64,000 nucleotides of DNA. Source: Candidatus Multivoradales bacterium (GTDB lineage Bacteria; Acidobacteriota; Thermoanaerobaculia; Multivoradales; Multivoraceae). Positions 1-64,000 of the stretch are shown in pieces. The notes beneath the pieces were generated by a model. That model had not been told where the DNA came from. It saw nothing but the letters and a program-made list of their open reading frames with translations, and made no database searches. A program made the position numbers and the translations under genes. The stretch's first letter is position 1. Each line of letters starts with the position of its first letter. Where the stretch lies: NCBI GenBank assembly GCA_965223325.1, contig CBDCWI010000002.1, forward strand, positions 1,504,001-1,568,000. The letters are read 5' to 3'.

Positions 1-8
1 GCGAGGCG

Positions 9-482
9 ATGATCGAGCAGGCCTCTCCCGGGGACGTCCCGGCGATCGTCGCGCTCGTCAATGCGGCCTACGAAGTCGAAGCGTTCTTCGTCGAAGGGCC
101 GCGAGTCGAGAGCGAAGAGATCGAGCGTGACCAGCGCGCCGGTCGACTGTTCGTTGGTCGTTCCAGGAGCGGTGCTCTCGAGGGCTGTGTGTTCTACGAG
201 GGGCGAAGCAGCCACGGCTACTTCGGCCTCCTGGCAGTGGACCCCCGGGCTCAGGGTCGCGGACTGGGCAGGCAACTCGTGGCCTTCGTTGAAGACCGGG
301 CGCGTGAAGAGGGGCTCGAGCGCATGAGAATAGCGGTCGTCAACCTACGAACGGAGCTGCCCGCCTGGTACGAAGCGTTGGGGTATCGATCGGTAGGCAC
401 TGAGGCGTTCGAGAGCCCTCGCAAGAGGCAACCGGCGCACTTCGTGATCTACGAGAAGCAACTCCAACCCGAAGACTCCTGA
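9..482 (+). CDS. GNAT family N-acetyltransferase
   Basis: Acetyl-CoA binding motif LAVDPRAQGRGLGRQL and C-terminal WYEALGY; 157 aa. Confidence 0.9.
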   Translation: MIEQASPGDVPAIVALVNAAYEVEAFFVEGPRVESEEIERDQRAGRLFVGRSRSGALEGCVFYEGRSSHGYFGLLAVDPRAQGRGLGRQLVAFVEDRAREEGLERMRIAVVNLRTELPAWYEALGYRSVGTEAFESPRKRQPAHFVIYEKQLQPEDS

Positions 483-515
483 GAGAGTAGGCGGCCGAGG
501 GGCTATTCTGTCGAC

Positions 516-1412
516 ATGACGGATACCCCAGAGTCTCTGCGCCTCGAAGGCGCCGGCATCGAGCTCCAGGCCTACGACTACGGAAACAAGGACGCGCAAG
601 GGATGATCCTGGTCCACGGAATCCAGGACCAGGCCCTCGGCCTCGCACCGTTGGCCGAGGCCTTCCGTGAGCGCTACCACGTCGTGTCGTTCGACCTGCG
701 CGGCCACGGCGACAGCGACAAGCCCGGCATCTACGCCCTGCCCCACTTCGTCGCCGATCTCCACGCCGTCCTCGCGCAGGTGCAACTGCGTGACCCGGTC
801 CTCGTGGGTCATAGCCTCGGTGGTCACATCGTCTCTTGGTACGGGGGGATCTTCGCCGAGGTGCCGAACGTGATCGTCAACATCGAGGGCATCGGTGCCC
901 CATTCCGCGAAGACGCAGTTCCCGAGGAGAACCGGCAGTGGCGACTACGCAACGGCATCGCCAGCCTCTTGCGTCCCGGCGGTCACAAGCGCCCAATGGG
1001 TGACCTCGAAGACGCCTGGCATCTCTTCTGCCGTTTCCACCCGCGCATGGACCCCGAACACGCGCGCTACCTCGCCGAGGTCGGAACGTGCCCTCACCCC
1101 CACGGGGGTCTACAGTGGAAGTGGGATCCGCACGTCGAAACCGTCGGTCTGACGATGTCGCCGGAGGCGTCGCGCGCCCGCTGGGCAGCCATCGAGTGCC
1201 CCACCCTCGTCGTCACCGCCGCCGACTCCGCCGATTTCTACCGCGGTCGAGGTGGCATCGATCCCGAAGCCCAACCCGACCCCGACGAGATCACGCGCCG
1301 CGTGAGCCACTTCAAGAACGCCACCCACATCGAAATCGCCAACGCCGGCCACATGGTCCACTTCGACAACCCCAGCGACCTCATCCAGGCCATCACCACC
1401 TATTTGGGTTGA
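516..1412 (+). CDS. Alpha/beta fold hydrolase
   Basis: LVHG, DLRGHGDS, nucleophile GHSLGG, C-terminal AGHMVHFDNP. Confidence 0.9.
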   Translation: MTDTPESLRLEGAGIELQAYDYGNKDAQGMILVHGIQDQALGLAPLAEAFRERYHVVSFDLRGHGDSDKPGIYALPHFVADLHAVLAQVQLRDPVLVGHSLGGHIVSWYGGIFAEVPNVIVNIEGIGAPFREDAVPEENRQWRLRNGIASLLRPGGHKRPMGDLEDAWHLFCRFHPRMDPEHARYLAEVGTCPHPHGGLQWKWDPHVETVGLTMSPEASRARWAAIECPTLVVTAADSADFYRGRGGIDPEAQPDPDEITRRVSHFKNATHIEIANAGHMVHFDNPSDLIQAITTYLG

Positions 1413-1512
1413 ACCCCCAGGGACCCGGTTTGAAAAGGGCGGTTCTAGGGATTCTCGGGGTGAAAGGGCTTTCGTTTGGCGGATTCTGGTCAATGCAGGG
1501 GTTTCGATTTGG

Positions 1513-3378
1513 CTACTTCTTGGAATTCTCCACCCAGTCTCGCATGCGCTGATCGAGGACCGAAAGCGGTAGCGCGCCCGCACCGAGCAGGTGGTCGTGG
1601 AAGGCACGGATATCGAATGCCTCGCCCAGTTCGGCCTCGGCGTGGGTTCGGAGTTCCTTCATCTTGAGCTCACCGATCTTGTAGGCAAGGGCCTGGCCCG
1701 GCATGACGATGTAGCGGTCGATCTCGACCGTGATGTCGTGCTCAGACTTGCCCGAGTTGGCCACGAAGTAGTCGATCGCTTGTTGCCGCGACCAGCCCTT
1801 GGCGTGCATTCCGGTATCGACCACCAGACGGATGGCCCGCCACATCTCGTAGGTGAGTTGACCGAAGCGTGAGTACGGGTCCTTGTAGAAGCCGAGCTCC
1901 GGCCCGAGTGACTCGGAGTACAGGCCCCACCCCTCGACGAAGGCGGTCGAGCCGCTGCTGCCACCAAAGCGACGGAAATCCGGCAGGTCTAGAAGCTCTT
2001 CTGAAAGCGCGATCTGCAGGTGGTGTCCCGGCATCGCTTCGTGAATGGTGAGGGCTTCCATCTCCCACTTCGGTCGCGCCGGGAGGTTGTAGGTGTTGGC
2101 GTAGAAGGTCCCCGAACGGCCGGCCCGCGACGACCCCGGGTTGTAGTACGCGGTAGTCGTTGTCTTCTCGGAGTAGGCGGGCACCGGCTCGACTCCGTAG
2201 GGTAGGCGCGGAAGCTTGCCAAACATCCTCGGCAGGCGGGCGTCGATGCGTTTGGCGATGTCGCGGTAGCTGCGCAGCAGTTCTTCTTTGTCGGTGAAGA
2301 AAAACTGCGGGTCGGTGCGCAGGAACTCGAAGAACTCATCCAACGTGCCCTCGAAGCCTGCTTCCTCTCTGACCTCCTCCATCTGTGCCCGGATTCGCTT
2401 CACTTCGCTCTTGCCAATCTGGTGGATCTCTTCGGGAGTCAAGTCGGTGGTCGTCTGGACCCGCACGTTGTGGGCGTACCAGGCGGCACCGTCCGGCAGA
2501 TCGGCGAGGGCAATGGACTCGCGGGTGTTCGGAAAATAGTTCTCCGTCCAATACTCATGAAGCTGGCGGTAGGCAGGCATGACGTGCTCCTCGAGCACCC
2601 TTTTCCCGTCCGCTTGCAGCCTCTCCGTCGCAGCCTCTCCAATCGAAGCCGGTAGATCGGCGAAGACGGTGCGGTAGATCGGATGTTCGAGCACTTCTCC
2701 GCTACCCAGCATGGCGAGCTGCTCACCCACTCCACGCAGCGTGATCTTCGGCGGCGTGATTCCTCTCTTTTTGCCTTCTTCGAGAAGCGCAATGACCTGC
2801 TCCATCATCTCCGGGGACTTCTCGAGGCGTGAGACCAACGCCTCGACGTGCCCCTGATTGAGGCGCGGCGCCATCATCGCGACCTGCGGCAGCATCGTCA
2901 CCAACCCACCCATCTGGTTGAGTGGCATGAGCTCGTCAGGGAAACGCTCACCGGCCACTGCCAGCTGCGCGCCGCGCAGGAAGAGGTCGTAGTTCAACTG
3001 GTCCTCGGTCGAGAGGAGGCTGCGATCGATGCCCTGGAGTTTCTCGAGCAACTCGCGGGCGTGTTGCCGCCGGCGCGAGTGGGCGGAAGCCGAGATGTCG
3101 GGCAGCTCGTCGAGCCCCTGCTCGAGACCGAGGAACGTGGCCATCAGGGGGTTGTCGTCGAGCTGCCACTGCCACTCCTGGTCAAACAGCTCGTGTAGCC
3201 GGGCACCTTCGCCAGGCTCGTCGGCGACAGTCGCTTCGGTAACAGGCTCTTCGGAGAGGGTTCGACCAGCCACACTCTGGACCGTCAGAAGGCCAAGCGA
3301 CACCAAAAACACCACCGGGCCAAAGACCCGGCGCCTCGGACACGCCCAATGAGCGTTCACAACCGGCGAGTTCATCAT
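1513..3378 (-). CDS. DUF885 family secreted protein (putative metallopeptidase)
   Basis: Family motifs HEAMPGHHLQ, AFVEGWGLYSE, RLVVDTGMH, PGQALAYKIG; hydrophobic N-terminus; start taken at ATG 3378 (uncertain). Confidence 0.88.
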   Translation of the reverse strand: MMNSPVVNAHWACPRRRVFGPVVFLVSLGLLTVQSVAGRTLSEEPVTEATVADEPGEGARLHELFDQEWQWQLDDNPLMATFLGLEQGLDELPDISASAHSRRRQHARELLEKLQGIDRSLLSTEDQLNYDLFLRGAQLAVAGERFPDELMPLNQMGGLVTMLPQVAMMAPRLNQGHVEALVSRLEKSPEMMEQVIALLEEGKKRGITPPKITLRGVGEQLAMLGSGEVLEHPIYRTVFADLPASIGEAATERLQADGKRVLEEHVMPAYRQLHEYWTENYFPNTRESIALADLPDGAAWYAHNVRVQTTTDLTPEEIHQIGKSEVKRIRAQMEEVREEAGFEGTLDEFFEFLRTDPQFFFTDKEELLRSYRDIAKRIDARLPRMFGKLPRLPYGVEPVPAYSEKTTTTAYYNPGSSRAGRSGTFYANTYNLPARPKWEMEALTIHEAMPGHHLQIALSEELLDLPDFRRFGGSSGSTAFVEGWGLYSESLGPELGFYKDPYSRFGQLTYEMWRAIRLVVDTGMHAKGWSRQQAIDYFVANSGKSEHDITVEIDRYIVMPGQALAYKIGELKMKELRTHAEAELGEAFDIRAFHDHLLGAGALPLSVLDQRMRDWVENSKK

Positions 3379-3596
3379 CGGAAAGGTCTCCTCGAAAAAG
3401 TGGTCTATGCAGCCTACCGTGGGCAATCAGAGCTACCGGTGGCCGGTCCGGGCAATGGTCGTTCTCGCCGACGACTATCTTTCGCACTGGACTTCTGCTT
3501 ATACTCTCTCCTGTAAGGCGCTTCCCGGTTTGGCGTCCCTCGAGTCCCGCGGCGGTTCCCGACGCGCCGAGACTTCTCGCACGCTAAATCCAGTAG

Positions 3597-3646
3597 CTCC
3601 GCCTTGACCGGCCCCGCATAGCGACGGGTAGGTCGGATCTGCGGAG
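3597..3646 (+). promoter_or_regulatory. 5'-leader hairpin sequestering the rhlE Shine-Dalgarno
   Basis: CTCCGC(3597-3602) pairs with GCGGAG(3641-3646, contains GGAG 7 nt before the ATG); TTGACC/GGTCGG and CCCG/CGGG inner stems; TATACT -10-like box at 3500-3505. Confidence 0.5.
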
Positions 3647-3653
3647 TCCCAAC

Positions 3654-5069
3654 ATGTCTTTTCAGAAGCTCGGCCTCGAGGCCGAACTCCTGCGCGCCAT
3701 CGCTGCGCAGGACTACGATCGACCTACGCCCATCCAGACGAAAGCGATTCCGGTCGTCCTCGGCGAGCACGACGTTCTCGCTCGTGCCCAGACCGGCACC
3801 GGCAAGACAGCCGCGTTCACCCTTCCCATGCTTCAGCTGCTCAGCGGCCGCCCGCGCCCTGAGGGTAGAGAGCGCCTACCGCGTGCTCTGGTCCTGACCC
3901 CGACCCGCGAACTCGCCACCCAGGTGCACGAGAGTGTTCGCACCTACGGCCAGAACCTGCGCATGCGTTCCACGGTCATCTTCGGCGGGGTCGGTATCGA
4001 GCCCCAGAAGAAAGCACTGCGCCGCGGCGTCGACATCGTTGTCGCCACCCCCGGCCGGCTGCTCGATCACGCCGGTCAGCGCACCGTCGACCTCTCGGCG
4101 ATCGAAATCCTGGTGCTCGACGAAGCCGATCGCATGCTCGACATGGGTTTTATCCATGACATCAAGCGCATCATGGCGCTGCTGCCAGAACGCCGCCAGA
4201 ACCTCCTGTTTTCAGCCACCTTCTCGCGCGACATCGAGCGCCTCGCCGATCGCCTGCTCCACCGCCCGAAACGGGTTGAAGTCGAGGCGCAGAACACCGC
4301 CGCCGAAACCGTCGAGCAGCACATCTACCGGGTCGAGAAGGATCAGAAGCGTGACCTCCTGGTGCACCTGATCCAGGACGGCGCCTGGGACCAGGTCCTG
4401 GTTTTCACGCGCACCAAACACGGCGCCAACCGCCTCGCCAAACAACTCGAGCGCCACGGCATCGAGGCCGCAGCGATTCACGGCAACAAGTCGCAGGGGG
4501 CCCGCACCCGTGCCCTGGCCAGCTTCAAGGCCGGCCAGGTCCGCGTTCTAGTGGCCACCGACATCGCCGCGCGCGGGCTCGATATCGAAAGCCTGCCGCA
4601 CGTCGTCAACTACGAGCTACCCAACGTCTCCGAGGACTACGTCCATCGCATCGGCCGCACCGGCCGGGCCGGGGAAGAAGGAACCGCTATCTCGCTGGTG
4701 AGCGCAGAAGAGGTGAAACACCTTCGCGGCATCGAGCGCCTGCTGCGGCGACGCATTCCCGCGATCGAGGTTCCTGTGTTCACGCTGCCGCCTGCGAAGC
4801 CGATTCGCCGGGCCGTCCCGCACCAGGACCCCAAGCCCAGGCAGGGTCGTCGTCGCAAGGCCAACAAGAAGAAGGCCCACTCCAACGCACGCCCCGGGCA
4901 GGCACGCCTCGGACAGTCTCGCCCCGGACAGTCTCGCGGACAGGGACGATCGGGGCTGGGACCCCAGGGTGCTTCCGGCGCCACGTCAGGCGGTCCATCG
5001 CCAGCCGGGTCGCGCAAGCGCCGCGGGCGCAACCGCCCGCGACGAACAACGAGCAGCGCATCCAACTGA
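3654..5069 (+). CDS. rhlE: DEAD-box ATP-dependent RNA helicase, RhlE-like
   Basis: Q motif, [31 protein letters not shown]; basic disordered C-terminal tail. Confidence 0.92.
4890..4934 (+). repeat. Three imperfect 15-nt tandem units ([15 protein letters not shown]) in the helicase tail
   Basis: cgccccgggcaggca-cgcctcggacagtct-cgccccggacagtct. Confidence 0.75.
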
Positions 5070-5070
5070 T

Positions 5071-5220
5071 GGGTTGCCGAACGGCAGAAAGCCAAGATCC
5101 CGGAACCCTCTTCCCTTCCAACAGCTTTCCAGATCCTTAGCCAGCAATGGCCAAGACCGCTCCCCGAGTTCTGTGTGTGGACTCGGTGGCGCCTTTTCTC
5201 AACACACAGACTGAGGACAG
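5071..5220 (+). promoter_or_regulatory. Structured leader of the RRM gene (hairpins plus possible pseudoknot or switch)
   Basis: GCCA-GCAA-TGGC tetraloop hairpin 5140-5151; stem 5164-5171/5179-5186; TCTGTGTGT(5170-5178) fully complementary to ACACACAGA(5202-5210) just before SD GAGGA(5213-5217). Confidence 0.5.
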
Positions 5221-5496
5221 ATGATGAACATCTACGTAGGAAACCTTTCGTTCAAAACCACTGAAGACGAACTCCGCAAGGTCTTCGAAGAATTCGGTGC
5301 ACTCTCGAGCTGCAGCCTGATCATCGACCGGGCGACGGGGCAGTCGAAGGGTTTCGCTTTCGTCGAAATGGACGACGACTCCGAGGCCAACGCCGCGATC
5401 CAGGCTCTCAACGACACGGATCTCGGTGGCCGCAACATCAAGGTCAACCAAGCCAAGCCGCGGGCCGAGCGCCCGCAGCGCGACCGCCGCTGGTAG
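5221..5496 (+). CDS. RRM-domain RNA-binding protein
   Basis: RNP2 IYVGNL, RNP1 KGFAFVEM, GRNIKVNQAKPR. Confidence 0.95.
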   Translation: MMNIYVGNLSFKTTEDELRKVFEEFGALSSCSLIIDRATGQSKGFAFVEMDDDSEANAAIQALNDTDLGGRNIKVNQAKPRAERPQRDRRW

Positions 5497-5598
5497 TCCC
5501 ATAGGGCTCGGGGCGGTCGAGGTGTGCAAACGCCTCGGCTCCACCGCGAGCCACAGCGACCGCGCCGAGAAGGTTCTCGGTGGCGGTGGCTAGAAATT

Positions 5599-5645
5599 GC
5601 CGCGCCTTGGTGTCCTCTAGGGAGGCCACCAAGCGCGGCTTTTTT
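5599..5645 (+). terminator. Rho-independent terminator of the rhlE-RRM unit
   Basis: GCCGCGCCTTGGTG...CACCAAGCGCGGC stem followed by TTTTTT. Confidence 0.8.
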
Positions 5646-5891
5646 GTCCATGCATAACGCGAGAGACCCCGACAGAACCCAACGCACTGGACTCCTCTTC
5701 AAGGCTTGATGGTCGTTGGCACGATGATGTCGCCGTTCATCAAGCGGATCGCGGTTGCCAGCCCTTAGGGTGGTCGCGGCCCCGGGACCGGGGTAGCTGG
5801 TTACCAACTCGGCCCACTCGCGCCGCCCTACGTGCACTAAGCTCCGTCCTCGATACTGGCTGGTGATCGAACCGGCAGATTCGAGCCGACC

Positions 5892-7148
5892 ATGCACGAC
5901 TCCCCGAGTTCCTCCGCCTCCCCGCCGGGCACGGACCTCCACAAGCGCCTCGCAGCCAACGTCTGGAAGCTCTACGTCATCCGGATGTTCTTCTGGATGC
6001 ACTTCATCAGTGCGGTGCTGGTGCCCTTCTACCGTGACTGGGGAGGGCAGAGCCTGGGCATGATCCTGTTGATCAACGGCTGGTTCATGCTCTGGTGTTT
6101 CCTGCTCGAGATTCCAACCGGCACCGTCGCCGACCTGCTCGGCCGACGGGTCTCCCTGATTCTGGGTGCACTGGTAGCAGCGGTCGCCTTTCTGATCTAC
6201 ACCAGCGCACCGAGCCTGCCACGGTTTCTATTCGCCGAGGTGCTTTCGGCAACCGCCTTCACTCTCATGTCGGGTGCCGACGCCGCAATGATGTGGGACA
6301 CCCTGCGCGATCTCGGGCGCACCGGCGACGCCGACCGCAGCTATCGCCTGCTCGAGGCCGCTCAGCAGACAGGCATCGTGCTCGGCGCCCTCGGCGGCAG
6401 CGTCATTGCCTACTACACCTCGGTGCGCTGGCCACTGGCCGCACAGGCGGTCCCAACGACGATCGCCGCATTGGTGGCGTGGAGCCTGGTCGAACCCGCC
6501 TCGCACCGCGCCCTGAAGCGACCGACGTTTGGCGACATCTTCGGCGCTGGCCTGCGTACCTTCTTCGGCAGCACCATCTTGAAGGCCCTGGCGTTCGACA
6601 TGGTGTTCTCGGCTGTCATCGCCTGGATGGTCATCTGGACGTACCAGCCGCTGCTCGAGGGCGCCGCCGTTCCGCTGTTCTGGTTCGGTACCGTGCACGC
6701 GTTCATGAGCCTGTCGCAGATCGCCTTTCTTGCGCGCGCGGCAACGATCGAACGCTGGCTGGGGTCGAAGAAGAGGTTGCTATTCCTCGGCCCGCTGGTG
6801 GTCGGTGCCGGCTATCTCGTTCTAGGAACCGTCCGGGTGCCGCCCATCGTTGTACTGGCGATCCTCGCCATCGCGGCCTTTGGCCTCGCACGCCCGACTC
6901 TTTACATGGCGCTCTTGAATCCTCATATCGAGTCCGAGCAGCGGGCCACCGTGCTCAGTGTGGTGGGTATGTTCAGAACCCTCGCGATCGCCATCGCCTA
7001 CCTTCCGATCGGCCAGCTCGCCAACCGCTCGGTTCACGAGTTGGCGACCGTGCTCGGCGTCTGTGCGCTGCTCGGAGCGGGTCTCAGCTGGTTCCTGTGG
7101 TCACGAAGGGAGCTCGACGGGAGCCTGGCCGCCGAACGCACTGGCTAG
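5892..7148 (+). CDS. MFS transporter
   Basis: About 12 hydrophobic segments; motif A EIPTGTVADLLGRR; SGADAAM; RATVLSV. Confidence 0.9.
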   Translation: MHDSPSSSASPPGTDLHKRLAANVWKLYVIRMFFWMHFISAVLVPFYRDWGGQSLGMILLINGWFMLWCFLLEIPTGTVADLLGRRVSLILGALVAAVAFLIYTSAPSLPRFLFAEVLSATAFTLMSGADAAMMWDTLRDLGRTGDADRSYRLLEAAQQTGIVLGALGGSVIAYYTSVRWPLAAQAVPTTIAALVAWSLVEPASHRALKRPTFGDIFGAGLRTFFGSTILKALAFDMVFSAVIAWMVIWTYQPLLEGAAVPLFWFGTVHAFMSLSQIAFLARAATIERWLGSKKRLLFLGPLVVGAGYLVLGTVRVPPIVVLAILAIAAFGLARPTLYMALLNPHIESEQRATVLSVVGMFRTLAIAIAYLPIGQLANRSVHELATVLGVCALLGAGLSWFLWSRRELDGSLAAERTG

Positions 7149-7168
7149 GATCAGCTGGTCGCGGCGAG

Positions 7169-7196
7169 TTGCAGCTTTCCGAGTTATCGTTAGAAT
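7169..7196 (+). promoter_or_regulatory. Sigma70-type promoter of the GT2 gene (probably leaderless)
   Basis: TTGCAG-16 nt-TAGAAT, ending 8 nt before ATG 7205; no SD. Confidence 0.5.
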
Positions 7197-7204
7197 CCTA
7201 CGCA

Positions 7205-8029
7205 ATGGACGATCCCGCGCTCGACCACGATCTAACCCTCACCGCCCTCGTTCCGGCCTACAACGAAGAGGCGACCATCGAGACTGTACTCAACAGCCTC
7301 ATGGCCGTCGACATGAACCTCGTGCAGGTGGTCGTCGTTGACGACGGATCGAAAGACAAGACGGCGGCGATCGTCGAGCGCCTGGCGGCGGCTGACGAGC
7401 GCATCGAGCTCCACCAACAGTCGAATCAGGGGAAAACCGCCGCGATCGCCAATGCCCTCGGTCACGCCCACGGCGACGTCATCTTCATCCAGGACGCCGA
7501 CCTCGAATACGACCCGGCCGAGCTCCCAGAAGTCGTGCGACCGATCCTCACCGGCCAGGCAGACGTCGTCTACGGCAGCCGCTTTCTGGTTCGCCGGGCG
7601 GCCCGAGTGCTCTACTTCTACCACTACCTGGCGAACTCGGGTTTGACCTTCCTCTCGAACCTCTTGACCAACCGCAACATGACCGACATTGAGACCTGCT
7701 ACAAAGCGTTTCGAGCGGAGGTCATCAAGCCACTGCGACTGACCTCGTCGGGCTTCGGCATGGAAGTCGAGATCACCGCCCTGGTCTGCAAGACCATGGC
7801 GCGCACCTACGAGGTCCCGATCTCGTATCACGGTCGCACCTACGAAGAGGGCAAGAAGATCGGCGTCTGGGACGGTGTGCAGGCGCTCTACTACATTTTC
7901 TTCTTCAACCTGATTCGACCCTTCCAGAGCGAGGGACGGCAGTACATCGAGACCGTCGACGCGGCACTCAGAGCGCAGCGCCGCGAACCCGAAGTGCCAG
8001 CCGTAGCGGAGCCCGCCACCTCGAGCTAG
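7205..8029 (+). CDS. Glycosyltransferase family 2 (DPM1-like polyprenol-phosphate glycosyltransferase)
   Basis: VPAYNEE, VDDGSKD, QDADLEYDP, DIETCYK, RTYEEGKKI; the upstream part of the 6095 ORF overlaps the MFS gene and is a shadow. Confidence 0.9.
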   Translation: MDDPALDHDLTLTALVPAYNEEATIETVLNSLMAVDMNLVQVVVVDDGSKDKTAAIVERLAAADERIELHQQSNQGKTAAIANALGHAHGDVIFIQDADLEYDPAELPEVVRPILTGQADVVYGSRFLVRRAARVLYFYHYLANSGLTFLSNLLTNRNMTDIETCYKAFRAEVIKPLRLTSSGFGMEVEITALVCKTMARTYEVPISYHGRTYEEGKKIGVWDGVQALYYIFFFNLIRPFQSEGRQYIETVDAALRAQRREPEVPAVAEPATSS

Positions 8030-8041
8030 GAACCGGGGCTC

Positions 8042-8944
8042 CTAACGACTCGCCTCTTCGGTCAGGCGGGTGATCGCGTCGATCATGGTTGGCCAGGCTT
8101 CCCGCGGCAGGTCGTGGCCCATGCCGTCGATGGTCAGAAGCTCGGCACCCGCAACCGCTGCCGCCGTGTCCTGCCCGCCCTCGAGCGGCACCAACGGGTC
8201 GTCGGTGCCGTGAATCACCAGGGTGGGAAGTGAAAGACGGCGCAAGCGCTCGCGACGGCTACCGTCGGCGACGATGGCAGTCATCTGGCGCGCGACGCCC
8301 GAGCGTGAGAGACCGCGATCCCAGGCCGCCTCGGCCCTCGCCCGCACCACGTCTTCGCGAAACGGAAAGCCCGGACTGCCCAACACCTTCCAGATGCGCA
8401 CCGCGTGTTCGAGGTAGGCCTCGAGGGTTTCGGGTGGCGGCAGGAAGAGCGCCGCCCGCGCCTCCTCGGTCGCCTGCGGCAAGCCCGGCTCGCCGGTCGT
8501 CGACATGATGGAGGTCAGTGTCGCGATGCGCTCCGGGAATCGGATCGCCATCGTCTGCGCGATCATGCCACCCATCGAAGCACCACAGACATGGAAGCGT
8601 TCGAGGTCGAGACCGTCGGCAAGGCTCACAGCATCCTGCGCCATATCGGCAAGCGTGTAGGGCGGTGTGACCTTCTTGCCGGTCAGCGATGCGGCAAGCA
8701 GCTTCGAGATATCGGGCGTCCCGAGATCTTCGAGCCGCGACGACTCGCCGACGTCGCGATTGTCGAAGCGCACCACGAAATGACCACGCTCAGCCAGGCC
8801 AAGGCAGAAGTCGTCCGGCCAGTGCAGCCGCTGCGCGCCGAGACCCATCACCAGAACGAGCGGTCGACCTCCGCTGGACCGGCTCGGGTGCGCTCCGAAG
8901 GTCTCATAGGCGATATGGATCCCATTGGCGGTCATCGACGGCAT
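8042..8944 (-). CDS. Alpha/beta fold hydrolase (esterase/lipase-like)
   Basis: LVMGLG, FDNRDVGES, GASMGG, IHGTDDPLV, GMGHDLP; GGAG upstream of ATG 8944. Confidence 0.9.
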   Translation of the reverse strand: MPSMTANGIHIAYETFGAHPSRSSGGRPLVLVMGLGAQRLHWPDDFCLGLAERGHFVVRFDNRDVGESSRLEDLGTPDISKLLAASLTGKKVTPPYTLADMAQDAVSLADGLDLERFHVCGASMGGMIAQTMAIRFPERIATLTSIMSTTGEPGLPQATEEARAALFLPPPETLEAYLEHAVRIWKVLGSPGFPFREDVVRARAEAAWDRGLSRSGVARQMTAIVADGSRRERLRRLSLPTLVIHGTDDPLVPLEGGQDTAAAVAGAELLTIDGMGHDLPREAWPTMIDAITRLTEEASR

Positions 8945-9074
8945 AGTTTCTCCCTCCCTCGCTCTCAGACGAACCGAAGCGAGCGCATTATGCCTGCTCT
9001 GTGTCTGGAGTGGGAGGACCTGACCGGTACACTGCCGGCGAATCAACGACCGGAAGATCAGCAGAGGGAAGATC

Positions 9075-12000
9075 ATGTCTTCGAATCCTTCGCCCCGCTC
9101 ACCAGCGGTTGGCTCCCGCACACACCCCGCCGCGGCGCGACGGGTCGCGCCGCCGGCCAGAGTCATCGTTCTGGCCAGCGCTCTTTTGCTCGCCACCGCG
9201 AGCGTTGCTCCCGCCACCGACACGGTTGACCCGGGCCTCTTCGAAGCCCTCGAGTGGCGCCTGGTGGGGCCCTTTCGCGGCGGTCGTGTGACCACGGTCA
9301 CCGGCGTGCGCGGCAAACCGCAGCTCTACTACATGGGCGCCACCGGCGGCGGTGTGTGGAAGACCACCAACGCAGGACTGACCTGGGAGAACATCTCCGA
9401 CGGCTACTTCAACGTCGGTACCATCGGCGCAATCGCAGTGGCGCCCTCTGACCACAACGTGATCTACGTCGGCACCGGCGAGAAGTCGATCCGTGGTGTC
9501 ACCACCAGCCAGGGCGACGGCATGTACAAGTCGACCGATGCCGGAAAGACTTGGGAACACATAGGCCTGCCCCAGGCCGGGCAGATCGCGCGCATCAAGA
9601 TCCACCCCCAGAATCCCGATCTCGCCTACGCCGCGGTCCAGGGACAGATCTGGGGCCCGAACGAACAGCGCGGCGTCTACAAGACCAGCGACGGCGGTGT
9701 GACCTGGGAGCGGGTTCTCTTCGTCGACGAGCAGACCGGCGCCACCGACCTGCGCATGGACCCGACCAACCCGCGCATTCTCTACGCCGCGATGTGGGAG
9801 CACGGCCGCCGACCCTGGTACATCCTCTCGGGTGGTCAAGCGGGCGGCATTTTCAAGTCGACCGACGGTGGCAACCGTTGGGTCAAGCTCGAAGGTGGGC
9901 TTCCCGAGACGATCGGCAAGGTCGGTGTTGACATCTCGGCCAGCAACCCCAATCGCCTCTACGCCATCGTCGAAGCGATGCCTGGGGAAGGCGGCCTCTA
10001 CCGCAGCGACGACGCCGGCGAAACCTGGCAGCTCAAGAATGCCACTCGCATTCTCTGGACGCGCTCCTGGTACTACATGCACATTGCCGCGGACCCGGTC
10101 GACGAAAACATCGTCTATGTCCTCAACGCCCCGTTCATGAAGTCGATCGACGGTGGGGTGACCTTCGAGAAGAAGAGCACCCCGCACGGTGATCACCACG
10201 ATCACTGGATCAACCCCGACGACAACCGCAACATGATCAACGCCAACGACGGCGGCGCCACGATCACCTTCGACGGTGGCGAGTCGTGGTCGAGCCTGAT
10301 GAACCAGCCGACGGCGCAGTTCTACCGCGTGCAGACCGACAACCAGTTTCCCTACCGCATCTACGGTGGCCAGCAGGACAATTCGACCGTGGCGATTCTC
10401 AACGAGACCTACCGCGGCGGGCCTTCGAACGCCGACTTCTACTCAGTTGGTGGTGGCGAAAGCGCCCACATGGCGTTCGATCCCGACGACCCCACACTGG
10501 TCTACGCCACCACCATCAACGGCACCCTCACCGAGTACAACGCCTCGAACCAGCGGGTGCGCGAAATCAAGCCCTACCCTGAATTCGTCTTCGGCATGGA
10601 GTCGAAGGACCTGCGCTACCGCACCAACTGGAACGCTCCGGTCACCGCGTCGGTCCAGAAGCCCAACGTCATCTACTACGGCACCGACAAGCTTCTCCGT
10701 ACCGCCGACCGCGGTGTGACCTTCGAGGAGATCAGCCCCGACCTCACCAAGAACGAGAAAGACAAGCAGGGGTTGAACGGTGGCCCGATCACCGCCGAGA
10801 ACGTCGGTGCCGAGTTCTACGGCACCATCCTCACCATCACCGCGTCGCCGCACGCCTACGGCACGATCTGGGTGGGAAGCGACGACGGTCTGGTGCACGT
10901 CACCCGGGACGATGGCGCCACGTGGAGTGACGTCACACCCGGGGACCTCGGCGGCGCCATGATCAACGCCATCGACGTCAGTCCGCACGAAGCGGGAACC
11001 GCCTATGTCACCGTCGCGGGCTACAAGATGAACGACCACAAGCCGTACATCTACAAGCTCACCGACTACGGCAAGAACGCCGTCCGTCTCGACAGTGATC
11101 TGCCGCAGCGCAACTTCATTCGCGTCGTGCGCGAAGATCCGGTACGCCAGGGTTTGCTTTTTGCCGGCGGTGAAGAAGACCTCTTCATCTCCTTCGACGA
11201 TGGTGAGCACTGGCAATCCTTCGAGCTCAACATGCCACCGGTGCCGATCACCGATCTCACCATTCGCCAGGACGACCTCGTCGCTGCGACGCAGGGGCGC
11301 GGGTTCTGGGTCTTCGACGACCTCTCGACGATCCGTCAACTCGAGCCCGAACTCGCCGAGAAGCCGCTCCATCTCTTCACGCCGCGCGAGGTCGAAATGA
11401 TCCGCGGCGGCCGCGGTGGCGGCGCCTTCCGCGGTGAGAACCCGCCGCGAGGCGTGGCGCTCGACTACTTCATCAGGGACGAGCACGAAGGCCCGCTCGA
11501 GATCGAGATCACCGATGGGAACGGCCAGCCGGTACGCCGTTTCTCGAGCGCAGAAGGCGACTTCGAGCGCTGCATTCTGAGCAACATGGACCAGCGGCTC
11601 CCGTTCACCGTCGACTACCCCACCAAGGAACCGGGGGCCCACCGCTGGACCTGGAACATGCGTCGCGAGGGTCTCCACTGCATCGAAGACATTCCACTCT
11701 TCGAGGGCTTCTCGGGCGCCTACGTGATGCCGGGTACCTACCGCATCGTCATGCGTATCGGCGACCACGAGGAGCGCACCATGGTGACGTTGGTACCCGA
11801 CCGGCGCACAGAAGCCAACATGGCGGACTTCGAAGAGGTCGAGGTCAAGGTTCGCGAGGCCACCGGTCTGATGAATGAGCTGCTCGACGGTCTGGCTGCC
11901 ATCCGTCGAACACGTGCACAGATCGAAAGCCTGCTCGCCGATCACCCCGACTCCGAACGCCTCCGGGAGTCGGGCGCTAGCGCGATCGACCGCCTCACCG

Positions 12001-12275
12001 AGTGGGAGGCCAAGGTCCTACAGGTCGAGTACGAAACCTACGAAGACGAAGACAGCCTGCCGCCGCGCCTGGTCAAGCATGTGCGTCACGTCCTCGATGT
12101 CATCGACGATGCCGGCCCTCCACTTGCCGCCGGTGCCAAGCAGCGCCTGAGCGATCTCGAGGCCGACTGGTCGGAGCTCGAAGAGGAGCTGCGCGCCATC
12201 GAGGCAAGCGATGTCACCGCGGTCAACGACTGGGCGCGGGAAGAAGCCGTGCCGCACGTGATGCCCCCGCGTTAG
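9075..12275 (+). CDS. Secreted BNR/VPS10 (sortilin-like) beta-propeller glycosyl hydrolase-like protein
   Basis: Signal-like N-terminus, WRLVGPFRGGR, many S/TxDxGxTW Asp-boxes, HGDHH, QPTAQFY, ATQGRGFW. Confidence 0.88.
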   Translation: MSSNPSPRSPAVGSRTHPAAARRVAPPARVIVLASALLLATASVAPATDTVDPGLFEALEWRLVGPFRGGRVTTVTGVRGKPQLYYMGATGGGVWKTTNAGLTWENISDGYFNVGTIGAIAVAPSDHNVIYVGTGEKSIRGVTTSQGDGMYKSTDAGKTWEHIGLPQAGQIARIKIHPQNPDLAYAAVQGQIWGPNEQRGVYKTSDGGVTWERVLFVDEQTGATDLRMDPTNPRILYAAMWEHGRRPWYILSGGQAGGIFKSTDGGNRWVKLEGGLPETIGKVGVDISASNPNRLYAIVEAMPGEGGLYRSDDAGETWQLKNATRILWTRSWYYMHIAADPVDENIVYVLNAPFMKSIDGGVTFEKKSTPHGDHHDHWINPDDNRNMINANDGGATITFDGGESWSSLMNQPTAQFYRVQTDNQFPYRIYGGQQDNSTVAILNETYRGGPSNADFYSVGGGESAHMAFDPDDPTLVYATTINGTLTEYNASNQRVREIKPYPEFVFGMESKDLRYRTNWNAPVTASVQKPNVIYYGTDKLLRTADRGVTFEEISPDLTKNEKDKQGLNGGPITAENVGAEFYGTILTITASPHAYGTIWVGSDDGLVHVTRDDGATWSDVTPGDLGGAMINAIDVSPHEAGTAYVTVAGYKMNDHKPYIYKLTDYGKNAVRLDSDLPQRNFIRVVREDPVRQGLLFAGGEEDLFISFDDGEHWQSFELNMPPVPITDLTIRQDDLVAATQGRGFWVFDDLSTIRQLEPELAEKPLHLFTPREVEMIRGGRGGGAFRGENPPRGVALDYFIRDEHEGPLEIEITDGNGQPVRRFSSAEGDFERCILSNMDQRLPFTVDYPTKEPGAHRWTWNMRREGLHCIEDIPLFEGFSGAYVMPGTYRIVMRIGDHEERTMVTLVPDRRTEANMADFEEVEVKVREATGLMNELLDGLAAIRRTRAQIESLLADHPDSERLRESGASAIDRLTEWEAKVLQVEYETYEDEDSLPPRLVKHVRHVLDVIDDAGPPLAAGAKQRLSDLEADWSELEEELRAIEASDVTAVNDWAREEAVPHVMPPR

Positions 12276-12301
12276 CGACTGGTAACGAGAGTCCTTTTCA
12301 T

Positions 12302-14023
12302 TCAGGCCAGGCGCTCGATCTCGAGCGGCGGCGTACCGGCCGTCTCACTCCGCCGGACCACGGCGCGGGCCGCGGTATGTTCGCTCGCGGTCTGTTCCTC
12401 GACATGATCGACGTAGAGCCACTCGGCCGATGCTCGGTCGCGGCTGAAACGAACGATCATGTAGCCGCGTTGGTGGGTGTCGACGTAGCGCAGATGAGGG
12501 TTCGTCGCCTGCAGCAGGGTGCCCACCTCGCTCGGCGGGGTCTCTGGGAAGGCGCGTTCGAGTCCCGGTGAGGTGACCGAAGAGCCACCGAACTCGACAC
12601 CGAACTGCCGGCCTTGGCGATCGAGCAGGTCGAAGGCCCAGCTGTTGTGGGTATCGCCGGCCAGCGCCACGACGTTATTGCCGAACGCCAGACAGTCTTG
12701 CGCCAGGCGCTCGCGGGCCGCTCCGTAACCGTCCCAGGCGTCGAGGTTGAGCGGTAACTGATGCTCGAACATGCCGCGCAGCCGCCTGGCTCTTGAGTCT
12801 TCGGGGTTCTCACTCTCTGTGCTGTTGGGTGTGCCGCTCTCGGTGCCACCGGTGAAGTCGGGGGTCTTAAGCCCACCGATCAGGAGCTGCTGCCCGAGCA
12901 CCTGCCACGGGACGTCGCGCGCCTGTGAGCGCGCCAGCTCAGCCTTGAGCCATGCCTCCTGTTCGGCGCCGAGCATCGTCCGTTGCGGCGCGTCGAGGCG
13001 GTCGCGCTTCCACCGCGACACGGTCGCTTCGTCGTAGGTCGAAGGCTCATCACCGTAGTCGAGCTGCTGGTCACGCCCGATCAGGCGGGTATCGAGCATC
13101 AAGATGCTGGCCAGGTCGCCCCACTCGAAAGCGCGGTAGATGCGGTCGGAGCGTGAACCCGGCCGGGTGCGACTCGGCATCCACTCACCCCAGGCGCGCA
13201 CCGCGGCGGCGCGGCGTTCGGCGAAGATGCCTTCGCTTTCCTCCTGGTGGTTCTCGGCGCCTGAATGCCAGGCGTTGTTGGTGATCTCATGATCATCCCA
13301 CACGGCAATCATCGGCAGGGCCGCGTGGATCGCCTGGAGATCGGGGTCGCTACGGTACTGGGCGTAGCGCGTTCGGTAGTCCTCGAGGGTGAAGATCTCG
13401 TGTGGCGGCTGGTGTTCCCGGCCCAGACGCTCGCCGGTGGGGCCGCCGTAACCGTCGGGGCCGTACTCGTAGATGTAGTCGCCGAGATGAATCGCCAGAT
13501 CGAGATCATCGCGAGCGGCGGCATTGCGGTACGAGTGGAAGTAGCCGAACGGGTGGTTGGAACAGGAGAACACGGCAATCGCCAGGCTGTCGGCGCGTCC
13601 GGTGGGCAGTGTGCGTGTGCGGCCGACCGGCGAGTCGCTGCTCTCGAAGCGGAAGCCGTAGTCGTACCAGGTATCGGGTTCCAGGCCACCGGCGTCGACC
13701 TTGACCGTCCAATCACGGTCGCGGTTGGTTTCGACGAAGCCGGAGGCCACCAGTTCTTGATCGCCGGGGCGCCCATCAGTTCCCGCACCCGCTGCCGCCA
13801 CCCACCATTCGACGCGCGCCACATCGGCGCCGCTGCGTTGTGGGATCGCGCGCGTCCACAGCATCACGCTTCGGGCCAGAGGGTCACCCGAGGCGATGCC
13901 GTTCGGGAAGCGCTCCAACCCCCGGCTGGGCTCGTCGGGCTGGGCGCGAGCCCGCGATCGCCAGCGAGGTAGCGCGCCAAGCGCCGCTCCGAAAGCGAGG
14001 ATAAGGCGGCGGGTGAGGGCCAT
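12302..14023 (-). CDS. phoD: Alkaline phosphatase D family protein (Tat-exported)
   Basis: Twin-arginine TRRL leader; GIASGDP, HLGDYIYEY, WDDHE, LDTR, DAWDGY, GDTHNSW. Confidence 0.92.
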   Translation of the reverse strand: MALTRRLILAFGAALGALPRWRSRARAQPDEPSRGLERFPNGIASGDPLARSVMLWTRAIPQRSGADVARVEWWVAAAGAGTDGRPGDQELVASGFVETNRDRDWTVKVDAGGLEPDTWYDYGFRFESSDSPVGRTRTLPTGRADSLAIAVFSCSNHPFGYFHSYRNAAARDDLDLAIHLGDYIYEYGPDGYGGPTGERLGREHQPPHEIFTLEDYRTRYAQYRSDPDLQAIHAALPMIAVWDDHEITNNAWHSGAENHQEESEGIFAERRAAAVRAWGEWMPSRTRPGSRSDRIYRAFEWGDLASILMLDTRLIGRDQQLDYGDEPSTYDEATVSRWKRDRLDAPQRTMLGAEQEAWLKAELARSQARDVPWQVLGQQLLIGGLKTPDFTGGTESGTPNSTESENPEDSRARRLRGMFEHQLPLNLDAWDGYGAARERLAQDCLAFGNNVVALAGDTHNSWAFDLLDRQGRQFGVEFGGSSVTSPGLERAFPETPPSEVGTLLQATNPHLRYVDTHQRGYMIVRFSRDRASAEWLYVDHVEEQTASEHTAARAVVRRSETAGTPPLEIERLA

Positions 14024-14115
14024 CGGCTGCTCCTTGGGAAGGATCTTGGCTAAGAGCCAAGCGTGTCGTCCTGGGGGACTGCCACCACTCTACAGGTCGT
14101 CCTGCGGCCTTTCTC

Positions 14116-14994
14116 TCACACCATCGATTCAGCCAACTCTTCCGCCTGACGGATGAGCTCCGGTGCGCGCAGCCGCTCGGCAAACTCGTCCAGATCATCC
14201 GAAGGGCCGCGCCACTCGAGATCGTCGACACTCGCACTCACCGGAGCGCTCCGATCGACGGTCGCAATCCGGCGAAACAGCATCGCCAGGTCACGCTCCT
14301 CAGCAAGCGTGCTGGCAAGCTTGGCAGCACTCCGAACCTTGAATGGCCACAGGTTTGGGTCCTCAGGAATGTTCTCGAGGTGTTCGTAGTGTGCGAGAAC
14401 CGTCGAGGACGATTTCGCCCCCCAGCCTCTGAGGCCGGGGAAGCCGTCGGCACTGTCGCCTACGAGAGCCAGGTAGTCCGGAATCGAGGCGGGGGCAACC
14501 CCGAACTTGTGCTTCACTCCCTCTTCGTCGGTGCGCACACCCTTGCGCCGGTCGTACTGGACGACGCGTTTGCCAACCACACACTGTGCGAGGTCTTTGT
14601 CAGGTGTGCAGATGACCACCTCCTCGACGCGCGAGTCAGCCGCCGCCATCGCGGCACCTGCCGCCATGCCGTCGTCGGCCTCGTGCTCCACCATCCGCCA
14701 CACCACGAGGCCCAGGGCTTCGAGAGCGTCTTCGAGGATTGGAAACTGCGAATGCAGTTCGGGCTCGAGGCCTTCGCCTGACTTGTAGCCCTCCCAGAGC
14801 TCGTTGCGAAACGACTCGATCACATGATCGGTGGCAATCGCTACGTGCGTCGCGCCGTCGCGCAGGAGCGACAACATCGAGTTGGCGACTCCGCGCGCCG
14901 CCGCGATCTGTTCGCCCGCCTCGTTGGTCTGCGAAGGAATGGCAAAGTAGTGGCGGAAGAGCTCATAGGTCCCGTCAACAAGATGAACACGCAT
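14116..14994 (-). CDS. Stand-alone 5'-3' exonuclease / flap endonuclease
   Basis: HLVDGTYELFR, EADD, DKDLAQ, helix-3-turn-helix DYLALVGDSADGFPGLRGWGAKS; no polymerase domain. Confidence 0.9.
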   Translation of the reverse strand: MRVHLVDGTYELFRHYFAIPSQTNEAGEQIAAARGVANSMLSLLRDGATHVAIATDHVIESFRNELWEGYKSGEGLEPELHSQFPILEDALEALGLVVWRMVEHEADDGMAAGAAMAAADSRVEEVVICTPDKDLAQCVVGKRVVQYDRRKGVRTDEEGVKHKFGVAPASIPDYLALVGDSADGFPGLRGWGAKSSSTVLAHYEHLENIPEDPNLWPFKVRSAAKLASTLAEERDLAMLFRRIATVDRSAPVSASVDDLEWRGPSDDLDEFAERLRAPELIRQAEELAESMV

Positions 14995-15155
14995 CATCGC
15001 AGTGTAGCCGGAGGTCTGGCATGCGGTACCGCCCGTCGTGACCGAAGACAGGACCGGCTGCAATCTCTCTGCCTGTCCACCGTATCTCGAGGAGACGGGT
15101 GGCGCCGAAACACCGCAGCTCGCCCTCTCAAGGCCTCCGCCCAAAGAATCAGACC

Positions 15156-18100
15156 GTGAACCTCAACCGCCTCAGAACCACCGCCAGCCTCGAAGTGCGC
15201 CGCACGATGAGCCGACCGATGTTCTGGTTCTTCCTGTTGCTGCTCGGCCTGTTGACCTGGAGCTTCGCCACCGGCAGCTCCTCGATCCGCACCGGGAACC
15301 CCTCTGCTGACACCGGAAGCGCCTGGTTGAACTCCGAGTTCTCGCTCTCCTTGAACCTGAGCTTCGTCGCCATCGTTCTCTACATCTTCTTCACCGCCAT
15401 TGCCGCCGGCACGACACTCATTCGCGACGACGAACTGGGGGTCGGAGAGGTTCTCTTTTCCACCGGCCTCCAGGCGCGAGAATATGTCTGGGGGAAGTTT
15501 CTCGGGCTTACCACCGCGTTTCTTGTTGCAGCGCTCTGCCACCTCGCCTTCATGCTCTTGTTTTTCGAGGTACTACCGAGCGCAGCCGCCGGAGATCTGA
15601 CACGCGGACCTTTCCTCTGGGCGGCCTACTTGCGACCCACCGCCTTGTTCATTCTGCCGCCGGTCGTCTTCTTCCTTGGTGGAGCCTTCGCCATTGGAGC
15701 CCGCTGGCGGCAACCGATCGCGGTCTTCTTCCTTCCCGTTGCGAGCTTCCTCGCCTGTCTCTTCTTCTTCTGGCGCTTCAGACCGGACGGACTCTCTCCG
15801 GGGCTCGACCGATGGTTGGTGCTTCTAGACCCCACGGGTTATCGCTGGCTGTTCTCGACCTGGCTCGACATCGACCGCGGAGTCGATTTCTACAACCAGG
15901 TGGCACCGCAGGTCGACGGGCTGCTGCTTTCCAACCGTGCCGGGCTCATCGTCGCTGGAATCGCCCTGGTAGGAGCGAGCGTCAAGCACGGGCGACCGGC
16001 GCTCGGTAGCACCCGCTCCAGAGAGCGGAGCGGAGCGCACGGCCACCAGCATGACTTGGTAACGGTTGAAACGGCTGGCGCGCGTCTCGCGTCGCGGGAG
16101 CGACTCGACTTCGGATCGCGCAGCCGCCCTGATTGGCGGAGCGCCTTCGCCCAACTGCTGGTGGTCGAAGTCAAGGTGCTACGCCGACAACCTGCGTTGT
16201 TTCTCTTCGCGCCTCTGATCGTTCTCCAGGTGATCGCCGCAGCCCGCTTCGAGATCGGCACCTTCAACTCGGAGATCATTCAGACCTCGGGCCTCCTCGC
16301 CGTGCGCTCGATGGATGTCCTGACGACCCTCCTGTGCTTGCTCTTGACGTTTACCCTCGTTGAAGCCTTCGAGCGCGAACGCACGACGCGATTCGAGGGA
16401 CTTCTCTTCTCGACTCCGGCACCCACCTCAGCGATTCTGATCAGCAAACTGTGCGCCAGCCTGCTCCTTGTGACTCTCCTTCTCTCGACTGCGCTCATCG
16501 CCAGCCTCGCTGTGCTCGCTGTGGACAACACAGCGCCGATCGAGCTCTACCCCTTCATCCTCCTGTGGGGGTGCCTGCTCCTGCCCACGTTCATCTTCTG
16601 GGGAGCCTTCGTCACGCTGGCGATGGCGCTGGTTGGCGAGCGTTACAAAGCGTATGCACTCTGCCTCGGAGCGCTGGCCGCATTCGCCTGGCTGCTCGCT
16701 CGCGGCGACCTCACCTGGGCGACAGACTGGACGCTATGGAGCGTCCTCAACTGGAGTGACCTCGGTGCGCTCGAGCTCGACCGCACGCAGCTGATCCTCA
16801 ACCGGCTGGGGGTCACAGCAGCAGCGCTCGCGCTCCTGGTCGTCGCCCGCCACCTGTTCAGTCGCCGCACCAGAGATCCCGCCCGCCTCGTCGACCGGCT
16901 GCGGCCGGTCCCCATGCTGCACAGCGCCCTCCGCCTGGTGCCTGTCGTGCTTCTGCCGCTCGGCATCGCGATCGTTCTCGCGCTCCAGGTCGAGGCTGGC
17001 GAACAGGGAACACAGGCACTCGCGCACCAGAAGGACTACTGGCGCCAGAACCAGGCGACCTGGAAGGGGCAGCAGTTGCCCACCCTCGAGCGGGTGGAGC
17101 TCGACGTCCGCATCGAGCCCAACGAGCGCCGCTTTGCAGTCGACGGCAACTACCTCATGCGCAACCACCTCGAGGAGCCCTTTCGACGCATCGCTCTCAC
17201 CGCCGGCCCGCAATGGCAGGAGGTGAGCTGGACCCTCAACGACACCACGGTCGTCCCCGAGGATCGCTCAGGACTGGTCGTCTTTCGGCCGCCGAAGGTT
17301 CTCGATCCCGGTGAGCGCATCACGATCGGCTTCAGGTACCACGGCACGCTGCCCTCTGGAGCGAGTCGGCGCGGCGGCGGCAGGCGCACTTTCATCTTGC
17401 CCTCGGGCGTCGTACTGCACAGCTACTCGCCGGAGTTCATTCCCTTCGTCGGGTTCTACGAGGGCTACGGGATCGACGAAGACACCGCAGTCGAACCCCG
17501 CACCTTTCGGCCTGGCTTTCACCACCGCGTGCTGCCCCCTGTCCTGGGCAGTCCCGAACCGTTTGACGCCCAGCTTCGCATTGATGTTCCGGCTCGCTAC
17601 ACGGCCAACTCGGTGGGTCGGTTGACAAGCTCAGTCGAACAGGGTGGCCGCCGGGTCTTCGAATGGCGAACCGACCACCCAGTGCGCGCCGTCAACGTCG
17701 TCGCGGGTCAGTGGGAGATGCGCAGGAAGGGTAGAACGAGCGTCTTCTTCCACCCCGCTCACCACTACAACGTCGACGAGATCGCCGACGCGTCCGAAGC
17801 CGCACTCACGCACTTCTCCGACTGGTTCCACCCCTACCCCTGGCAGGAACTCAAGATCAGTGAGTTTCCCGACCTCGCCCGCTACGCCCAGGCCTTCCCT
17901 ACCAACATCACCTTCTCGGAAGGGGTCGGCTTCTTGACCGCCAGCGAACCGCGGCGTGCCAAACCGTGGGCTGCGGTCGCCAGGCATCAGGCGTTCATGA
18001 TCACCGCTCATGAGGCTGCCCATCAATGGTGGGGCCACCTGGTGACCCCCGGAAAGGGTCCGGGAAGCATGGTGCTCAGCGAGGGAATGGCGCAGTACTC

Positions 18101-18785
18101 GGCGCTTCTCCTGCAGCACCAGGTTTTCGGCCTGAAACAGCGGATCGAGTTCTCCACCGCGCTCGAACGGCGGTACCTGGCCAACCGCCGGATCGACGTC
18201 GAGCTTCCGCTGGTCGAAATCGCGGGAACACGGAGTGGAGACACCACTGTCATGTACGAAAAGGGGGGTTGGGCGATGTGGATGCTGCATAACCTCCTGG
18301 GCGAAGAGGCCACCAGGGGAGGCCTGCAGGCGTTCTTCGAGGCCTACATCGGCAACCCCGACCACCCCGCCCTCGAAGACCTGCTCGCGACCCTCTCCCC
18401 CTTCGCTCCAGACAGCCAGGAGTTCGAACGGTTCACCGACGAGTGGTACCGAGAGGTCGTGCTGCCCGAGTTCCGGTTCAGCGATACGAGGGTCAACAGA
18501 GTCGGCGATGCGTACCTGGTCGAGACCACCATCCAGAACACCGGCAGCGGTTCGGCTCGCGTGTTCGTGGCAGCGCAAGCCGGCGAGCGCTTCCCTCTCG
18601 TCGTTGGTCTCTTCGGCAGCGACTACCGCGAGGCCAAACAACAGGTCCTCTTAGGGCCCGGCAGAAGCGAGACGATCCGCCTCTGGTGCGACTTCGAACC
18701 CCAGATCCTGGTCGCCGACCCCGACGCTCTGGTCCTGCAGGCCGAGCGTCACGCGGCACGGGTCGACCTCACGCGCGAAGGATAG
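15156..18785 (+). CDS. ABC-2 permease / M1 aminopeptidase fusion protein
   Basis: Two multi-TM permease halves, then a gluzincin domain (YAQAFP, HEAAHQWWG...LSEG, YEKG); start GTG 15156 uncertain. Confidence 0.85.
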   Translation: MNLNRLRTTASLEVRRTMSRPMFWFFLLLLGLLTWSFATGSSSIRTGNPSADTGSAWLNSEFSLSLNLSFVAIVLYIFFTAIAAGTTLIRDDELGVGEVLFSTGLQAREYVWGKFLGLTTAFLVAALCHLAFMLLFFEVLPSAAAGDLTRGPFLWAAYLRPTALFILPPVVFFLGGAFAIGARWRQPIAVFFLPVASFLACLFFFWRFRPDGLSPGLDRWLVLLDPTGYRWLFSTWLDIDRGVDFYNQVAPQVDGLLLSNRAGLIVAGIALVGASVKHGRPALGSTRSRERSGAHGHQHDLVTVETAGARLASRERLDFGSRSRPDWRSAFAQLLVVEVKVLRRQPALFLFAPLIVLQVIAAARFEIGTFNSEIIQTSGLLAVRSMDVLTTLLCLLLTFTLVEAFERERTTRFEGLLFSTPAPTSAILISKLCASLLLVTLLLSTALIASLAVLAVDNTAPIELYPFILLWGCLLLPTFIFWGAFVTLAMALVGERYKAYALCLGALAAFAWLLARGDLTWATDWTLWSVLNWSDLGALELDRTQLILNRLGVTAAALALLVVARHLFSRRTRDPARLVDRLRPVPMLHSALRLVPVVLLPLGIAIVLALQVEAGEQGTQALAHQKDYWRQNQATWKGQQLPTLERVELDVRIEPNERRFAVDGNYLMRNHLEEPFRRIALTAGPQWQEVSWTLNDTTVVPEDRSGLVVFRPPKVLDPGERITIGFRYHGTLPSGASRRGGGRRTFILPSGVVLHSYSPEFIPFVGFYEGYGIDEDTAVEPRTFRPGFHHRVLPPVLGSPEPFDAQLRIDVPARYTANSVGRLTSSVEQGGRRVFEWRTDHPVRAVNVVAGQWEMRRKGRTSVFFHPAHHYNVDEIADASEAALTHFSDWFHPYPWQELKISEFPDLARYAQAFPTNITFSEGVGFLTASEPRRAKPWAAVARHQAFMITAHEAAHQWWGHLVTPGKGPGSMVLSEGMAQYSALLLQHQVFGLKQRIEFSTALERRYLANRRIDVELPLVEIAGTRSGDTTVMYEKGGWAMWMLHNLLGEEATRGGLQAFFEAYIGNPDHPALEDLLATLSPFAPDSQEFERFTDEWYREVVLPEFRFSDTRVNRVGDAYLVETTIQNTGSGSARVFVAAQAGERFPLVVGLFGSDYREAKQQVLLGPGRSETIRLWCDFEPQILVADPDALVLQAERHAARVDLTREG

Positions 18786-18838
18786 CGCCAGTTCCCCTAC
18801 CTGCCCACGCCTCCCTGAGAGAGCCGTCCGAGTGCGGC

Positions 18839-20839
18839 TTACTCAGGCAGTCGATAGGCGACGAGTTCCTGCTTGCCGCCACGCTTGCCAACCGGAACCA
18901 CGATCGTCTGCACGCCGCCCTGCATGTAGGTCATTGGCCCACCGCCCGGAACGTCGGGCAGCTCGATCTTGGCGAGTTGTTCGCCGGTGTGTTTGTCGAA
19001 CGCCATCAGGTAACCAGTCGCAGGACCGCGTGCATCGAGAGTCTTGGCAACCGACTGCACCACGAAGACCAGGGTCTTGGTCACCATCGGCCAGCCCGGC
19101 GACAAGCCCGACATCGGCCAGGCTCCGAGCGTGTCGGGATCGATGCCCAGGAGAGCGGGATGATCGCGTGGCCCGGTTCCCAGCGGCACCTGGAAGTGCA
19201 AGGTGCCTTGTCGTAGGTCGATGGCGGTCAGCCGAGCCCAGGGGGGCTTGACCATCGGCAGACCCTGCGGGCCCGAAGCATCGGCAAACTTGGGCAGAAA
19301 GTCGCGATCGGACTTCTGGCGGCCGCTGGGCGGAACCAGGGACATCGAGCCGACGCGGGTCTGCGAGGGCACATACAAGAGGTCAGTCTCCGGATCGTAG
19401 GCCGCACCACCCCAGTTCGCACCGCCGGCCTGGCCAGGCAGCTGCACCATCGCCTTCTTGTCGTTCGCGCCAGCGACGATCGGCGGTGTGAAGAGTGGGC
19501 CACCCTGAAAGCCCCTCCAGATCTCGAGCGCCTCCCTATGGAGTTCAGGGGTCAGGTCGAGCAGATCGTCTTCAGTAACGCCCTGACGGTCGAACGGCGG
19601 TGGCTTGGTGGGAAAGGGCTGCGTCTTGGCAGTCCACTCTCCCGGCACCGAGCTCTCCGCGACCGGCCGGTCCTCGATCGGCCACAGCGGGGCACCGGTT
19701 GCGCGATCGAAGACATAGGTGAAGCCCTGCTTGCTGACCTGTGCGACCGCCTTGATCGTGCGACCGTCGATCTCGAGATCGACCAGGTTGGGGGCACAGG
19801 GAAAGTCGTAGTCCCACAGGCCGTGGCGCACCGCCTGGAAGTGCCAGACGCGCTCCCCGGTCTCGGCGTTGAGCGCTACCAGGCTCTCCGCAAACAGGTT
19901 GTCGCCGTGACGGTGACCGCCGTAGTAGTCGCTGGTCGGCGTGCCGATCGGTAGATACACATAGCCGAGCTCCTCGTCGCAGCTCATCATCGACCAGACG
20001 TTGGTGTTGCCGGAGTAGCGCCAGGACTCGTCGTGCCAGGTTTCGCTGCCGAACTCACCTTCTTGCGGCACGGTGTGAAAGACCCACTTCTTCTCGCCGG
20101 TGCGAATGTCGTAACCCCTGACATGCCCTACCGGCATCTCCTTCGTCAGGCCAAAGTCGTTGATCGTCATCCCCATGATGACCGTCGTGCCGCATACGAT
20201 CGCCGGCGAGTTGAGGCCGGTGTTGCCGAGCGCCTTCGCCGGTGCGACGTCGGCGCGCATGTCGACGATGCCCTTGTCGCCGAACTCGGGATCGGGCTTG
20301 CCGGTTGCAGGATCGATCGACACCAGCTGATGTACGCCGGTGACCAGGGCGATGCGCTGCCAGTCGTCATGGCTCCAGAACTCGAGACCACGCTGGGTGA
20401 AACCTCCGTGCGTGGGTGTTCCGAGCTCGTAGGCACGCGGGTCGTAGCGCCAGAGCTCGACCCCCGTCTGCGCGTCGACCGCGGTCACCAGGTTGAGCGA
20501 AGAAATGGCATAGAGCACCCCGTCGACCATCAAAGGGGTGCCCTTGAGATTGCCTGCGGGTGCCTTGGTCTCGACTTCGCGGTCCGGGGTCTCGTAGCGC
20601 CAGGCGACCTCGAGAGTCGCGACATTGTCGCCGTTGATCTGTCCGGCTGGCGAATACTTGCTCGAATGGCGATCCGCCGCGTAGTGACGCCATTCGATCG
20701 TCTGCCCGTCGTCGTCTGCGGAAGGTCCTTCGGACTCACCCTGCTGGCCCAGCAATCCAGCACCCGCGACCAGGCCGACCAACACGACGAGTGCGAGGGT
20801 CCTACGGGCGACGGGCTGGTGCATGAGGTCTAAGGTCAT
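18839..20839 (-). CDS. PQQ-dependent (quinoprotein glucose/sorbosone-type) dehydrogenase
   Basis: Signal peptide; KYSPAGQIN, TPLMVDGVLY, YYGGHRHGDNLFAESLVAL, WHFQAVRHGLWDYD, GGANWGG. Confidence 0.9.
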   Translation of the reverse strand: MTLDLMHQPVARRTLALVVLVGLVAGAGLLGQQGESEGPSADDDGQTIEWRHYAADRHSSKYSPAGQINGDNVATLEVAWRYETPDREVETKAPAGNLKGTPLMVDGVLYAISSLNLVTAVDAQTGVELWRYDPRAYELGTPTHGGFTQRGLEFWSHDDWQRIALVTGVHQLVSIDPATGKPDPEFGDKGIVDMRADVAPAKALGNTGLNSPAIVCGTTVIMGMTINDFGLTKEMPVGHVRGYDIRTGEKKWVFHTVPQEGEFGSETWHDESWRYSGNTNVWSMMSCDEELGYVYLPIGTPTSDYYGGHRHGDNLFAESLVALNAETGERVWHFQAVRHGLWDYDFPCAPNLVDLEIDGRTIKAVAQVSKQGFTYVFDRATGAPLWPIEDRPVAESSVPGEWTAKTQPFPTKPPPFDRQGVTEDDLLDLTPELHREALEIWRGFQGGPLFTPPIVAGANDKKAMVQLPGQAGGANWGGAAYDPETDLLYVPSQTRVGSMSLVPPSGRQKSDRDFLPKFADASGPQGLPMVKPPWARLTAIDLRQGTLHFQVPLGTGPRDHPALLGIDPDTLGAWPMSGLSPGWPMVTKTLVFVVQSVAKTLDARGPATGYLMAFDKHTGEQLAKIELPDVPGGGPMTYMQGGVQTIVVPVGKRGGKQELVAYRLPE

Positions 20840-21068
20840 CGTTCTGGTGCCCTTCTTGTTCTGTTCGGGACGCTCCGTGGGGCACGGTCCGTTGGTTTTT
20901 CGCGTTGGTCTCGGTCGTGGGGCTCGGTCTGTGGGCCTCTGCCCGTTGGGCGCGTTGGGTGTCCCGCCAGTGTAGCGCCACCCCGCTGCCACGACTCGAA
21001 AGACGCGGTAGGCTCCAGGCTCCGTATCCACAACAAGGTTTCATTCGCTCCCGCGGAGGTCTCGCACG

Positions 21069-21980
21069 ATGCCTTTCTTCACCCACCGTTCGTTCGTTGC
21101 CATCGCCGCTCTTTTGGTCGGCCTTCTTTTGCCCGTCGCGGGCTTCACCCAGAACCCCGCGAACATCAAGCTGTCGACGACCAAGCTCAACGACCACCTC
21201 TACATGATCGAGCCCACCCCGCCGATGGCGGGAAACCTGGCGGTGTCGGCCGGGGCCGACGGCATTCTCCTGGTCGACGACCAGATGATGGAGGTGGCGC
21301 CAGCCATCCGTGCCGCGATCGCTGAAATCCAGGAAGGCGAAGTCGAGTTCCTGGTCAACACCCATTGGCACTTCGACCACGCTGGCGGCAACGCGGCGTT
21401 CGGGCTCGAGGCGGCGATTCTCGCCCACGAGAACGTGCGCGAGCGTCTGCTCACCGGATCGGCCGAGGGCAGCCGGTTTCCCGTTCCGCCGGCGCCCGCC
21501 GAAGCACTTCCAGTGCTCACCTACAGGGAGGGCGTTACCCTGCACTGGAACGGCGAACGCGTCGACATCGTGCACCTTCCGCCGGCACACACCGACGGTG
21601 ACTCGATCATCATCTTCCGCGACTCGAACGTCGTGCACATGGGCGATCTCTTCTTCAATACCGGCGGCTTTCCGTTTGCCGACCTCGAGAGTGGCGGCAA
21701 CGCCCTCGGCGTGCGCGACAATGTCAAGACGGTGCTGGAAATGGTCGACGATGAGGTCCGGATCATCCCCGGCCATGGACCTCTTGCAAGCAAGGCCGAT
21801 CTCGAGCGCTATCACGACGTGCTCGACATGACGATCAACCACGTCAGTGCCGCTGCCAACGCCGGCAAGAGCCTCGAGGAGATCACCGCCGCTGGCCTGC
21901 CCGAAGAGTTCAAGAGCTACGGCACTGGCGGGTTCATTCCCGAGGCGGCCTGGATTCAGTTCGTCTTCGACAGCATGTAG
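21069..21980 (+). CDS. Secreted MBL-fold metallohydrolase (cyclase-like)
   Basis: Signal peptide; THWHFDHAGGN, HTDGD, HMGD, PGHG. Confidence 0.9.
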   Translation: MPFFTHRSFVAIAALLVGLLLPVAGFTQNPANIKLSTTKLNDHLYMIEPTPPMAGNLAVSAGADGILLVDDQMMEVAPAIRAAIAEIQEGEVEFLVNTHWHFDHAGGNAAFGLEAAILAHENVRERLLTGSAEGSRFPVPPAPAEALPVLTYREGVTLHWNGERVDIVHLPPAHTDGDSIIIFRDSNVVHMGDLFFNTGGFPFADLESGGNALGVRDNVKTVLEMVDDEVRIIPGHGPLASKADLERYHDVLDMTINHVSAAANAGKSLEEITAAGLPEEFKSYGTGGFIPEAAWIQFVFDSM

Positions 21981-22007
21981 AAATGACGGAGGCAGCCAAC
22001 CGGCCGC

Positions 22008-22745
22008 TCAACCCGCCGGAGAAGAGCGGCGCTGGGTCTCGAGGAGCTGAGGCAGCTTGCGATGGAGAAGGCGCATCCGAACAACGTCCCAGAACATCTT
22101 GATCGGGTCGACGACGAGGTGAACGCGGGATGCCTCGACATGCTGCCAGGGCACGCCGATCTCAGCGATCTGACAGCCCGACCGTTGCGCTAGCCAGGTG
22201 AACTCGACATCGTAGGCGAAACCGTCGATCTTCATCCAGCTGAAGATCTCGCGGGCGAGATCCCCGTCGAGCAGCTTGAAGCCGCACTGGGTGTCCCGGA
22301 TCTCCGAAACCCCGAGGGCCTGGATGATCTTGTTGAAGGTCTTACCAAGCGACTCGCGATACCAAGGCTGCCGTTCCCGAATGTCCGAGGCGTCCACGGC
22401 CCGACTGCCGTAGACGAACGGTGCGTCGTCACTGTGCGCTTCGAGCAGCTCGAGGGCCTCGATGGGAGTCGCCAGGTCGGCATCCGAGATCAGTACCAGG
22501 CGGCCGACACTCGCGGCTACGCCGGTTCGCACCGCGGCGCCTTTGCCGCGGTTCTCGGAACAGGCGATCACACGCACCCCATACTCTCTAGCAACTTCTG
22601 CCGTGCCGTCACTCGAGCCATCGTCGACAACGATCACTTCCCACGCGCCCTCGCGCCCTTTGAGGTAATGGTTGATCCTCTCGAGCGTTGCCGGCAGTCG
22701 CTCGCTCTCGTTGTACGCCGGGATGACAACCGATAGCCAGGTCAT
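22008..22745 (-). CDS. GT2 dolichyl-phosphate beta-glucosyltransferase-like protein
   Basis: VIPAYNE, DDGSSDGT, NRGKGAAVRTG, DADLATP, DTQCGFK. Confidence 0.9.
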   Translation of the reverse strand: MTWLSVVIPAYNESERLPATLERINHYLKGREGAWEVIVVDDGSSDGTAEVAREYGVRVIACSENRGKGAAVRTGVAASVGRLVLISDADLATPIEALELLEAHSDDAPFVYGSRAVDASDIRERQPWYRESLGKTFNKIIQALGVSEIRDTQCGFKLLDGDLAREIFSWMKIDGFAYDVEFTWLAQRSGCQIAEIGVPWQHVEASRVHLVVDPIKMFWDVVRMRLLHRKLPQLLETQRRSSPAG

Positions 22746-23815
22746 GACGAGGGTCCAGACGGGGCGTCGTTGTGTGCGTCCTTCAGCGTCTCGAGTTCAC
22801 TTCGCCATGCGCCCCCTCGGACCCACTCGAGGGCTTCGATCGCCGACCGGGTTGCCGCCTCCTTCGAATAGCGCGACGCGACCTCGAACCCCTTCTCACG
22901 TCGGCTTCGCCAGGCGCCTGCGTCACTCAGCAATTCGGCGGCCGCGACCGCAAATGCGGCAGGCGCGTCGTGCGGCACGAGAACCGCCGCATCGCGCGCG
23001 AAGTCACGAAAGGACGAAATATCGGACGCGATGACCGGTACCCCGGCCGCCATCGCTTCGAGGACCGGCAGGCCAAAACCCTCCTGCTCCCACGACGGCG
23101 CCAGCATGAGATCGGCGCTTTGGATGACCGACGCAGCTTCGGCCGGCGGCACGTTGCAGTGAAACTCATCGGCGATCACCAGGGCGGCTTCCTTTTCGGT
23201 CACCTCCCACTGCGACAGCCGCACCAGCTCACACTCGACGCCGCGGCGCCGCAGCTCCAAAACGGCCTGCAGTGCGGTCGAGACGCCCTTCCAGTCGATC
23301 TCCCATGGCCCGACCACGACGATGCGTGGGGGCCGCCCCGGGCCACCCTCGCCCAGCGGTTCTAGAGGCTGCCAGAAGTCTTCGAGCGGCTGCAGGACCA
23401 CCCGTGCCGGGCGCTTGAAACGCTCGCGCAGAAGATCGACGAGATGGGGTGCCACGCACATTCCGGGCAGCGGTTGGCGGTAGCTCGCCCGAATCTGCTC
23501 GTGCTGATCCTGGTTGTGGGTGTAGCTGGCCTCGAAGCCCTGGCAGTAGTGAACCACCTCACCAGCGGCACATTGCTGGGCCGGCAGAATCGTGGTCCAG
23601 AAAGTCGCCACCAGAACGTCGACTTCCGGCACGCGCTCGGCCTCGAAGGCCGGGACCTGGACGAACGCAGCATCGAGTGTCATCCAATTCGGGCAGACAC
23701 CCTTAGACACCACCGTCACGTCCAGGCCAGCAGCCGCCAGGAGGTTCGCTTGTTCGAGGACGACTTTGACGCCGCCGAACAGCACCGTATCTTCGAGTAG
23801 ATAGCAGACTCGCAT
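22742..23815 (-). CDS. Glycosyltransferase family 4
   Basis: GGVKVV, ATFWTT, WKG, EGFGLPVLEAMAAG; ATG 23815; stop overlaps the GT2 start. Confidence 0.9.
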   Translation of the reverse strand: MRVCYLLEDTVLFGGVKVVLEQANLLAAAGLDVTVVSKGVCPNWMTLDAAFVQVPAFEAERVPEVDVLVATFWTTILPAQQCAAGEVVHYCQGFEASYTHNQDQHEQIRASYRQPLPGMCVAPHLVDLLRERFKRPARVVLQPLEDFWQPLEPLGEGGPGRPPRIVVVGPWEIDWKGVSTALQAVLELRRRGVECELVRLSQWEVTEKEAALVIADEFHCNVPPAEAASVIQSADLMLAPSWEQEGFGLPVLEAMAAGVPVIASDISSFRDFARDAAVLVPHDAPAAFAVAAAELLSDAGAWRSRREKGFEVASRYSKEAATRSAIEALEWVRGGAWRSELETLKDAHNDAPSGPSS

Positions 23816-23850
23816 GCCGAGAAGGTGCCTGGGGAATCGCCCGGAGGAGC

Positions 23851-24996
23851 TCAGCGCCTGAGTGCGTGCGCACAGTTGTTGCACAGGAACCGATCGGGCA
23901 GCGCTTCGAGACCATAGACCTGGCGCCGCGCCCTGGCCATCGCCTCCGACACCAGCACCTCGCGCACCGTCTGAATCTCGAGGTCGCCGACCTCGAACTT
24001 CTCGTGGTAATCCTGGCAACACAGGATGCACTTCGCTTTCGGGGTGATGTGCAGGTGCTGGATCGGGCGTGATCCCATGTAGTCGCAACCGCGCAGCTTG
24101 GCCTGCGGTTCGCCGGCGGCGACACCGACGTCGAGGTAGCCGGCGCGGTCATTGACGACGAAGTACTGCGCCGAGAAGCGTGAGCCACGAAAGCGCTCGC
24201 TGATCGCTTCGAAATCGGCCTTGTGCACTTCGTCGCCAGTACCCAGGACGACGATATCCATGCGCTCTGCGACCGGCTTGTCCTTGGCGTAGTCGAGGTT
24301 GCGCAACACCAGGTCGAGGTGATCCTGGCCGCGATCCTTCTGGTAGCGCGCGCGATCGAGGGTCGAGAGGTTGATCGAGAGAAAGCGCAGGCCGCCGATC
24401 TCGAGCAGTTGGTCGACTCGCTTGGGCTGCAGGCCGGTACCGTTGGTGAGCGTCGCAGGCGGTAACCCGAACTCCCGTAGCGTCCTCACCCGCGCGATGA
24501 AGTGGGGATCGGCCGTCGGTTCGTTGTAGCTGATCATGAACACTGCTTCGATCGGCTCGCCGAGATCGGCTAGCTGCGAAACGATGCCGCGGTAGGTCTC
24601 CATCGGCATGACGTAGGCGTCACGCGGCGCCACCGAAACCGGGCAGAAGTAGCACGACTGGTTGCAGGCCGTGGTCGCTTCGAGCGAGATGTACTTGAGG
24701 CGGTACTGGAAGGCGAGCGCATCGGGCTCACGCGTGATCCAACCCGCTTCTGCCAGTGGCCGGTGGACCTCGGGCAGCTCCTCGATGCCCGCCGCCGCGT
24801 CCGGCACCAAGTTCCAGACCAACTCGAATCCCGGCTCGCCCTCTTTGAGGAAGAGATCGGTGTGCGGGTTGTAGAGCGCGTTGGGCCCGATGTGCAGATA
24901 CGGACTGGCAACCCAGCTCCCTGGTGGAACGGCCGCCCGCTGGCCCGGCGAAACCTCGGCCGGCGCGGGGCTTTGTACTGAGTCTTTGGTGGTCAC
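23851..24996 (-). CDS. Radical SAM protein with C-terminal SPASM/twitch domain
   Basis: CNQSCYFC, YNEP, TNGT, C-terminal C...CC...CxxC. Confidence 0.88.
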   Translation of the reverse strand: MTTKDSVQSPAPAEVSPGQRAAVPPGSWVASPYLHIGPNALYNPHTDLFLKEGEPGFELVWNLVPDAAAGIEELPEVHRPLAEAGWITREPDALAFQYRLKYISLEATTACNQSCYFCPVSVAPRDAYVMPMETYRGIVSQLADLGEPIEAVFMISYNEPTADPHFIARVRTLREFGLPPATLTNGTGLQPKRVDQLLEIGGLRFLSINLSTLDRARYQKDRGQDHLDLVLRNLDYAKDKPVAERMDIVVLGTGDEVHKADFEAISERFRGSRFSAQYFVVNDRAGYLDVGVAAGEPQAKLRGCDYMGSRPIQHLHITPKAKCILCCQDYHEKFEVGDLEIQTVREVLVSEAMARARRQVYGLEALPDRFLCNNCAHALRR

Positions 24997-25048
24997 AACG
25001 AGAGTGACCCTAACAGGCCGCGGGGCACCAGGAGCCCGGGGCTCGAAC

Positions 25049-26287
25049 TCAACCCCGAGGCGGCTCGCGCCACTCTAGAAGCTCAAAGTGCGACTCCACT
25101 TCGAGCATGCCAATGCGGTACTCCTCGACTTCGAGTTCGAGCGCGCCCGGGATGATCTTCTGGTCGTAGACATGCAGGCAGGCCTGGTCGAGAAGAAAGG
25201 CGTAGGCGGTGAAGCTGCCTTGTAGGAGCGGCAGTTTCGGCACCTCGAGACGAACCCGGTACCGGCTCTTGCCGGTCAGCTCGAAGGAACTCTGACGGGT
25301 GTCGAGCGACAGCACCTGAACGCCGTCTTTTCGGTCGAGACCAATCCCGACCTGGTAGCGCGTCTGCGGTTCCTCAGTAGAGAACGACACATCGATCTGC
25401 AGGGTTGACGCGCCCCCGCGCTCCTGGCTCTCGATCGAGACGTCGTCGATACGTGCCGAGGTTCCCATCCGGGGGGCCGGATAACGTTCCGGTTCACTGT
25501 GCGCCGCGCTGCCCTCGGTAAGACCCGCCTCAGCCGAACGCTCCTGAAGGAAACTTTCGTACTCGGCGACCACCTCGCGCGCCTGGCCCGACGACACCAC
25601 ACGCCCCTCACGAATCCAGATCGCCTTCTGACAAAACGCCGAGAGGTAGTACATCGCATGGGTACAGAACAGAAGCGTCGTTCCCGCTTCGACCAACTGC
25701 ACCATGCGGTCCATGCACTTCTTCTGAAAGTACCCGTCGCCGACCGAGAGCGCCTCGTCGACGATCAACACATCGGGGTCGACTTCGGTGGCGATCGAAA
25801 ACGCCAGACGCATCGCCATGCCGGTGGAATAGGTCTTGACCGGGCGATCGATGAAGTCAAAAAGCTCGCTGAAGGCGAGGATCTCGGGCAGGCGCTCGCT
25901 GACTCGCTCTTCGCTCAGACCGAGCAGGGCGGCGTTGATACGCACATTCTGACGACCGGTGAACTCGGGATGAAAGCCCGAACCGAGTTCGAGGATCGAC
26001 GCAATCCGGCCGTTGACCGTCACCGAGCCCCGGGTGGGTTTCGACACTCCACCGACGATCTTGAGCAGCGTGCTCTTGCCGGCCCCGTTCTCACCGATGA
26101 TGCCGAGGCTCTCGCCGCGGGCGAGCTCGAAGGAAACCCCGGCGAGCGCTTCGAAGGCGGTGTGGCGTGTGCCGAAACCGAACCACTCGAGAAACCGGTC
26201 GAGCGGCCGCGCGTAGACCTTGTAGGTCTTGCCAAGGTTAGAAACCGTCACGATCGGGGGCTGAGCGCCGCTGCCAGGAACACTCAT
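25049..26287 (-). CDS. wzt: Polysaccharide ABC exporter ATP-binding subunit with Wzt C-terminal domain
   Basis: Walker A GENGAGKST, YSTGMAMRLAF signature, DEALSVGD, extra C-terminal beta domain. Confidence 0.9.
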   Translation of the reverse strand: MSVPGSGAQPPIVTVSNLGKTYKVYARPLDRFLEWFGFGTRHTAFEALAGVSFELARGESLGIIGENGAGKSTLLKIVGGVSKPTRGSVTVNGRIASILELGSGFHPEFTGRQNVRINAALLGLSEERVSERLPEILAFSELFDFIDRPVKTYSTGMAMRLAFSIATEVDPDVLIVDEALSVGDGYFQKKCMDRMVQLVEAGTTLLFCTHAMYYLSAFCQKAIWIREGRVVSSGQAREVVAEYESFLQERSAEAGLTEGSAAHSEPERYPAPRMGTSARIDDVSIESQERGGASTLQIDVSFSTEEPQTRYQVGIGLDRKDGVQVLSLDTRQSSFELTGKSRYRVRLEVPKLPLLQGSFTAYAFLLDQACLHVYDQKIIPGALELEVEEYRIGMLEVESHFELLEWREPPRG

Positions 26288-27057
26288 CAGAGCTCATCCG
26301 CAAACGAAGAATTGAGACGCCGGAAGGCTGCCACTCCGGCGACCAGGAGAACCACCGCACCAATCACCAGCGACAGATAGTTCTCGAGCGGCCCCAGCCG
26401 ACCACCGAGGAACGCCGAGCGGTAGAGCTCGACGAGCGGCGTGAGCGGGTTCCAACCGAGGATCCGACGCACGTTCTCGGGAATGCCCGACATCGGGAAA
26501 ACGATCGGTGTGAAGTAGAACCAACCGGTCATCAACATGGTCACGAACTGTGCGGTGTCACGGAAGAACACATGCAGCGCCGCCACCAACAGACTGAGAC
26601 CGAGGGTCAACGCCAACTGCAACGGCAGCGCCAGGGCCAGCAGGTAGATGCCCGAGAGTGCCAGCTCCCCGGTGACGACGAGCGCCCCGACGAAAACCCC
26701 CGCCGCGATCGCACTGTGGATGAAGGCGCCGATGGTGATCGATAGAACCAGCAGTTCAGCCGGAAAGCGCACCATCTTGACCAGCGCGCTGTTGTCGACG
26801 ATCGCAGTGGCCGAGCGGGTGACGCCCTCGTTGATCGCCAGCCAGGGGATCAGACCCGCAAAGAGAAAGATCGCGAAGCTCTGCGTAAGCTCCCCCGAAA
26901 GGTCGAACTTGATGATCACCTGGAAAATCCAGGTGAACAAGAGCAACTGCCAGAGCGGCTGCAAGAGCGACCAGAAGAAGCCGCCCACCGAACCGGCGTA
27001 GCGGCTGCCGAGGTCGCGCTTGACCATCTCGCGCAGCAGGAACAGATGTGACTTCAA
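26287..27057 (-). CDS. wzm: Polysaccharide ABC exporter permease
   Basis: RYAGSVGGFFWSLLQP, FFRD, FYFTPIVFP, NPL, about 6 TM. Confidence 0.9.
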   Translation of the reverse strand: MKSHLFLLREMVKRDLGSRYAGSVGGFFWSLLQPLWQLLLFTWIFQVIIKFDLSGELTQSFAIFLFAGLIPWLAINEGVTRSATAIVDNSALVKMVRFPAELLVLSITIGAFIHSAIAAGVFVGALVVTGELALSGIYLLALALPLQLALTLGLSLLVAALHVFFRDTAQFVTMLMTGWFYFTPIVFPMSGIPENVRRILGWNPLTPLVELYRSAFLGGRLGPLENYLSLVIGAVVLLVAGVAAFRRLNSSFADEL

Positions 27058-27172
27058 ACGGGCTTCTCTGCGATTTTCAGATCGCGGTTTCGAGAGAGGG
27101 TTTGTCCGCTGGAGGATATGCCACAGATCCCTCGGGCTTGAGAGCCCGGGCGCCGCCGCCTACCCCGGCGCG

Positions 27173-30136
27173 TCAGGGGCTAGCGGAAGGCGCCTCGAGA
27201 AGCTCCTCGAGCGGATAGGCGCGCCCGTTCTTGATCGTCGTTTCGACCTCGAGGGTGGCGGCGAGGTCTTCTAATGGGTTGCCGCGCAGAATGACCAGAT
27301 CGGCCAGCTTGCCCTCCTCGATGCTGCCCAGGTCAGAAGCAACACCCACTGCCTCGGCCGCCCACAGGGTCGCCGAGCGTAGAACCTGCCAGGCCGGCAT
27401 TCCGCCTCGCGCGAGCAGCTGGAGCTCGGCGTGTAGACCAAAGCCGTAGGGCACAAAAGGCGAATCGGTACCAGCGGTGACCCGCCCCCCGGCGGCGACG
27501 ATCGCAGCCGGCGTCTTGCCCTGTGCCGCGACTCCTGCTGCAATCATTGGCGCCATGGCCTGTGACCGTGCACGAGTTGCCGCACCCTGGTCGCCATAGA
27601 AGTTCTGGTACTGACGATTGTCGAGCAGCTCGGGCCGTTCGGCAACGAGCAGAAAGTAGCCCGGCAGCACCAGGGTCGGCGTCTGGTTGATGCCCGAACC
27701 GGCGATGATCGCAATCACGTCGCCATAACTGTGGCCCAACGCGCTCACCTTGGGCGAGTAGCCGCGACGACTGGTGGCGCCAATATGTTCGACGGCATCC
27801 ATGCCGCTCTGGGCGGCCGGGAAAATCTCATGCGACGAGGTCGGAATGCCGAGCTCCTGGTGGGCGAAGGCAGCCACTCGTCGCTGCGTGCTGTCTGGCA
27901 GGCGAACGTAGGTCTTGATCATGTCGTAGTCGAGAACCCGGGCGCGCTCGAGAGCCTGCCCGACGTGCGCCGGTGCCGCGGTGCCCTCGGCGACGCTGTA
28001 GTACACCCGGTTGCCGTCGAACAAACGGCCGGAGAAGAACTCGCGCGGCCCGGCACGACGGCCACTTGCCCAGGCTTCACGCCGCTCGAGCGCGTCGTAG
28101 GCGTTGGCACCGGGTTCGCGAACCGAGGTGATGCCAAACGCCAGCCAGGTGCGGCCAAGCTGCTCGCCAAGGCTGACCGATTGGTGGGCGTGCATCTCGA
28201 ACAGGCCAGGAATGACGGTGCGCTCACTGGCGTCGATGACCTCACCGCGGTGGAGCGTCGCGTCATGCGGGCTCACGCGGCGGATGCGGTTGCCGTCGAT
28301 CAGAATGTCGACGTCGCGCTGCAGCGTCTCCGAGCGCCCGTCGAACATTGCACCGGCGTGCACAACGAGGGAGCCTTCGTGCTGCTCCGGCTGCCACTCG
28401 AGGTCGAGGCCAAGGTCAGAGATTTCGCCAGTAGCAATGTCGAGGCGCAGCAAACGATCGCCGGCAAGAAAGACCAGTGCCTCTGAGTCTGCCGTCCAAC
28501 TCGGCTCCTCGGCGAGCTCGGCCGAGAGCGTTCGTGGGGCTCCCGAGATCTGCCGGTCTTCGTCGAGGGTCGCCATCTTGAGCTGACCTTCCTGTAGAAA
28601 GGCCACTCGCGTTCCGTCGGGTGAAAACACCGGCGACAAGAGCGTCAGCTCGGGAGACGGATCGAGCACTATCGGTGGTTCGTCGAACGACGTCACCACG
28701 ATGCCGTAGGTGCCCTCCCGAAAGCGGGTCGAGTCGGGCTGGAGAGCCGAGATCGCAACGGTGTCGTGATCGAGCCAGGAGATCGGTGTTGGCTGGGTGG
28801 GCCTGGGCAAGAGCACCCGGGTTTCTCCGCTCTCGAGGTGAAGGTCGCTGAGCGAGCCACCGAGCGGATTACCCGGGATCGGTGCGAAGTATGCGATGCG
28901 CTCACCATTGGGCGAGAAGACCGCGAAGGTCAGTCCTACTTCGTCCGAGACACGCGTCTCCTGGCCACTTTCGAAATCGCGCACGAACAGACGCATCGGC
29001 CCTTCACGGTCGCTGCTGTAGATCAGGCGCTTGCCATCGGGCGACCACTTCGGTGCCACTTCGACGAAGGGGTCGTCGGTGAGCTGGCGGGTCTTCTTGT
29101 CTTCGAGGATCCAGAGGTCACCCAGAGCGCCGAAGACGACTCGTTTGCCATCGGGTGACACTGCCGGCGTTAGAATCCCGAGCGAGCGTCTCTTGGCAGC
29201 AGAATCGAAGTCACGCTGGCGACGCGTATAGGGCTCACGATCGAACGACAGGGTGGCCTTCCAGGGAACGGTCTCGGCTCCATCCCGATTCAGGTTTCCC
29301 CGTTTGAGAAGGCCGTCGCCGGTATAGACGAACTCGCCATCACCGAGCCAGGCGGCGCGAAACGGGAAGACATCTTCGCCCGCTGCGGTGATCGCTGTCC
29401 CCGTTCGAGACCCCAGGTCGACTCGCATGAGCTTGGTTTGGCTCGCCCGACGGTCGTAGCTCTGAACGAGAAGCGCCCTACCGTCTGGCGAAGCAGAGGT
29501 CCCCGCCAACGCAGCCGTGTCGTCGTAAACCACCGTAGCCTCTCCCGAGCCATCGAGAGGCGCCTCCCAAACGCCAGGCGGGCTGCGCTCGGAAACGAAG
29601 TAGACGGTCGAGCCGTCAGGCGAGAGAGCTGGCGCGAAGTCGTTGGCGGGGTCATGGGTGAGCTGTTTGACCTTCCCCGTTGTCACGTCGAGTACCCAGA
29701 GGTCGTAATTTCCGGCCCGGTCCGAAGAGAACACGACCGAGCCTCCACCCGGCGCCCACACCGGTTCACGATCGTCGACCAGACCATGGGTCAACTGCTC
29801 GAGGCCCTCGCCATCCGGCCCAACGCTCCAGATATGCCAGTTCCCCGAGCGGTAGCTCTGGAAAACGATGCGCGAACCATCCGGAGACCAGGACGGCTGA
29901 CGCGCGTCGCCATAGTGGTCGGTGATCGCCGTGGCATCACCACCGGTGCTCGGAAGAGTCCACAGGGTTCCTTGCAGGTCGATCACTAGCCGGTCACCGC
30001 CCGGCGATGCCGCCACGGCGATGTTGGTTCCGGCACTCAACTCGAGCGTCACGCTGCCCTCCTTCGCCTGGACAGCGAGCGAGTAAAGGGAAAGAAGGGC
30101 CAGGGCGGACGAAAGGACGATGCGGACGGGTGCCAT
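27173..30136 (-). CDS. Secreted amidohydrolase with TolB-like PD40 beta-propellers
   Basis: Signal peptide; repeated P.WSPDG; PGLFEMHAH, AGTDSP, GSIEEGKLADLVIL. Confidence 0.88.
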   Translation of the reverse strand: MAPVRIVLSSALALLSLYSLAVQAKEGSVTLELSAGTNIAVAASPGGDRLVIDLQGTLWTLPSTGGDATAITDHYGDARQPSWSPDGSRIVFQSYRSGNWHIWSVGPDGEGLEQLTHGLVDDREPVWAPGGGSVVFSSDRAGNYDLWVLDVTTGKVKQLTHDPANDFAPALSPDGSTVYFVSERSPPGVWEAPLDGSGEATVVYDDTAALAGTSASPDGRALLVQSYDRRASQTKLMRVDLGSRTGTAITAAGEDVFPFRAAWLGDGEFVYTGDGLLKRGNLNRDGAETVPWKATLSFDREPYTRRQRDFDSAAKRRSLGILTPAVSPDGKRVVFGALGDLWILEDKKTRQLTDDPFVEVAPKWSPDGKRLIYSSDREGPMRLFVRDFESGQETRVSDEVGLTFAVFSPNGERIAYFAPIPGNPLGGSLSDLHLESGETRVLLPRPTQPTPISWLDHDTVAISALQPDSTRFREGTYGIVVTSFDEPPIVLDPSPELTLLSPVFSPDGTRVAFLQEGQLKMATLDEDRQISGAPRTLSAELAEEPSWTADSEALVFLAGDRLLRLDIATGEISDLGLDLEWQPEQHEGSLVVHAGAMFDGRSETLQRDVDILIDGNRIRRVSPHDATLHRGEVIDASERTVIPGLFEMHAHQSVSLGEQLGRTWLAFGITSVREPGANAYDALERREAWASGRRAGPREFFSGRLFDGNRVYYSVAEGTAAPAHVGQALERARVLDYDMIKTYVRLPDSTQRRVAAFAHQELGIPTSSHEIFPAAQSGMDAVEHIGATSRRGYSPKVSALGHSYGDVIAIIAGSGINQTPTLVLPGYFLLVAERPELLDNRQYQNFYGDQGAATRARSQAMAPMIAAGVAAQGKTPAAIVAAGGRVTAGTDSPFVPYGFGLHAELQLLARGGMPAWQVLRSATLWAAEAVGVASDLGSIEEGKLADLVILRGNPLEDLAATLEVETTIKNGRAYPLEELLEAPSASP

Positions 30137-30198
30137 GGCAGCACTCCAGAGGGTTTGCGAACTGAGCGGCGGCGGATCGAACGGGAACGAAGGCCAGA

Positions 30199-31053
30199 CT
30201 ACCGGAGCGCCTCGGGACTCGCTGTGGGTGCCTCCCACAGTCTGATCCAGCCCGACTCGACCTCGAGATCGGCGGCCTCGTAGCCGGCCTCACCAGGGAG
30301 TACGACCTGGTAGGCACCCTGAGGGTCGATGACTCGCACGCGCTTGTACTCGAGGCGCTTCTTGGCCACCGCCATCACCTGGTCGGCCGACTGAAAGCGT
30401 GCCAGGCAGGCAACCAGACGCACCGTCGGTGACATCATCTCCATCTCTCCAGCGGCCCAACGCTCGAGCGCCTCTTGTGGCCTGACCCATTCGGTGTTGA
30501 CGATCTCGCCCGCATCGTGGCTCGCGATCTGATCGCTGGGCTTTCGCGCCACCATGAAGCGGGCGTCGAAGCGACGCGGTGGCCCAGGTGGGGTGATGAA
30601 CCGCGCGACTTCTTCAATCGCGGTGACATCGAGCGACAGTCCGTGCTCGAGCAGCACGTCGGCAAAGGTCGTTTCGTCTTCTAGGACGCGGGCGCGCACC
30701 TCCGCCACCAGCTCGGGCGCCACCGCCTCGGCGGCCAGCAACAGGCCCGCCTCTTCGAGCGTTTCGCGACAGGCAGCGATCCACCACGCCAACCCGCCGC
30801 TTTCTACGCCGAGAATCTCGGAGGCAACGGCGTCGGTAAGGCCCCGGCACAGGCGGTCGAAATCACTCTGGTGATCTGCCGGATCGACCCGTCCGCCAGG
30901 GAACACCCAGCTGTCTGGCGCGAAGACCACACGTGCCGTGCGATGCACCATGAGAACGTGCAGGTCGGGCCGGTCGTCAACCAGCATGACGGTCGCCGCC
31001 GGGCTGACCTCGACCGCGTCGGGACCCGAACCTTTCTCGTCTACAGGCTGCAA
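30199..31053 (-). CDS. NUDIX hydrolase (NudT19-like)
   Basis: PAATVMLV, VFPGGRVDPAD, ACRETLEEAGL, ITPPGPPRRFDARF. Confidence 0.85.
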   Translation of the reverse strand: MQPVDEKGSGPDAVEVSPAATVMLVDDRPDLHVLMVHRTARVVFAPDSWVFPGGRVDPADHQSDFDRLCRGLTDAVASEILGVESGGLAWWIAACRETLEEAGLLLAAEAVAPELVAEVRARVLEDETTFADVLLEHGLSLDVTAIEEVARFITPPGPPRRFDARFMVARKPSDQIASHDAGEIVNTEWVRPQEALERWAAGEMEMMSPTVRLVACLARFQSADQVMAVAKKRLEYKRVRVIDPQGAYQVVLPGEAGYEAADLEVESGWIRLWEAPTASPEALR

Positions 31054-31077
31054 GAGATTTCCACAGAGTGCCGCAGG

Positions 31078-32049
31078 TCAGGTGAGAAGCGCCTCACTCA
31101 TCTCCCAGAGGCGCTCCGCCGCCTCATCGTTCACCGCGTGCTCGTCGACGCCTGTGAAGCGGGCCATCGGGCTCTCGGGGTCGGTCGGGGCGGCGATGTC
31201 ACAGTCTTCACAGTAAACGCCCGGCTTGCCGACGAGCTGCGGCGCAGAGGCAGCCCACAGCGTCGTAGCGCAACCTTGTTCGGGAGTCTTGAAACCTTGC
31301 TCTGCGAGCGGCGAGGGGGAACCGTCTTCGTTCAACCATCCGAGCTGTACCTGCTCCGCGAGCGAGAGATGCCGTTGGAGGGGCGTGAAGATACCTCCCG
31401 GATGAACAGAGAACGCGAGACCGCCGTCGCCAGCGAGACGACGACTGAGCGCGTTGGCAAACAGGGCGTTGGCGGTCTTGGATTGACCGTAGGCGACCCA
31501 TTTCTCGTAGGCAGAGCTCTCGAACTGGGGGTCGTCCCAACGGACGTCGCTGATCTTGTGACCGGTCGAGGACAGTGCGACAACGCGAGCAGCACCCGCT
31601 TTTCTGAGGACCGGTAGAAGCCCCTCTGTAAGCGCCATGTGGCCAAGGTGGTTGGTACCGAACTGCGCCTCCCAGCCGGGGCCGATTCGGGTGAGCGGAC
31701 AGGCCATGATGCCGGCGTTGTTGATCAGAAGATCGAGGCCCTCGAGCTCCTGGCAGGTGTCACTGGCGAACTTCGCAACCGACCCGAGGTCTCCCAAGTC
31801 CATTGCCGCAACGGTGATGTCTCCCTCCAGCTCGCTGAGGTTCTTTCGTGCCTTGTCCTCGGAGCGCGCCGGAACCAGGATTCGCACACCCTTCTCGGCC
31901 AGCGCACGCACGGTTTCGAGGCCGATCCCGCTGTAGCCACCGGTCACCACCGCTGTCTTGCCAGCCAGATCGATATTGGAGAGCACATCTCGACCGGTCG
32001 GACGTGCAGCGTAGCCTGAGCCAACCGGTTTCTGATCTGCAAGCGCCAT
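31078..32049 (-). CDS. SDR oxidoreductase (retinol dehydrogenase-like)
   Basis: TGGYSGIG, NNAGIM, YGQSK. Confidence 0.92.
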   Translation of the reverse strand: MALADQKPVGSGYAARPTGRDVLSNIDLAGKTAVVTGGYSGIGLETVRALAEKGVRILVPARSEDKARKNLSELEGDITVAAMDLGDLGSVAKFASDTCQELEGLDLLINNAGIMACPLTRIGPGWEAQFGTNHLGHMALTEGLLPVLRKAGAARVVALSSTGHKISDVRWDDPQFESSAYEKWVAYGQSKTANALFANALSRRLAGDGGLAFSVHPGGIFTPLQRHLSLAEQVQLGWLNEDGSPSPLAEQGFKTPEQGCATTLWAASAPQLVGKPGVYCEDCDIAAPTDPESPMARFTGVDEHAVNDEAAERLWEMSEALLT

Positions 32050-32224
32050 CTTCTAGTGCTCCACTGTTGTCAGAGGTCTCAGTCTTACACGAAAACCCAG
32101 AGGGTCAGGCTATTGCGCGGCTGGCAGTCGCCGCGGGCGCTCGAGAACCCTCCCCCGTTCGACAACAGACTCGTCGATCTCGGGCACATGACGTCGAGGT
32201 GACCGATCAGTAGGATCTCTCGCC

Positions 32225-32782
32225 ATGAGCGACCTTGGGCAATGGGCCATCCGAAACTGGCGAATCTGGGCGGCAATCGGGATCGGCGTCGTTTCGGTTG
32301 TGGTGGGCGCAACGGTCAGTTTGCCAATGGTGCCGGTCCCTATGACTCTCCAGTCACTGGCAATCATCGTCATTGGGGGCCTGTGCGGCCCACTCTGGGG
32401 AGTAGCCATCCTGGCGCTCTACCTCGGCCTTGGGGCGCTTGGCCTGCCGGTGTTTGCCAGCGGTGGCTCCGGAGTCGAGGCCTTCTCGAGCTCCGGAGCG
32501 GGCTACCTGTGGAGCTTTCCATTGGCTGCCGCGGTCGCGGGGGTGAGTGAACGACTCGCGCGCCAAGCGGAACACCCATTGCCCTGGCTGACCGCTGGTT
32601 TCGTCTTCGCGCACCTGGTGATCCTCGGCCTCGGCGTCTTTGTCCTGGCCGAAACCCTGGTGCTACGCGAAGCCTTCGCAGTGGGTGCAAGGCCCTTCCT
32701 GCTCGGCGCAGTCATAAAAAGCCTCATCGGGGCGGCCATCGTCACACGAATCGGCTGGCGAATGCCTGCCCTCTCGCGCTGA
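32225..32782 (+). CDS. bioY: Biotin transporter BioY
   Basis: PVPMTLQ, YLGLGALGLPVFA, GYLWSF, hydrophobic; 185 aa. Confidence 0.88.
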   Translation: MSDLGQWAIRNWRIWAAIGIGVVSVVVGATVSLPMVPVPMTLQSLAIIVIGGLCGPLWGVAILALYLGLGALGLPVFASGGSGVEAFSSSGAGYLWSFPLAAAVAGVSERLARQAEHPLPWLTAGFVFAHLVILGLGVFVLAETLVLREAFAVGARPFLLGAVIKSLIGAAIVTRIGWRMPALSR

Positions 32783-32870
32783 TCCTCAGGGCCCGGAGCG
32801 GCTGGCCTCCTCGGTACGGATCAACAGGGGTGTACATTGGCCGGCACACCAGAACGCAAGGAGACCATTC

Positions 32871-34121
<1,251 letters not shown>

Positions 34122-34124
34122 ATC

Positions 34125-34480
34125 GACGGCTCGTCGAGGGAGTTCTTGTCGGCGGCCACCGCGGTGGCTACGATGGTTTCAGCTTCGACATCACCGAGGC
34201 GCCGGTCGATGGCTCGAACCGGCTGGTGGTTAGGGTCTTCGATCCGACCGACGCCGGCACCCGAAGATTGGTCAACGCCACCAGCGGCTGGGCCGACCGC
34301 GGGGTCGGAGACGTAGTGGACATCCATCGCTACCCGAGCCCAGCGAAACCGAAGTGCGAAGAGCAGCGAGCCGGGTTCTCGGCGAGTTCGGCGGCCTCGG
34401 ACTGCCCCTCTCACACAACACCTCTTGCAGAAGGACGGCAACCGGGGCTACCGCGCCTTTCCCACCCGGGTCGAGCTCGG
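34125..34480 (+). pseudogene. Degenerate glycoside hydrolase family 2 fragment
   Basis: GHRGGYDGFSFDIT...RVFDPTD fused to RLVNATSGW..DIHRYP; VLGEFGGLGLP in a second frame (34375); GNRGYRAF in a third frame (34428); no start codon. Confidence 0.7.
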
Positions 34481-34614
34481 CGCCGCCAACCATAACTTGA
34501 TAGAGAAACTCGCACCAATGGTGGGCGAGGGATTGGCAGCTGCGACCGGGAGAGCGCTACGAGCACACCACGGTCTACCGCTTCAGTACCCGCTGACAGG
34601 CTAGGCTCGCGCGC

Positions 34615-35127
34615 ATGAAGCGCATCTGCCTGATCTCCGACACTCACGGCCACCTCGACGAGATGGTGCAGAAGAAGATCGAGGGCTGCGACGAGATCTG
34701 GCACGCCGGCGACGTGGGGACGACCGCGGTCCTTCGAGCCCTCGAAGCGGAGCTTCCAACGCGTGCCGTCTACGGCAACATCGACGGCGCCGAGCTGCGG
34801 CGCGAACTCCCGCTCGATCTTTCGTTCACCTCCGAACAGGTACGGGTACTGATCACCCATATCGCCGGCCGGGCTGGCCGATACCCGGCCCGCGTCGAAG
34901 CGCTGCTGGAAGAGCACCGGCCACAGCTGTTCATCTGCGGCCATTCGCACATCCTCCAGATCGCCCGCGCTCCTTGTGCCGCCGCAGCGGACGGCAAGCT
35001 CCTGCATGTCAATCCGGGAGCCTGCGGCAATTCAGGCCTTCACAAGGTCAAGACGCTGGTGCGTTTCACCGTCGACGACGGCGAGATCCGCGACATGGAA
35101 GCCGTCGAGTGGCCGCGGAACGTCTAG
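34615..35127 (+). CDS. Metallophosphoesterase (YfcE/MJ0936-like)
   Basis: ISDTHG, HAGD, GNID, GHSH, NPGACG. Confidence 0.9.
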   Translation: MKRICLISDTHGHLDEMVQKKIEGCDEIWHAGDVGTTAVLRALEAELPTRAVYGNIDGAELRRELPLDLSFTSEQVRVLITHIAGRAGRYPARVEALLEEHRPQLFICGHSHILQIARAPCAAAADGKLLHVNPGACGNSGLHKVKTLVRFTVDDGEIRDMEAVEWPRNV

Positions 35128-35146
35128 AAACCGCTACGGCGTCCCC

Positions 35147-36094
35147 TTACCGGTCGCGTTGCTGAAGCCAGGCCCGCATCGTCTGCGACACCATGTCCGC
35201 GGCCTCCCACTGCACGAAATGGCCGGCGCTCGGAATCGAAACCAGGGTGTAGTCGGCGTCGATCCAGTCCCACGTGTTCTTTAGACCGTCTTTGTCGACT
35301 GCGGTGTCTTTGAGCCCATGGAACTGGAGCACCGGCATCGGCAGGTTCGGGAGCTCGACACCATCGCCCGAGATGCGGCCGTAATTGGCGCGGTAGTAGT
35401 TCACCATGCCATCGTACGACGAGCGCTCATAGGCCTCGCGGTAGCGGGCGCCGATGACGTCACCCATGCGACTGCTCATCGCCATGATCTGCGGCGGCAC
35501 CGGCGAGCCGTCGGGCTCGGAGGATGCAAACCTCTTGGCGTACTCGACGTTCTTGGCCTGCTCTGGGGTGGGATCCGCCACCACCGCGGCGTAGCCCTTG
35601 GGATGGGTGAGGTTGAGAATCACCAGGCGCTCGACCATCTCGGGGTGGTTCATCGCGAAGTTCCAGGCAATCGCACCGCCCCAGTCGTGCCCGACGAGAG
35701 TGACCTTCTCGGCTCCCATGTCCTCGATCACCGCTTTGACGTCGGTGAGAATGAGGGGCAGCGCGTAGTTCTCGACACCTTCGGGTTGCCCCGAGCGGTT
35801 GTAGCCGCGCAGGTCTAGTGCGGCGGTCTTGTAGTCACGAGACAGCACGTCCATCTGGTTGCGCCACGAGTACCAGAAGTCCGGAAAGCCATGCACGAAG
35901 AGCACCGGCTTGCCCTCGCCAAGCGTGACGTAGTGAATCTCGACGTCACCGTTCGGGGCCATCTTGTGATCGACGCGCTCCCAGACATCGACCCCGTCGG
36001 CGGCTGCAATGCCGGCAAAGGACAACAACAAGAAGGCCACCACCGCGAAAACGGCGAACGGACTGGCCAGGGGGGTTCTCAGGGATCGTCGCAT
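35147..36094 (-). CDS. Alpha/beta hydrolase (epoxide hydrolase-like) with signal peptide
   Basis: HGFPDFWYSW, GHDWGG, NYYRAN, GHFVQ; N-terminal hydrophobic stretch ending AAA. Confidence 0.88.
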   Translation of the reverse strand: MRRSLRTPLASPFAVFAVVAFLLLSFAGIAAADGVDVWERVDHKMAPNGDVEIHYVTLGEGKPVLFVHGFPDFWYSWRNQMDVLSRDYKTAALDLRGYNRSGQPEGVENYALPLILTDVKAVIEDMGAEKVTLVGHDWGGAIAWNFAMNHPEMVERLVILNLTHPKGYAAVVADPTPEQAKNVEYAKRFASSEPDGSPVPPQIMAMSSRMGDVIGARYREAYERSSYDGMVNYYRANYGRISGDGVELPNLPMPVLQFHGLKDTAVDKDGLKNTWDWIDADYTLVSIPSAGHFVQWEAADMVSQTMRAWLQQRDR

Positions 36095-36296
36095 CGCTCT
36101 CTCCTCGTGCCGATCGGCTGCAAGCCGAACTGGCGTGTTCGGGGTGGTCAGGTACCAGCATAGCGGCTCCGACCAGGTCATTCGAACTGCCTGACGGACA
36201 CTGCTAGAGTGCCTGCTCCTGCCGCTTCGGCGGCACCTCTCCCCTGCGCGAGGGTTCGCCGACCCCCCAACCTCAAGAAAACCGAACCCTCTCTCG

Positions 36297-38132
36297 ATGA
36301 CGGCTGTCCTCGGCGTTTCTGCCTACTACCACGACTCCGCGGCGGCACTCCTGGTCGACGGCGAGATCGTCGCTGCCGCTCAGGAGGAGCGCTTCTCGCG
36401 CATCAAACACGACTGGCGGTTCCCCAGCCGCGCCATCGCCCACTGCCTCGAGAGTGCAGGGCTCGAAGCAGCCGACCTCGACCTCGTCGGCTTTTACGAC
36501 AAGCCGCTCCTCAAGTTCGACCGTCTGCTCGAGACCTACGTCTCCTACGCGCCGGCCGGGTTCCGATCGTTTAGAAGGGCGATGCCACTGTGGCTCAATC
36601 GCAAGCTGCACCTGCCCCGTGAACTGCGCCGCGAGCTCGGCGGCGCCTACAAGAAGCGATTCGTTTTCCTGGAGCATCACCAGTCGCATGCCGCCAGCGC
36701 GTTCTTTCCCTCACCCTTCGAAGAGGCCGCGATCTTGACGCTCGATGGCGTCGGCGAGTGGGCCACCGCCAGCTTCGGGACCGGACGAGGCAACCGCATC
36801 GAGCTTTCGCACGAGCTCCACTTTCCGCACTCGCTGGGGCTCCTCTACTCCGCCTTCACCTACTTCTGCGGCTTCAAGGTCAACTCGGGGGAGTACAAAC
36901 TCATGGGCCTCGCGCCCTACGGCGAGCCGCGCTACAAAGAGGTCATCCTCGACGAGCTGCTCGACCTGCGCGACGACGGCTCCTTTGCTCTCGACATGTC
37001 GTTCTTCAACTACTGCCAGGGTCTCACCATGACGTCGAAGCGCTTCGATGCGCTCTTCGACGGACCACCGCGCAGTCCCGAAACGCGGCTCACCCAACGC
37101 GAGATGGATCTCGCCGCTTCGGTGCAGGCAGTCACCGAAGACGTCGTTCTCGCCATCGGCCGTTTCGTTCACCAGACAACCAGTCTTGCCAATCTCTGCC
37201 TTGCCGGCGGGGTGGCTCTCAACTGCGTGGCCAACGGCAGGCTGCTACGCGAGGGGCCATACGAGAACATCTGGATTCAGCCCGCCGCCGGAGATGCGGG
37301 GGGCGCGCTCGGTACCGCCCAGTTCATCTGGCATCAACTCCAGAGCGGCGAACGACGGGTCAACCCAACCAGCGACTCGCAGAAGGGCTCGTTGCTCGGC
37401 CCGAGTTACGACACCGAGCGCGACATCGTGCCCTTCCTCGACAGCCAGGGCGCGGTCTACCGAACCTTCGACGACCGCAACGCGCTCTCCGAACATGTCG
37501 CAGGGCTCCTGGCCAGCGAAAACGTCGTCGGCTGGTTTCAAGGTCGGATGGAATTCGGCCCGCGTGCGCTGGGGAGTCGCAGCATTCTCGGCGACCCGCG
37601 CAGCCCGGCCATGCAGTCGGTGATGAATCTCAAAATCAAGTTCCGGGAGTCTTTTCGCCCCTTCGCTCCTTCGGTGCTCCGGAGCCGGGTCTCGGAGTTC
37701 TTCTCGATGCGTGACCGGGAGGACAGTCCCTACATGCTCCTGGTCGCGCCGGTACAGGAGAGTAAGCGCCTGGACTCCGAGGAGACTCGAGAAGGACTCG
37801 ACAAGCTCAAGACCGAGCGTTCCGTCGTTCCCGCGATCACGCATGTCGACTACTCGGCGCGTGTGCAGACCGTCGACCCAGAGCGGCACCCGGCATACCA
37901 CCAACTGATCTTGGCCTTCGAACGTCAGACGGGGTGCCCGCTCTTGATCAACACCAGTTTCAATGTGCGCGGCGAGCCCATCGTTTGCACACCTGAAGAC
38001 GCCCTTCGCTGCTTCATGGCCACCGATATGGACGTTCTGGTGCTCGAGCACGCGGTGCTCGAGAAAAGCGAGCAGACCGGCACCGAGAACTGGAAACGTG
38101 ACGAGTACCTGGCGCAGTTCGAGTTGGACTGA
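36297..38132 (+). CDS. Carbamoyltransferase (NodU/CmcH/SxtI family)
   Basis: YHDSAAAL, QEERFSR, HHQSHAASAF, DGVGE, GEYKLMGLAPYG, EFGPRALGSRSIL, NTSFNVRGEP. Confidence 0.95.
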   Translation: MTAVLGVSAYYHDSAAALLVDGEIVAAAQEERFSRIKHDWRFPSRAIAHCLESAGLEAADLDLVGFYDKPLLKFDRLLETYVSYAPAGFRSFRRAMPLWLNRKLHLPRELRRELGGAYKKRFVFLEHHQSHAASAFFPSPFEEAAILTLDGVGEWATASFGTGRGNRIELSHELHFPHSLGLLYSAFTYFCGFKVNSGEYKLMGLAPYGEPRYKEVILDELLDLRDDGSFALDMSFFNYCQGLTMTSKRFDALFDGPPRSPETRLTQREMDLAASVQAVTEDVVLAIGRFVHQTTSLANLCLAGGVALNCVANGRLLREGPYENIWIQPAAGDAGGALGTAQFIWHQLQSGERRVNPTSDSQKGSLLGPSYDTERDIVPFLDSQGAVYRTFDDRNALSEHVAGLLASENVVGWFQGRMEFGPRALGSRSILGDPRSPAMQSVMNLKIKFRESFRPFAPSVLRSRVSEFFSMRDREDSPYMLLVAPVQESKRLDSEETREGLDKLKTERSVVPAITHVDYSARVQTVDPERHPAYHQLILAFERQTGCPLLINTSFNVRGEPIVCTPEDALRCFMATDMDVLVLEHAVLEKSEQTGTENWKRDEYLAQFELD

Positions 38133-38137
38133 AGGCG

Positions 38138-38551
38138 ATGATCGAAATCAATCGAAACCCCTCGCGGAAGGCACTGCTCCAGTTCAGCTTGATCTGGTTT
38201 CCGGCGTTTTGCGCCCTGGTGGGCCTTTTTCTCTGGCACCGCTTCGGGCTCGAGCAACCGGCCCGTCTGGTGTGGGGAGGCGGAGCCGTGCTGGCTGTTC
38301 TCGCTGCCCTCATGAGACCCCTGGCGCGCGGGCTCTACCTTGGCCTGACCTTTCTCACCTACCCCATCGGCTGGGTACTGTCGCACTTGATCCTCTTTCT
38401 TCTATTCTTCGCTGTGGTCACCCCGATTGGCCTCGCCATGCGCCTCTTTGGCAAGGACCCGCTCGCCAAAGGGCCCGATCCCACCAGATCGACCTACTGG
38501 ATCGAGCGCACCGACCCCACCGACCCCGAGCGCTACTTCCGACAGTCCTAG
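38138..38551 (+). CDS. SxtJ family membrane protein
   Basis: TM segments, TPIGLAMRLFGKDPL...STYWIER, directly downstream of the carbamoyltransferase. Confidence 0.82.
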   Translation: MIEINRNPSRKALLQFSLIWFPAFCALVGLFLWHRFGLEQPARLVWGGGAVLAVLAALMRPLARGLYLGLTFLTYPIGWVLSHLILFLLFFAVVTPIGLAMRLFGKDPLAKGPDPTRSTYWIERTDPTDPERYFRQS

Positions 38552-38596
38552 CGGCCCAGCACCCAACAAGCGCCTCACGACGGAGACCCACTCGAC

Positions 38597-38785
38597 ATGA
38601 ACGACGACAACTTCTCCAAACTTGCCGACAGCAAGAGCTCTTCTCTCGTCGGCGAGTTCTGGGCGTTCCTGCGCGACAACAAGAAGTGGTGGCTGGCACC
38701 CATCGTGATCGCCATCCTGCTGCTCGGCCTCTTGGTGGTCCTGGGAGGCTCCGGCGCTGCTCCCTTCATCTACACCCTCTTCTAG
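38597..38785 (+). CDS. Small membrane protein, SxtK/DUF5989-like
   Basis: EFWAFLRDNKKWWLAPI...APFIYTLF. Confidence 0.88.
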   Translation: MNDDNFSKLADSKSSSLVGEFWAFLRDNKKWWLAPIVIAILLLGLLVVLGGSGAAPFIYTLF

Positions 38786-38801
38786 GGCACTCGCGGCGTC
38801 G

Positions 38802-39455
38802 TCAGCCGACGGCGTAGTAGAGAACCGCAACGAAGTGGCAGCTGGTGCCGGCGAGGACGAACAGGTGCCAGACGAAGTGGCTGTAGCGCACCTTCGACAT
38901 GACATAGAAGGGGACGCCGACGGTGTAGCCGATGCCACCGAGGAGCAGCCACAGGAGGCCCTCGGAGGGCATCGCTGCGAATAGCGGCTGGAGGGCGAAG
39001 AGCCCGACCCAACCCATGGCCAGGTAGAAGGCGACGGAGACTCGACGGTGGCGCACCCCGAAGATCGCCTTCCAGAGGACGCCGGCCAACGCCAGACCCC
39101 AGACCACCCCGAACAGGGTCCAGCCCACGGTACCGCGCAGAACACCGAGGGTGAACGGCGTGTAGGTTCCGGCGATCAAGAGGTAGATCGCGGCGTGGTC
39201 GACCAGCCGGAAGATCTGCTTGGCGCGGTTGCGGGGCAGCGCGTGGTAGATGGTCGAGGCCAGGTACATGGCGCTCGCCGAGGCGAGGAAGACCCAGGCG
39301 CCAATGAGGGCCGTGGTGCCGCCGCGTTCGGCTGCGGTCGTAAAGAGAAGCGGTGCCACCACGACGGTCAGAAGGAGCCCGGCAGCATGGCTGATGGCGT
39401 TGGCGATCTCCTCGCCCGGCGACTGCAGGCGCTTCGAAGGCGGTGGGGTGTTCAA
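38802..39455 (-). CDS. Hemolysin III (PAQR/TrhA) family membrane protein
   Basis: EEIANAISH, STIYH, DHAAIYLLIAGTYTPF, HFVWHLFVLAG; start uncertain (TTG 39455). Confidence 0.88.
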   Translation of the reverse strand: MNTPPPSKRLQSPGEEIANAISHAAGLLLTVVVAPLLFTTAAERGGTTALIGAWVFLASASAMYLASTIYHALPRNRAKQIFRLVDHAAIYLLIAGTYTPFTLGVLRGTVGWTLFGVVWGLALAGVLWKAIFGVRHRRVSVAFYLAMGWVGLFALQPLFAAMPSEGLLWLLLGGIGYTVGVPFYVMSKVRYSHFVWHLFVLAGTSCHFVAVLYYAVG

Positions 39456-39474
39456 CCGCTCAGGCCTCGCAACT

Positions 39475-40587
39475 TCAACGGCCGGCGACCTGACGGTAGA
39501 TCGCAGAGTAGCGCTCGACCATTGTCTCGAGGTCGAAATACTCGCTGGCCCGCCTTTGGCCTCGGCGTCCCATCTCCGCCCAGTCGTTCGGAGAACGGTA
39601 GAAGTCGACCAGCGCCGCATCGAGCTCTTCGGGGTCCTCGGCGCGAATCAACCAACCGGTCAATCCCGGCACGACGATCTCTTCGGGGCCGCCCGAGCGC
39701 GTGGCAATCACCGGGCGGCCGGCAGCCATCGCTTCGACGATCGCAGCGCCGAAGGCCTCGCGGCGCCCGCTGTTACGCGTTGCCAGGATCTTCCCGTCGG
39801 CCATCTTGAGAATCTCGGGGACGTCGTGCCGCAGACCGGCGAAGACGACCTTCTTCTCCAGGCCGGCCACGCGCACCTGTTGCTCGAGCTGTGCGGTGTA
39901 GTCGGCATCGCCCTGGCCTACGAGGAGGAGTCGCAGCCGAGGTAGCCGTTCGTGGAGCCGCTCGAACGCTTCGAGCAACTCGACGTGACCTTTCACCTCA
40001 ACCAGATGGGCCACCGAGACCAGAACCACGTCATCGTCGCTCATGCCGAACGCGGAGCGCGCGCAAGCCTCGGCACGACCGAACCGTTCGAGGTCGACCC
40101 CAGTCGGTACCTTCTCGACCTTCTGCGCGACACGGGCGAGCTGCTGCTCTTGCGCATCCGAGAGGCACACCACTTTGTCGGCCAGCGCCAGTTTGCCGCG
40201 CCAGCGCCTCTCGTTGTAGGCCAGGTTGGTCTTCTCGGCGACGAAGCGCGTTCCCGACAACTTCGTCGCCAGCGCCTCGGTCCAGTCCGAGGAGTAGTCG
40301 AACGAATGACAGACGTCGGCCTTGCTGGCCACTGCCAGGCTGCTCTGCAGCATGCGCATGGCGAACTTGCGTCGCGGGCGCCGGTTGACGCGGATCGAGG
40401 GCAGCTCGTACACCGGACAGAGTTCGGCCAGGCGCCGCTCGAGGGCCGAGCCCGAGAGCTTCGCGACGCCGATCGAGGGCTCGAACTCGTCGCGGTCGAT
40501 GTTTTCCACGATGTCGGCAACGACGTGCTTCATTCCGGCGGTATCGAGATTGTTGATGGTCAACAGCAGGCGGATCTTCTCAGGCAT
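39475..40587 (-). CDS. Glycosyltransferase family 4
   Basis: TGVDLERF, VKGH, EAFGAAIVEAMAAGRPVIAT. Confidence 0.9.
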   Translation of the reverse strand: MPEKIRLLLTINNLDTAGMKHVVADIVENIDRDEFEPSIGVAKLSGSALERRLAELCPVYELPSIRVNRRPRRKFAMRMLQSSLAVASKADVCHSFDYSSDWTEALATKLSGTRFVAEKTNLAYNERRWRGKLALADKVVCLSDAQEQQLARVAQKVEKVPTGVDLERFGRAEACARSAFGMSDDDVVLVSVAHLVEVKGHVELLEAFERLHERLPRLRLLLVGQGDADYTAQLEQQVRVAGLEKKVVFAGLRHDVPEILKMADGKILATRNSGRREAFGAAIVEAMAAGRPVIATRSGGPEEIVVPGLTGWLIRAEDPEELDAALVDFYRSPNDWAEMGRRGQRRASEYFDLETMVERYSAIYRQVAGR

Positions 40588-40738
40588 CGCGGCGGGACTC
40601 CGGGGGGAGGGTTGGAGCAAGGAGGGGAAGGTCTGTGGGGAGGGCACGGCGGGTGGCCACCGTCGGTCGCCCTAGCATACGCCAAAAAACCAAGAAATCT
40701 CTTCTCTTTCAAGGTCCCCACCAGCAGCTGGTGTCCGC

Positions 40739-41779
40739 TCAGAGGTCGAGCGCCGCCAGTTCGGCTTCCGCCGCCAGAAAACCGAACGGCGACCAGTTGG
40801 GCTGTGACGTGACGTCGCGGAAGAGCTCGACCGCCCCCTCCTCATCGCCAGCCAGGAGCCTTGACATGGCCACCCCATAGCCCACCGTGCCCCCCGCGAT
40901 CCAACCGTCCTCGCGGGCCGCCGCCAGGAGGCCATCTTCGGTGATGTCTCCCCTGAACAGGCGCAGGAGGCGGTGGTAGTCACCGCTCTCGAGCAACTCC
41001 ATCTCGGCCGGCATGTCCGCAATCAGTGCGGCAGCATCGTCGTCCCGACCAGCGCGCCGGAGCGTCAGGTAGCCCCAGTAGCGCGTCGCGATCTCCATGT
41101 CGTCGTTCTTCGCTCGCTCGAAGCAGCGTTCATAGGCTGCCCACGCGACGTCCCACTGCCGCTCTAGGTAGTGCGCCAGACCGAGGTGGTAGTAGATATT
41201 GGTCTGCAGGGTGCTGGTTTCGATGCCGGCGGCGTTGGGCAGGCCGTCGGGCTCGGTGATATCGGGCTGGCCCAGGGTGAGCTCCGCCGCCTTCTCGAGA
41301 TCACGCACCGCCTCCGCGAGACGTCGCACCGTCAGGTAACGATGCCCCCGATGACGGTAGAGGCGCGGCTCGTTGGGAAAGCGTTCGATCGCCCGGCTGT
41401 AGTGGTCGAGTGCTTCGTCGTAGCGCCCCAGATAGGCCAAGCGCCGACCCACCCAGATCCAGGCCGAGACATCGCCCGGGTTATCCTCTAGATCGGCTCT
41501 TGCCTGCTCGAGCAGAGCTTGCTGCTTCTCGACCATTGCGGGCTCCAGCGGGCCCCTGCGGAGCGGTTCGCCCCGCAAGCTCGTCGCGCTGATCGGCGCG
41601 GTTGCCTCATCCTCGAAGTCGAGACTCGAGACCGGCTGGCGCTCAGCGGTCTGCTCGCCGTCCCCTTGCGTTCCCGGTTGCGAACTCGGTTGCGTACAGC
41701 CGCCGATCAGGAGACCGAGGAGGGCCAGGCAGGTGGGACCCAGAGCGACAGGATGGGATGGGGCGTTGTTGTTCGACAT
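40739..41779 (-). CDS. Tetratricopeptide-repeat lipoprotein
   Basis: Lipobox LIGGC; TPR helices (GRRLAYLGRYDEAL, LYRHRGHRY, YYHLGLAHY). Confidence 0.8.
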   Translation of the reverse strand: MSNNNAPSHPVALGPTCLALLGLLIGGCTQPSSQPGTQGDGEQTAERQPVSSLDFEDEATAPISATSLRGEPLRRGPLEPAMVEKQQALLEQARADLEDNPGDVSAWIWVGRRLAYLGRYDEALDHYSRAIERFPNEPRLYRHRGHRYLTVRRLAEAVRDLEKAAELTLGQPDITEPDGLPNAAGIETSTLQTNIYYHLGLAHYLERQWDVAWAAYERCFERAKNDDMEIATRYWGYLTLRRAGRDDDAAALIADMPAEMELLESGDYHRLLRLFRGDITEDGLLAAAREDGWIAGGTVGYGVAMSRLLAGDEEGAVELFRDVTSQPNWSPFGFLAAEAELAALDL

Positions 41780-41912
41780 GGTTGGTCTCCGGACCACTCA
41801 CCGAGACCGGCCGACGGACCTGCGAGGCAAATGGCTTCAAGCGAGAGGTTGCAGAAGCACTCTAACTGCAAGCGAACCGCATGCGCCGCGGCCTCCGATG
41901 CGAAGCCGGTGG

Positions 41913-41937
41913 GCGCGGGGGATCCCATCCCCCGCGC
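41913..41937. terminator. GC-rich hairpin downstream of the Calx-beta gene
   Basis: GCGCGGGGGA-TCCCA-TCCCCCGCGC perfect 10-bp stem; no clear U-tract. Confidence 0.4.
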
Positions 41938-41961
41938 GTGCCCGGTCTGTGGCTTACCGGC

Positions 41962-43254
41962 TCACTGCTCGCGACAGGTTGCAAAGGCCAGGACGTCGGT
42001 GACCGCACCCGACGCATGCCCGGCGGGATTCTCATAGACCCTTGTGCTGCCCGTCAGGAGGTCGGTGACCTCGATCGTGTACTCGACATCGGTCGTCGCG
42101 GCGTAGAACACCCAGTTGTGCCCGTTGAGCGCACAACCGTCGAGGACCTTCATCAACACCTCGACGTTCTCGTCACTGAAGAACCACGCCAGGCCAGCTG
42201 CGTCGGTGGCGGGAGTCCAGTGGAACACGCCGCTCTCGCCGTTGCCGGCGGTCCAGCGACCGGTCGCCTGGAAGCGGCCGTCGCGCAAGCACAGGGTTTC
42301 GTCGCTCGGCACGCATGAACTCGGCCCCCTGTCGTCGTCGATGATGAGCACCGACGCGCTATCGCGACGTCCTAGTTCGGCGTCGCCGTGAGCCTCGGTG
42401 AGCAAAACGGTGATGGTTTCGGGGCGCTCGCGCTCATCGTCGTCGAAAAGGGCCACGGTGAAGCTCTTTCTGCCAGTCTCGCCGTCACCCCAGGACACGG
42501 TCCCGGCATCGGCCATGAAATCGATGCCTTCTAGAGCGCTGCCAGCGATGAGCATGTAGTCGACGCTGGCGGCACCGGTACCGCCGCGCCGCTCGAGCGT
42601 AACCGTCGCTTCACCGGCGGCCTCGAAGGCCGGAAAGGTCGCTGCCTTGAGCTTGATCTGGCTGGGTTTCGAAGAAGGTTTGCCGTTGCCGTTTCCTTGG
42701 TCGCCCACTTCGTCGTCGCCGTCTCCGTCGTCTTCTCCGTCGTCGTCACCGTCTTCGCCGTCGTCGCCATCATCGCTGTCGTCACCGTCTTCGCCGTCGT
42801 CGTTCCCTCCGGCGCGATCGGACGGTTTGATGCGCACGATGGCCGCGGCCGGGTGCCCTAGATTGACGCCTTCGGCGGGAACCAGCCGCACGCCGAACGT
42901 CTCTTGAGACTCGCGCAGTGCGTCGTCAACGATCGTAATGGCAAAGCTCTTGTCGGCGCGATCACCATCGTCCCAGGAGAGCGAGCCCGAGACATCCAGG
43001 TAGTCCTCACCCGCGGTGGCGGTTCCCGGAACCAGCTCCCAGGCCACCGCGACTTCGCCGCTGGAACCCCCCACCCGCCGAACGGTCACCGTCACCTCGC
43101 CGGCTTCTTCGGCGACCGGGAAGGCAGCGCCGCGCAGTTTCAACTCACCCGACCGGTCCGGCTTTTCCGCCCCCGACGCAACCGCAACCAAAGAGAAAAG
43201 GGACAGACACCAGAACCAACGAAGAGGACGAAAGAAAGGACACGAAGCAGACAT
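41962..43254 (-). CDS. Secreted protein: two Calx-beta domains, Asp/Gly-rich linker, Cys-containing C-terminal domain
   Basis: Signal peptide; GTATAGEDY...SLSWDDGD..KSFAITIVDDALRESQETF twice; C-terminal CVPSDETLCLRDGRF...KVLDGC. Confidence 0.82.
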   Translation of the reverse strand: MSASCPFFRPLRWFWCLSLFSLVAVASGAEKPDRSGELKLRGAAFPVAEEAGEVTVTVRRVGGSSGEVAVAWELVPGTATAGEDYLDVSGSLSWDDGDRADKSFAITIVDDALRESQETFGVRLVPAEGVNLGHPAAAIVRIKPSDRAGGNDDGEDGDDSDDGDDGEDGDDDGEDDGDGDDEVGDQGNGNGKPSSKPSQIKLKAATFPAFEAAGEATVTLERRGGTGAASVDYMLIAGSALEGIDFMADAGTVSWGDGETGRKSFTVALFDDDERERPETITVLLTEAHGDAELGRRDSASVLIIDDDRGPSSCVPSDETLCLRDGRFQATGRWTAGNGESGVFHWTPATDAAGLAWFFSDENVEVLMKVLDGCALNGHNWVFYAATTDVEYTIEVTDLLTGSTRVYENPAGHASGAVTDVLAFATCREQ

Positions 43255-43544
43255 AGGCCTCTCACTCCTGCTCGGCTACCGAGCACCATGGGTTGTCAGA
43301 GATGGGCGAACCGCAACATATGCATGAATGCCCAACTCTACACAGAGGGGCCCGTTTCTCGAAGGTGATTCAAGGTTTTTCAGGCAATGAAATGTGACAG
43401 GACGCAGGAGTCGTTGCCCTGCAAACACTTGCGGCATCGACAGGGGCAAGAACAAGTGCCCCGCACCAGCAAGAAGCGCTGAGAGGCGGCGCGAGGGGTT
43501 CAAAGGACTCGGCTGCGGCTCTTGGCGCGAGCGTCGTACCGCTC

Positions 43545-44462
43545 TCAGCCGTGCCGCAGAAACGTACCGCGCTCGAGCTCCTCGAAGGCATGCCGCAACT
43601 CGGACTGCGTGTTCATCACGATCGGTCCCCGCCAGGCCACCGGCTCGCGCAGCGGTCGCCCCGCAACCAGGAGGAAACGCATACCTTCCTCCCCAGCGTC
43701 GACGACCACCTCGTCACCGCGATCGAAGAGGACCAATGTGCGATCAGCCGCCACCTGCGCCGCGGGGTCGAGAGGACCGGGGACGGAGCCACCAAGACGT
43801 TCGGTAGGAATGGCCAAGGGTTCAGAAGCATTGGCGAAGCGGCCGTCGCCGGCGATCACGTAGGCGAAGGCCTGGCGCGACGTCTCCACCGGCAGGCGCT
43901 TCCTCGACCGCGGAGGCACCGACACGTCGATGTAGAGAGGATCGGCAGCGATTCCGTCGACGGGCCCCTGCTGGCCCCAGAACTCGCCACAGATGACGCG
44001 CGCGACGGTTCCGTCGTCGTCGGTTTGGCGCGGAATGTCACCCTGCTTGATCTCCTGATAGCGCGGGCCGGTCATCTTGAGCGCCGACGGCAGGTTGGCC
44101 CAGAGTTGGAGACCGTGCATACGGCCCGCTGCATCTCCCTGTGGCATTTCCTGATGCACGATGCCAGAACCAGCCGTCATCCACTGCACGTCGCCACCTT
44201 CGATGGTGCCGCGGTTCCCGAGACTGTCGGCGTGCTCGACCGAGCCCGCCAACACATAGGTAATGGTCTCGATGCCGCGATGCGGGTGCCAGGGGAAACC
44301 GGCCTGATAGTCCTCCGGACGATCGTTGCGAAAGTCGTCGAGCAACAGGAACGGATCACAGGCGTCGGGATCCCCGAAGCCAAAGGCACGGTCGAGACGG
44401 ACTCCGGCACCCTCGATCGTAGGCTTCGCTTGACTGATCTGCTTGACGGGTCGAATCGACAT
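43545..44462 (-). CDS. Pirin family protein
   Basis: DPFLLLD, GFPWHPHRGIETITY, QWMTAGSGIVHQEMP, GPIVMNT. Confidence 0.95.
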   Translation of the reverse strand: MSIRPVKQISQAKPTIEGAGVRLDRAFGFGDPDACDPFLLLDDFRNDRPEDYQAGFPWHPHRGIETITYVLAGSVEHADSLGNRGTIEGGDVQWMTAGSGIVHQEMPQGDAAGRMHGLQLWANLPSALKMTGPRYQEIKQGDIPRQTDDDGTVARVICGEFWGQQGPVDGIAADPLYIDVSVPPRSRKRLPVETSRQAFAYVIAGDGRFANASEPLAIPTERLGGSVPGPLDPAAQVAADRTLVLFDRGDEVVVDAGEEGMRFLLVAGRPLREPVAWRGPIVMNTQSELRHAFEELERGTFLRHG

Positions 44463-44484
44463 GACGTTCTCCTCAGGTTGGATC

Positions 44485-44517
44485 TGAGATTATAGTTGTA
44501 ATAACAATAATTCTCAA
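44485..44517 (-). promoter_or_regulatory. Sigma70 promoter of pirin overlapped by a palindromic putative MarR operator
   Basis: Minus strand TTGAGA(44517-44512)-17 nt-TATAAT(44494-44489); inverted repeat ATTATAGTT-N5-AACAATAAT. Confidence 0.7.
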
Positions 44518-44610
44518 CACAATCATTGCGATGAGGAAGGAACTGCCCTATTCTCTGGGCGCAGCGTTCACCGTCTCGGCTCCACCTGTAGTCTCCTCTG
44601 ACCAACCGCT

Positions 44611-45069
44611 ATGACTCGATCCCAAACTGGCATGGAGGCCTGGAACCTCCTGCTTCGCACCTACAAAGAAGTCACCGAGAAGCTCAAGCAGGAGCTGTAC
44701 GAGCAGCACGACCTCAAGCTGAGCTGGTTCGACGTGCTCACCCAACTGCGCCTGGCGGGCGGTCGCCTGCGCATGACCGAGCTCGCCGACTCTGTGCTCA
44801 TCAGCACCAGCGGCCTGACCCGCCTCCTCGATCGCATGGAAGAGGACGGCCTGATCGAGCGCACGCCGTGTCCCGACGACCGGCGCGGCCAATGGGCTGT
44901 CCTCTCGCCCGCCGGAAGACGTCGCGCTCGGGAAGCCTGGCCCACGCACAGGCGCGGAATCGACGAACTCTTCCTCGACCACCTGACGAAGCGCGAAGTC
45001 GAAGTCATGAGAAGCGCCCTCTCAAAAGTGCTGGAGGACTCCTCTTCAGCAACCGCATCACGCTCCTGA
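44611..45069 (+). CDS. MarR family transcriptional regulator
   Basis: LRMTELAD..LISTSGLTRLLDRMEEDGLIER..CPDDRRG. Confidence 0.93.
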   Translation: MTRSQTGMEAWNLLLRTYKEVTEKLKQELYEQHDLKLSWFDVLTQLRLAGGRLRMTELADSVLISTSGLTRLLDRMEEDGLIERTPCPDDRRGQWAVLSPAGRRRAREAWPTHRRGIDELFLDHLTKREVEVMRSALSKVLEDSSSATASRS

Positions 45070-45079
45070 AACGAACACC

Positions 45080-45958
45080 GTGACCGCCCAAAGCCCCCTA
45101 TCGGAAAACGCTGCGACGCTCCCGGTCACGGCAGTCGTACCGGTGCGCAACCGCCTCACAATGCTCCAGCGCGCGCTCTCCTCGATCGCCCGACAGACTG
45201 CTCTGCCCGAGGAGGTCATCGTCGTCGACGACGGCTCGACGGTCGACCTCGAGCCCGTGGTCCGTTCCTTCGCCGCCGAGCTGCGCACCGTCCTCTTGCG
45301 CCAGGAGAATCGCGGCCCCTCGGCAGCTCGCAATCTCGGCATTCGCTTGGCGACCCAACCGTGGATCGCCTTCCTCGACTCGGACGACGAGTGGCAGCCC
45401 GACAAGCTCAGGCGCCAGTTCGAAGCCTTGTCTTCTGAGCCGAGGCGGTTCTGCCACTGCGACGAGATCTGGCTGCGCAGCGGCGAGCCGGTCAGCAAGC
45501 GTGCGCACCATCGCTGGGGGTTTCGAGAACCCTTTGCGCATTCGCTCGAGCGCTGTGTCATCGCCCCGTCGACCGTCGTCGCCGAACGCTCTCTGCTTCT
45601 CGAAGTCGGACTCTTCGACGAGGGTCTACCTGCGTGCGAAGACTACGACCTGTGGCTGCGCATCCTGGTCCGCCAGGAGGTGCTCTACGTCGACGAGACG
45701 CTGGTCATCCGGCACGCCGGACACGCCGATCAGCTCTCGAGCACTATCGGTGGCCTCGACCGCTTCCGGGTCCGCGCACTCGAGAAGCTGCTCGACCCGC
45801 AACAGGTCGACGCCCAGCTTCTCGACTCCAGCCGGCGTGCACAGGTCACCCGGGAGCTCGAGCGCAAGCAGAGAATCGTAGAAGCCGGAGCGGCACGCCG
45901 CAGTGCACGCGCTCCGTCTTCAGGTTCCGAGCTCGACTCTCTTGGACTCGGCCAATGA
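45080..45958 (+). CDS. Glycosyltransferase family 2
   Basis: VVPVRNR, VDDGST, GPSAARN, FLDSDD, CEDYDLWLR, GHADQLS. Confidence 0.9.
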   Translation: MTAQSPLSENAATLPVTAVVPVRNRLTMLQRALSSIARQTALPEEVIVVDDGSTVDLEPVVRSFAAELRTVLLRQENRGPSAARNLGIRLATQPWIAFLDSDDEWQPDKLRRQFEALSSEPRRFCHCDEIWLRSGEPVSKRAHHRWGFREPFAHSLERCVIAPSTVVAERSLLLEVGLFDEGLPACEDYDLWLRILVRQEVLYVDETLVIRHAGHADQLSSTIGGLDRFRVRALEKLLDPQQVDAQLLDSSRRAQVTRELERKQRIVEAGAARRSARAPSSGSELDSLGLGQ

Positions 45959-46851
45959 CCGGCGCCTGTTCTCCGCACCTTCACATCACCGTCGCCCTGC
46001 GCTCGGAGGCGCGCCCCCTGGTGCGTGTCTTCGGCCTCACACCCGTAGCGCAGGCGAGGAGCTTTCCGGTCTGGGGGTCCGCCGACGTGCGCCTGGTCGT
46101 CACCGGCGTTGGCAGAGAACGCGCCGCCGCGGGCGCTGCATTCCTGCAGGGCCTCGGCGGCGACCTGACAGAGCGCGCCTGGCTCAACGTCGGCATCGCC
46201 GGCCACCCCACGCTCGCCGTCGGCGAGGTTCGGGCCGCCGATCGCATCGACTCTCTCGGCGGAGGGGCGCTTGCACCCCGCTCCTTTTATCCGTCGGGGA
46301 TCCTGGGCTCGCCGGTTCCTACCGCTCGCGTGATCACCGTCTCTGACGTCGAAGAGGACTACCCCGACGACGCTCTCTACGAGATGGAAGCCGCGGCGTT
46401 CTGGCAGACGGTGCAACGTTTCACCACCGCCGACCTCATCCAGGTCGTCAAAGTGGTTTCAGACAACAAGACGGAGTCGGTGTACGCCCTCGACGCCCGG
46501 CGCATCGAGGAGCTCATCGTAGGATCCTGCCCTCTCATCCAGGAGATCGCAGTGCGGCTCCTTGAACTGGTTTCCGAGATCGCGCCGCAGCTCCCCTCGC
46601 CCGACCGCATGGCGACCCGCCTCGGGTTCGAACGCGCCAGCGTCACCTCGAAACGTCAGCTCGCGCGGCTCCTCCAACGCGCTCACGCCCTGGGCCTGGG
46701 AGAGGGCGAGGTACTCGAAGCCGCCCGGAGCAGTCGAGGAGGCACCCGTCCCGTCCTCGAGGCACTCGAGCAGCTCCTCGAGAGTCGCACGCAAACGCTC
46801 TACGCCAGCGAGCTGGGAGCTCCCCCTGATGTACCGAAGGGCGGAGCATGA
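45955..46851 (+). CDS. Nucleoside phosphorylase / MTA-SAH nucleosidase-fold protein
   Basis: ALRSEARPL, VTGVG, NVGIAG, YEMEAAAF, KVVSDN; ATGA overlap with the GT2 stop. Confidence 0.8.
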   Translation: MTGACSPHLHITVALRSEARPLVRVFGLTPVAQARSFPVWGSADVRLVVTGVGRERAAAGAAFLQGLGGDLTERAWLNVGIAGHPTLAVGEVRAADRIDSLGGGALAPRSFYPSGILGSPVPTARVITVSDVEEDYPDDALYEMEAAAFWQTVQRFTTADLIQVVKVVSDNKTESVYALDARRIEELIVGSCPLIQEIAVRLLELVSEIAPQLPSPDRMATRLGFERASVTSKRQLARLLQRAHALGLGEGEVLEAARSSRGGTRPVLEALEQLLESRTQTLYASELGAPPDVPKGGA

Positions 46852-47840
46852 TCGATCGCATCTACGTCGAAGACGGGATCGGCGCGCACCCTCGAACCGC
46901 CGCGATCCAGAACGCTCTGCCGCACGCGAAGCGCATCGCCTGCAACCGCTACGGCGAGATCTTCAACCGCCGGCGACAGAGTTTCCGCTTGCAGAAGCAG
47001 AATCCGGCGCTCATCCTGGCAGAGAAGAAGGAACGACGCGTCCTCCCGACGCCTCCCGACTACGGCATCGGCGGCGCGCGAAACTTCTACTTCTCGCACA
47101 TGCTCAACTGCATCTACGACTGTCGCTACTGTTTTCTCCAGGGCATGTTGCGCTCGGCCCACTTCGTCCTCTTCGTCAACTACGAAGACTTCGCACTTGA
47201 CCTCGACAACACCCTCTCCCTGCACGCCGACGAAGACTGCTACTTCTTTTCGGGCTACGACTGCGACAGCCTGGCGCTCGAAGGCCTGAGCGGCTTCGCT
47301 CGCTTCTTCCTGCCCTTCTTCGCCGAACGACCGCGCGCAGTGCTCGAGCTGCGTACCAAGAGCGTGCAGATCGAGAGCCTGCTGGCCCATCCGCCGCTCC
47401 CGAACGTAGTGGTCGCCTGGAGTGTCTCACCCGACCCGATCCAGCGCGCTCTCGAGCACAAGACGCCAACGCTCGAACGCCGGTTGGCCGCCGCGAAGAA
47501 GCTCCAAGACGCCGGCTGGCCGATCGGCCTGCGCTTTGACCCGCTCATCTACAGCCAGGACGCCCAGGAAGAGTTCGCTCAGCTTCTCGATGCGACCAGT
47601 GCGGCACTCGACTTCGATCGCCTGCACTCGGTAAGCCTCGGAGTCTTCCGCCTCCCGCGCGATTTCCACCGACGGCTGGTACGCCTCTACCCGGAGTCGC
47701 CCATGCTGGCCGCCCCGACCGAACAGCAGAATGGCATGGTCACCTATCGAGAAGAGCTGCGAGAGGCACTCTTCGATGGTTGCCGCGACCAACTCCTCGA
47801 GCGAGTCGCCGCCGATCGCTACTACCCTTGCCTGAGTTGA
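46848..47840 (+). CDS. Spore-photoproduct-lyase-like radical SAM protein
   Basis: NCIYDCRYCFLQ, DSLALE, ELRTKS, WSVSP..IQ..LEHKT..L..RL.AA, GLRFDPLI. Confidence 0.85.
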   Translation: MIDRIYVEDGIGAHPRTAAIQNALPHAKRIACNRYGEIFNRRRQSFRLQKQNPALILAEKKERRVLPTPPDYGIGGARNFYFSHMLNCIYDCRYCFLQGMLRSAHFVLFVNYEDFALDLDNTLSLHADEDCYFFSGYDCDSLALEGLSGFARFFLPFFAERPRAVLELRTKSVQIESLLAHPPLPNVVVAWSVSPDPIQRALEHKTPTLERRLAAAKKLQDAGWPIGLRFDPLIYSQDAQEEFAQLLDATSAALDFDRLHSVSLGVFRLPRDFHRRLVRLYPESPMLAAPTEQQNGMVTYREELREALFDGCRDQLLERVAADRYYPCLS

Positions 47841-47848
47841 ACGGCACG

Positions 47849-48616
47849 ATGTCAGACCACTCCCAGAAGCCTCGAACAGGCGAAAGCACCTTGATGACCG
47901 GCGCGAGTTCTGGAATCGGTCGAGCGATCGCCGAGCGACTGTTGTCGGAGGGGCGAAACGTGGTGAGCCTGGGGCGGCGGCGCCCGGAGCCGGCAGGCGA
48001 GGGAGAGCTCACCTGGTTCGAGCTCGACTTGAGCGACACCGTTCGAATGCCCCAACGGCTGGCCACGATTCAGCAGGCTCTGCGTGAAACGCACACTGGG
48101 AGCCCAATCGATCAGTTCATCTTCTGCGCCGGGCGCGGTCGCTTCGGCGCGCTCGAAGAGTTCTCCTTCGCGCAGATTCACGAGTTGATCGACCTCAACT
48201 TCACCAGCACGGCATTCCTGGTGCGTGCCTTTATGCCCGAGATCAAAGCCGCCGGCGACCGTGCACGGGTGGTGTTTCTGGGCTCGGAAGCCGGTATCGA
48301 AGGTCGCAAGCGAGCGACCCTCTATGCCGCGTCGAAGTTCGCGCTGCGCGGCTTCGCTCAGGCCCTGCGTCAAGACCTCTCGTCGAGCGGCGCCGCGGTC
48401 AGCCTCATCCAACCCGGTCTGGTGCGCACACCGTTCTACGACGAGCTCGGCTTCGAGCCCGGCGCCGCGGCCGACGAGGCCCTGGAGGCCACAGACGTAG
48501 CCGAAGCAGTGTGCCTGGCTCTCCGAGCGCGCGCCGGCACGGTCGTTGAGGAGGTTACGCTCCGACCGCTCAAGAACGTGGTCCGCAAGCGGCGCCCGGG
48601 AACCGAAGCCTCCTGA
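47849..48616 (+). CDS. SDR oxidoreductase
   Basis: TGASSGIG, CAGRG, YAASKFALRG, PGLVRT. Confidence 0.9.
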   Translation: MSDHSQKPRTGESTLMTGASSGIGRAIAERLLSEGRNVVSLGRRRPEPAGEGELTWFELDLSDTVRMPQRLATIQQALRETHTGSPIDQFIFCAGRGRFGALEEFSFAQIHELIDLNFTSTAFLVRAFMPEIKAAGDRARVVFLGSEAGIEGRKRATLYAASKFALRGFAQALRQDLSSSGAAVSLIQPGLVRTPFYDELGFEPGAAADEALEATDVAEAVCLALRARAGTVVEEVTLRPLKNVVRKRRPGTEAS

Positions 48617-48620
48617 CCCG

Positions 48621-51335
48621 CTACGCGGTTTCGCGGTATGCGGTTCGGCTGCGCAACCCGGCCCATAGCGAAAGGAGCCCGAGCGCCAGAACCGCCGCCC
48701 CCGGCCAGCTCCCTTGGGCTTGCAACCAGACGGGCCCGCGACGAGCCGAGGCGGCCGCCAGCGGTACGACGCGCTCACCGTTGCCGACCAGAACGAACGC
48801 TGCCCACACTCCCATCGGCCGGCTCGGATCACCGCGCCACTGCCGCTTGGTCGAGAGCAACGCCGACCCGACGGTCTCGCCCCGCGCAAGACGCTCATAA
48901 ACCTCGCCCATGAAGTCGGCGGTCGATCGATCGTCGATTCGCCAGCGACTGGCGATGACGCTGTCGGCCCCCGCCATCTGGAAGGCGTGTGCCAGACCGA
49001 GCAGGCCGCGGCTCTCCCCGCTGGCGCTATCCCCCGTCTGGCAGGCGGAGAGCACCACCAGCGGACGATCGAGTGTCAGCCGCGAGATCTCGCGCGCCTG
49101 CAGGAGACCGTCCTCGAGCGGCTCGGGCGACGGCGCGAGAAGGAGCGCCGAGCGCTCTGGCCGCCGTACCGAAGCCAGACCATGGGTTGCGAAATGGAGG
49201 ACATCAAAGCGACGCAGGTCCTGGCGCTTCAGCCAGCTCTCCGAAGCCTCGCGACCGGTTCGCACCACACTCCCCTCTGCTGCAAAGCCAGACAGCGCGT
49301 CGACTTCGCGCGCGGTTCCCGGGAGGTGCGCCAGCGCCACTCCTTCGTCCTCGAAACTCGCGAGGTAGACGCCGTCGTCCCACGGCATCGCGACCGACGG
49401 TCCCTCGCCGTCCTCGGACCGGCCGGCAAGCAGGAGAAGCTTCGCGGACTCGCTTTCGGCTTGCGGGTGATGGTCAGCCTCATGACGCTCGACCAGGTTC
49501 GAAAGCGACACGTCGTGCACCACCATGTGAGTCTCGAGCAGCGGCCGGGGGTCTGCGCGGCGATCGCGTGTCCGGGGCGAGAGGATCTCGACCGGAAGCT
49601 CTGTCAACGCTCCACTAGCCAGCACGCGCAGGCGAGAGTACGAGCCCAACCGATCGCCCACGCTCCCGAACACCAGGTCTGCGAGTCCCACCGACGTCGC
49701 CTCCGCCGCCTCGCGACGGTCAGACTCGATGTGTTGTACCAGCAGTTGAATCCTCCGTGCGAGATCGTCACACGGCCGTTCGGCGACGTCAGAGTTCGCA
49801 CCCCCGCGGCCCAGGGCAATCACGATGCGGCGGTCGTCGGCGCAGTGTAGGCGGAGCAGAAGCTCGCCCGGGGCCAGCGCGTCGAGAACCCGACTGATTG
49901 CCGCCTGAGAGCGCGCGAGCTCTCGACTGTTCGCGCCCTCGTCGACCTCGGAGGTCGAGAAGAAGTCGGTCGCACCGACAGTAGACTCGATGAGCGGCAG
50001 GTCGAGCTCGAGTCGCTCGAGGACCCACAACAGCAGGTTGCGGTCCTCGCGCGGCAACGCCGGATCGGCAAGCCGCGCATGGAGGGCGCTGAGTTCACGC
50101 TTGGTCGCCTCATCGCGCTCGAGGGTGACTCCCTCGTCGTTGCGCAACAGCTGACTCTCGAGCGCCAGCAAGGCCTGCCCGACGTCACCGTCTTGACCGC
50201 GTGCCAGGAGCGCTCTAGCGCGCAGCTCTCCGAGCACCCGAACCTCTCGGTTCAACTCCTGTCGCTCGGCGGCGCCATGAAGGGCCGCTCGGCGTCGACT
50301 GACTTCTGAATCCGCCAGGGAGAGCTGGGTGAGGCTCTCATCGGCGTGCCCGTCTTCGAGCGCCACTCGGGCCAACCAGGCACGTGCCCGCCACCGTAGC
50401 CCCGGGCGCTCTCCCACCGCGAGTGCCCGCGAAACGAGGGCCGACGCGCGCCCCGAGTTTCCTCGCAGGCGCTCCACCGACGCCAGATCGAGCAGGCGAT
50501 GGGCCTCGGGGTCGGTGAGACCGGCAGAACGATAGAAGGCAGCGCTGGCCTCGAGATGCTGTTTAGAGACCGCGAGGTCCGGGACCTTCCCGGGTCGCTG
50601 TTCCATGAGAGCCGCACCCAGGACGGCCTCAATCCAGGCGATCTCGGCAGGACGTCGTGCGGCACGCGCCAGGTCGAGCGCTCTTGCGAGTGCCTCCTGG
50701 CCCTGGCGTGCGTCGCCTGAGAAGGCGTGGTGATTTCCAAGTCGCAACAACGCGTCGATTCGCCCCTGGACCCCACCTGCTCGCTCGGCCTTCTCGAGCA
50801 GGCGTTCGTAGATCTCGCCCGCGAGCCGGTTGGCACCGAGACGTTCATAGGCGGCGGCGAGGTTACCCAGAATGCTGACTTCGAGGTCTTCGTCCCCTGG
50901 ACCGATCTCGTCTAGCGCGGTCTCGAGCAGCCGCATCGACTGATCGAGGTACCCGAGGACTCGCATCGTGATGCCGAGGTCCTTCATCGCGACCAGCGTG
51001 CCGAACCGATCCCGGCGCAGCCGATGGAGGGCGAGCGCCCCGGTGAAAGCCGCCGCGGCACGCGCCTCCTGGTTGAGATAGAAGAGTGCGTTCCCCTTGG
51101 CCTCGAGCGCGGCGGCCTCGACGCGCTGGTCGCCGCCGCTTTCAGCCGCAACCAGCTCGAGCACCGCGTCGGCTTCTGCTAGCGCCTCGCGGTAGCGACC
51201 CTCCGCCTGGAAGGCGCGCGACCGCTCCAGCATCTCGTCGGGTACGGAGCGGGCGGCCAACACCGAAGGCACCGTGCCGAGCAAAAGGAGCAGCGCAAAT
51301 CCCACCGAGTGCGGGATGGAGCGGCAATTGATCAT
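48621..51335 (-). CDS. TPR-CHAT (caspase-like) protease with signal peptide and C-terminal TM anchor
   Basis: N-terminal FALLLLLGTVPSVLA; TPR repeats; LHFATHG and VVLSACQTG (His/Cys dyad), SRWRIDD, WAAFVLVG; C-terminal GAAVLALGLLSLWAG followed by basic residues. Confidence 0.88.
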   Translation of the reverse strand: MINCRSIPHSVGFALLLLLGTVPSVLAARSVPDEMLERSRAFQAEGRYREALAEADAVLELVAAESGGDQRVEAAALEAKGNALFYLNQEARAAAAFTGALALHRLRRDRFGTLVAMKDLGITMRVLGYLDQSMRLLETALDEIGPGDEDLEVSILGNLAAAYERLGANRLAGEIYERLLEKAERAGGVQGRIDALLRLGNHHAFSGDARQGQEALARALDLARAARRPAEIAWIEAVLGAALMEQRPGKVPDLAVSKQHLEASAAFYRSAGLTDPEAHRLLDLASVERLRGNSGRASALVSRALAVGERPGLRWRARAWLARVALEDGHADESLTQLSLADSEVSRRRAALHGAAERQELNREVRVLGELRARALLARGQDGDVGQALLALESQLLRNDEGVTLERDEATKRELSALHARLADPALPREDRNLLLWVLERLELDLPLIESTVGATDFFSTSEVDEGANSRELARSQAAISRVLDALAPGELLLRLHCADDRRIVIALGRGGANSDVAERPCDDLARRIQLLVQHIESDRREAAEATSVGLADLVFGSVGDRLGSYSRLRVLASGALTELPVEILSPRTRDRRADPRPLLETHMVVHDVSLSNLVERHEADHHPQAESESAKLLLLAGRSEDGEGPSVAMPWDDGVYLASFEDEGVALAHLPGTAREVDALSGFAAEGSVVRTGREASESWLKRQDLRRFDVLHFATHGLASVRRPERSALLLAPSPEPLEDGLLQAREISRLTLDRPLVVLSACQTGDSASGESRGLLGLAHAFQMAGADSVIASRWRIDDRSTADFMGEVYERLARGETVGSALLSTKRQWRGDPSRPMGVWAAFVLVGNGERVVPLAAASARRGPVWLQAQGSWPGAAVLALGLLSLWAGLRSRTAYRETA

Positions 51336-52048
51336 CGGTGAGGTGATTCCCCAGGTGGCCCGACTGCAGCCGGAAGAAGCGGGGAGACACGTTCGAAGGA
51401 TCCTTCGAACCACAAGTAGCGAAAGAAGTAGGTCTCTCCCTCCACCAGTTGACCCAGCACGGCCGGAGGAACGGTGCGCCACTCGCTCGAGTCGTCGTCA
51501 TGGCTACCCGAGAGTGAACCCCTCTGCTCGCTTTGCCAGACCACATTCGAGGCGCGATCGAAGAGCTCGACACGGAAACTCGAGACGACAGCAGATGGCA
51601 AGGGTCGGACATGTGCGAGGACGAGGTCAGGCGGCGGCAGCGGCGATTTCAGATCGGCAACTCGCAGGGGGTCCTCGGTGGCGCCCCCACGAAGGACGGA
51701 CCGGGCCGTGGGCTCCTGGTGCTTTCTGCTCGGCGAGAGATCCCGCCAGAGGAGCCCTGCGCCAACCGTCAGGAGAACCGCCGCGGCCAGCAAGAGAATC
51801 GAACTGCGCCCCGCCGGCGCGCCCGCTGGCGCGAGCTCATCGGCGGCCACGATCGCATCTTCTTCCGGTGACCACGAGCGTAGCGCCTCGAGGCGCAGCA
51901 TCACTTCCGCACAGTCAGCGCACTCGGCGAGGTGATCGGCGACCTGCTGGCGAACGTCCAGACGCGCGCTGCCCAGAAAGGTATCGGCCAACACCTCGGT
52001 CTCCGGGCAGGAAAGCGGTTGCGTCCTCGTACCGGCTGCCCTCATCAC
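51332..52048 (-). CDS. Zinc-finger (zf-HC2/ZAS) anti-sigma factor, single TM
   Basis: CP...HLAECADC, TM ILLLAAAVLLTVGAGLLW, extracytoplasmic domain; 4-nt overlaps with both neighbours. Confidence 0.85.
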   Translation of the reverse strand: MMRAAGTRTQPLSCPETEVLADTFLGSARLDVRQQVADHLAECADCAEVMLRLEALRSWSPEEDAIVAADELAPAGAPAGRSSILLLAAAVLLTVGAGLLWRDLSPSRKHQEPTARSVLRGGATEDPLRVADLKSPLPPPDLVLAHVRPLPSAVVSSFRVELFDRASNVVWQSEQRGSLSGSHDDDSSEWRTVPPAVLGQLVEGETYFFRYLWFEGSFERVSPLLPAAVGPPGESPHR

Positions 52049-52746
52049 GATCGCTCCGCTTCCGGTTCAGACAGTGAAGTGCGGCGAGACACCTCGGGCT
52101 CTTCGTCGCGCGCCAGAATGTGTCGCAGGTCAGCCAGGCCACGGTAGGCCAGGTTGCGAGCCTTGCCTTCTGTCCAGTCGAGCAGCCGGCCGATCTCCGC
52201 CGGCGAGAAGCCCTGCAAATGGAGCTGCACGGCGCGCCGTCGACCCTCAGACAGTTGGGCCAGCCCGTCCCGAATGCGGCGCGAGATCTCACGTGAGCGC
52301 GCCTGCCGTTCCGGCGTGGCCTGCGGGCTCTCGATTCGGTCGATCAGGCCTGGATCCGATTCGAGCTGGTCCTCGCGGCGGCGGCGGGCGACGCGAATGG
52401 CATCAATCGCAGCGGTCACCCCAACCCGCCGGACGTAGGAAGCAGAGAGCAACCCGCCGCCTCGCTCGTCGAGCGCCGGCGCTGTGTCGGATTGGTGGCG
52501 ACCCAAAAGCCGCTGCACGAGTGCTTTGTGCAAGCGCAGGATCGCATCCTGCTCGATGTCGTCGCGGTCGATGCCATAACTCGCTGGGCAGGTATCACCA
52601 ATCGCCCGCCTCAGGACTCCCTGATAGCGCTCGAGCACCGCTTCGAGCTGCTCGAACGACGCCTCCTCGACCTTCGACTCCGCGGAGTCTGGCGCTGGGT
52701 CCTGGTGGCTGTTGGGTGGAGAAGGCATTGCTTGGCGGGAACTCAC
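52045..52746 (-). CDS. ECF RNA polymerase sigma factor
   Basis: Region 2 DDIEQDAILRL, region 4 LSEGRRRAVQLHLQGFSPAEIGRLLDWTEGKARNLAYRGL; start GTG 52746 or ATG 52728. Confidence 0.9.
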   Translation of the reverse strand: MSSRQAMPSPPNSHQDPAPDSAESKVEEASFEQLEAVLERYQGVLRRAIGDTCPASYGIDRDDIEQDAILRLHKALVQRLLGRHQSDTAPALDERGGGLLSASYVRRVGVTAAIDAIRVARRRREDQLESDPGLIDRIESPQATPERQARSREISRRIRDGLAQLSEGRRRAVQLHLQGFSPAEIGRLLDWTEGKARNLAYRGLADLRHILARDEEPEVSRRTSLSEPEAERS

Positions 52747-52786
52747 TGGCAGGGACCCGGCACGTCGCGGCTTTCACCTCTCCCAT

Positions 52787-52824
52787 TCTGTAGAGGAACG
52801 TCTCAGAGAGGGGTTTCTTCTCAC
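52787..52824 (-). promoter_or_regulatory. Putative ECF promoter (autoregulatory) for the sigma/anti-sigma/CHAT operon
   Basis: Minus strand GTGAGAAG-aaacccctctctgag-ACGT-tcctctac-AGA. Confidence 0.65.
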
Positions 52825-52897
52825 CGCGCACGCTCGGGCCCGGAAACACAGGCCGAATCTTAAATTTTTGAGGTTTTCGGTGCAATTTCCTAGAAAA

Positions 52898-52935
52898 GTG
52901 AGAAGGAGGAGAGTTCAAAAACGTGTAATTATAGA
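52898..52935 (+). promoter_or_regulatory. Putative ECF promoter for the divergent surface-protein operon
   Basis: Plus strand GTGAGAAG-gaggagagttcaaaa-ACGT-gtaattat-AGA; same boxes and spacing as the minus-strand copy. Confidence 0.65.
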
Positions 52936-53003
52936 GAAACTACGGACTGGGTCTTCCAATCCGAGGTTTCGCAACCTGTGACAACCCAACGAGACCCAAG
53001 ACC

Positions 53004-56000
53004 ATGAACCCCCAGCTCTTCCGTATCGTGCCATTCTCTCTTCTTGTCCTCGCCATCCTGCCGACTCACGGGCAAGCTCAGCAGTGCACTGCCGGCGGCG
53101 ACGTGCTCGCCTGCCTCGAAGTCCAGAACGATGCGTCTCTACGCAGTGACGAAGTCGCGTTCTCGAGCGTACCGATCGCGGCGTCGGCAGCGCTACTCAA
53201 CACCGATTCGCTGTTCGTCGAGGACCTGGACGACAACCCGGTTCCGGCACAGTTCAAAGTGATCGCACGATGGGGTGGCACGCGTGACAACGCCACCCGC
53301 CCGATCCGCTGGCTCGAGGTTGCAATCCAGGACGCGATCGCTGCCGACACCACCGAGTCCTATCGACTACGCGTGGATGCCGGTGGCATGCCTCCTTCTG
53401 TCCCGACACCTCTGGTGGTGACCAACGCCGGCAACGACTGGACCGTCGACACCGGCCCGGCGACCTTCACAATCGACGCCACCAACCCGGCGCTGCTCGA
53501 CACCGTCGCCCTGGGCGCCGCAACAATCTACCAACACAGCGCCGGCAGTGGTCCGCGACTCGAGCTCACCGGTGGCGCGGTGCTCGACACCTCTGGCGCC
53601 GGTGAAGTGGTCATCGATTCCGGTTCGTTTCAGGTCCTCGAGAGTGGGCCGTTGAAGGCCAGTTTCGCCGTCACTGGTCACTTCATCGACGCGGGTGGTA
53701 GCAGTCTGTGCAGCGAGGTCACGCCGGCCTACGAATCGCTGGGGTACACGGCAGTTCTGACCTTCACCCGCGGCACTTCACACATCGACATGCAAGTGCA
53801 TCTGCGCAACGAGTGCCTCGACGCGATGTTCGGCCCCTTCACCGGCGGCGCACGGTCTTTTGACCGATTCTCCTGGGAACTGGCAACCAACCTGCCAACG
53901 AACATCCGTCTCGTCGCGGCCAGCGGTGCGGTGCAATCGAGCGCCGGCGATGTGTCCGCCGAACAGCAAAAGGGCGCGGGCGACCCCTGGGCCCGTCGCG
54001 CCCGGGCACGGGCCAACGGCACGACGGTCGAGACTGTCGAAGCGGCTGCCAACCCGATCGTCGCCGTGGGCGACTCTTCAATCATGGCGAGCGCCCAGAT
54101 CTCGTGGATGCGCTTCCGGGAGCCACAGGCGGTGGCCACCGAGGGTGCAACGGTTTCGCTGCGCTTTATCTCCGAGCCGCTGGTGGTCGGCGGCGGCAAA
54201 GGCATCTGGAACACCGCCCGGGTCAGCTTCCCCACCGGTGTCACCGATGGTGCTGCACTCGAGGGGCTGCGTACCGCCAACCAACTCGCCCTCGAACGCG
54301 GTCTCCTGGTGCGCGCGACGCGCGACGATGTGAACGCCGCCGGAGTCTTCCCCGGCCTCGGCACCGACGCGGCCTCGCTTTTCAAGACCGACTACGAAGC
54401 CTTCCTCGACCTCTGGCACGGCGAAACGGTCGACTCCGGTGGGCAACACGAGCTCGCCAAGACTTTCGGCTCTCAGCTGTGGCCCGACACGCAGGGCAAC
54501 ACCTGGGCACGAGTCGAAGACACCATTGGCCCGACGAACAACCCCGGCGGCCTCAACTACTGGAACACGTCGAGAGTCGAGCTGCTCGAGTGGTTCCGCA
54601 CAGGCGACCCGACCTGGGTGTGGGAGCTCTCTCTTCCGCTCACCTGGCAACAGGTGATTTCGGCGTACGTCAACCTCGGCGACAACGACGACGGGTTCAA
54701 GAACGGGCTCAACCTCACCAGCCCGATCTGCGATGGTGCCGGCGGTCTCTGCGAAGAAGGTCAGTGGTATCGCTACGCCGGTGGTTCCGACGACTACGGC
54801 TACACCTTCGGCAACCTCGGCTACGTCGTGCGCCCGAACTATCCGCTCGAGCGGCGCTTCGCGGCTGCCGGACGCACGGTGCTCGACCGCTACAACATCC
54901 CGCGCGCCCAGCAGGCAACCCGCCAGCAGTTCGTCAACCAAGTCTCACCGGAACGCCAGATCGTCCAGCACTTCGTGCAGCTCGCCAACTGCGCCGAGTT
55001 CGTTGGTGGCGCCACCGGCCAGGCGTGCCACGACCAGCTCATGCTGACTCTCGAAGAGCTGGTGGAAGAAAACATGAGCACGGGCCTGATCTGCCAGGGC
55101 GACATCCAACCTGCCGACCCGAGTCTGTGTATGCCCAATGGTGGCAACCCGGCACTCGACTGGTGCGACTGCGTGATGCCGCAGCAGTTCATCCTCAACA
55201 GTCTGATGATGCCGTTTCTGACCCGCATGTACCTCAACTACGGCGACATCTCGGATGGCCTGTTGGACGGGCTGACGCTCACCCAGTTCCACACCTACCG
55301 GGAGACCCTTACGATCCCTGAGGCGACGACGCCCGACCAGCCGAGTGATCCCGAGCGCCCGGCGATTCCCTTCAACCCGCCGCAGGATTGGCTCGGCCAA
55401 CCTGGCTGGGACACCGACACCATGCCCTTCACCGTCGTCGATGTCGATGTGGTCGACAACGACCCGGCGACCACCGACCCCTCGGGCGACCCGGCCAATC
55501 TGCTGCTCGAACCCAACAAACCGCAGGCAATGGCCTGGCTGATGCTCGCGCACCAACTCGACCCATCGGTCGACCTGTGCGCCGTCGCCCGCGCGACGCT
55601 CCAGGACCAGTTCATGCTCGACGCCTGGGACGAGTACCAAGGGTTCTTGGGCTGGGGCAAGGGTCCCGCCCAGGTGATGCAGGGAATCGCTTTCGGCCTG
55701 CACGCCTACGACACCTGTACGGCGGGAGGTAACGCGGCACCGCAGGTCGACATCACGGCGCCGGCAAACGCTGCCACCTTCGCCTCTGGAGCGACCGTCA
55801 ACTTCACGGCGACCGCGACCGACGCTGAAGACGGCAATCTCGCCGCTTCGGTGGTCTGGACTTCGAACCTCGACGGGCCCCTCGGCACCGGGGCCATGGT
55901 TGCCGCCAACCCTGGTGATGGCACGCACACGGTGACCGCCGCGGTCACCGACTCGGGCGGTACGACCGCCACCGACACCATCACCATCACCGTTGGCAGC

Positions 56001-56876
56001 GGCGGTGGCAACAACCCGCCGCAGGTCACCGTTACCGCACCGGCGAACGGCGCCGAATTCGCTTCGGGTGAAACGGTCCAGCTCACAGCCACAGCCACCG
56101 ATACGGAAGACGGCAATCTCGCCGCCTCGGTGGTCTGGACTTCGGACCGCGACGGCGCTCTGGGTACCGGCTCGCCGCTCAATACCACGCTCTCCGAGGG
56201 TGCCCACACGATCACGGCTTCGGTGACCGACAACGACTCCGCGACCGATACCGACACAGTCGACGTGACGATCGCCGCCGGCCCTAGCTGCCGCGAGGCC
56301 CTGGTTGTCGACCAGGATTTCGAAGCCGGCCTCGGCGACTGGACGACCGGCAGCCTCTGGCACCTGGCGACAAACTCCACCTGCGCGCCCCCGGGCTACA
56401 GCTCAGCTTCAACCAGCGCCTACTTCGGCCAGGACGCCACCTGCAACTACTCGACCGGCGCGCGAGTTGCCGGCAATCTCACGTCACCGCCGATCGAAGG
56501 CATCAGCGCTCTTTCGGTTCTGCGCTTCATGTACTTCCGAGAAGTCGAAGACGAGCCGATGGCGACCGTCGACATCACCCAGGTCGACGCGCGACCTGCC
56601 GGAAGTGGTAGCGCCTGGACGACGCTCTGGGTACGCAACTCGAGCGACCCCTCGAGCGCCACCTGGACGCCGTCGGGTGACCCTTCGCTCGCGGCCTTCC
56701 TAGACCAGACGATCGAAGTGCGCTTTCGGTTCGACAGCGACGACGAACAGTTCAACACGACAGTCGGCTGGCTGATCGACGACATCGAAGTCACCGGCTG
56801 CGAGCAGCCTCTCTTCGAGGACGGCTTCGAATCCAACGACACGACGGCGTGGGATCGCGCCATTGGCCTGCCATGA
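53004..56876 (+). CDS. Large secreted protein: PcRGLX/YetA-like (RIFT barrel + alpha-toroid lyase-fold) region, two Ig-like domains, jelly-roll domain, C-terminal FxDGFES motif
   Basis: Signal peptide ending GQA; VPAQFKVIARW..IRWLEV, TVDTGPATFTI, ESGPLKA, WFRTGDP; tandem PQVxITAPAN..TATATDxEDG repeats; LFEDGFESNDTTAWD. Confidence 0.7.
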   Translation: MNPQLFRIVPFSLLVLAILPTHGQAQQCTAGGDVLACLEVQNDASLRSDEVAFSSVPIAASAALLNTDSLFVEDLDDNPVPAQFKVIARWGGTRDNATRPIRWLEVAIQDAIAADTTESYRLRVDAGGMPPSVPTPLVVTNAGNDWTVDTGPATFTIDATNPALLDTVALGAATIYQHSAGSGPRLELTGGAVLDTSGAGEVVIDSGSFQVLESGPLKASFAVTGHFIDAGGSSLCSEVTPAYESLGYTAVLTFTRGTSHIDMQVHLRNECLDAMFGPFTGGARSFDRFSWELATNLPTNIRLVAASGAVQSSAGDVSAEQQKGAGDPWARRARARANGTTVETVEAAANPIVAVGDSSIMASAQISWMRFREPQAVATEGATVSLRFISEPLVVGGGKGIWNTARVSFPTGVTDGAALEGLRTANQLALERGLLVRATRDDVNAAGVFPGLGTDAASLFKTDYEAFLDLWHGETVDSGGQHELAKTFGSQLWPDTQGNTWARVEDTIGPTNNPGGLNYWNTSRVELLEWFRTGDPTWVWELSLPLTWQQVISAYVNLGDNDDGFKNGLNLTSPICDGAGGLCEEGQWYRYAGGSDDYGYTFGNLGYVVRPNYPLERRFAAAGRTVLDRYNIPRAQQATRQQFVNQVSPERQIVQHFVQLANCAEFVGGATGQACHDQLMLTLEELVEENMSTGLICQGDIQPADPSLCMPNGGNPALDWCDCVMPQQFILNSLMMPFLTRMYLNYGDISDGLLDGLTLTQFHTYRETLTIPEATTPDQPSDPERPAIPFNPPQDWLGQPGWDTDTMPFTVVDVDVVDNDPATTDPSGDPANLLLEPNKPQAMAWLMLAHQLDPSVDLCAVARATLQDQFMLDAWDEYQGFLGWGKGPAQVMQGIAFGLHAYDTCTAGGNAAPQVDITAPANAATFASGATVNFTATATDAEDGNLAASVVWTSNLDGPLGTGAMVAANPGDGTHTVTAAVTDSGGTTATDTITITVGSGGGNNPPQVTVTAPANGAEFASGETVQLTATATDTEDGNLAASVVWTSDRDGALGTGSPLNTTLSEGAHTITASVTDNDSATDTDTVDVTIAAGPSCREALVVDQDFEAGLGDWTTGSLWHLATNSTCAPPGYSSASTSAYFGQDATCNYSTGARVAGNLTSPPIEGISALSVLRFMYFREVEDEPMATVDITQVDARPAGSGSAWTTLWVRNSSDPSSATWTPSGDPSLAAFLDQTIEVRFRFDSDDEQFNTTVGWLIDDIEVTGCEQPLFEDGFESNDTTAWDRAIGLP
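55731..56277 (+). repeat. Tandem duplicated Ig-like domain (279-nt period)
   Basis: 39-nt block at 55827-55865 and 56106-56144 is identical at 38/39 positions. Confidence 0.85.
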
Positions 56877-57000
56877 TCCCCCGCCCCCTTACGGCGCTCG
56901 CATGAGCACACGAAACCGCCCGCTCCGGCTGCACGCTGGACCGGGCGGTTGGAGGTTCCAGATGACACCTTCGAGAACCCAGAAGACCTCGCGAATCTCC

Positions 57001-60000
57001 ATGCCGCGGCGTGGCACGTCGATCGTGCGCTGGCTGGCCCCGGCCTGGTTGACCCTCCTCTCGGCGATCGCTTTCGACACCGTTGCCGCCCAGGACGACA
57101 TCGTGCGCATCTCCAACCCAGCACCGGTCAGCGAGGGCGGCACCTTCTCTTTCAACGTCTTCATCGAAGATGGCAGCGGCACTCCGGGCGCCAACGGGAG
57201 CTTTGCCGTCGACGTCTTCTTCGATCAGGGAACCACCGCTCATCCCGCAGGCACGCCGGACCTGACGACCTTCTCGACAACGGTCCTCTTCAACCCCGGC
57301 GACACGTCGCAAACTGCCACCTTGGAGGTCGCCGACGACGCCCTGATGGAGTATGACGAGAGCTTTCGGGTCATGATCGCCTTCCCAACGACGCCTCCTG
57401 CAAACACCATTATCGGAAGCCCCGGCACCGCAGAGGCCACCATCCTCGATGACGACCGCCACCATACGATGACGGTCACCCCCCCACCTTTGCCGCATCC
57501 CGAGGGGACCCAGTTCGCGACCTGGAACATCACCTTCACACCACCGCTCGCGGACAGCCTCACCCTGCGCTCCTTCCTTGAGCCGTCCCTCGGGTCGGCG
57601 ATCCAGGGTCCGCCGGGCTCCGGCGCCGACATCGACCCTTACGATCGCACCGAAGTCGTAGTCCCCGGCGCGACGAATCTCCAGGCGGTCATTTCGGTGC
57701 ACGACGATCTTGTAGTGGAGGGAGAGGAAGACTTCTTCCTCAACTTCGAGGTCGTCTCCTACAACAATCCGATCATGGAGCTCCACCTGCCGCCGTCGCT
57801 TCCGCTCCAGGGCAGGATCGAGGATGATGACGCTCCAACGAGCTACACGCTGACGCTCAACGTTCCGAGCCTCGTCACCGAGCCAGCGGCCGGACAAGCA
57901 GACATCGGCGCAACCCTGTCGATCAGTCCCGAATACCCGTTCGCGATCCCCATTCTCCTTCAGCTGACCAGCGATACCGCACAGGCCGGAAGCGACTTCC
58001 AGCCGTTCAACCAGACGATCACCTTCCCCCCGGACACTCTGAGCCTCGATCTTCCGATCGAAGTCTTCGCTGACAACATCTTCGAGGGTGACGAGGCGTT
58101 CAACGTCCTGGTCAAGGACCAAGACACCGGCGAGACCCTGACCGCCGTGGTCACCATCGACGACGAGGACCAGGAGCCCACCGTGCAGTTCGACGGCAAC
58201 GTCGCGGCGCTCGAGGGAAACGCGGATCACATTGTTCCGTTCTCGGTCTCGCTCAGCCACATGAGCAGCCAGCCGGTCGACCTCATCCTCTCCGCCTTGC
58301 CCGACGGCCCCGCCGGTCAGCAGGCGACGATCGGTACCGACGTCTCCTGCGAAACGACCTTTCAGATTCAGGAGCTGACCCTCACGGATCAGATCGACTG
58401 CACGTACGTCGGCGATTCGGACTTCGAACCCAACGAGTTCTTCAAGCTCACCATCACCTCGGCGACCGGCGCCACCATCGCCGTGGGCGGTGCCTCGGCA
58501 CAAGGCGAAATCCAGAACGACGATGTGAGTATGCCGCCCGCAACTCCAACGGTTTCGATCTCCGACTTCACCCTCACCGAAGGCACGGGCGGGCCCAGCG
58601 AGGCAACGCTGTCGGTGGAGCTCATGGGCACTCCTCCGACGTCACCCGGAGACATGTGGGTCGACTGGGCGACTGAAGCGGGCTCTGCCCAGGAGAACCT
58701 CGACTTCCAGCCGGTTGGTGGCCGCCTCGACTTCTTCGACGGTGCGCTGCAACAGATCACAGTGGCGGTTGTCGCCGACAACCTCATCGAAGCGAACGAG
58801 ACCTTCTCCGTGTCGCTGATCGACCACTCCCCCACGGTCACCCTCGACAAGTCGGTCGGCACCGTCACCATTCTCGACGACGACGCGGCGACACCCCAAC
58901 CAACCGTCCACCTCGCCGACGCCCAGCTTGCAGAAGGCGACGATGGCCAGACGGTGATCGAGCTCCGTGCCCTCGTAGCACCCGAGGCAAGCACCATCAG
59001 CTTCGTCAGCGTTCGCACGGTCGACGGCACCGCCACCACCGCCGACGGAGACTACGTCGAACATACTGGGAGGCTGCGTTTCGGTCCCGGAGACAGCGAA
59101 CAGAAGTTCCAGATCAGCATCCAGGGCGACACCCGTCTCGAAGATGACGAGCAGTTCTTCGTCGAGCTCTTCGACCCCGCCGGGCTCGCGCTTCCTGCCG
59201 AGCCGCGGGCCACGGTCACGATTCGAAACGACGACCCGGACCCCGGCGGCGGCGATGGTGGCGGTGACGGCGGAGACCCAGCCAACCCGCCGCGCATCGA
59301 CCTGAGCGCCGCCGCGACGGTCGTTGAGTCGGCCTCGTTCCTACCTGTGACGATCGACCTCCGCGGTCGTGCCGGCCAGACTGTGCGCGCTGAGGTACGG
59401 GTCGAAGACTTGACCGCCCGCGCTGGTGAAGACTTCCAGGCACGGGTATGGAACGTCGAGTTTCCGGCTGGCTCTGAAAACGCCCGCACCGAGCTGCGCC
59501 TTCAACTGATCGACGACCGCATTCGCGAGCGCGCTGAGCGCCTGCGCCTCAGACTTCAGCTGACAACGACCGGGGCCGCGCTGCTCGGCCAGAGCGAGGC
59601 CATCGTCACCATTGTCGACAACGACAACGCGGTGCGACTAGTAGCCGACGAAGTAGCCGAACGCGCCAGGATTGGTGACCAGATTGGCCTCGGTGTCACC
59701 GCCCTCGGCGCCGACGACCGCCCCGTCCAGGGCATCATGATCGACTGGAGCGTCGCCAGGGGAGCGCAACTGCTCGGCGAAGAGAGCCAGCGTACCGACC
59801 GCAATGGTCACGTGAGTCAAGAGATACGTCTCGCCGACCGGCCAGGGGAAGCCGTCGTCACAGCGAGAATGCGCGGCAGTGAGCTCGCCGTCGTGTTCTC
59901 CATCGCGACCGAGGCAAGACTGCGTGATCTCTTCGACGACACTCGCGACCCCGACGAACACTCCGTCGGCGGCACTCTCGATCGCTTCTGCCTCGAACCG

Positions 60001-61299
60001 AGCGACGAACTCGCCGAGATCTGCAACTACCTCCTCGATCTGCCCGACGACGACGCCCGACGACAGGCGGTGCGGTGGATCACTCCACGCGGGCTGGAAG
60101 CGCAGGGTGACGCAATGCTTCAGGGCGCACGGACCCAGGTGCGCAATGTCGGCCTCCGCACGCAGCAGCTGCGCGCCGGCGAGGCACTCGGCGGCTCACT
60201 CGACGGCCTCAACTTCTCACAGCGCCGCGACTCGCTAGCGGTCGGCCAGCTCAGAAACGGTCTCAAGAAGCCCAGCCACCAGGCGATGAGCGAGCAGGCA
60301 CTCGCGAGGAGTGTCGATCGCTCGCTGGCCAGTCTTCGCGATGCGGCCGGTCAGGGAGACTCTCGGAGCGAGCTCGGCAGTCCGGTTCACCGCGGTGGCA
60401 GTGCCAGCGCCGATGAGGCGATCATCCTCGCCGAAGAGAACGAGTCTCCGTGGGGTTGGTTCGTCAACGGTCGTCTCGCCGTCGGTGAACACGAACAGAC
60501 CCGCACCGAACCGAGCTACGACGTCTCGACCTGGGGCCTGACTGCCGGCATCGACTACAAGGTCAGGGCCAACGGCTTCATCGGCGTAGCGCTCGGCTAT
60601 CTCGACTCGACCGCCGACATCAACAGTGACCGAGGCGAACTGACCGCCACCGGCTACACGGCCAGTCTCTACACCGCCTGGCAATGGCAGGCACTGTGGG
60701 TGGATGGCGCACTGACCTATGGCCAGGTCGACCTCGAAAGCCTACGCACGCTTCGTTTGCCCCGCGCGTTTCGGGGCGAAAGCACCTTGACTGCCCACGG
60801 GGACACCCAGGCTGATCTCGTGTCGAGCAACATCGGTCTCGGTTACGACTTCCAGGCGGGTCGTCTCGGGCTGACCGGTTTCGCCCGCGGACTGTGGTCG
60901 GAAACCAGTATCGATGGCTTCAGCGAGCGCGGCGTCGGCCCCTTCGCTCTGGTGATCGGACAGCAGGACGTCGAGTCCCTTCTCACCGAGGCGGGGCTCG
61001 AAGCGGCATTGCCGATTCATCGCCGCTTCGGAGTCTTGAACCCGACCCTGCGACTGGCCTACGTGCACGAGTTCGAAGACGACGAGCGTCTGGTAGGCGG
61101 TGCCTTCCTGTTCGACGAAAACCGGAACGACTTCGGCATCCGATTCGAGAACCCAGACCGCGACTACTTCAACCTCGGCCTCGGCCTGCAGCTGACGCTG
61201 CGTGGAAGCCGCCTGGTCTATGTCGCCCTCGACACAGATCTGGCGCGCGACGACTGGAGCCACTACACGCTGACCTTCGGCTTCCGTTCGCAGTTCTAG
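57001..61299 (+). CDS. Autotransporter with multiple Calx-beta repeats (putative adhesin)
   Basis: Signal peptide (..LLSAIAFDTVAA); about 7 Calx-beta units ending TIxDDD/NDD; C-terminal beta-barrel GLTAGIDY...YVHEF...ending in Phe; start 57001 (in-frame upstream starts to 56863 possible). Confidence 0.85.
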   Translation: MPRRGTSIVRWLAPAWLTLLSAIAFDTVAAQDDIVRISNPAPVSEGGTFSFNVFIEDGSGTPGANGSFAVDVFFDQGTTAHPAGTPDLTTFSTTVLFNPGDTSQTATLEVADDALMEYDESFRVMIAFPTTPPANTIIGSPGTAEATILDDDRHHTMTVTPPPLPHPEGTQFATWNITFTPPLADSLTLRSFLEPSLGSAIQGPPGSGADIDPYDRTEVVVPGATNLQAVISVHDDLVVEGEEDFFLNFEVVSYNNPIMELHLPPSLPLQGRIEDDDAPTSYTLTLNVPSLVTEPAAGQADIGATLSISPEYPFAIPILLQLTSDTAQAGSDFQPFNQTITFPPDTLSLDLPIEVFADNIFEGDEAFNVLVKDQDTGETLTAVVTIDDEDQEPTVQFDGNVAALEGNADHIVPFSVSLSHMSSQPVDLILSALPDGPAGQQATIGTDVSCETTFQIQELTLTDQIDCTYVGDSDFEPNEFFKLTITSATGATIAVGGASAQGEIQNDDVSMPPATPTVSISDFTLTEGTGGPSEATLSVELMGTPPTSPGDMWVDWATEAGSAQENLDFQPVGGRLDFFDGALQQITVAVVADNLIEANETFSVSLIDHSPTVTLDKSVGTVTILDDDAATPQPTVHLADAQLAEGDDGQTVIELRALVAPEASTISFVSVRTVDGTATTADGDYVEHTGRLRFGPGDSEQKFQISIQGDTRLEDDEQFFVELFDPAGLALPAEPRATVTIRNDDPDPGGGDGGGDGGDPANPPRIDLSAAATVVESASFLPVTIDLRGRAGQTVRAEVRVEDLTARAGEDFQARVWNVEFPAGSENARTELRLQLIDDRIRERAERLRLRLQLTTTGAALLGQSEAIVTIVDNDNAVRLVADEVAERARIGDQIGLGVTALGADDRPVQGIMIDWSVARGAQLLGEESQRTDRNGHVSQEIRLADRPGEAVVTARMRGSELAVVFSIATEARLRDLFDDTRDPDEHSVGGTLDRFCLEPSDELAEICNYLLDLPDDDARRQAVRWITPRGLEAQGDAMLQGARTQVRNVGLRTQQLRAGEALGGSLDGLNFSQRRDSLAVGQLRNGLKKPSHQAMSEQALARSVDRSLASLRDAAGQGDSRSELGSPVHRGGSASADEAIILAEENESPWGWFVNGRLAVGEHEQTRTEPSYDVSTWGLTAGIDYKVRANGFIGVALGYLDSTADINSDRGELTATGYTASLYTAWQWQALWVDGALTYGQVDLESLRTLRLPRAFRGESTLTAHGDTQADLVSSNIGLGYDFQAGRLGLTGFARGLWSETSIDGFSERGVGPFALVIGQQDVESLLTEAGLEAALPIHRRFGVLNPTLRLAYVHEFEDDERLVGGAFLFDENRNDFGIRFENPDRDYFNLGLGLQLTLRGSRLVYVALDTDLARDDWSHYTLTFGFRSQF

Positions 61300-61333
61300 G
61301 CCGGCCGCCGGTCAGGCCATAGCGATCTTGCCA

Positions 61334-61362
61334 TTGACTTACGCCCCATTACCGCCTATGCT
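61334..61362 (+). promoter_or_regulatory. Sigma70 promoter of the imuA-imuB cassette
   Basis: TTGACT-17 nt-TATGCT, 9 nt before ATG 61372; TTACGCC/TTACCGCC direct repeat across the spacer. Confidence 0.7.
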
Positions 61363-61371
61363 CACCGATTC

Positions 61372-62400
61372 ATGGCACTGGTAGAGCGCACCCCCCAACC
61401 GTCGCTTTTTGGAGCAAACGAGACTCTCGAACTCGAGATCCTGCGCCAGGAGACCAACGAGCCAACCGAATCGGTTTCGCCATCCGGCGTTTCCCCCGGC
61501 AAGCTCGCCGCGCTACGTGAATTGTTGCCCAGCGCGCTGCAGCGCCAGCTCAAGAGTGGTCGCGAACTCTTGTCAGACGCTGAACGTGGGGACGAGCCAT
61601 GGATGGAAGACGGCCGTTTGCCAACTGGCGTTTCAGCACTCGACGAACTGCTCGACGGTGGTTTGCGCGCTGGCGAAACTCTCGAGGTCATCGGAGCGCG
61701 CACCTCGGGGCGTTTCTCGCTAGTGCTCGAAACCCTGGCTTCGACAACTGCCAGTGGCCAGGTCGCAGCGCTGGTCGATCTCGGCGACAACTTCGATCCT
61801 GCAACCGCACTCGATGTTGGCATCGAGCTCGAACGCCTGTTGTGGCTACGGCCGCGACATATGAAAAAGGCACTGGCGAGCGCCGAGATTCTGATCGGGG
61901 CCGGTTTCCCGTTGGTGATTCTCGATCTCGGAACACCGCCAGTGGCTGGTGGCCGCGGCAAAGAAGCAGCCTGGCTGCGACTGGCACGAGCGGCAGACGA
62001 ACACCGAACACGGCTTCTGGTTTCGGCTCCCTATCGCATGAGCGGGAGCGCCGCGCATGCCGTGTTGAAGCTCGAACGACGACCACGGGTGCGCTGGGCC
62101 GGGCGTGCCTACGGGCGACCAACACCAGCACCGGCGCCGAACCTTCTGCTCGGGCTGGTCAACCGGCTGCTCTTCGAGAAGGCACGCGGCGCCCTGGCAA
62201 GGAGAGCCCGGCGCAAAACGACCATAGAGCTCAGCTGGCAAATGGCAAGCGAAAGCCTGGCCGAGCCGTTGGTCGAAACACTCGAGCACAGCCGCCAGGC
62301 CAAATCACGGCCGACCCCCCGCGCGGCACCTGATGTTGCAATTGCCAATGATCTCGATTCCCCCAAAGCTCCGGTTCGTCATGCCAGCGGCAAGCGATAA
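61372..62400 (+). CDS. imuA: ImuA-like RecA-fold mutagenesis protein
   Basis: LPTGVSALDELLDGGL, degenerate Walker A GARTSGRFS, DLGDNFDP, GIELERLLW; immediately upstream of imuB. Confidence 0.82.
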   Translation: MALVERTPQPSLFGANETLELEILRQETNEPTESVSPSGVSPGKLAALRELLPSALQRQLKSGRELLSDAERGDEPWMEDGRLPTGVSALDELLDGGLRAGETLEVIGARTSGRFSLVLETLASTTASGQVAALVDLGDNFDPATALDVGIELERLLWLRPRHMKKALASAEILIGAGFPLVILDLGTPPVAGGRGKEAAWLRLARAADEHRTRLLVSAPYRMSGSAAHAVLKLERRPRVRWAGRAYGRPTPAPAPNLLLGLVNRLLFEKARGALARRARRKTTIELSWQMASESLAEPLVETLEHSRQAKSRPTPRAAPDVAIANDLDSPKAPVRHASGKR

Positions 62401-64000
62401 ACCACCACGACCGCAACCTCGTTCGAGTCTCGCTTCCGAGCCACCCAGGCCGCGCCAGAAAAAGCGTGTGCGCATCACCTGCATTCAGGTGCCGCTCTTT
62501 CCTCTCGCGGCCCGCCTGCGCGTCGAACCAGAACTCCTGGGCGAAGGCATCACGGTGCTCGAAGGAAGCGGCCAGGCGGCGCGCGTCGTGGCGGCGACCC
62601 GCCTGGCGCGCAACGCTGGCATCAAGGCGGGGCACACGCTGGCGCAAGCCCGGGCGCTTCTGCCGGGATTGATCGCCAGGGCACGTGATCTCGAATGCGA
62701 AAACAGCGCGCAAGAGGCACTGGTCGAAGTCGCCGAGAGCTTCTCGCCGCGGGTTGAAAGCCACAGCGAGGGTCTGGCCTGGTTCGACGCCTCGGGGCTC
62801 GAACACCATCACGACAGCGAAGAAGCAATGGGGCGTGCGGTAGTTCATGCACTCGATGCGGTTGGGCTACCGGCGCGAGTGGGTATCGCGGGTAGCAAAC
62901 TGGCGGCGCGAGTAGCAGCGAGCCTGCCCAGATCACCGCACGTTGTCGCAGCAGGCGAAGAAGCGCGCTTTCTCGCCCCGCTGCCGCTCAACCGTCTGAC
63001 CCCCGAATCGGAAATCGCCAACACCCTCGAACTGTGGGGCATCGCAACCATCGGTGAGCTGGCAGCTCTCGATCGCAGCGAGATTGCCAGCCGTCTCGGC
63101 GAAGCGGGTCAGAAACTTCATGAGACCGCGCGTGGCCTCGACCCCGAACCGCTCGAGCCGCGCCCACCGTCACCGGTAATTCGCGAGGGCATGACCCTCG
63201 AGTGGCCACTTGTCGATCTCGAACCCTTCATGTTCACCGCTCGTGCAGTGCTCGAGCGCATCTGCGGGCGTCTGTCGCAACGCGGCCTCGGCTGCCTCGA
63301 ACTGCAGTTGGCCATGCGGCTCGAGCCCGACGGTTGGCACGAGCGTTCGATCCGTTTGCCATCACCAACGCGTGATCTCGAAACGCTCCTGACGCTCATT
63401 CGCCTCGATCTCGAAGCCCACCCGCCTGATGCGCCGGTGGCGAGCTTCTTTTTTCTCGCCCATCCCGACGCCCCGCGCTCGGCACAGCTTTCACTGCTCG
63501 GCCCGCCGGCCCTTTCACCCGACCGCCTGGCCACTGCCGTCGCCAGGCTTTTCGCGCTGCTCGGACCCGGGCGCGTTGGCTCTCCGCGGTTGCCTTCCGG
63601 GCATCGACCCGAACGCTTCGAACTCGTCGAGTACGAACCGCCACCACCACCGAAAGTCCGCCCCGCCTATCGCACCGGTCGGGGCCTTCTAGCAGTGCGC
63701 GTTCTGCGGCCGCCACTCGAGATCGACGTACACACCAACAAAGGCGATGGCACAGCAAAGGAGCACGGCACACTCGAAGACCGCCCACGGCCAGTCGCCA
63801 TCGAGCGACAGAACCTCGAGAAAAACGAGAAGCGTCCCAAGATCGGCGGCCGCGTCCGAGTCGCATCTGGCCCCTGGGAGCTCGAAGAGGAGTGGTGGTC
63901 CGAGAAGCCGGCGAAACGTGACTACTGGGACGTCGAACTCGACGACGGTTCGATCTACCGCATCTATCGCGACCGTTTAACGGCGAAGTGGTTTGTCGAC
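62381..64000 (+). CDS. imuB: ImuB, catalytically inactive Y-family polymerase-like protein (3' end beyond the window)
   Basis: Manual translation (absent from the ORF track): VPLFPLAARLR, GIKAGHTLAQARALLP, FSPRVE, WGIATIGELAAL, GPWELEEEWW...RDYWDVELDDG; alternative GTG start at 62468. Confidence 0.88.
   Translation, partial: MPAASDKPPRPQPRSSLASEPPRPRQKKRVRITCIQVPLFPLAARLRVEPELLGEGITVLEGSGQAARVVAATRLARNAGIKAGHTLAQARALLPGLIARARDLECENSAQEALVEVAESFSPRVESHSEGLAWFDASGLEHHHDSEEAMGRAVVHALDAVGLPARVGIAGSKLAARVAASLPRSPHVVAAGEEARFLAPLPLNRLTPESEIANTLELWGIATIGELAALDRSEIASRLGEAGQKLHETARGLDPEPLEPRPPSPVIREGMTLEWPLVDLEPFMFTARAVLERICGRLSQRGLGCLELQLAMRLEPDGWHERSIRLPSPTRDLETLLTLIRLDLEAHPPDAPVASFFFLAHPDAPRSAQLSLLGPPALSPDRLATAVARLFALLGPGRVGSPRLPSGHRPERFELVEYEPPPPPKVRPAYRTGRGLLAVRVLRPPLEIDVHTNKGDGTAKEHGTLEDRPRPVAIERQNLEKNEKRPKIGGRVRVASGPWELEEEWWSEKPAKRDYWDVELDDGSIYRIYRDRLTAKWFVD

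Follow-up and report, generated by a model that had tools for sequence, protein, structure and literature searches.

A split ECF sigma, anti-sigma and TPR-CHAT protease module as a putative trans-envelope switch in Multivoradales

The locus described here raises the question whether a caspase-like CHAT protease could serve as the site-1 protease for the membrane-bound anti-sigma of an ECF sigma factor. In the canonical DegS-RseA-RseP and PrsW-RsiW systems a single-pass anti-sigma is removed in two proteolytic steps. A gene for RseP is also present in the genome studied here, whereas the site-1 step would fall to a clan CD cysteine protease which has a TPR sensor and is encoded per sigma factor.

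The window, that is the whole analysed stretch of 64,000 nucleotides, had been described in a sequence-only reading as carrying three genes with 4-nt overlaps for an ECF sigma factor, a single-TM HxxxCxxC anti-sigma and a TPR-CHAT protein with a His/Cys dyad. Coordinates and domain matches agree with this description (Table 1). The sigma stop (52047-52045) shares four nucleotides (GTGA) with the GTG start of the anti-sigma at 52048, and the anti-sigma stop (51334-51332) shares four (ATGA) with the ATG of the TPR-CHAT gene at 51335. From this start the TPR-CHAT protein has 904 aa; the mechanical open reading frame has 953 aa. The anti-sigma and the TPR-CHAT protein are separate open reading frames in different frames, and this split arrangement is backed by a public contig, which spans 47500-57045 of the window with zero differences. 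The system had also been called CRISPR-free, and indeed profile searches of the 98% complete genome matched neither Cas1 nor RAMP.

Table 1. Features of the locus (positions refer to the window)
Feature	Position	Strand	Remarks
ECF sigma factor	52045..52746	(-)	233 aa from GTG 52746, or 227 aa from ATG 52728
Anti-sigma, 238 aa	51332..52048	(-)	zinc domain, one TM, linker and FN3-like domain
Anti-sigma HxxxCxxC zinc-ligand motif, H39-C46	51911..51934	(-)	invariant in 82/82 aligned members
Anti-sigma Arg120 codon, predicted P1 of site-1 cut	51689..51691	(-)	S-V-L-R120 / G-G; from conservation
TPR-CHAT protease, 904 aa	48621..51335	(-)	signal-like N-terminus, TPR superhelix, CHAT, C-terminal membrane anchor and basic tail
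CHAT catalytic His718 codon	49182..49184	(-)	72/72 triad CHATs
CHAT catalytic Cys765 codon	49041..49043	(-)	72/72 triad CHATs
CHAT invariant Asp802 codon	48930..48932	(-)	72/72 triad CHATs; candidate acidic specificity residue
GTGAGAAG-N15-ACGT copy toward sigma operon	52798..52824	(-)	putative autoregulatory ECF promoter
GTGAGAAG-N15-ACGT copy toward 1290-aa gene	52898..52924	(+)	motif match
1290-aa exported protein	53004..56876	(+)	PcRGLX-like N-terminal region, two Ig/PKD domains, FxDGFE-type C-terminal tail; putative regulon member
Calx-beta repeat autotransporter	56863..61299	(+)	putative adhesin; probably co-transcribed with the 1290-aa gene

The sigma factor matches TIGR02937 with 55.9 bits (cut-off 42.9) as well as Sigma70_r4_2 and is one of roughly 35 ECF-like sigmas in the genome. 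The cytoplasmic domain of the anti-sigma contains the zinc ligands C14, H39, C43 and C46 (H39xxxC43xxC46) and is followed by a single transmembrane segment at about residues 84-100, a linker at 107-138 which appears disordered (pLDDT below 50 over most of it in the model) and an outer FN3-like beta-sandwich at about residues 143-228. On this anti-sigma alone Pfam zf-HC2 stays below the cut-off (E 0.059); 22 of 40 family members match it. A fold search with the outer domain gave a weak pointer to FN3/Ig folds and nothing at E ≤ 0.001. DUF928 was considered for this domain and rejected, as Pfam matched it in 0/40 members.

The CHAT domain is matched by PF12770 (E 4.8e-53, 180.9 bits, cut-off 24), and TPR_12 is matched as well. 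Single genomes of the order Multivoradales have up to 44 CHAT matches each. The proposal of an exported CHAT protease with an intact dyad is consistent with the sequence. Both H718 and C765 are present and invariant in 72/72 triad CHATs, the N-terminus has a hydrophobic, signal-like segment, and the C-terminal segment probably spans the membrane. The latter is moderately hydrophobic (17-residue mean 1.75, under the threshold of the first TM scan) and the model places a helix at 877-903. A signal-like N-terminus or a C-terminal TM is seen in 58 of 70 triad CHATs. Export and extracytoplasmic location are thus predicted, being judged from hydrophobic segments only.

Single-sequence PDB searches with the CHAT protein returned TPR proteins only, or nothing; as single sequences were insufficient, the relatives were recovered with profiles. 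The best PDB match of the CHAT-domain profile is DdvA of Myxococcus xanthus (E 4.1e-16), which is also the best match of the folded TPR-CHAT model (E 1.1e-15) and, over its residues 7-97, of the anti-sigma family profile (E 1.3e-6; 8rot_B and 8rlz_A matched). Csx29 chains match the CHAT as well, both by profile (E 2e-10 to 1e-8) and by fold, and Csx30 is absent among the 19 PDB matches of the anti-sigma profile. Type III-E Csx29/Csx30 had been put forward as the precedent; DdvA/DdvS is the closer one. Judged by sequence, no solved protein is closer to either half than DdvA, and the triad is DdvA in two-protein form.

In the DdvA/DdvS system (PMC11506125, PMC6061681; structures PDB 8ROT, 8RW5, 8RLZ) DdvA consists of a transmembrane ZAS anti-sigma and a periplasmic TPR-CHAT, for which a site-1 model has been proposed but not proven (PMC11506125). 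The earlier statement that no mechanistic characterisation exists therefore holds for the split form only. As in DdvA/DdvS, the ECF sigma lies directly upstream of a single-TM ZAS anti-sigma with a zinc domain and a flexible linker after the TM; the TPR-CHAT carries a His-Cys dyad and is here extracytoplasmic as far as hydrophobic segments tell, and the same site-1-then-RseP logic can be proposed. In contrast to DdvA, anti-sigma and TPR-CHAT are here encoded separately; an FN3-like domain closes the anti-sigma, and the CHAT protein brings a predicted signal peptide and C-terminal anchor of its own. The DdvA CHAT lacks the three-helix active-site motif, which is completed in the dimer. The regulon of DdvA comprises CRISPR-Cas and CBASS, whereas the neighbours here are surface proteins and not a defence island. 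Fused DdvA-like proteins are reported in PMC11506125 only from Myxococcota and one Comamonas.

Other CHAT systems share parts of this arrangement. In the type III-E craspase the TPR-CHAT Csx29 is allosterically activated via its TPR and cleaves a sigma inhibitor (PMC10028731). The craspase (Csx29/Csx30/CASP-sigma) likewise has a TPR-CHAT protease beside a sigma inhibitor, but it is cytoplasmic and RNA-guided, needs Cas7-11 and has the soluble Csx30 as substrate, whereas here the CHAT has a signal-like N-terminus and a C-terminal TM and the anti-sigma is a ZAS membrane protein. HetF of Anabaena PCC 7120 is a stand-alone membrane-anchored CHAT which cuts one regulator, PatU3, after Arg; its membrane segment, however, lies between CHAT and periplasmic TPRs and the substrate is no anti-sigma (PMC9457339). 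ECF54 sigmas have a conserved neighbouring TPR-CHAT for which, without CRISPR, a regulatory role was suggested (PMC7826278; Huang et al. 2015 cited therein). As described there, ECF54 occurs in Actinobacteria only, lacks an anti-sigma, has carboxypeptidase-regulatory-like and subtilase neighbours and uses another promoter consensus. The present locus differs in having an anti-sigma, and no such neighbours lie in the window.

We then asked the genomes whether the three genes belong together. Among 80 related loci chosen by anti-sigma score alone, an ECF sigma lies within 1.5 kb in all 80; a CHAT is found in the fetched region of 70 and within 5 kb in 67, where 0.6-5.7% would be expected by chance. 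Four orientations of the CHAT gene occur. The triad is kept in 7/8 loci outside the order and in 5/8 gammaproteobacterial loci found from the sigma seed. The gene-neighbourhood search thus bears out a conserved triad, and its functional coupling is in our view very probable. No fusion of anti-sigma and CHAT was found in the 72 CHAT-bearing family loci, and ten family loci, seven of them with ample flank, have no CHAT nearby; Arg120 (see below) is retained there all the same.

A different role for the CHAT protein should be weighed at this point. It might be an output of the system, an exported regulon protease for the maturation or breakdown of surface or foreign proteins, with a general HtrA/DegS-type or other envelope protease cutting the anti-sigma. 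This would fit the co-transcription of the CHAT gene behind sigma, seen here and in 37 of the 70 loci (co-directional downstream), the seven well-flanked loci without nearby CHAT and several PDZ-bearing proteins, all weak matches, in the genome. In the other 33 loci, however, the CHAT gene is convergent (22) or upstream (11), so that simple read-through from the promoter of the sigma gene would not account for its expression. Furthermore, the same two modules are fused in DdvA and at locus L210, which points to direct mutual action, and the anti-sigma carries an Arg-small motif that suits a CHAT substrate. We consider a mere output role quite improbable.

This motif lies in the outer linker. 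Arg120, newly recognised here as strictly conserved, is present in 82/82 aligned members (51 clusters at 50% identity), and 12 re-alignments with shuffled linkers reach at most 34. In an independent hmmalign alignment it is found in 76/79 (shuffles: mean 39, maximum 49); in the default alignment A3 this Arg is spread over more than one column. It is kept in 8/8 members outside the order and in 6/6 Lysobacterales-type (gammaproteobacterial) relatives without the zinc His, two of which also lack both Cys. The family motif is [VTA]-[YVL]-R-[GSE], and in a second, longer CHAT-adjacent anti-sigma family, found by zf-HC2 alone, 10/11 aligned members have R-G/S in one column. The motif is short and the linker rich in Arg (mean 3 per 29 residues). 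A strict motif scan close to the TM, run blind on 80 zf-HC2 proteins, gave hits in 0/14 CHAT-adjacent or fused proteins and in 5/42 others. CHAT-adjacent proteins score higher overall in a PWM scan (p 0.0012, 16 vs 42; kin are not independent), but per-sequence shuffles are beaten in only 2/16 CHAT-adjacent and 6/42 other proteins. Blind motif scans of zf-HC2 proteins do not tell CHAT-adjacent anti-sigmas apart from others.

The context of Arg120 resembles the mapped site of HetF, whose CHAT domain cuts PatU3 at T-N-Y-R117/S118, R117 being essential and S118A slowing the cut (PMC9457339). Separase, too, cleaves behind an Arg, in substrates that are unstructured (PMC10317155). Not all CHATs are specific for Arg, as those of Csx29 type cut after Met or Leu; the available portions of PMC11506125 and of a SAVED-CHAT preprint name no scissile bond for DdvA and no cut site, respectively. 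The DdvA linker is V129-P140, and the PDB alignment of the anti-sigma profile ends at residue 97. Two acidic residues are conserved in the triad CHATs, D802 (72/72) and E677 (71/72); the position of D802 is Asp in DdvA and Ser in the craspase chains shown. Equating D802 with the S1 aspartate of separase (Asp2070/Asp2151) was considered and dropped: it follows the Cys at a distance of 37 residues, compared with 41 from C2029 to Asp2070 in human separase (PMC10317155), and Cys+41 of this CHAT is Ala. The separase S1 aspartate thus probably has no match at the same position. Going by conservation and context, Arg120 is likely the cut site with R120-G121 as candidate scissile bond, and this CHAT probably cleaves the anti-sigma there.

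The conserved Arg could also be read as a docking element in or near the CHAT active site, or the linker could be cut constitutively with the pieces staying together; the TPR-CHAT protein would then be a co-repressor or steric shield, and its signal-induced release would let a different site-1 protease, or RseP, reach the anti-sigma. Conserved Arg, linkage and the predicted contact described below are explained equally well in this way. The TPR-CHAT of DdvA is a proven steric block to RseP; DdvA without it is degraded by RseP, H862A and C907A mutants of the dyad still repress, and phage Mx4 brought about no autoproteolysis (PMC11506125). Moreover, constitutively self-cleaving anti-sigmas whose products stay associated do exist (cited in PMC11506125). 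A mere scaffold, however, would not need the dyad that is invariant in all triad CHATs, and a P1 Arg turns securin cleavable and no longer inhibitory (PMC10317155). Pure docking or shielding therefore seems unlikely to us.

A complex prediction for CHAT (29-862) and the anti-sigma ectodomain (104-230), a check suggested by the sequence-only reading, gave 0.54, compared with 0.00 for the best control; at least 40% of contacts agree between the runs and the partner pLDDT is at least 49. In the calibration the mark is reached by 116 of the 157 solved pairs and by 2 of the 215 mismatched ones, and those reaching it at ≤ 0.60 are only 18 solved pairs and both mismatches. A contact is thus predicted, and it lends weak backing to a direct interaction.

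Which genes might the sigma factor control? Domain matches agree that a 1290-aa secreted protein and a Calx-beta autotransporter are divergent from the triad. The former is PcRGLX-like by language-model features (0.97) and has Big_7/PKD domains; the latter has five Calx-beta stretches, Big_1 and an autotransporter barrel, with a probable start at ATG 56962 behind GGAGG (1445 aa). As had been noticed, the same promoter-like motif faces both operons: GTGAGAAG-N15-ACGT at 52898 (+) and 52824 (-), the sole exact copies in the 6.69-Mb genome. The spacing is ECF-like, and the CGT at -10 resembles that of the DdvS promoters (GTAA-n16-CGT, PMC6061681). Both sites given by a sigma-70 consensus scan lie outside the intergenic region. 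When the 275-nt intergenic region is shuffled by dinucleotides, 10/300 shuffles yield a divergent pair of the same quality, and thus the pair is modestly above chance.

The surface genes could nevertheless be bystanders of an otherwise functional triad, with a promoter of their own and a motif which is due to chance or belongs to another ECF-like sigma; we give this slightly less than even chances. A conserved cargo upstream of sigma was rejected, as the neighbours at 73 loci vary freely among many unrelated families and are mostly housekeeping or otherwise unrelated genes, with Calx-beta recurring at the in-genome paralog only. An FxDGFE-tailed open reading frame lies in the fetched region of only 9/80 relatives, and the genome has 11 more open reading frames similar to the Calx-beta autotransporter. 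Upstream of the 29 closest sigmas no bipartite word like the motif is among the 25 most enriched words, and five relaxed patterns are not enriched in 80 family-sigma upstream regions (p 0.08-0.65; GAA-N17-CGT in 5/80 vs 4.5 in shuffles). Among the relatives only L113 has a motif-like site upstream, and the paralogous cluster of the same genome, at C1:546633-551709, has no good copy. Against bystanders speak the two exact copies facing both operons back to back, a pairing that so few shuffles match, and the paralogous triad, which likewise has exported proteins beside it: one contains Calx-beta domains, another the same tail motif. Regulation of the two large surface genes by this sigma, as first supposed, is thus weakened to a tentative proposal standing a little short of even.

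We suggest that the triad is a regulated-proteolysis switch working across the envelope, a DdvA divided over two proteins, and on balance we hold this to be somewhat better than an even guess. At rest, the zinc domain of the anti-sigma would hold the ECF sigma and the FN3-like outer domain would keep the intramembrane protease off the anti-sigma. The TPR-CHAT protein would be exported via its signal peptide, and its C-terminal helix would tether the protease domain outside the cytoplasm to the same membrane. Binding of a cue by the TPR superhelix could then activate the His718/Cys765 dyad, and CHAT would cut the anti-sigma behind Arg120 (S-V-L-R / G-G), some 20 residues outward from the membrane. 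The remaining TM stub would finally be cleaved by RseP, and the freed sigma may transcribe its own operon and probably the divergent genes for the glycan-active surface protein and the Calx-beta autotransporter. A site-1 role of CHAT had been supposed from the start; it appears more likely than any other mechanism, a candidate scissile bond can now be named for it, and a dedicated Arg-specific site-1 protease of the anti-sigma is the best reading of the sequences.

With no signal at hand and with enzyme and substrate joined in a single chain, the DdvA study could not settle whether the CHAT domain serves as site-1 protease of the anti-sigma. With the two on separate genes, each can be expressed and mutated by itself before they are mixed. 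One strictly conserved linker Arg makes the idea of a trans-membrane CHAT-sigma switch testable by a single point mutation, with the specific prediction that R120A blocks and C765A blocks. If this is true, caspase-like proteases would be a further class of site-1 enzymes beside DegS and PrsW, many uncharacterised exported TPR-CHAT genes would gain a function, and the three-gene module of sensor, protease and sigma would be a candidate for engineered envelope sensors. More broadly, it seems to us an even bet that the triad represents a widespread class in which each ECF sigma has its own exported, membrane-tethered, separase-like TPR-sensing protease cutting the anti-sigma at a conserved Arg-Gly/Ser. 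This would be a general and possibly ancestral form of the DdvA/craspase logic, with many copies in a genome of this order and with re-use for adjoining surface enzymes or adhesins.

The split triad of ECF sigma, anti-sigma and TPR-CHAT is real and widespread. As the sequence-only reading had claimed, the three genes are coupled by short overlaps. Because the ATG of the TPR-CHAT overlaps the anti-sigma stop, its product is read as 904 aa with a signal-like segment at the start. The sigma scores over the TIGR02937 cut-off, the anti-sigma has both the HxxxCxxC motif and one TM, and the CHAT passes the PF12770 cut-off and retains the claimed dyad (H718, C765). The system also proved CRISPR-free, with no Cas1 or RAMP match in the 98% complete genome. 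Near its C-terminus the TPR-CHAT has a segment of moderate hydrophobicity (1.75 over 17 residues, undetected at a stricter setting) followed by basic residues, which implies that the protease probably lies outside the cytoplasm, anchored via its tail. The folded model of the TPR-CHAT has a pLDDT of 84. In the anti-sigma model an FN3-like domain, with weak fold matches, is predicted to cap the outer end. The genome encodes RseP. It is probably acidobacterial, as are the nearest Atlas clusters and one named homologue. No defence genes were found beside the window triad, and the operon converging on it ends 4 nt from the CHAT stop codon.

Features of the window, of the same genome (L001, L002: fetched loci; C1: contig coordinates) and of one relative (L231)
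Feature	Position	Strand	Remarks
Glycosyltransferase-like gene (by eye), spore-photoproduct-lyase-like radical SAM and short-chain dehydrogenase operon (Pfam)	45080-48616		converges on the CHAT
TPR-CHAT	48621-51335	-
Anti-sigma	51332-52048	-	238 aa
ATGA overlap	51335-51332	-	anti-sigma stop/CHAT ATG
ECF sigma	52045-52746	-
GTGA overlap	52048-52045	-	sigma stop/anti-sigma start
Motif GTGAGAAG-N15-ACGT			two copies, facing both operons; only exact copies in genome
1290-aa exported protein	53004-56876	+
FxDGFE-type tail of the 1290-aa protein	56800-56876	+	common to 62 ORFs of the genome
Calx-beta autotransporter	56863-61299	+
RecA-like and IMS-family genes (Pfam matches)	61372-64000		which we take to be an ImuA/ImuB-type mutagenesis cassette
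Paralogous cluster	L001:4084-10710 = C1:545083-551709		Calx-beta exported protein, ECF sigma, same-family anti-sigma, FxNGFE-tailed exported protein, convergent TPR-CHAT
Third CHAT protein	L002:8138-11092 = C1:1378137-1381091		matched less strongly (E 3e-19); retains His and Cys
Split CHAT gene	L231:4808-7557		two overlapping frames; frameshift or assembly error

We aligned 40 anti-sigma sequences (the window's, its paralog in the same genome and 38 of 52 search matches) and ran the profile against 151 genomes of the order. From the best 97 matches listed 80 loci were fetched, neighbours being disregarded in the choice; left out were 2 from the window genome and 15 others, mostly same-genus extra copies or short contigs. 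An ECF gene lies within 1.5 kb of the anti-sigma in 80/80 loci. A CHAT is found in the fetched region of 70 and within 5 kb in 67, so that the triad proposed for a neighbourhood search is conserved; the chance expectation per 13-kb stretch is 0.6-5.7% (five example genomes). The anti-sigmas form 51 clusters at 50% identity, kin not being independent. The CHAT gene is downstream on the same strand in 37 loci, convergent in 22 and upstream in 11; three of the 10 loci without it are near a contig end. Across the phylum the family was matched in 23 of 121 genomes (E 1e-15), a tally that takes in one unpublished genome, G185, used for no other result. Outside the order all 8 fetched loci have the sigma and 7/8 a CHAT within the 9 kb fetched, and a sigma-seeded search gave 8 gammaproteobacterial loci, with the anti-sigma in 6 and a CHAT in 5. 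Judged by hydrophobicity rules only, a signal-like N-terminus is present in 44 of the 70 linked CHATs and a C-terminal TM in 43, with at least one of the two in 58; 6 of the 70 are truncated at the 5' end. The His/Cys dyad is invariant in 72/72 triad CHATs. In several loci (L080, L102, L112, L113, L117, L118, L121, L129 and L001) a mostly exported protein of 330-380 aa stands between anti-sigma and CHAT; most have no Pfam match, and BTRD1 repeats occur in L080 and L121 (also in L119).

The window genome carries a second, paralogous triad, likewise flanked by exported proteins, whose anti-sigma linker reads S-S-L-R-G and whose TPR-CHAT has a signal-like N-terminus and a C-terminal TM. The third CHAT protein is without a C-terminal TM, and no ECF-like gene adjoins it.

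Residue Arg120 of the anti-sigma linker is a candidate CHAT cut site. The linker between TM and beta-sandwich has a pLDDT mostly under 50. Only four columns are invariant in the 82-sequence anti-sigma alignment, Arg120 and three zinc ligands; in 12 re-alignments with shuffled linkers the Arg column reached at most 34, against 82/82. By profile alignment Arg occupies the site in 76 of the 79 sequences without a 15-mer common with the training set (200 shuffles: mean 39, maximum 49 of 79), and an alignment-free pattern, written after the sequences were seen, matches 57/82 against 4.1 when shuffled. The site lies 21-30 residues ahead of the sandwich's conserved Trp and at a variable distance, 19-44, from the TM anchor. 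It is kept in 8/8 loci outside the order and in 6/6 gammaproteobacterial relatives without the zinc His (L143-L146, L149, L150; Lysobacterales, Rhodanobacteraceae), two of which lack both Cys too. Its context, [VTA]-[YVL]-R-[GSE]-[GA], resembles the mapped site of the stand-alone bacterial CHAT HetF, which is reported to cut PatU3 at T-N-Y-R117/S118, R117 changes abolishing and S118A slowing cleavage (PMC9457339). Separase, too, is described as cutting after Arg in unstructured chains (PMC10317155). On the other hand, Arg is frequent in the linker, and when 34 members are aligned at default settings the Arg column is split. The conserved Arg could also be a binding residue and not P1; docking or shielding by the CHAT, with no induced cleavage, appears to us unlikely. 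Family members without a nearby CHAT still carry the Arg, and may be served by a CHAT encoded at some other place in their genomes. That the CHAT is an output and the anti-sigma is cut by a different site-1 protease is in our estimate improbable.

As a control we took the best 80 proteins by zf-HC2 score alone; among them 15 have a CHAT within 5.5 kb and one more is a fusion with a CHAT. An R-G/S column preceding a beta-sandwich is found in 10 of the 11 aligned CHAT-adjacent proteins, the exception adjoining another triad's CHAT; three of four proteins of different architecture, which were not aligned, show a similar site by eye. A strict motif scan up to 35 residues from the TM did not discriminate (0/14 CHAT-adjacent or fused, 5/42 others), partly because the site of a second family lies further out. 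With a PWM the CHAT-adjacent proteins score higher (p 0.0012), but per-sequence shuffles were beaten in only 2/16 of them and 6/42 others, again without discrimination. This second CHAT-adjacent family (L163, L168, L170, L175, L180, L198, L211, L215, L219, L225) has R-G/S directly ahead of a terminal beta-sandwich; in several members the zinc motif is doubled or there is a coiled-coil stalk. The profile of this family's ectodomain gives a weak match to the window's family, in which the two Arg positions coincide. A further zf-HC2 family (L165, L171, L202, L212, L230) has a conserved F/Y-x-T-L linker motif preceding a different small outer domain; none of these five loci has a CHAT nearby, and a subtilase-like motif adjoins one only.

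At the position of the invariant D802 of the TPR-CHAT, DdvA also has Asp, whereas the craspase chains shown have Ser, which fits an Arg-pocket role. D802 lies 37 residues past the Cys, whereas separase Asp2070 lies 41 past, so that the two may not be equivalent. The third CHAT protein has, by eye, Asn at this position. For the proposed complex we predicted CHAT 29-862 with anti-sigma 104-230, each with its own alignment. The score of 0.54 exceeds the best of three controls (0.00), but lies in a range that includes both mismatches: the score mark is reached by 116/157 solved and 2/215 mismatched pairs, but of the solved pairs just 18 do so at 0.60 or under, as do both mismatched ones. The runs share at least 40% of contacts, with a partner pLDDT of at least 49. 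The prediction lends weak support to a CHAT-anti-sigma complex, and part of its score may come from resemblance to TPR-CHAT complexes already solved.

By profile and predicted fold, the closest solved relative of the anti-sigma and CHAT halves is Myxococcus xanthus DdvA. The anti-sigma family profile aligns with residues 7-97 of DdvA (E 1.3e-6), the CHAT-domain profile finds DdvA first, then Csx29 and separase, and the folded TPR-CHAT model ranks DdvA top. DdvA is described as a single chain in which a flexible linker joins the ZAS and TM to a TPR-CHAT in the periplasm. In the model of its authors a signal induces cleavage of the linker and RseP follows; they demonstrated the RseP step but could not demonstrate the first cleavage (PMC11506125). 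The window has the same modules, but on two genes and with the FN3-like cap added. It would work like DdvA/DdvS, yet it is not a member, because its proteins are not fused and there is no CRISPR regulon. In L210 (genome G051, same order) ZAS, TM and TPR-CHAT are fused in one protein of more than 1000 residues, a DdvA-like architecture beyond the range reported in the DdvA paper (PMC11506125). The triad matches neither craspase (PMC10028731) nor ECF54, the CHAT-linked actinobacterial group without anti-sigma (PMC7826278), as these are described. The supposed lack of any mechanistic characterisation is true of the split exported form, but not of fused DdvA, which has been studied and its RseP step shown. 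In the open-access literature on CHAT with ECF or anti-sigma we found no description of the split exported form or of the Arg site. The related papers concern DdvA (PMC11506125, PMC6061681), craspase (PMC10028731), ECF re-classification (PMC7826278) and, in a review, non-canonical ECFs (PMC8999054).

Both divergent proteins are present as claimed. The 1290-aa protein is PcRGLX-like by language-model features (0.97) and has 13 relatives of 37-60% identity. The promoter-like motif does face each operon, one copy lying 52 nt upstream of the sigma GTG and the other 79 nt upstream of the ATG of the 1290-aa gene; its spacing is ECF-like, and its -10 is CGT, as reported for DdvS promoters (PMC6061681). 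An equally good divergent pair arises in 10/300 shuffles. Upstream of the relatives' sigmas (at most 46% identical) the motif shows no enrichment, the gene upstream of sigma varies over 73 loci, and no good copy occurs in the paralogous cluster. The case for local control is the two-copy motif alone, and we give control of both surface genes by this sigma slightly less than an even chance.

We suggest the following steps. A cue would bind the TPR superhelix and activate the tethered CHAT; a phage-linked protein has been proposed as the DdvA signal (PMC11506125). The CHAT would then cut the anti-sigma after R120. With the FN3-like cap gone, RseP would gain access, and the freed sigma would transcribe its own operon and local targets. 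This mechanism as a whole we regard as somewhat more probable than not. Across genomes, the triad resembles a transferable switch whose cargo differs from locus to locus.
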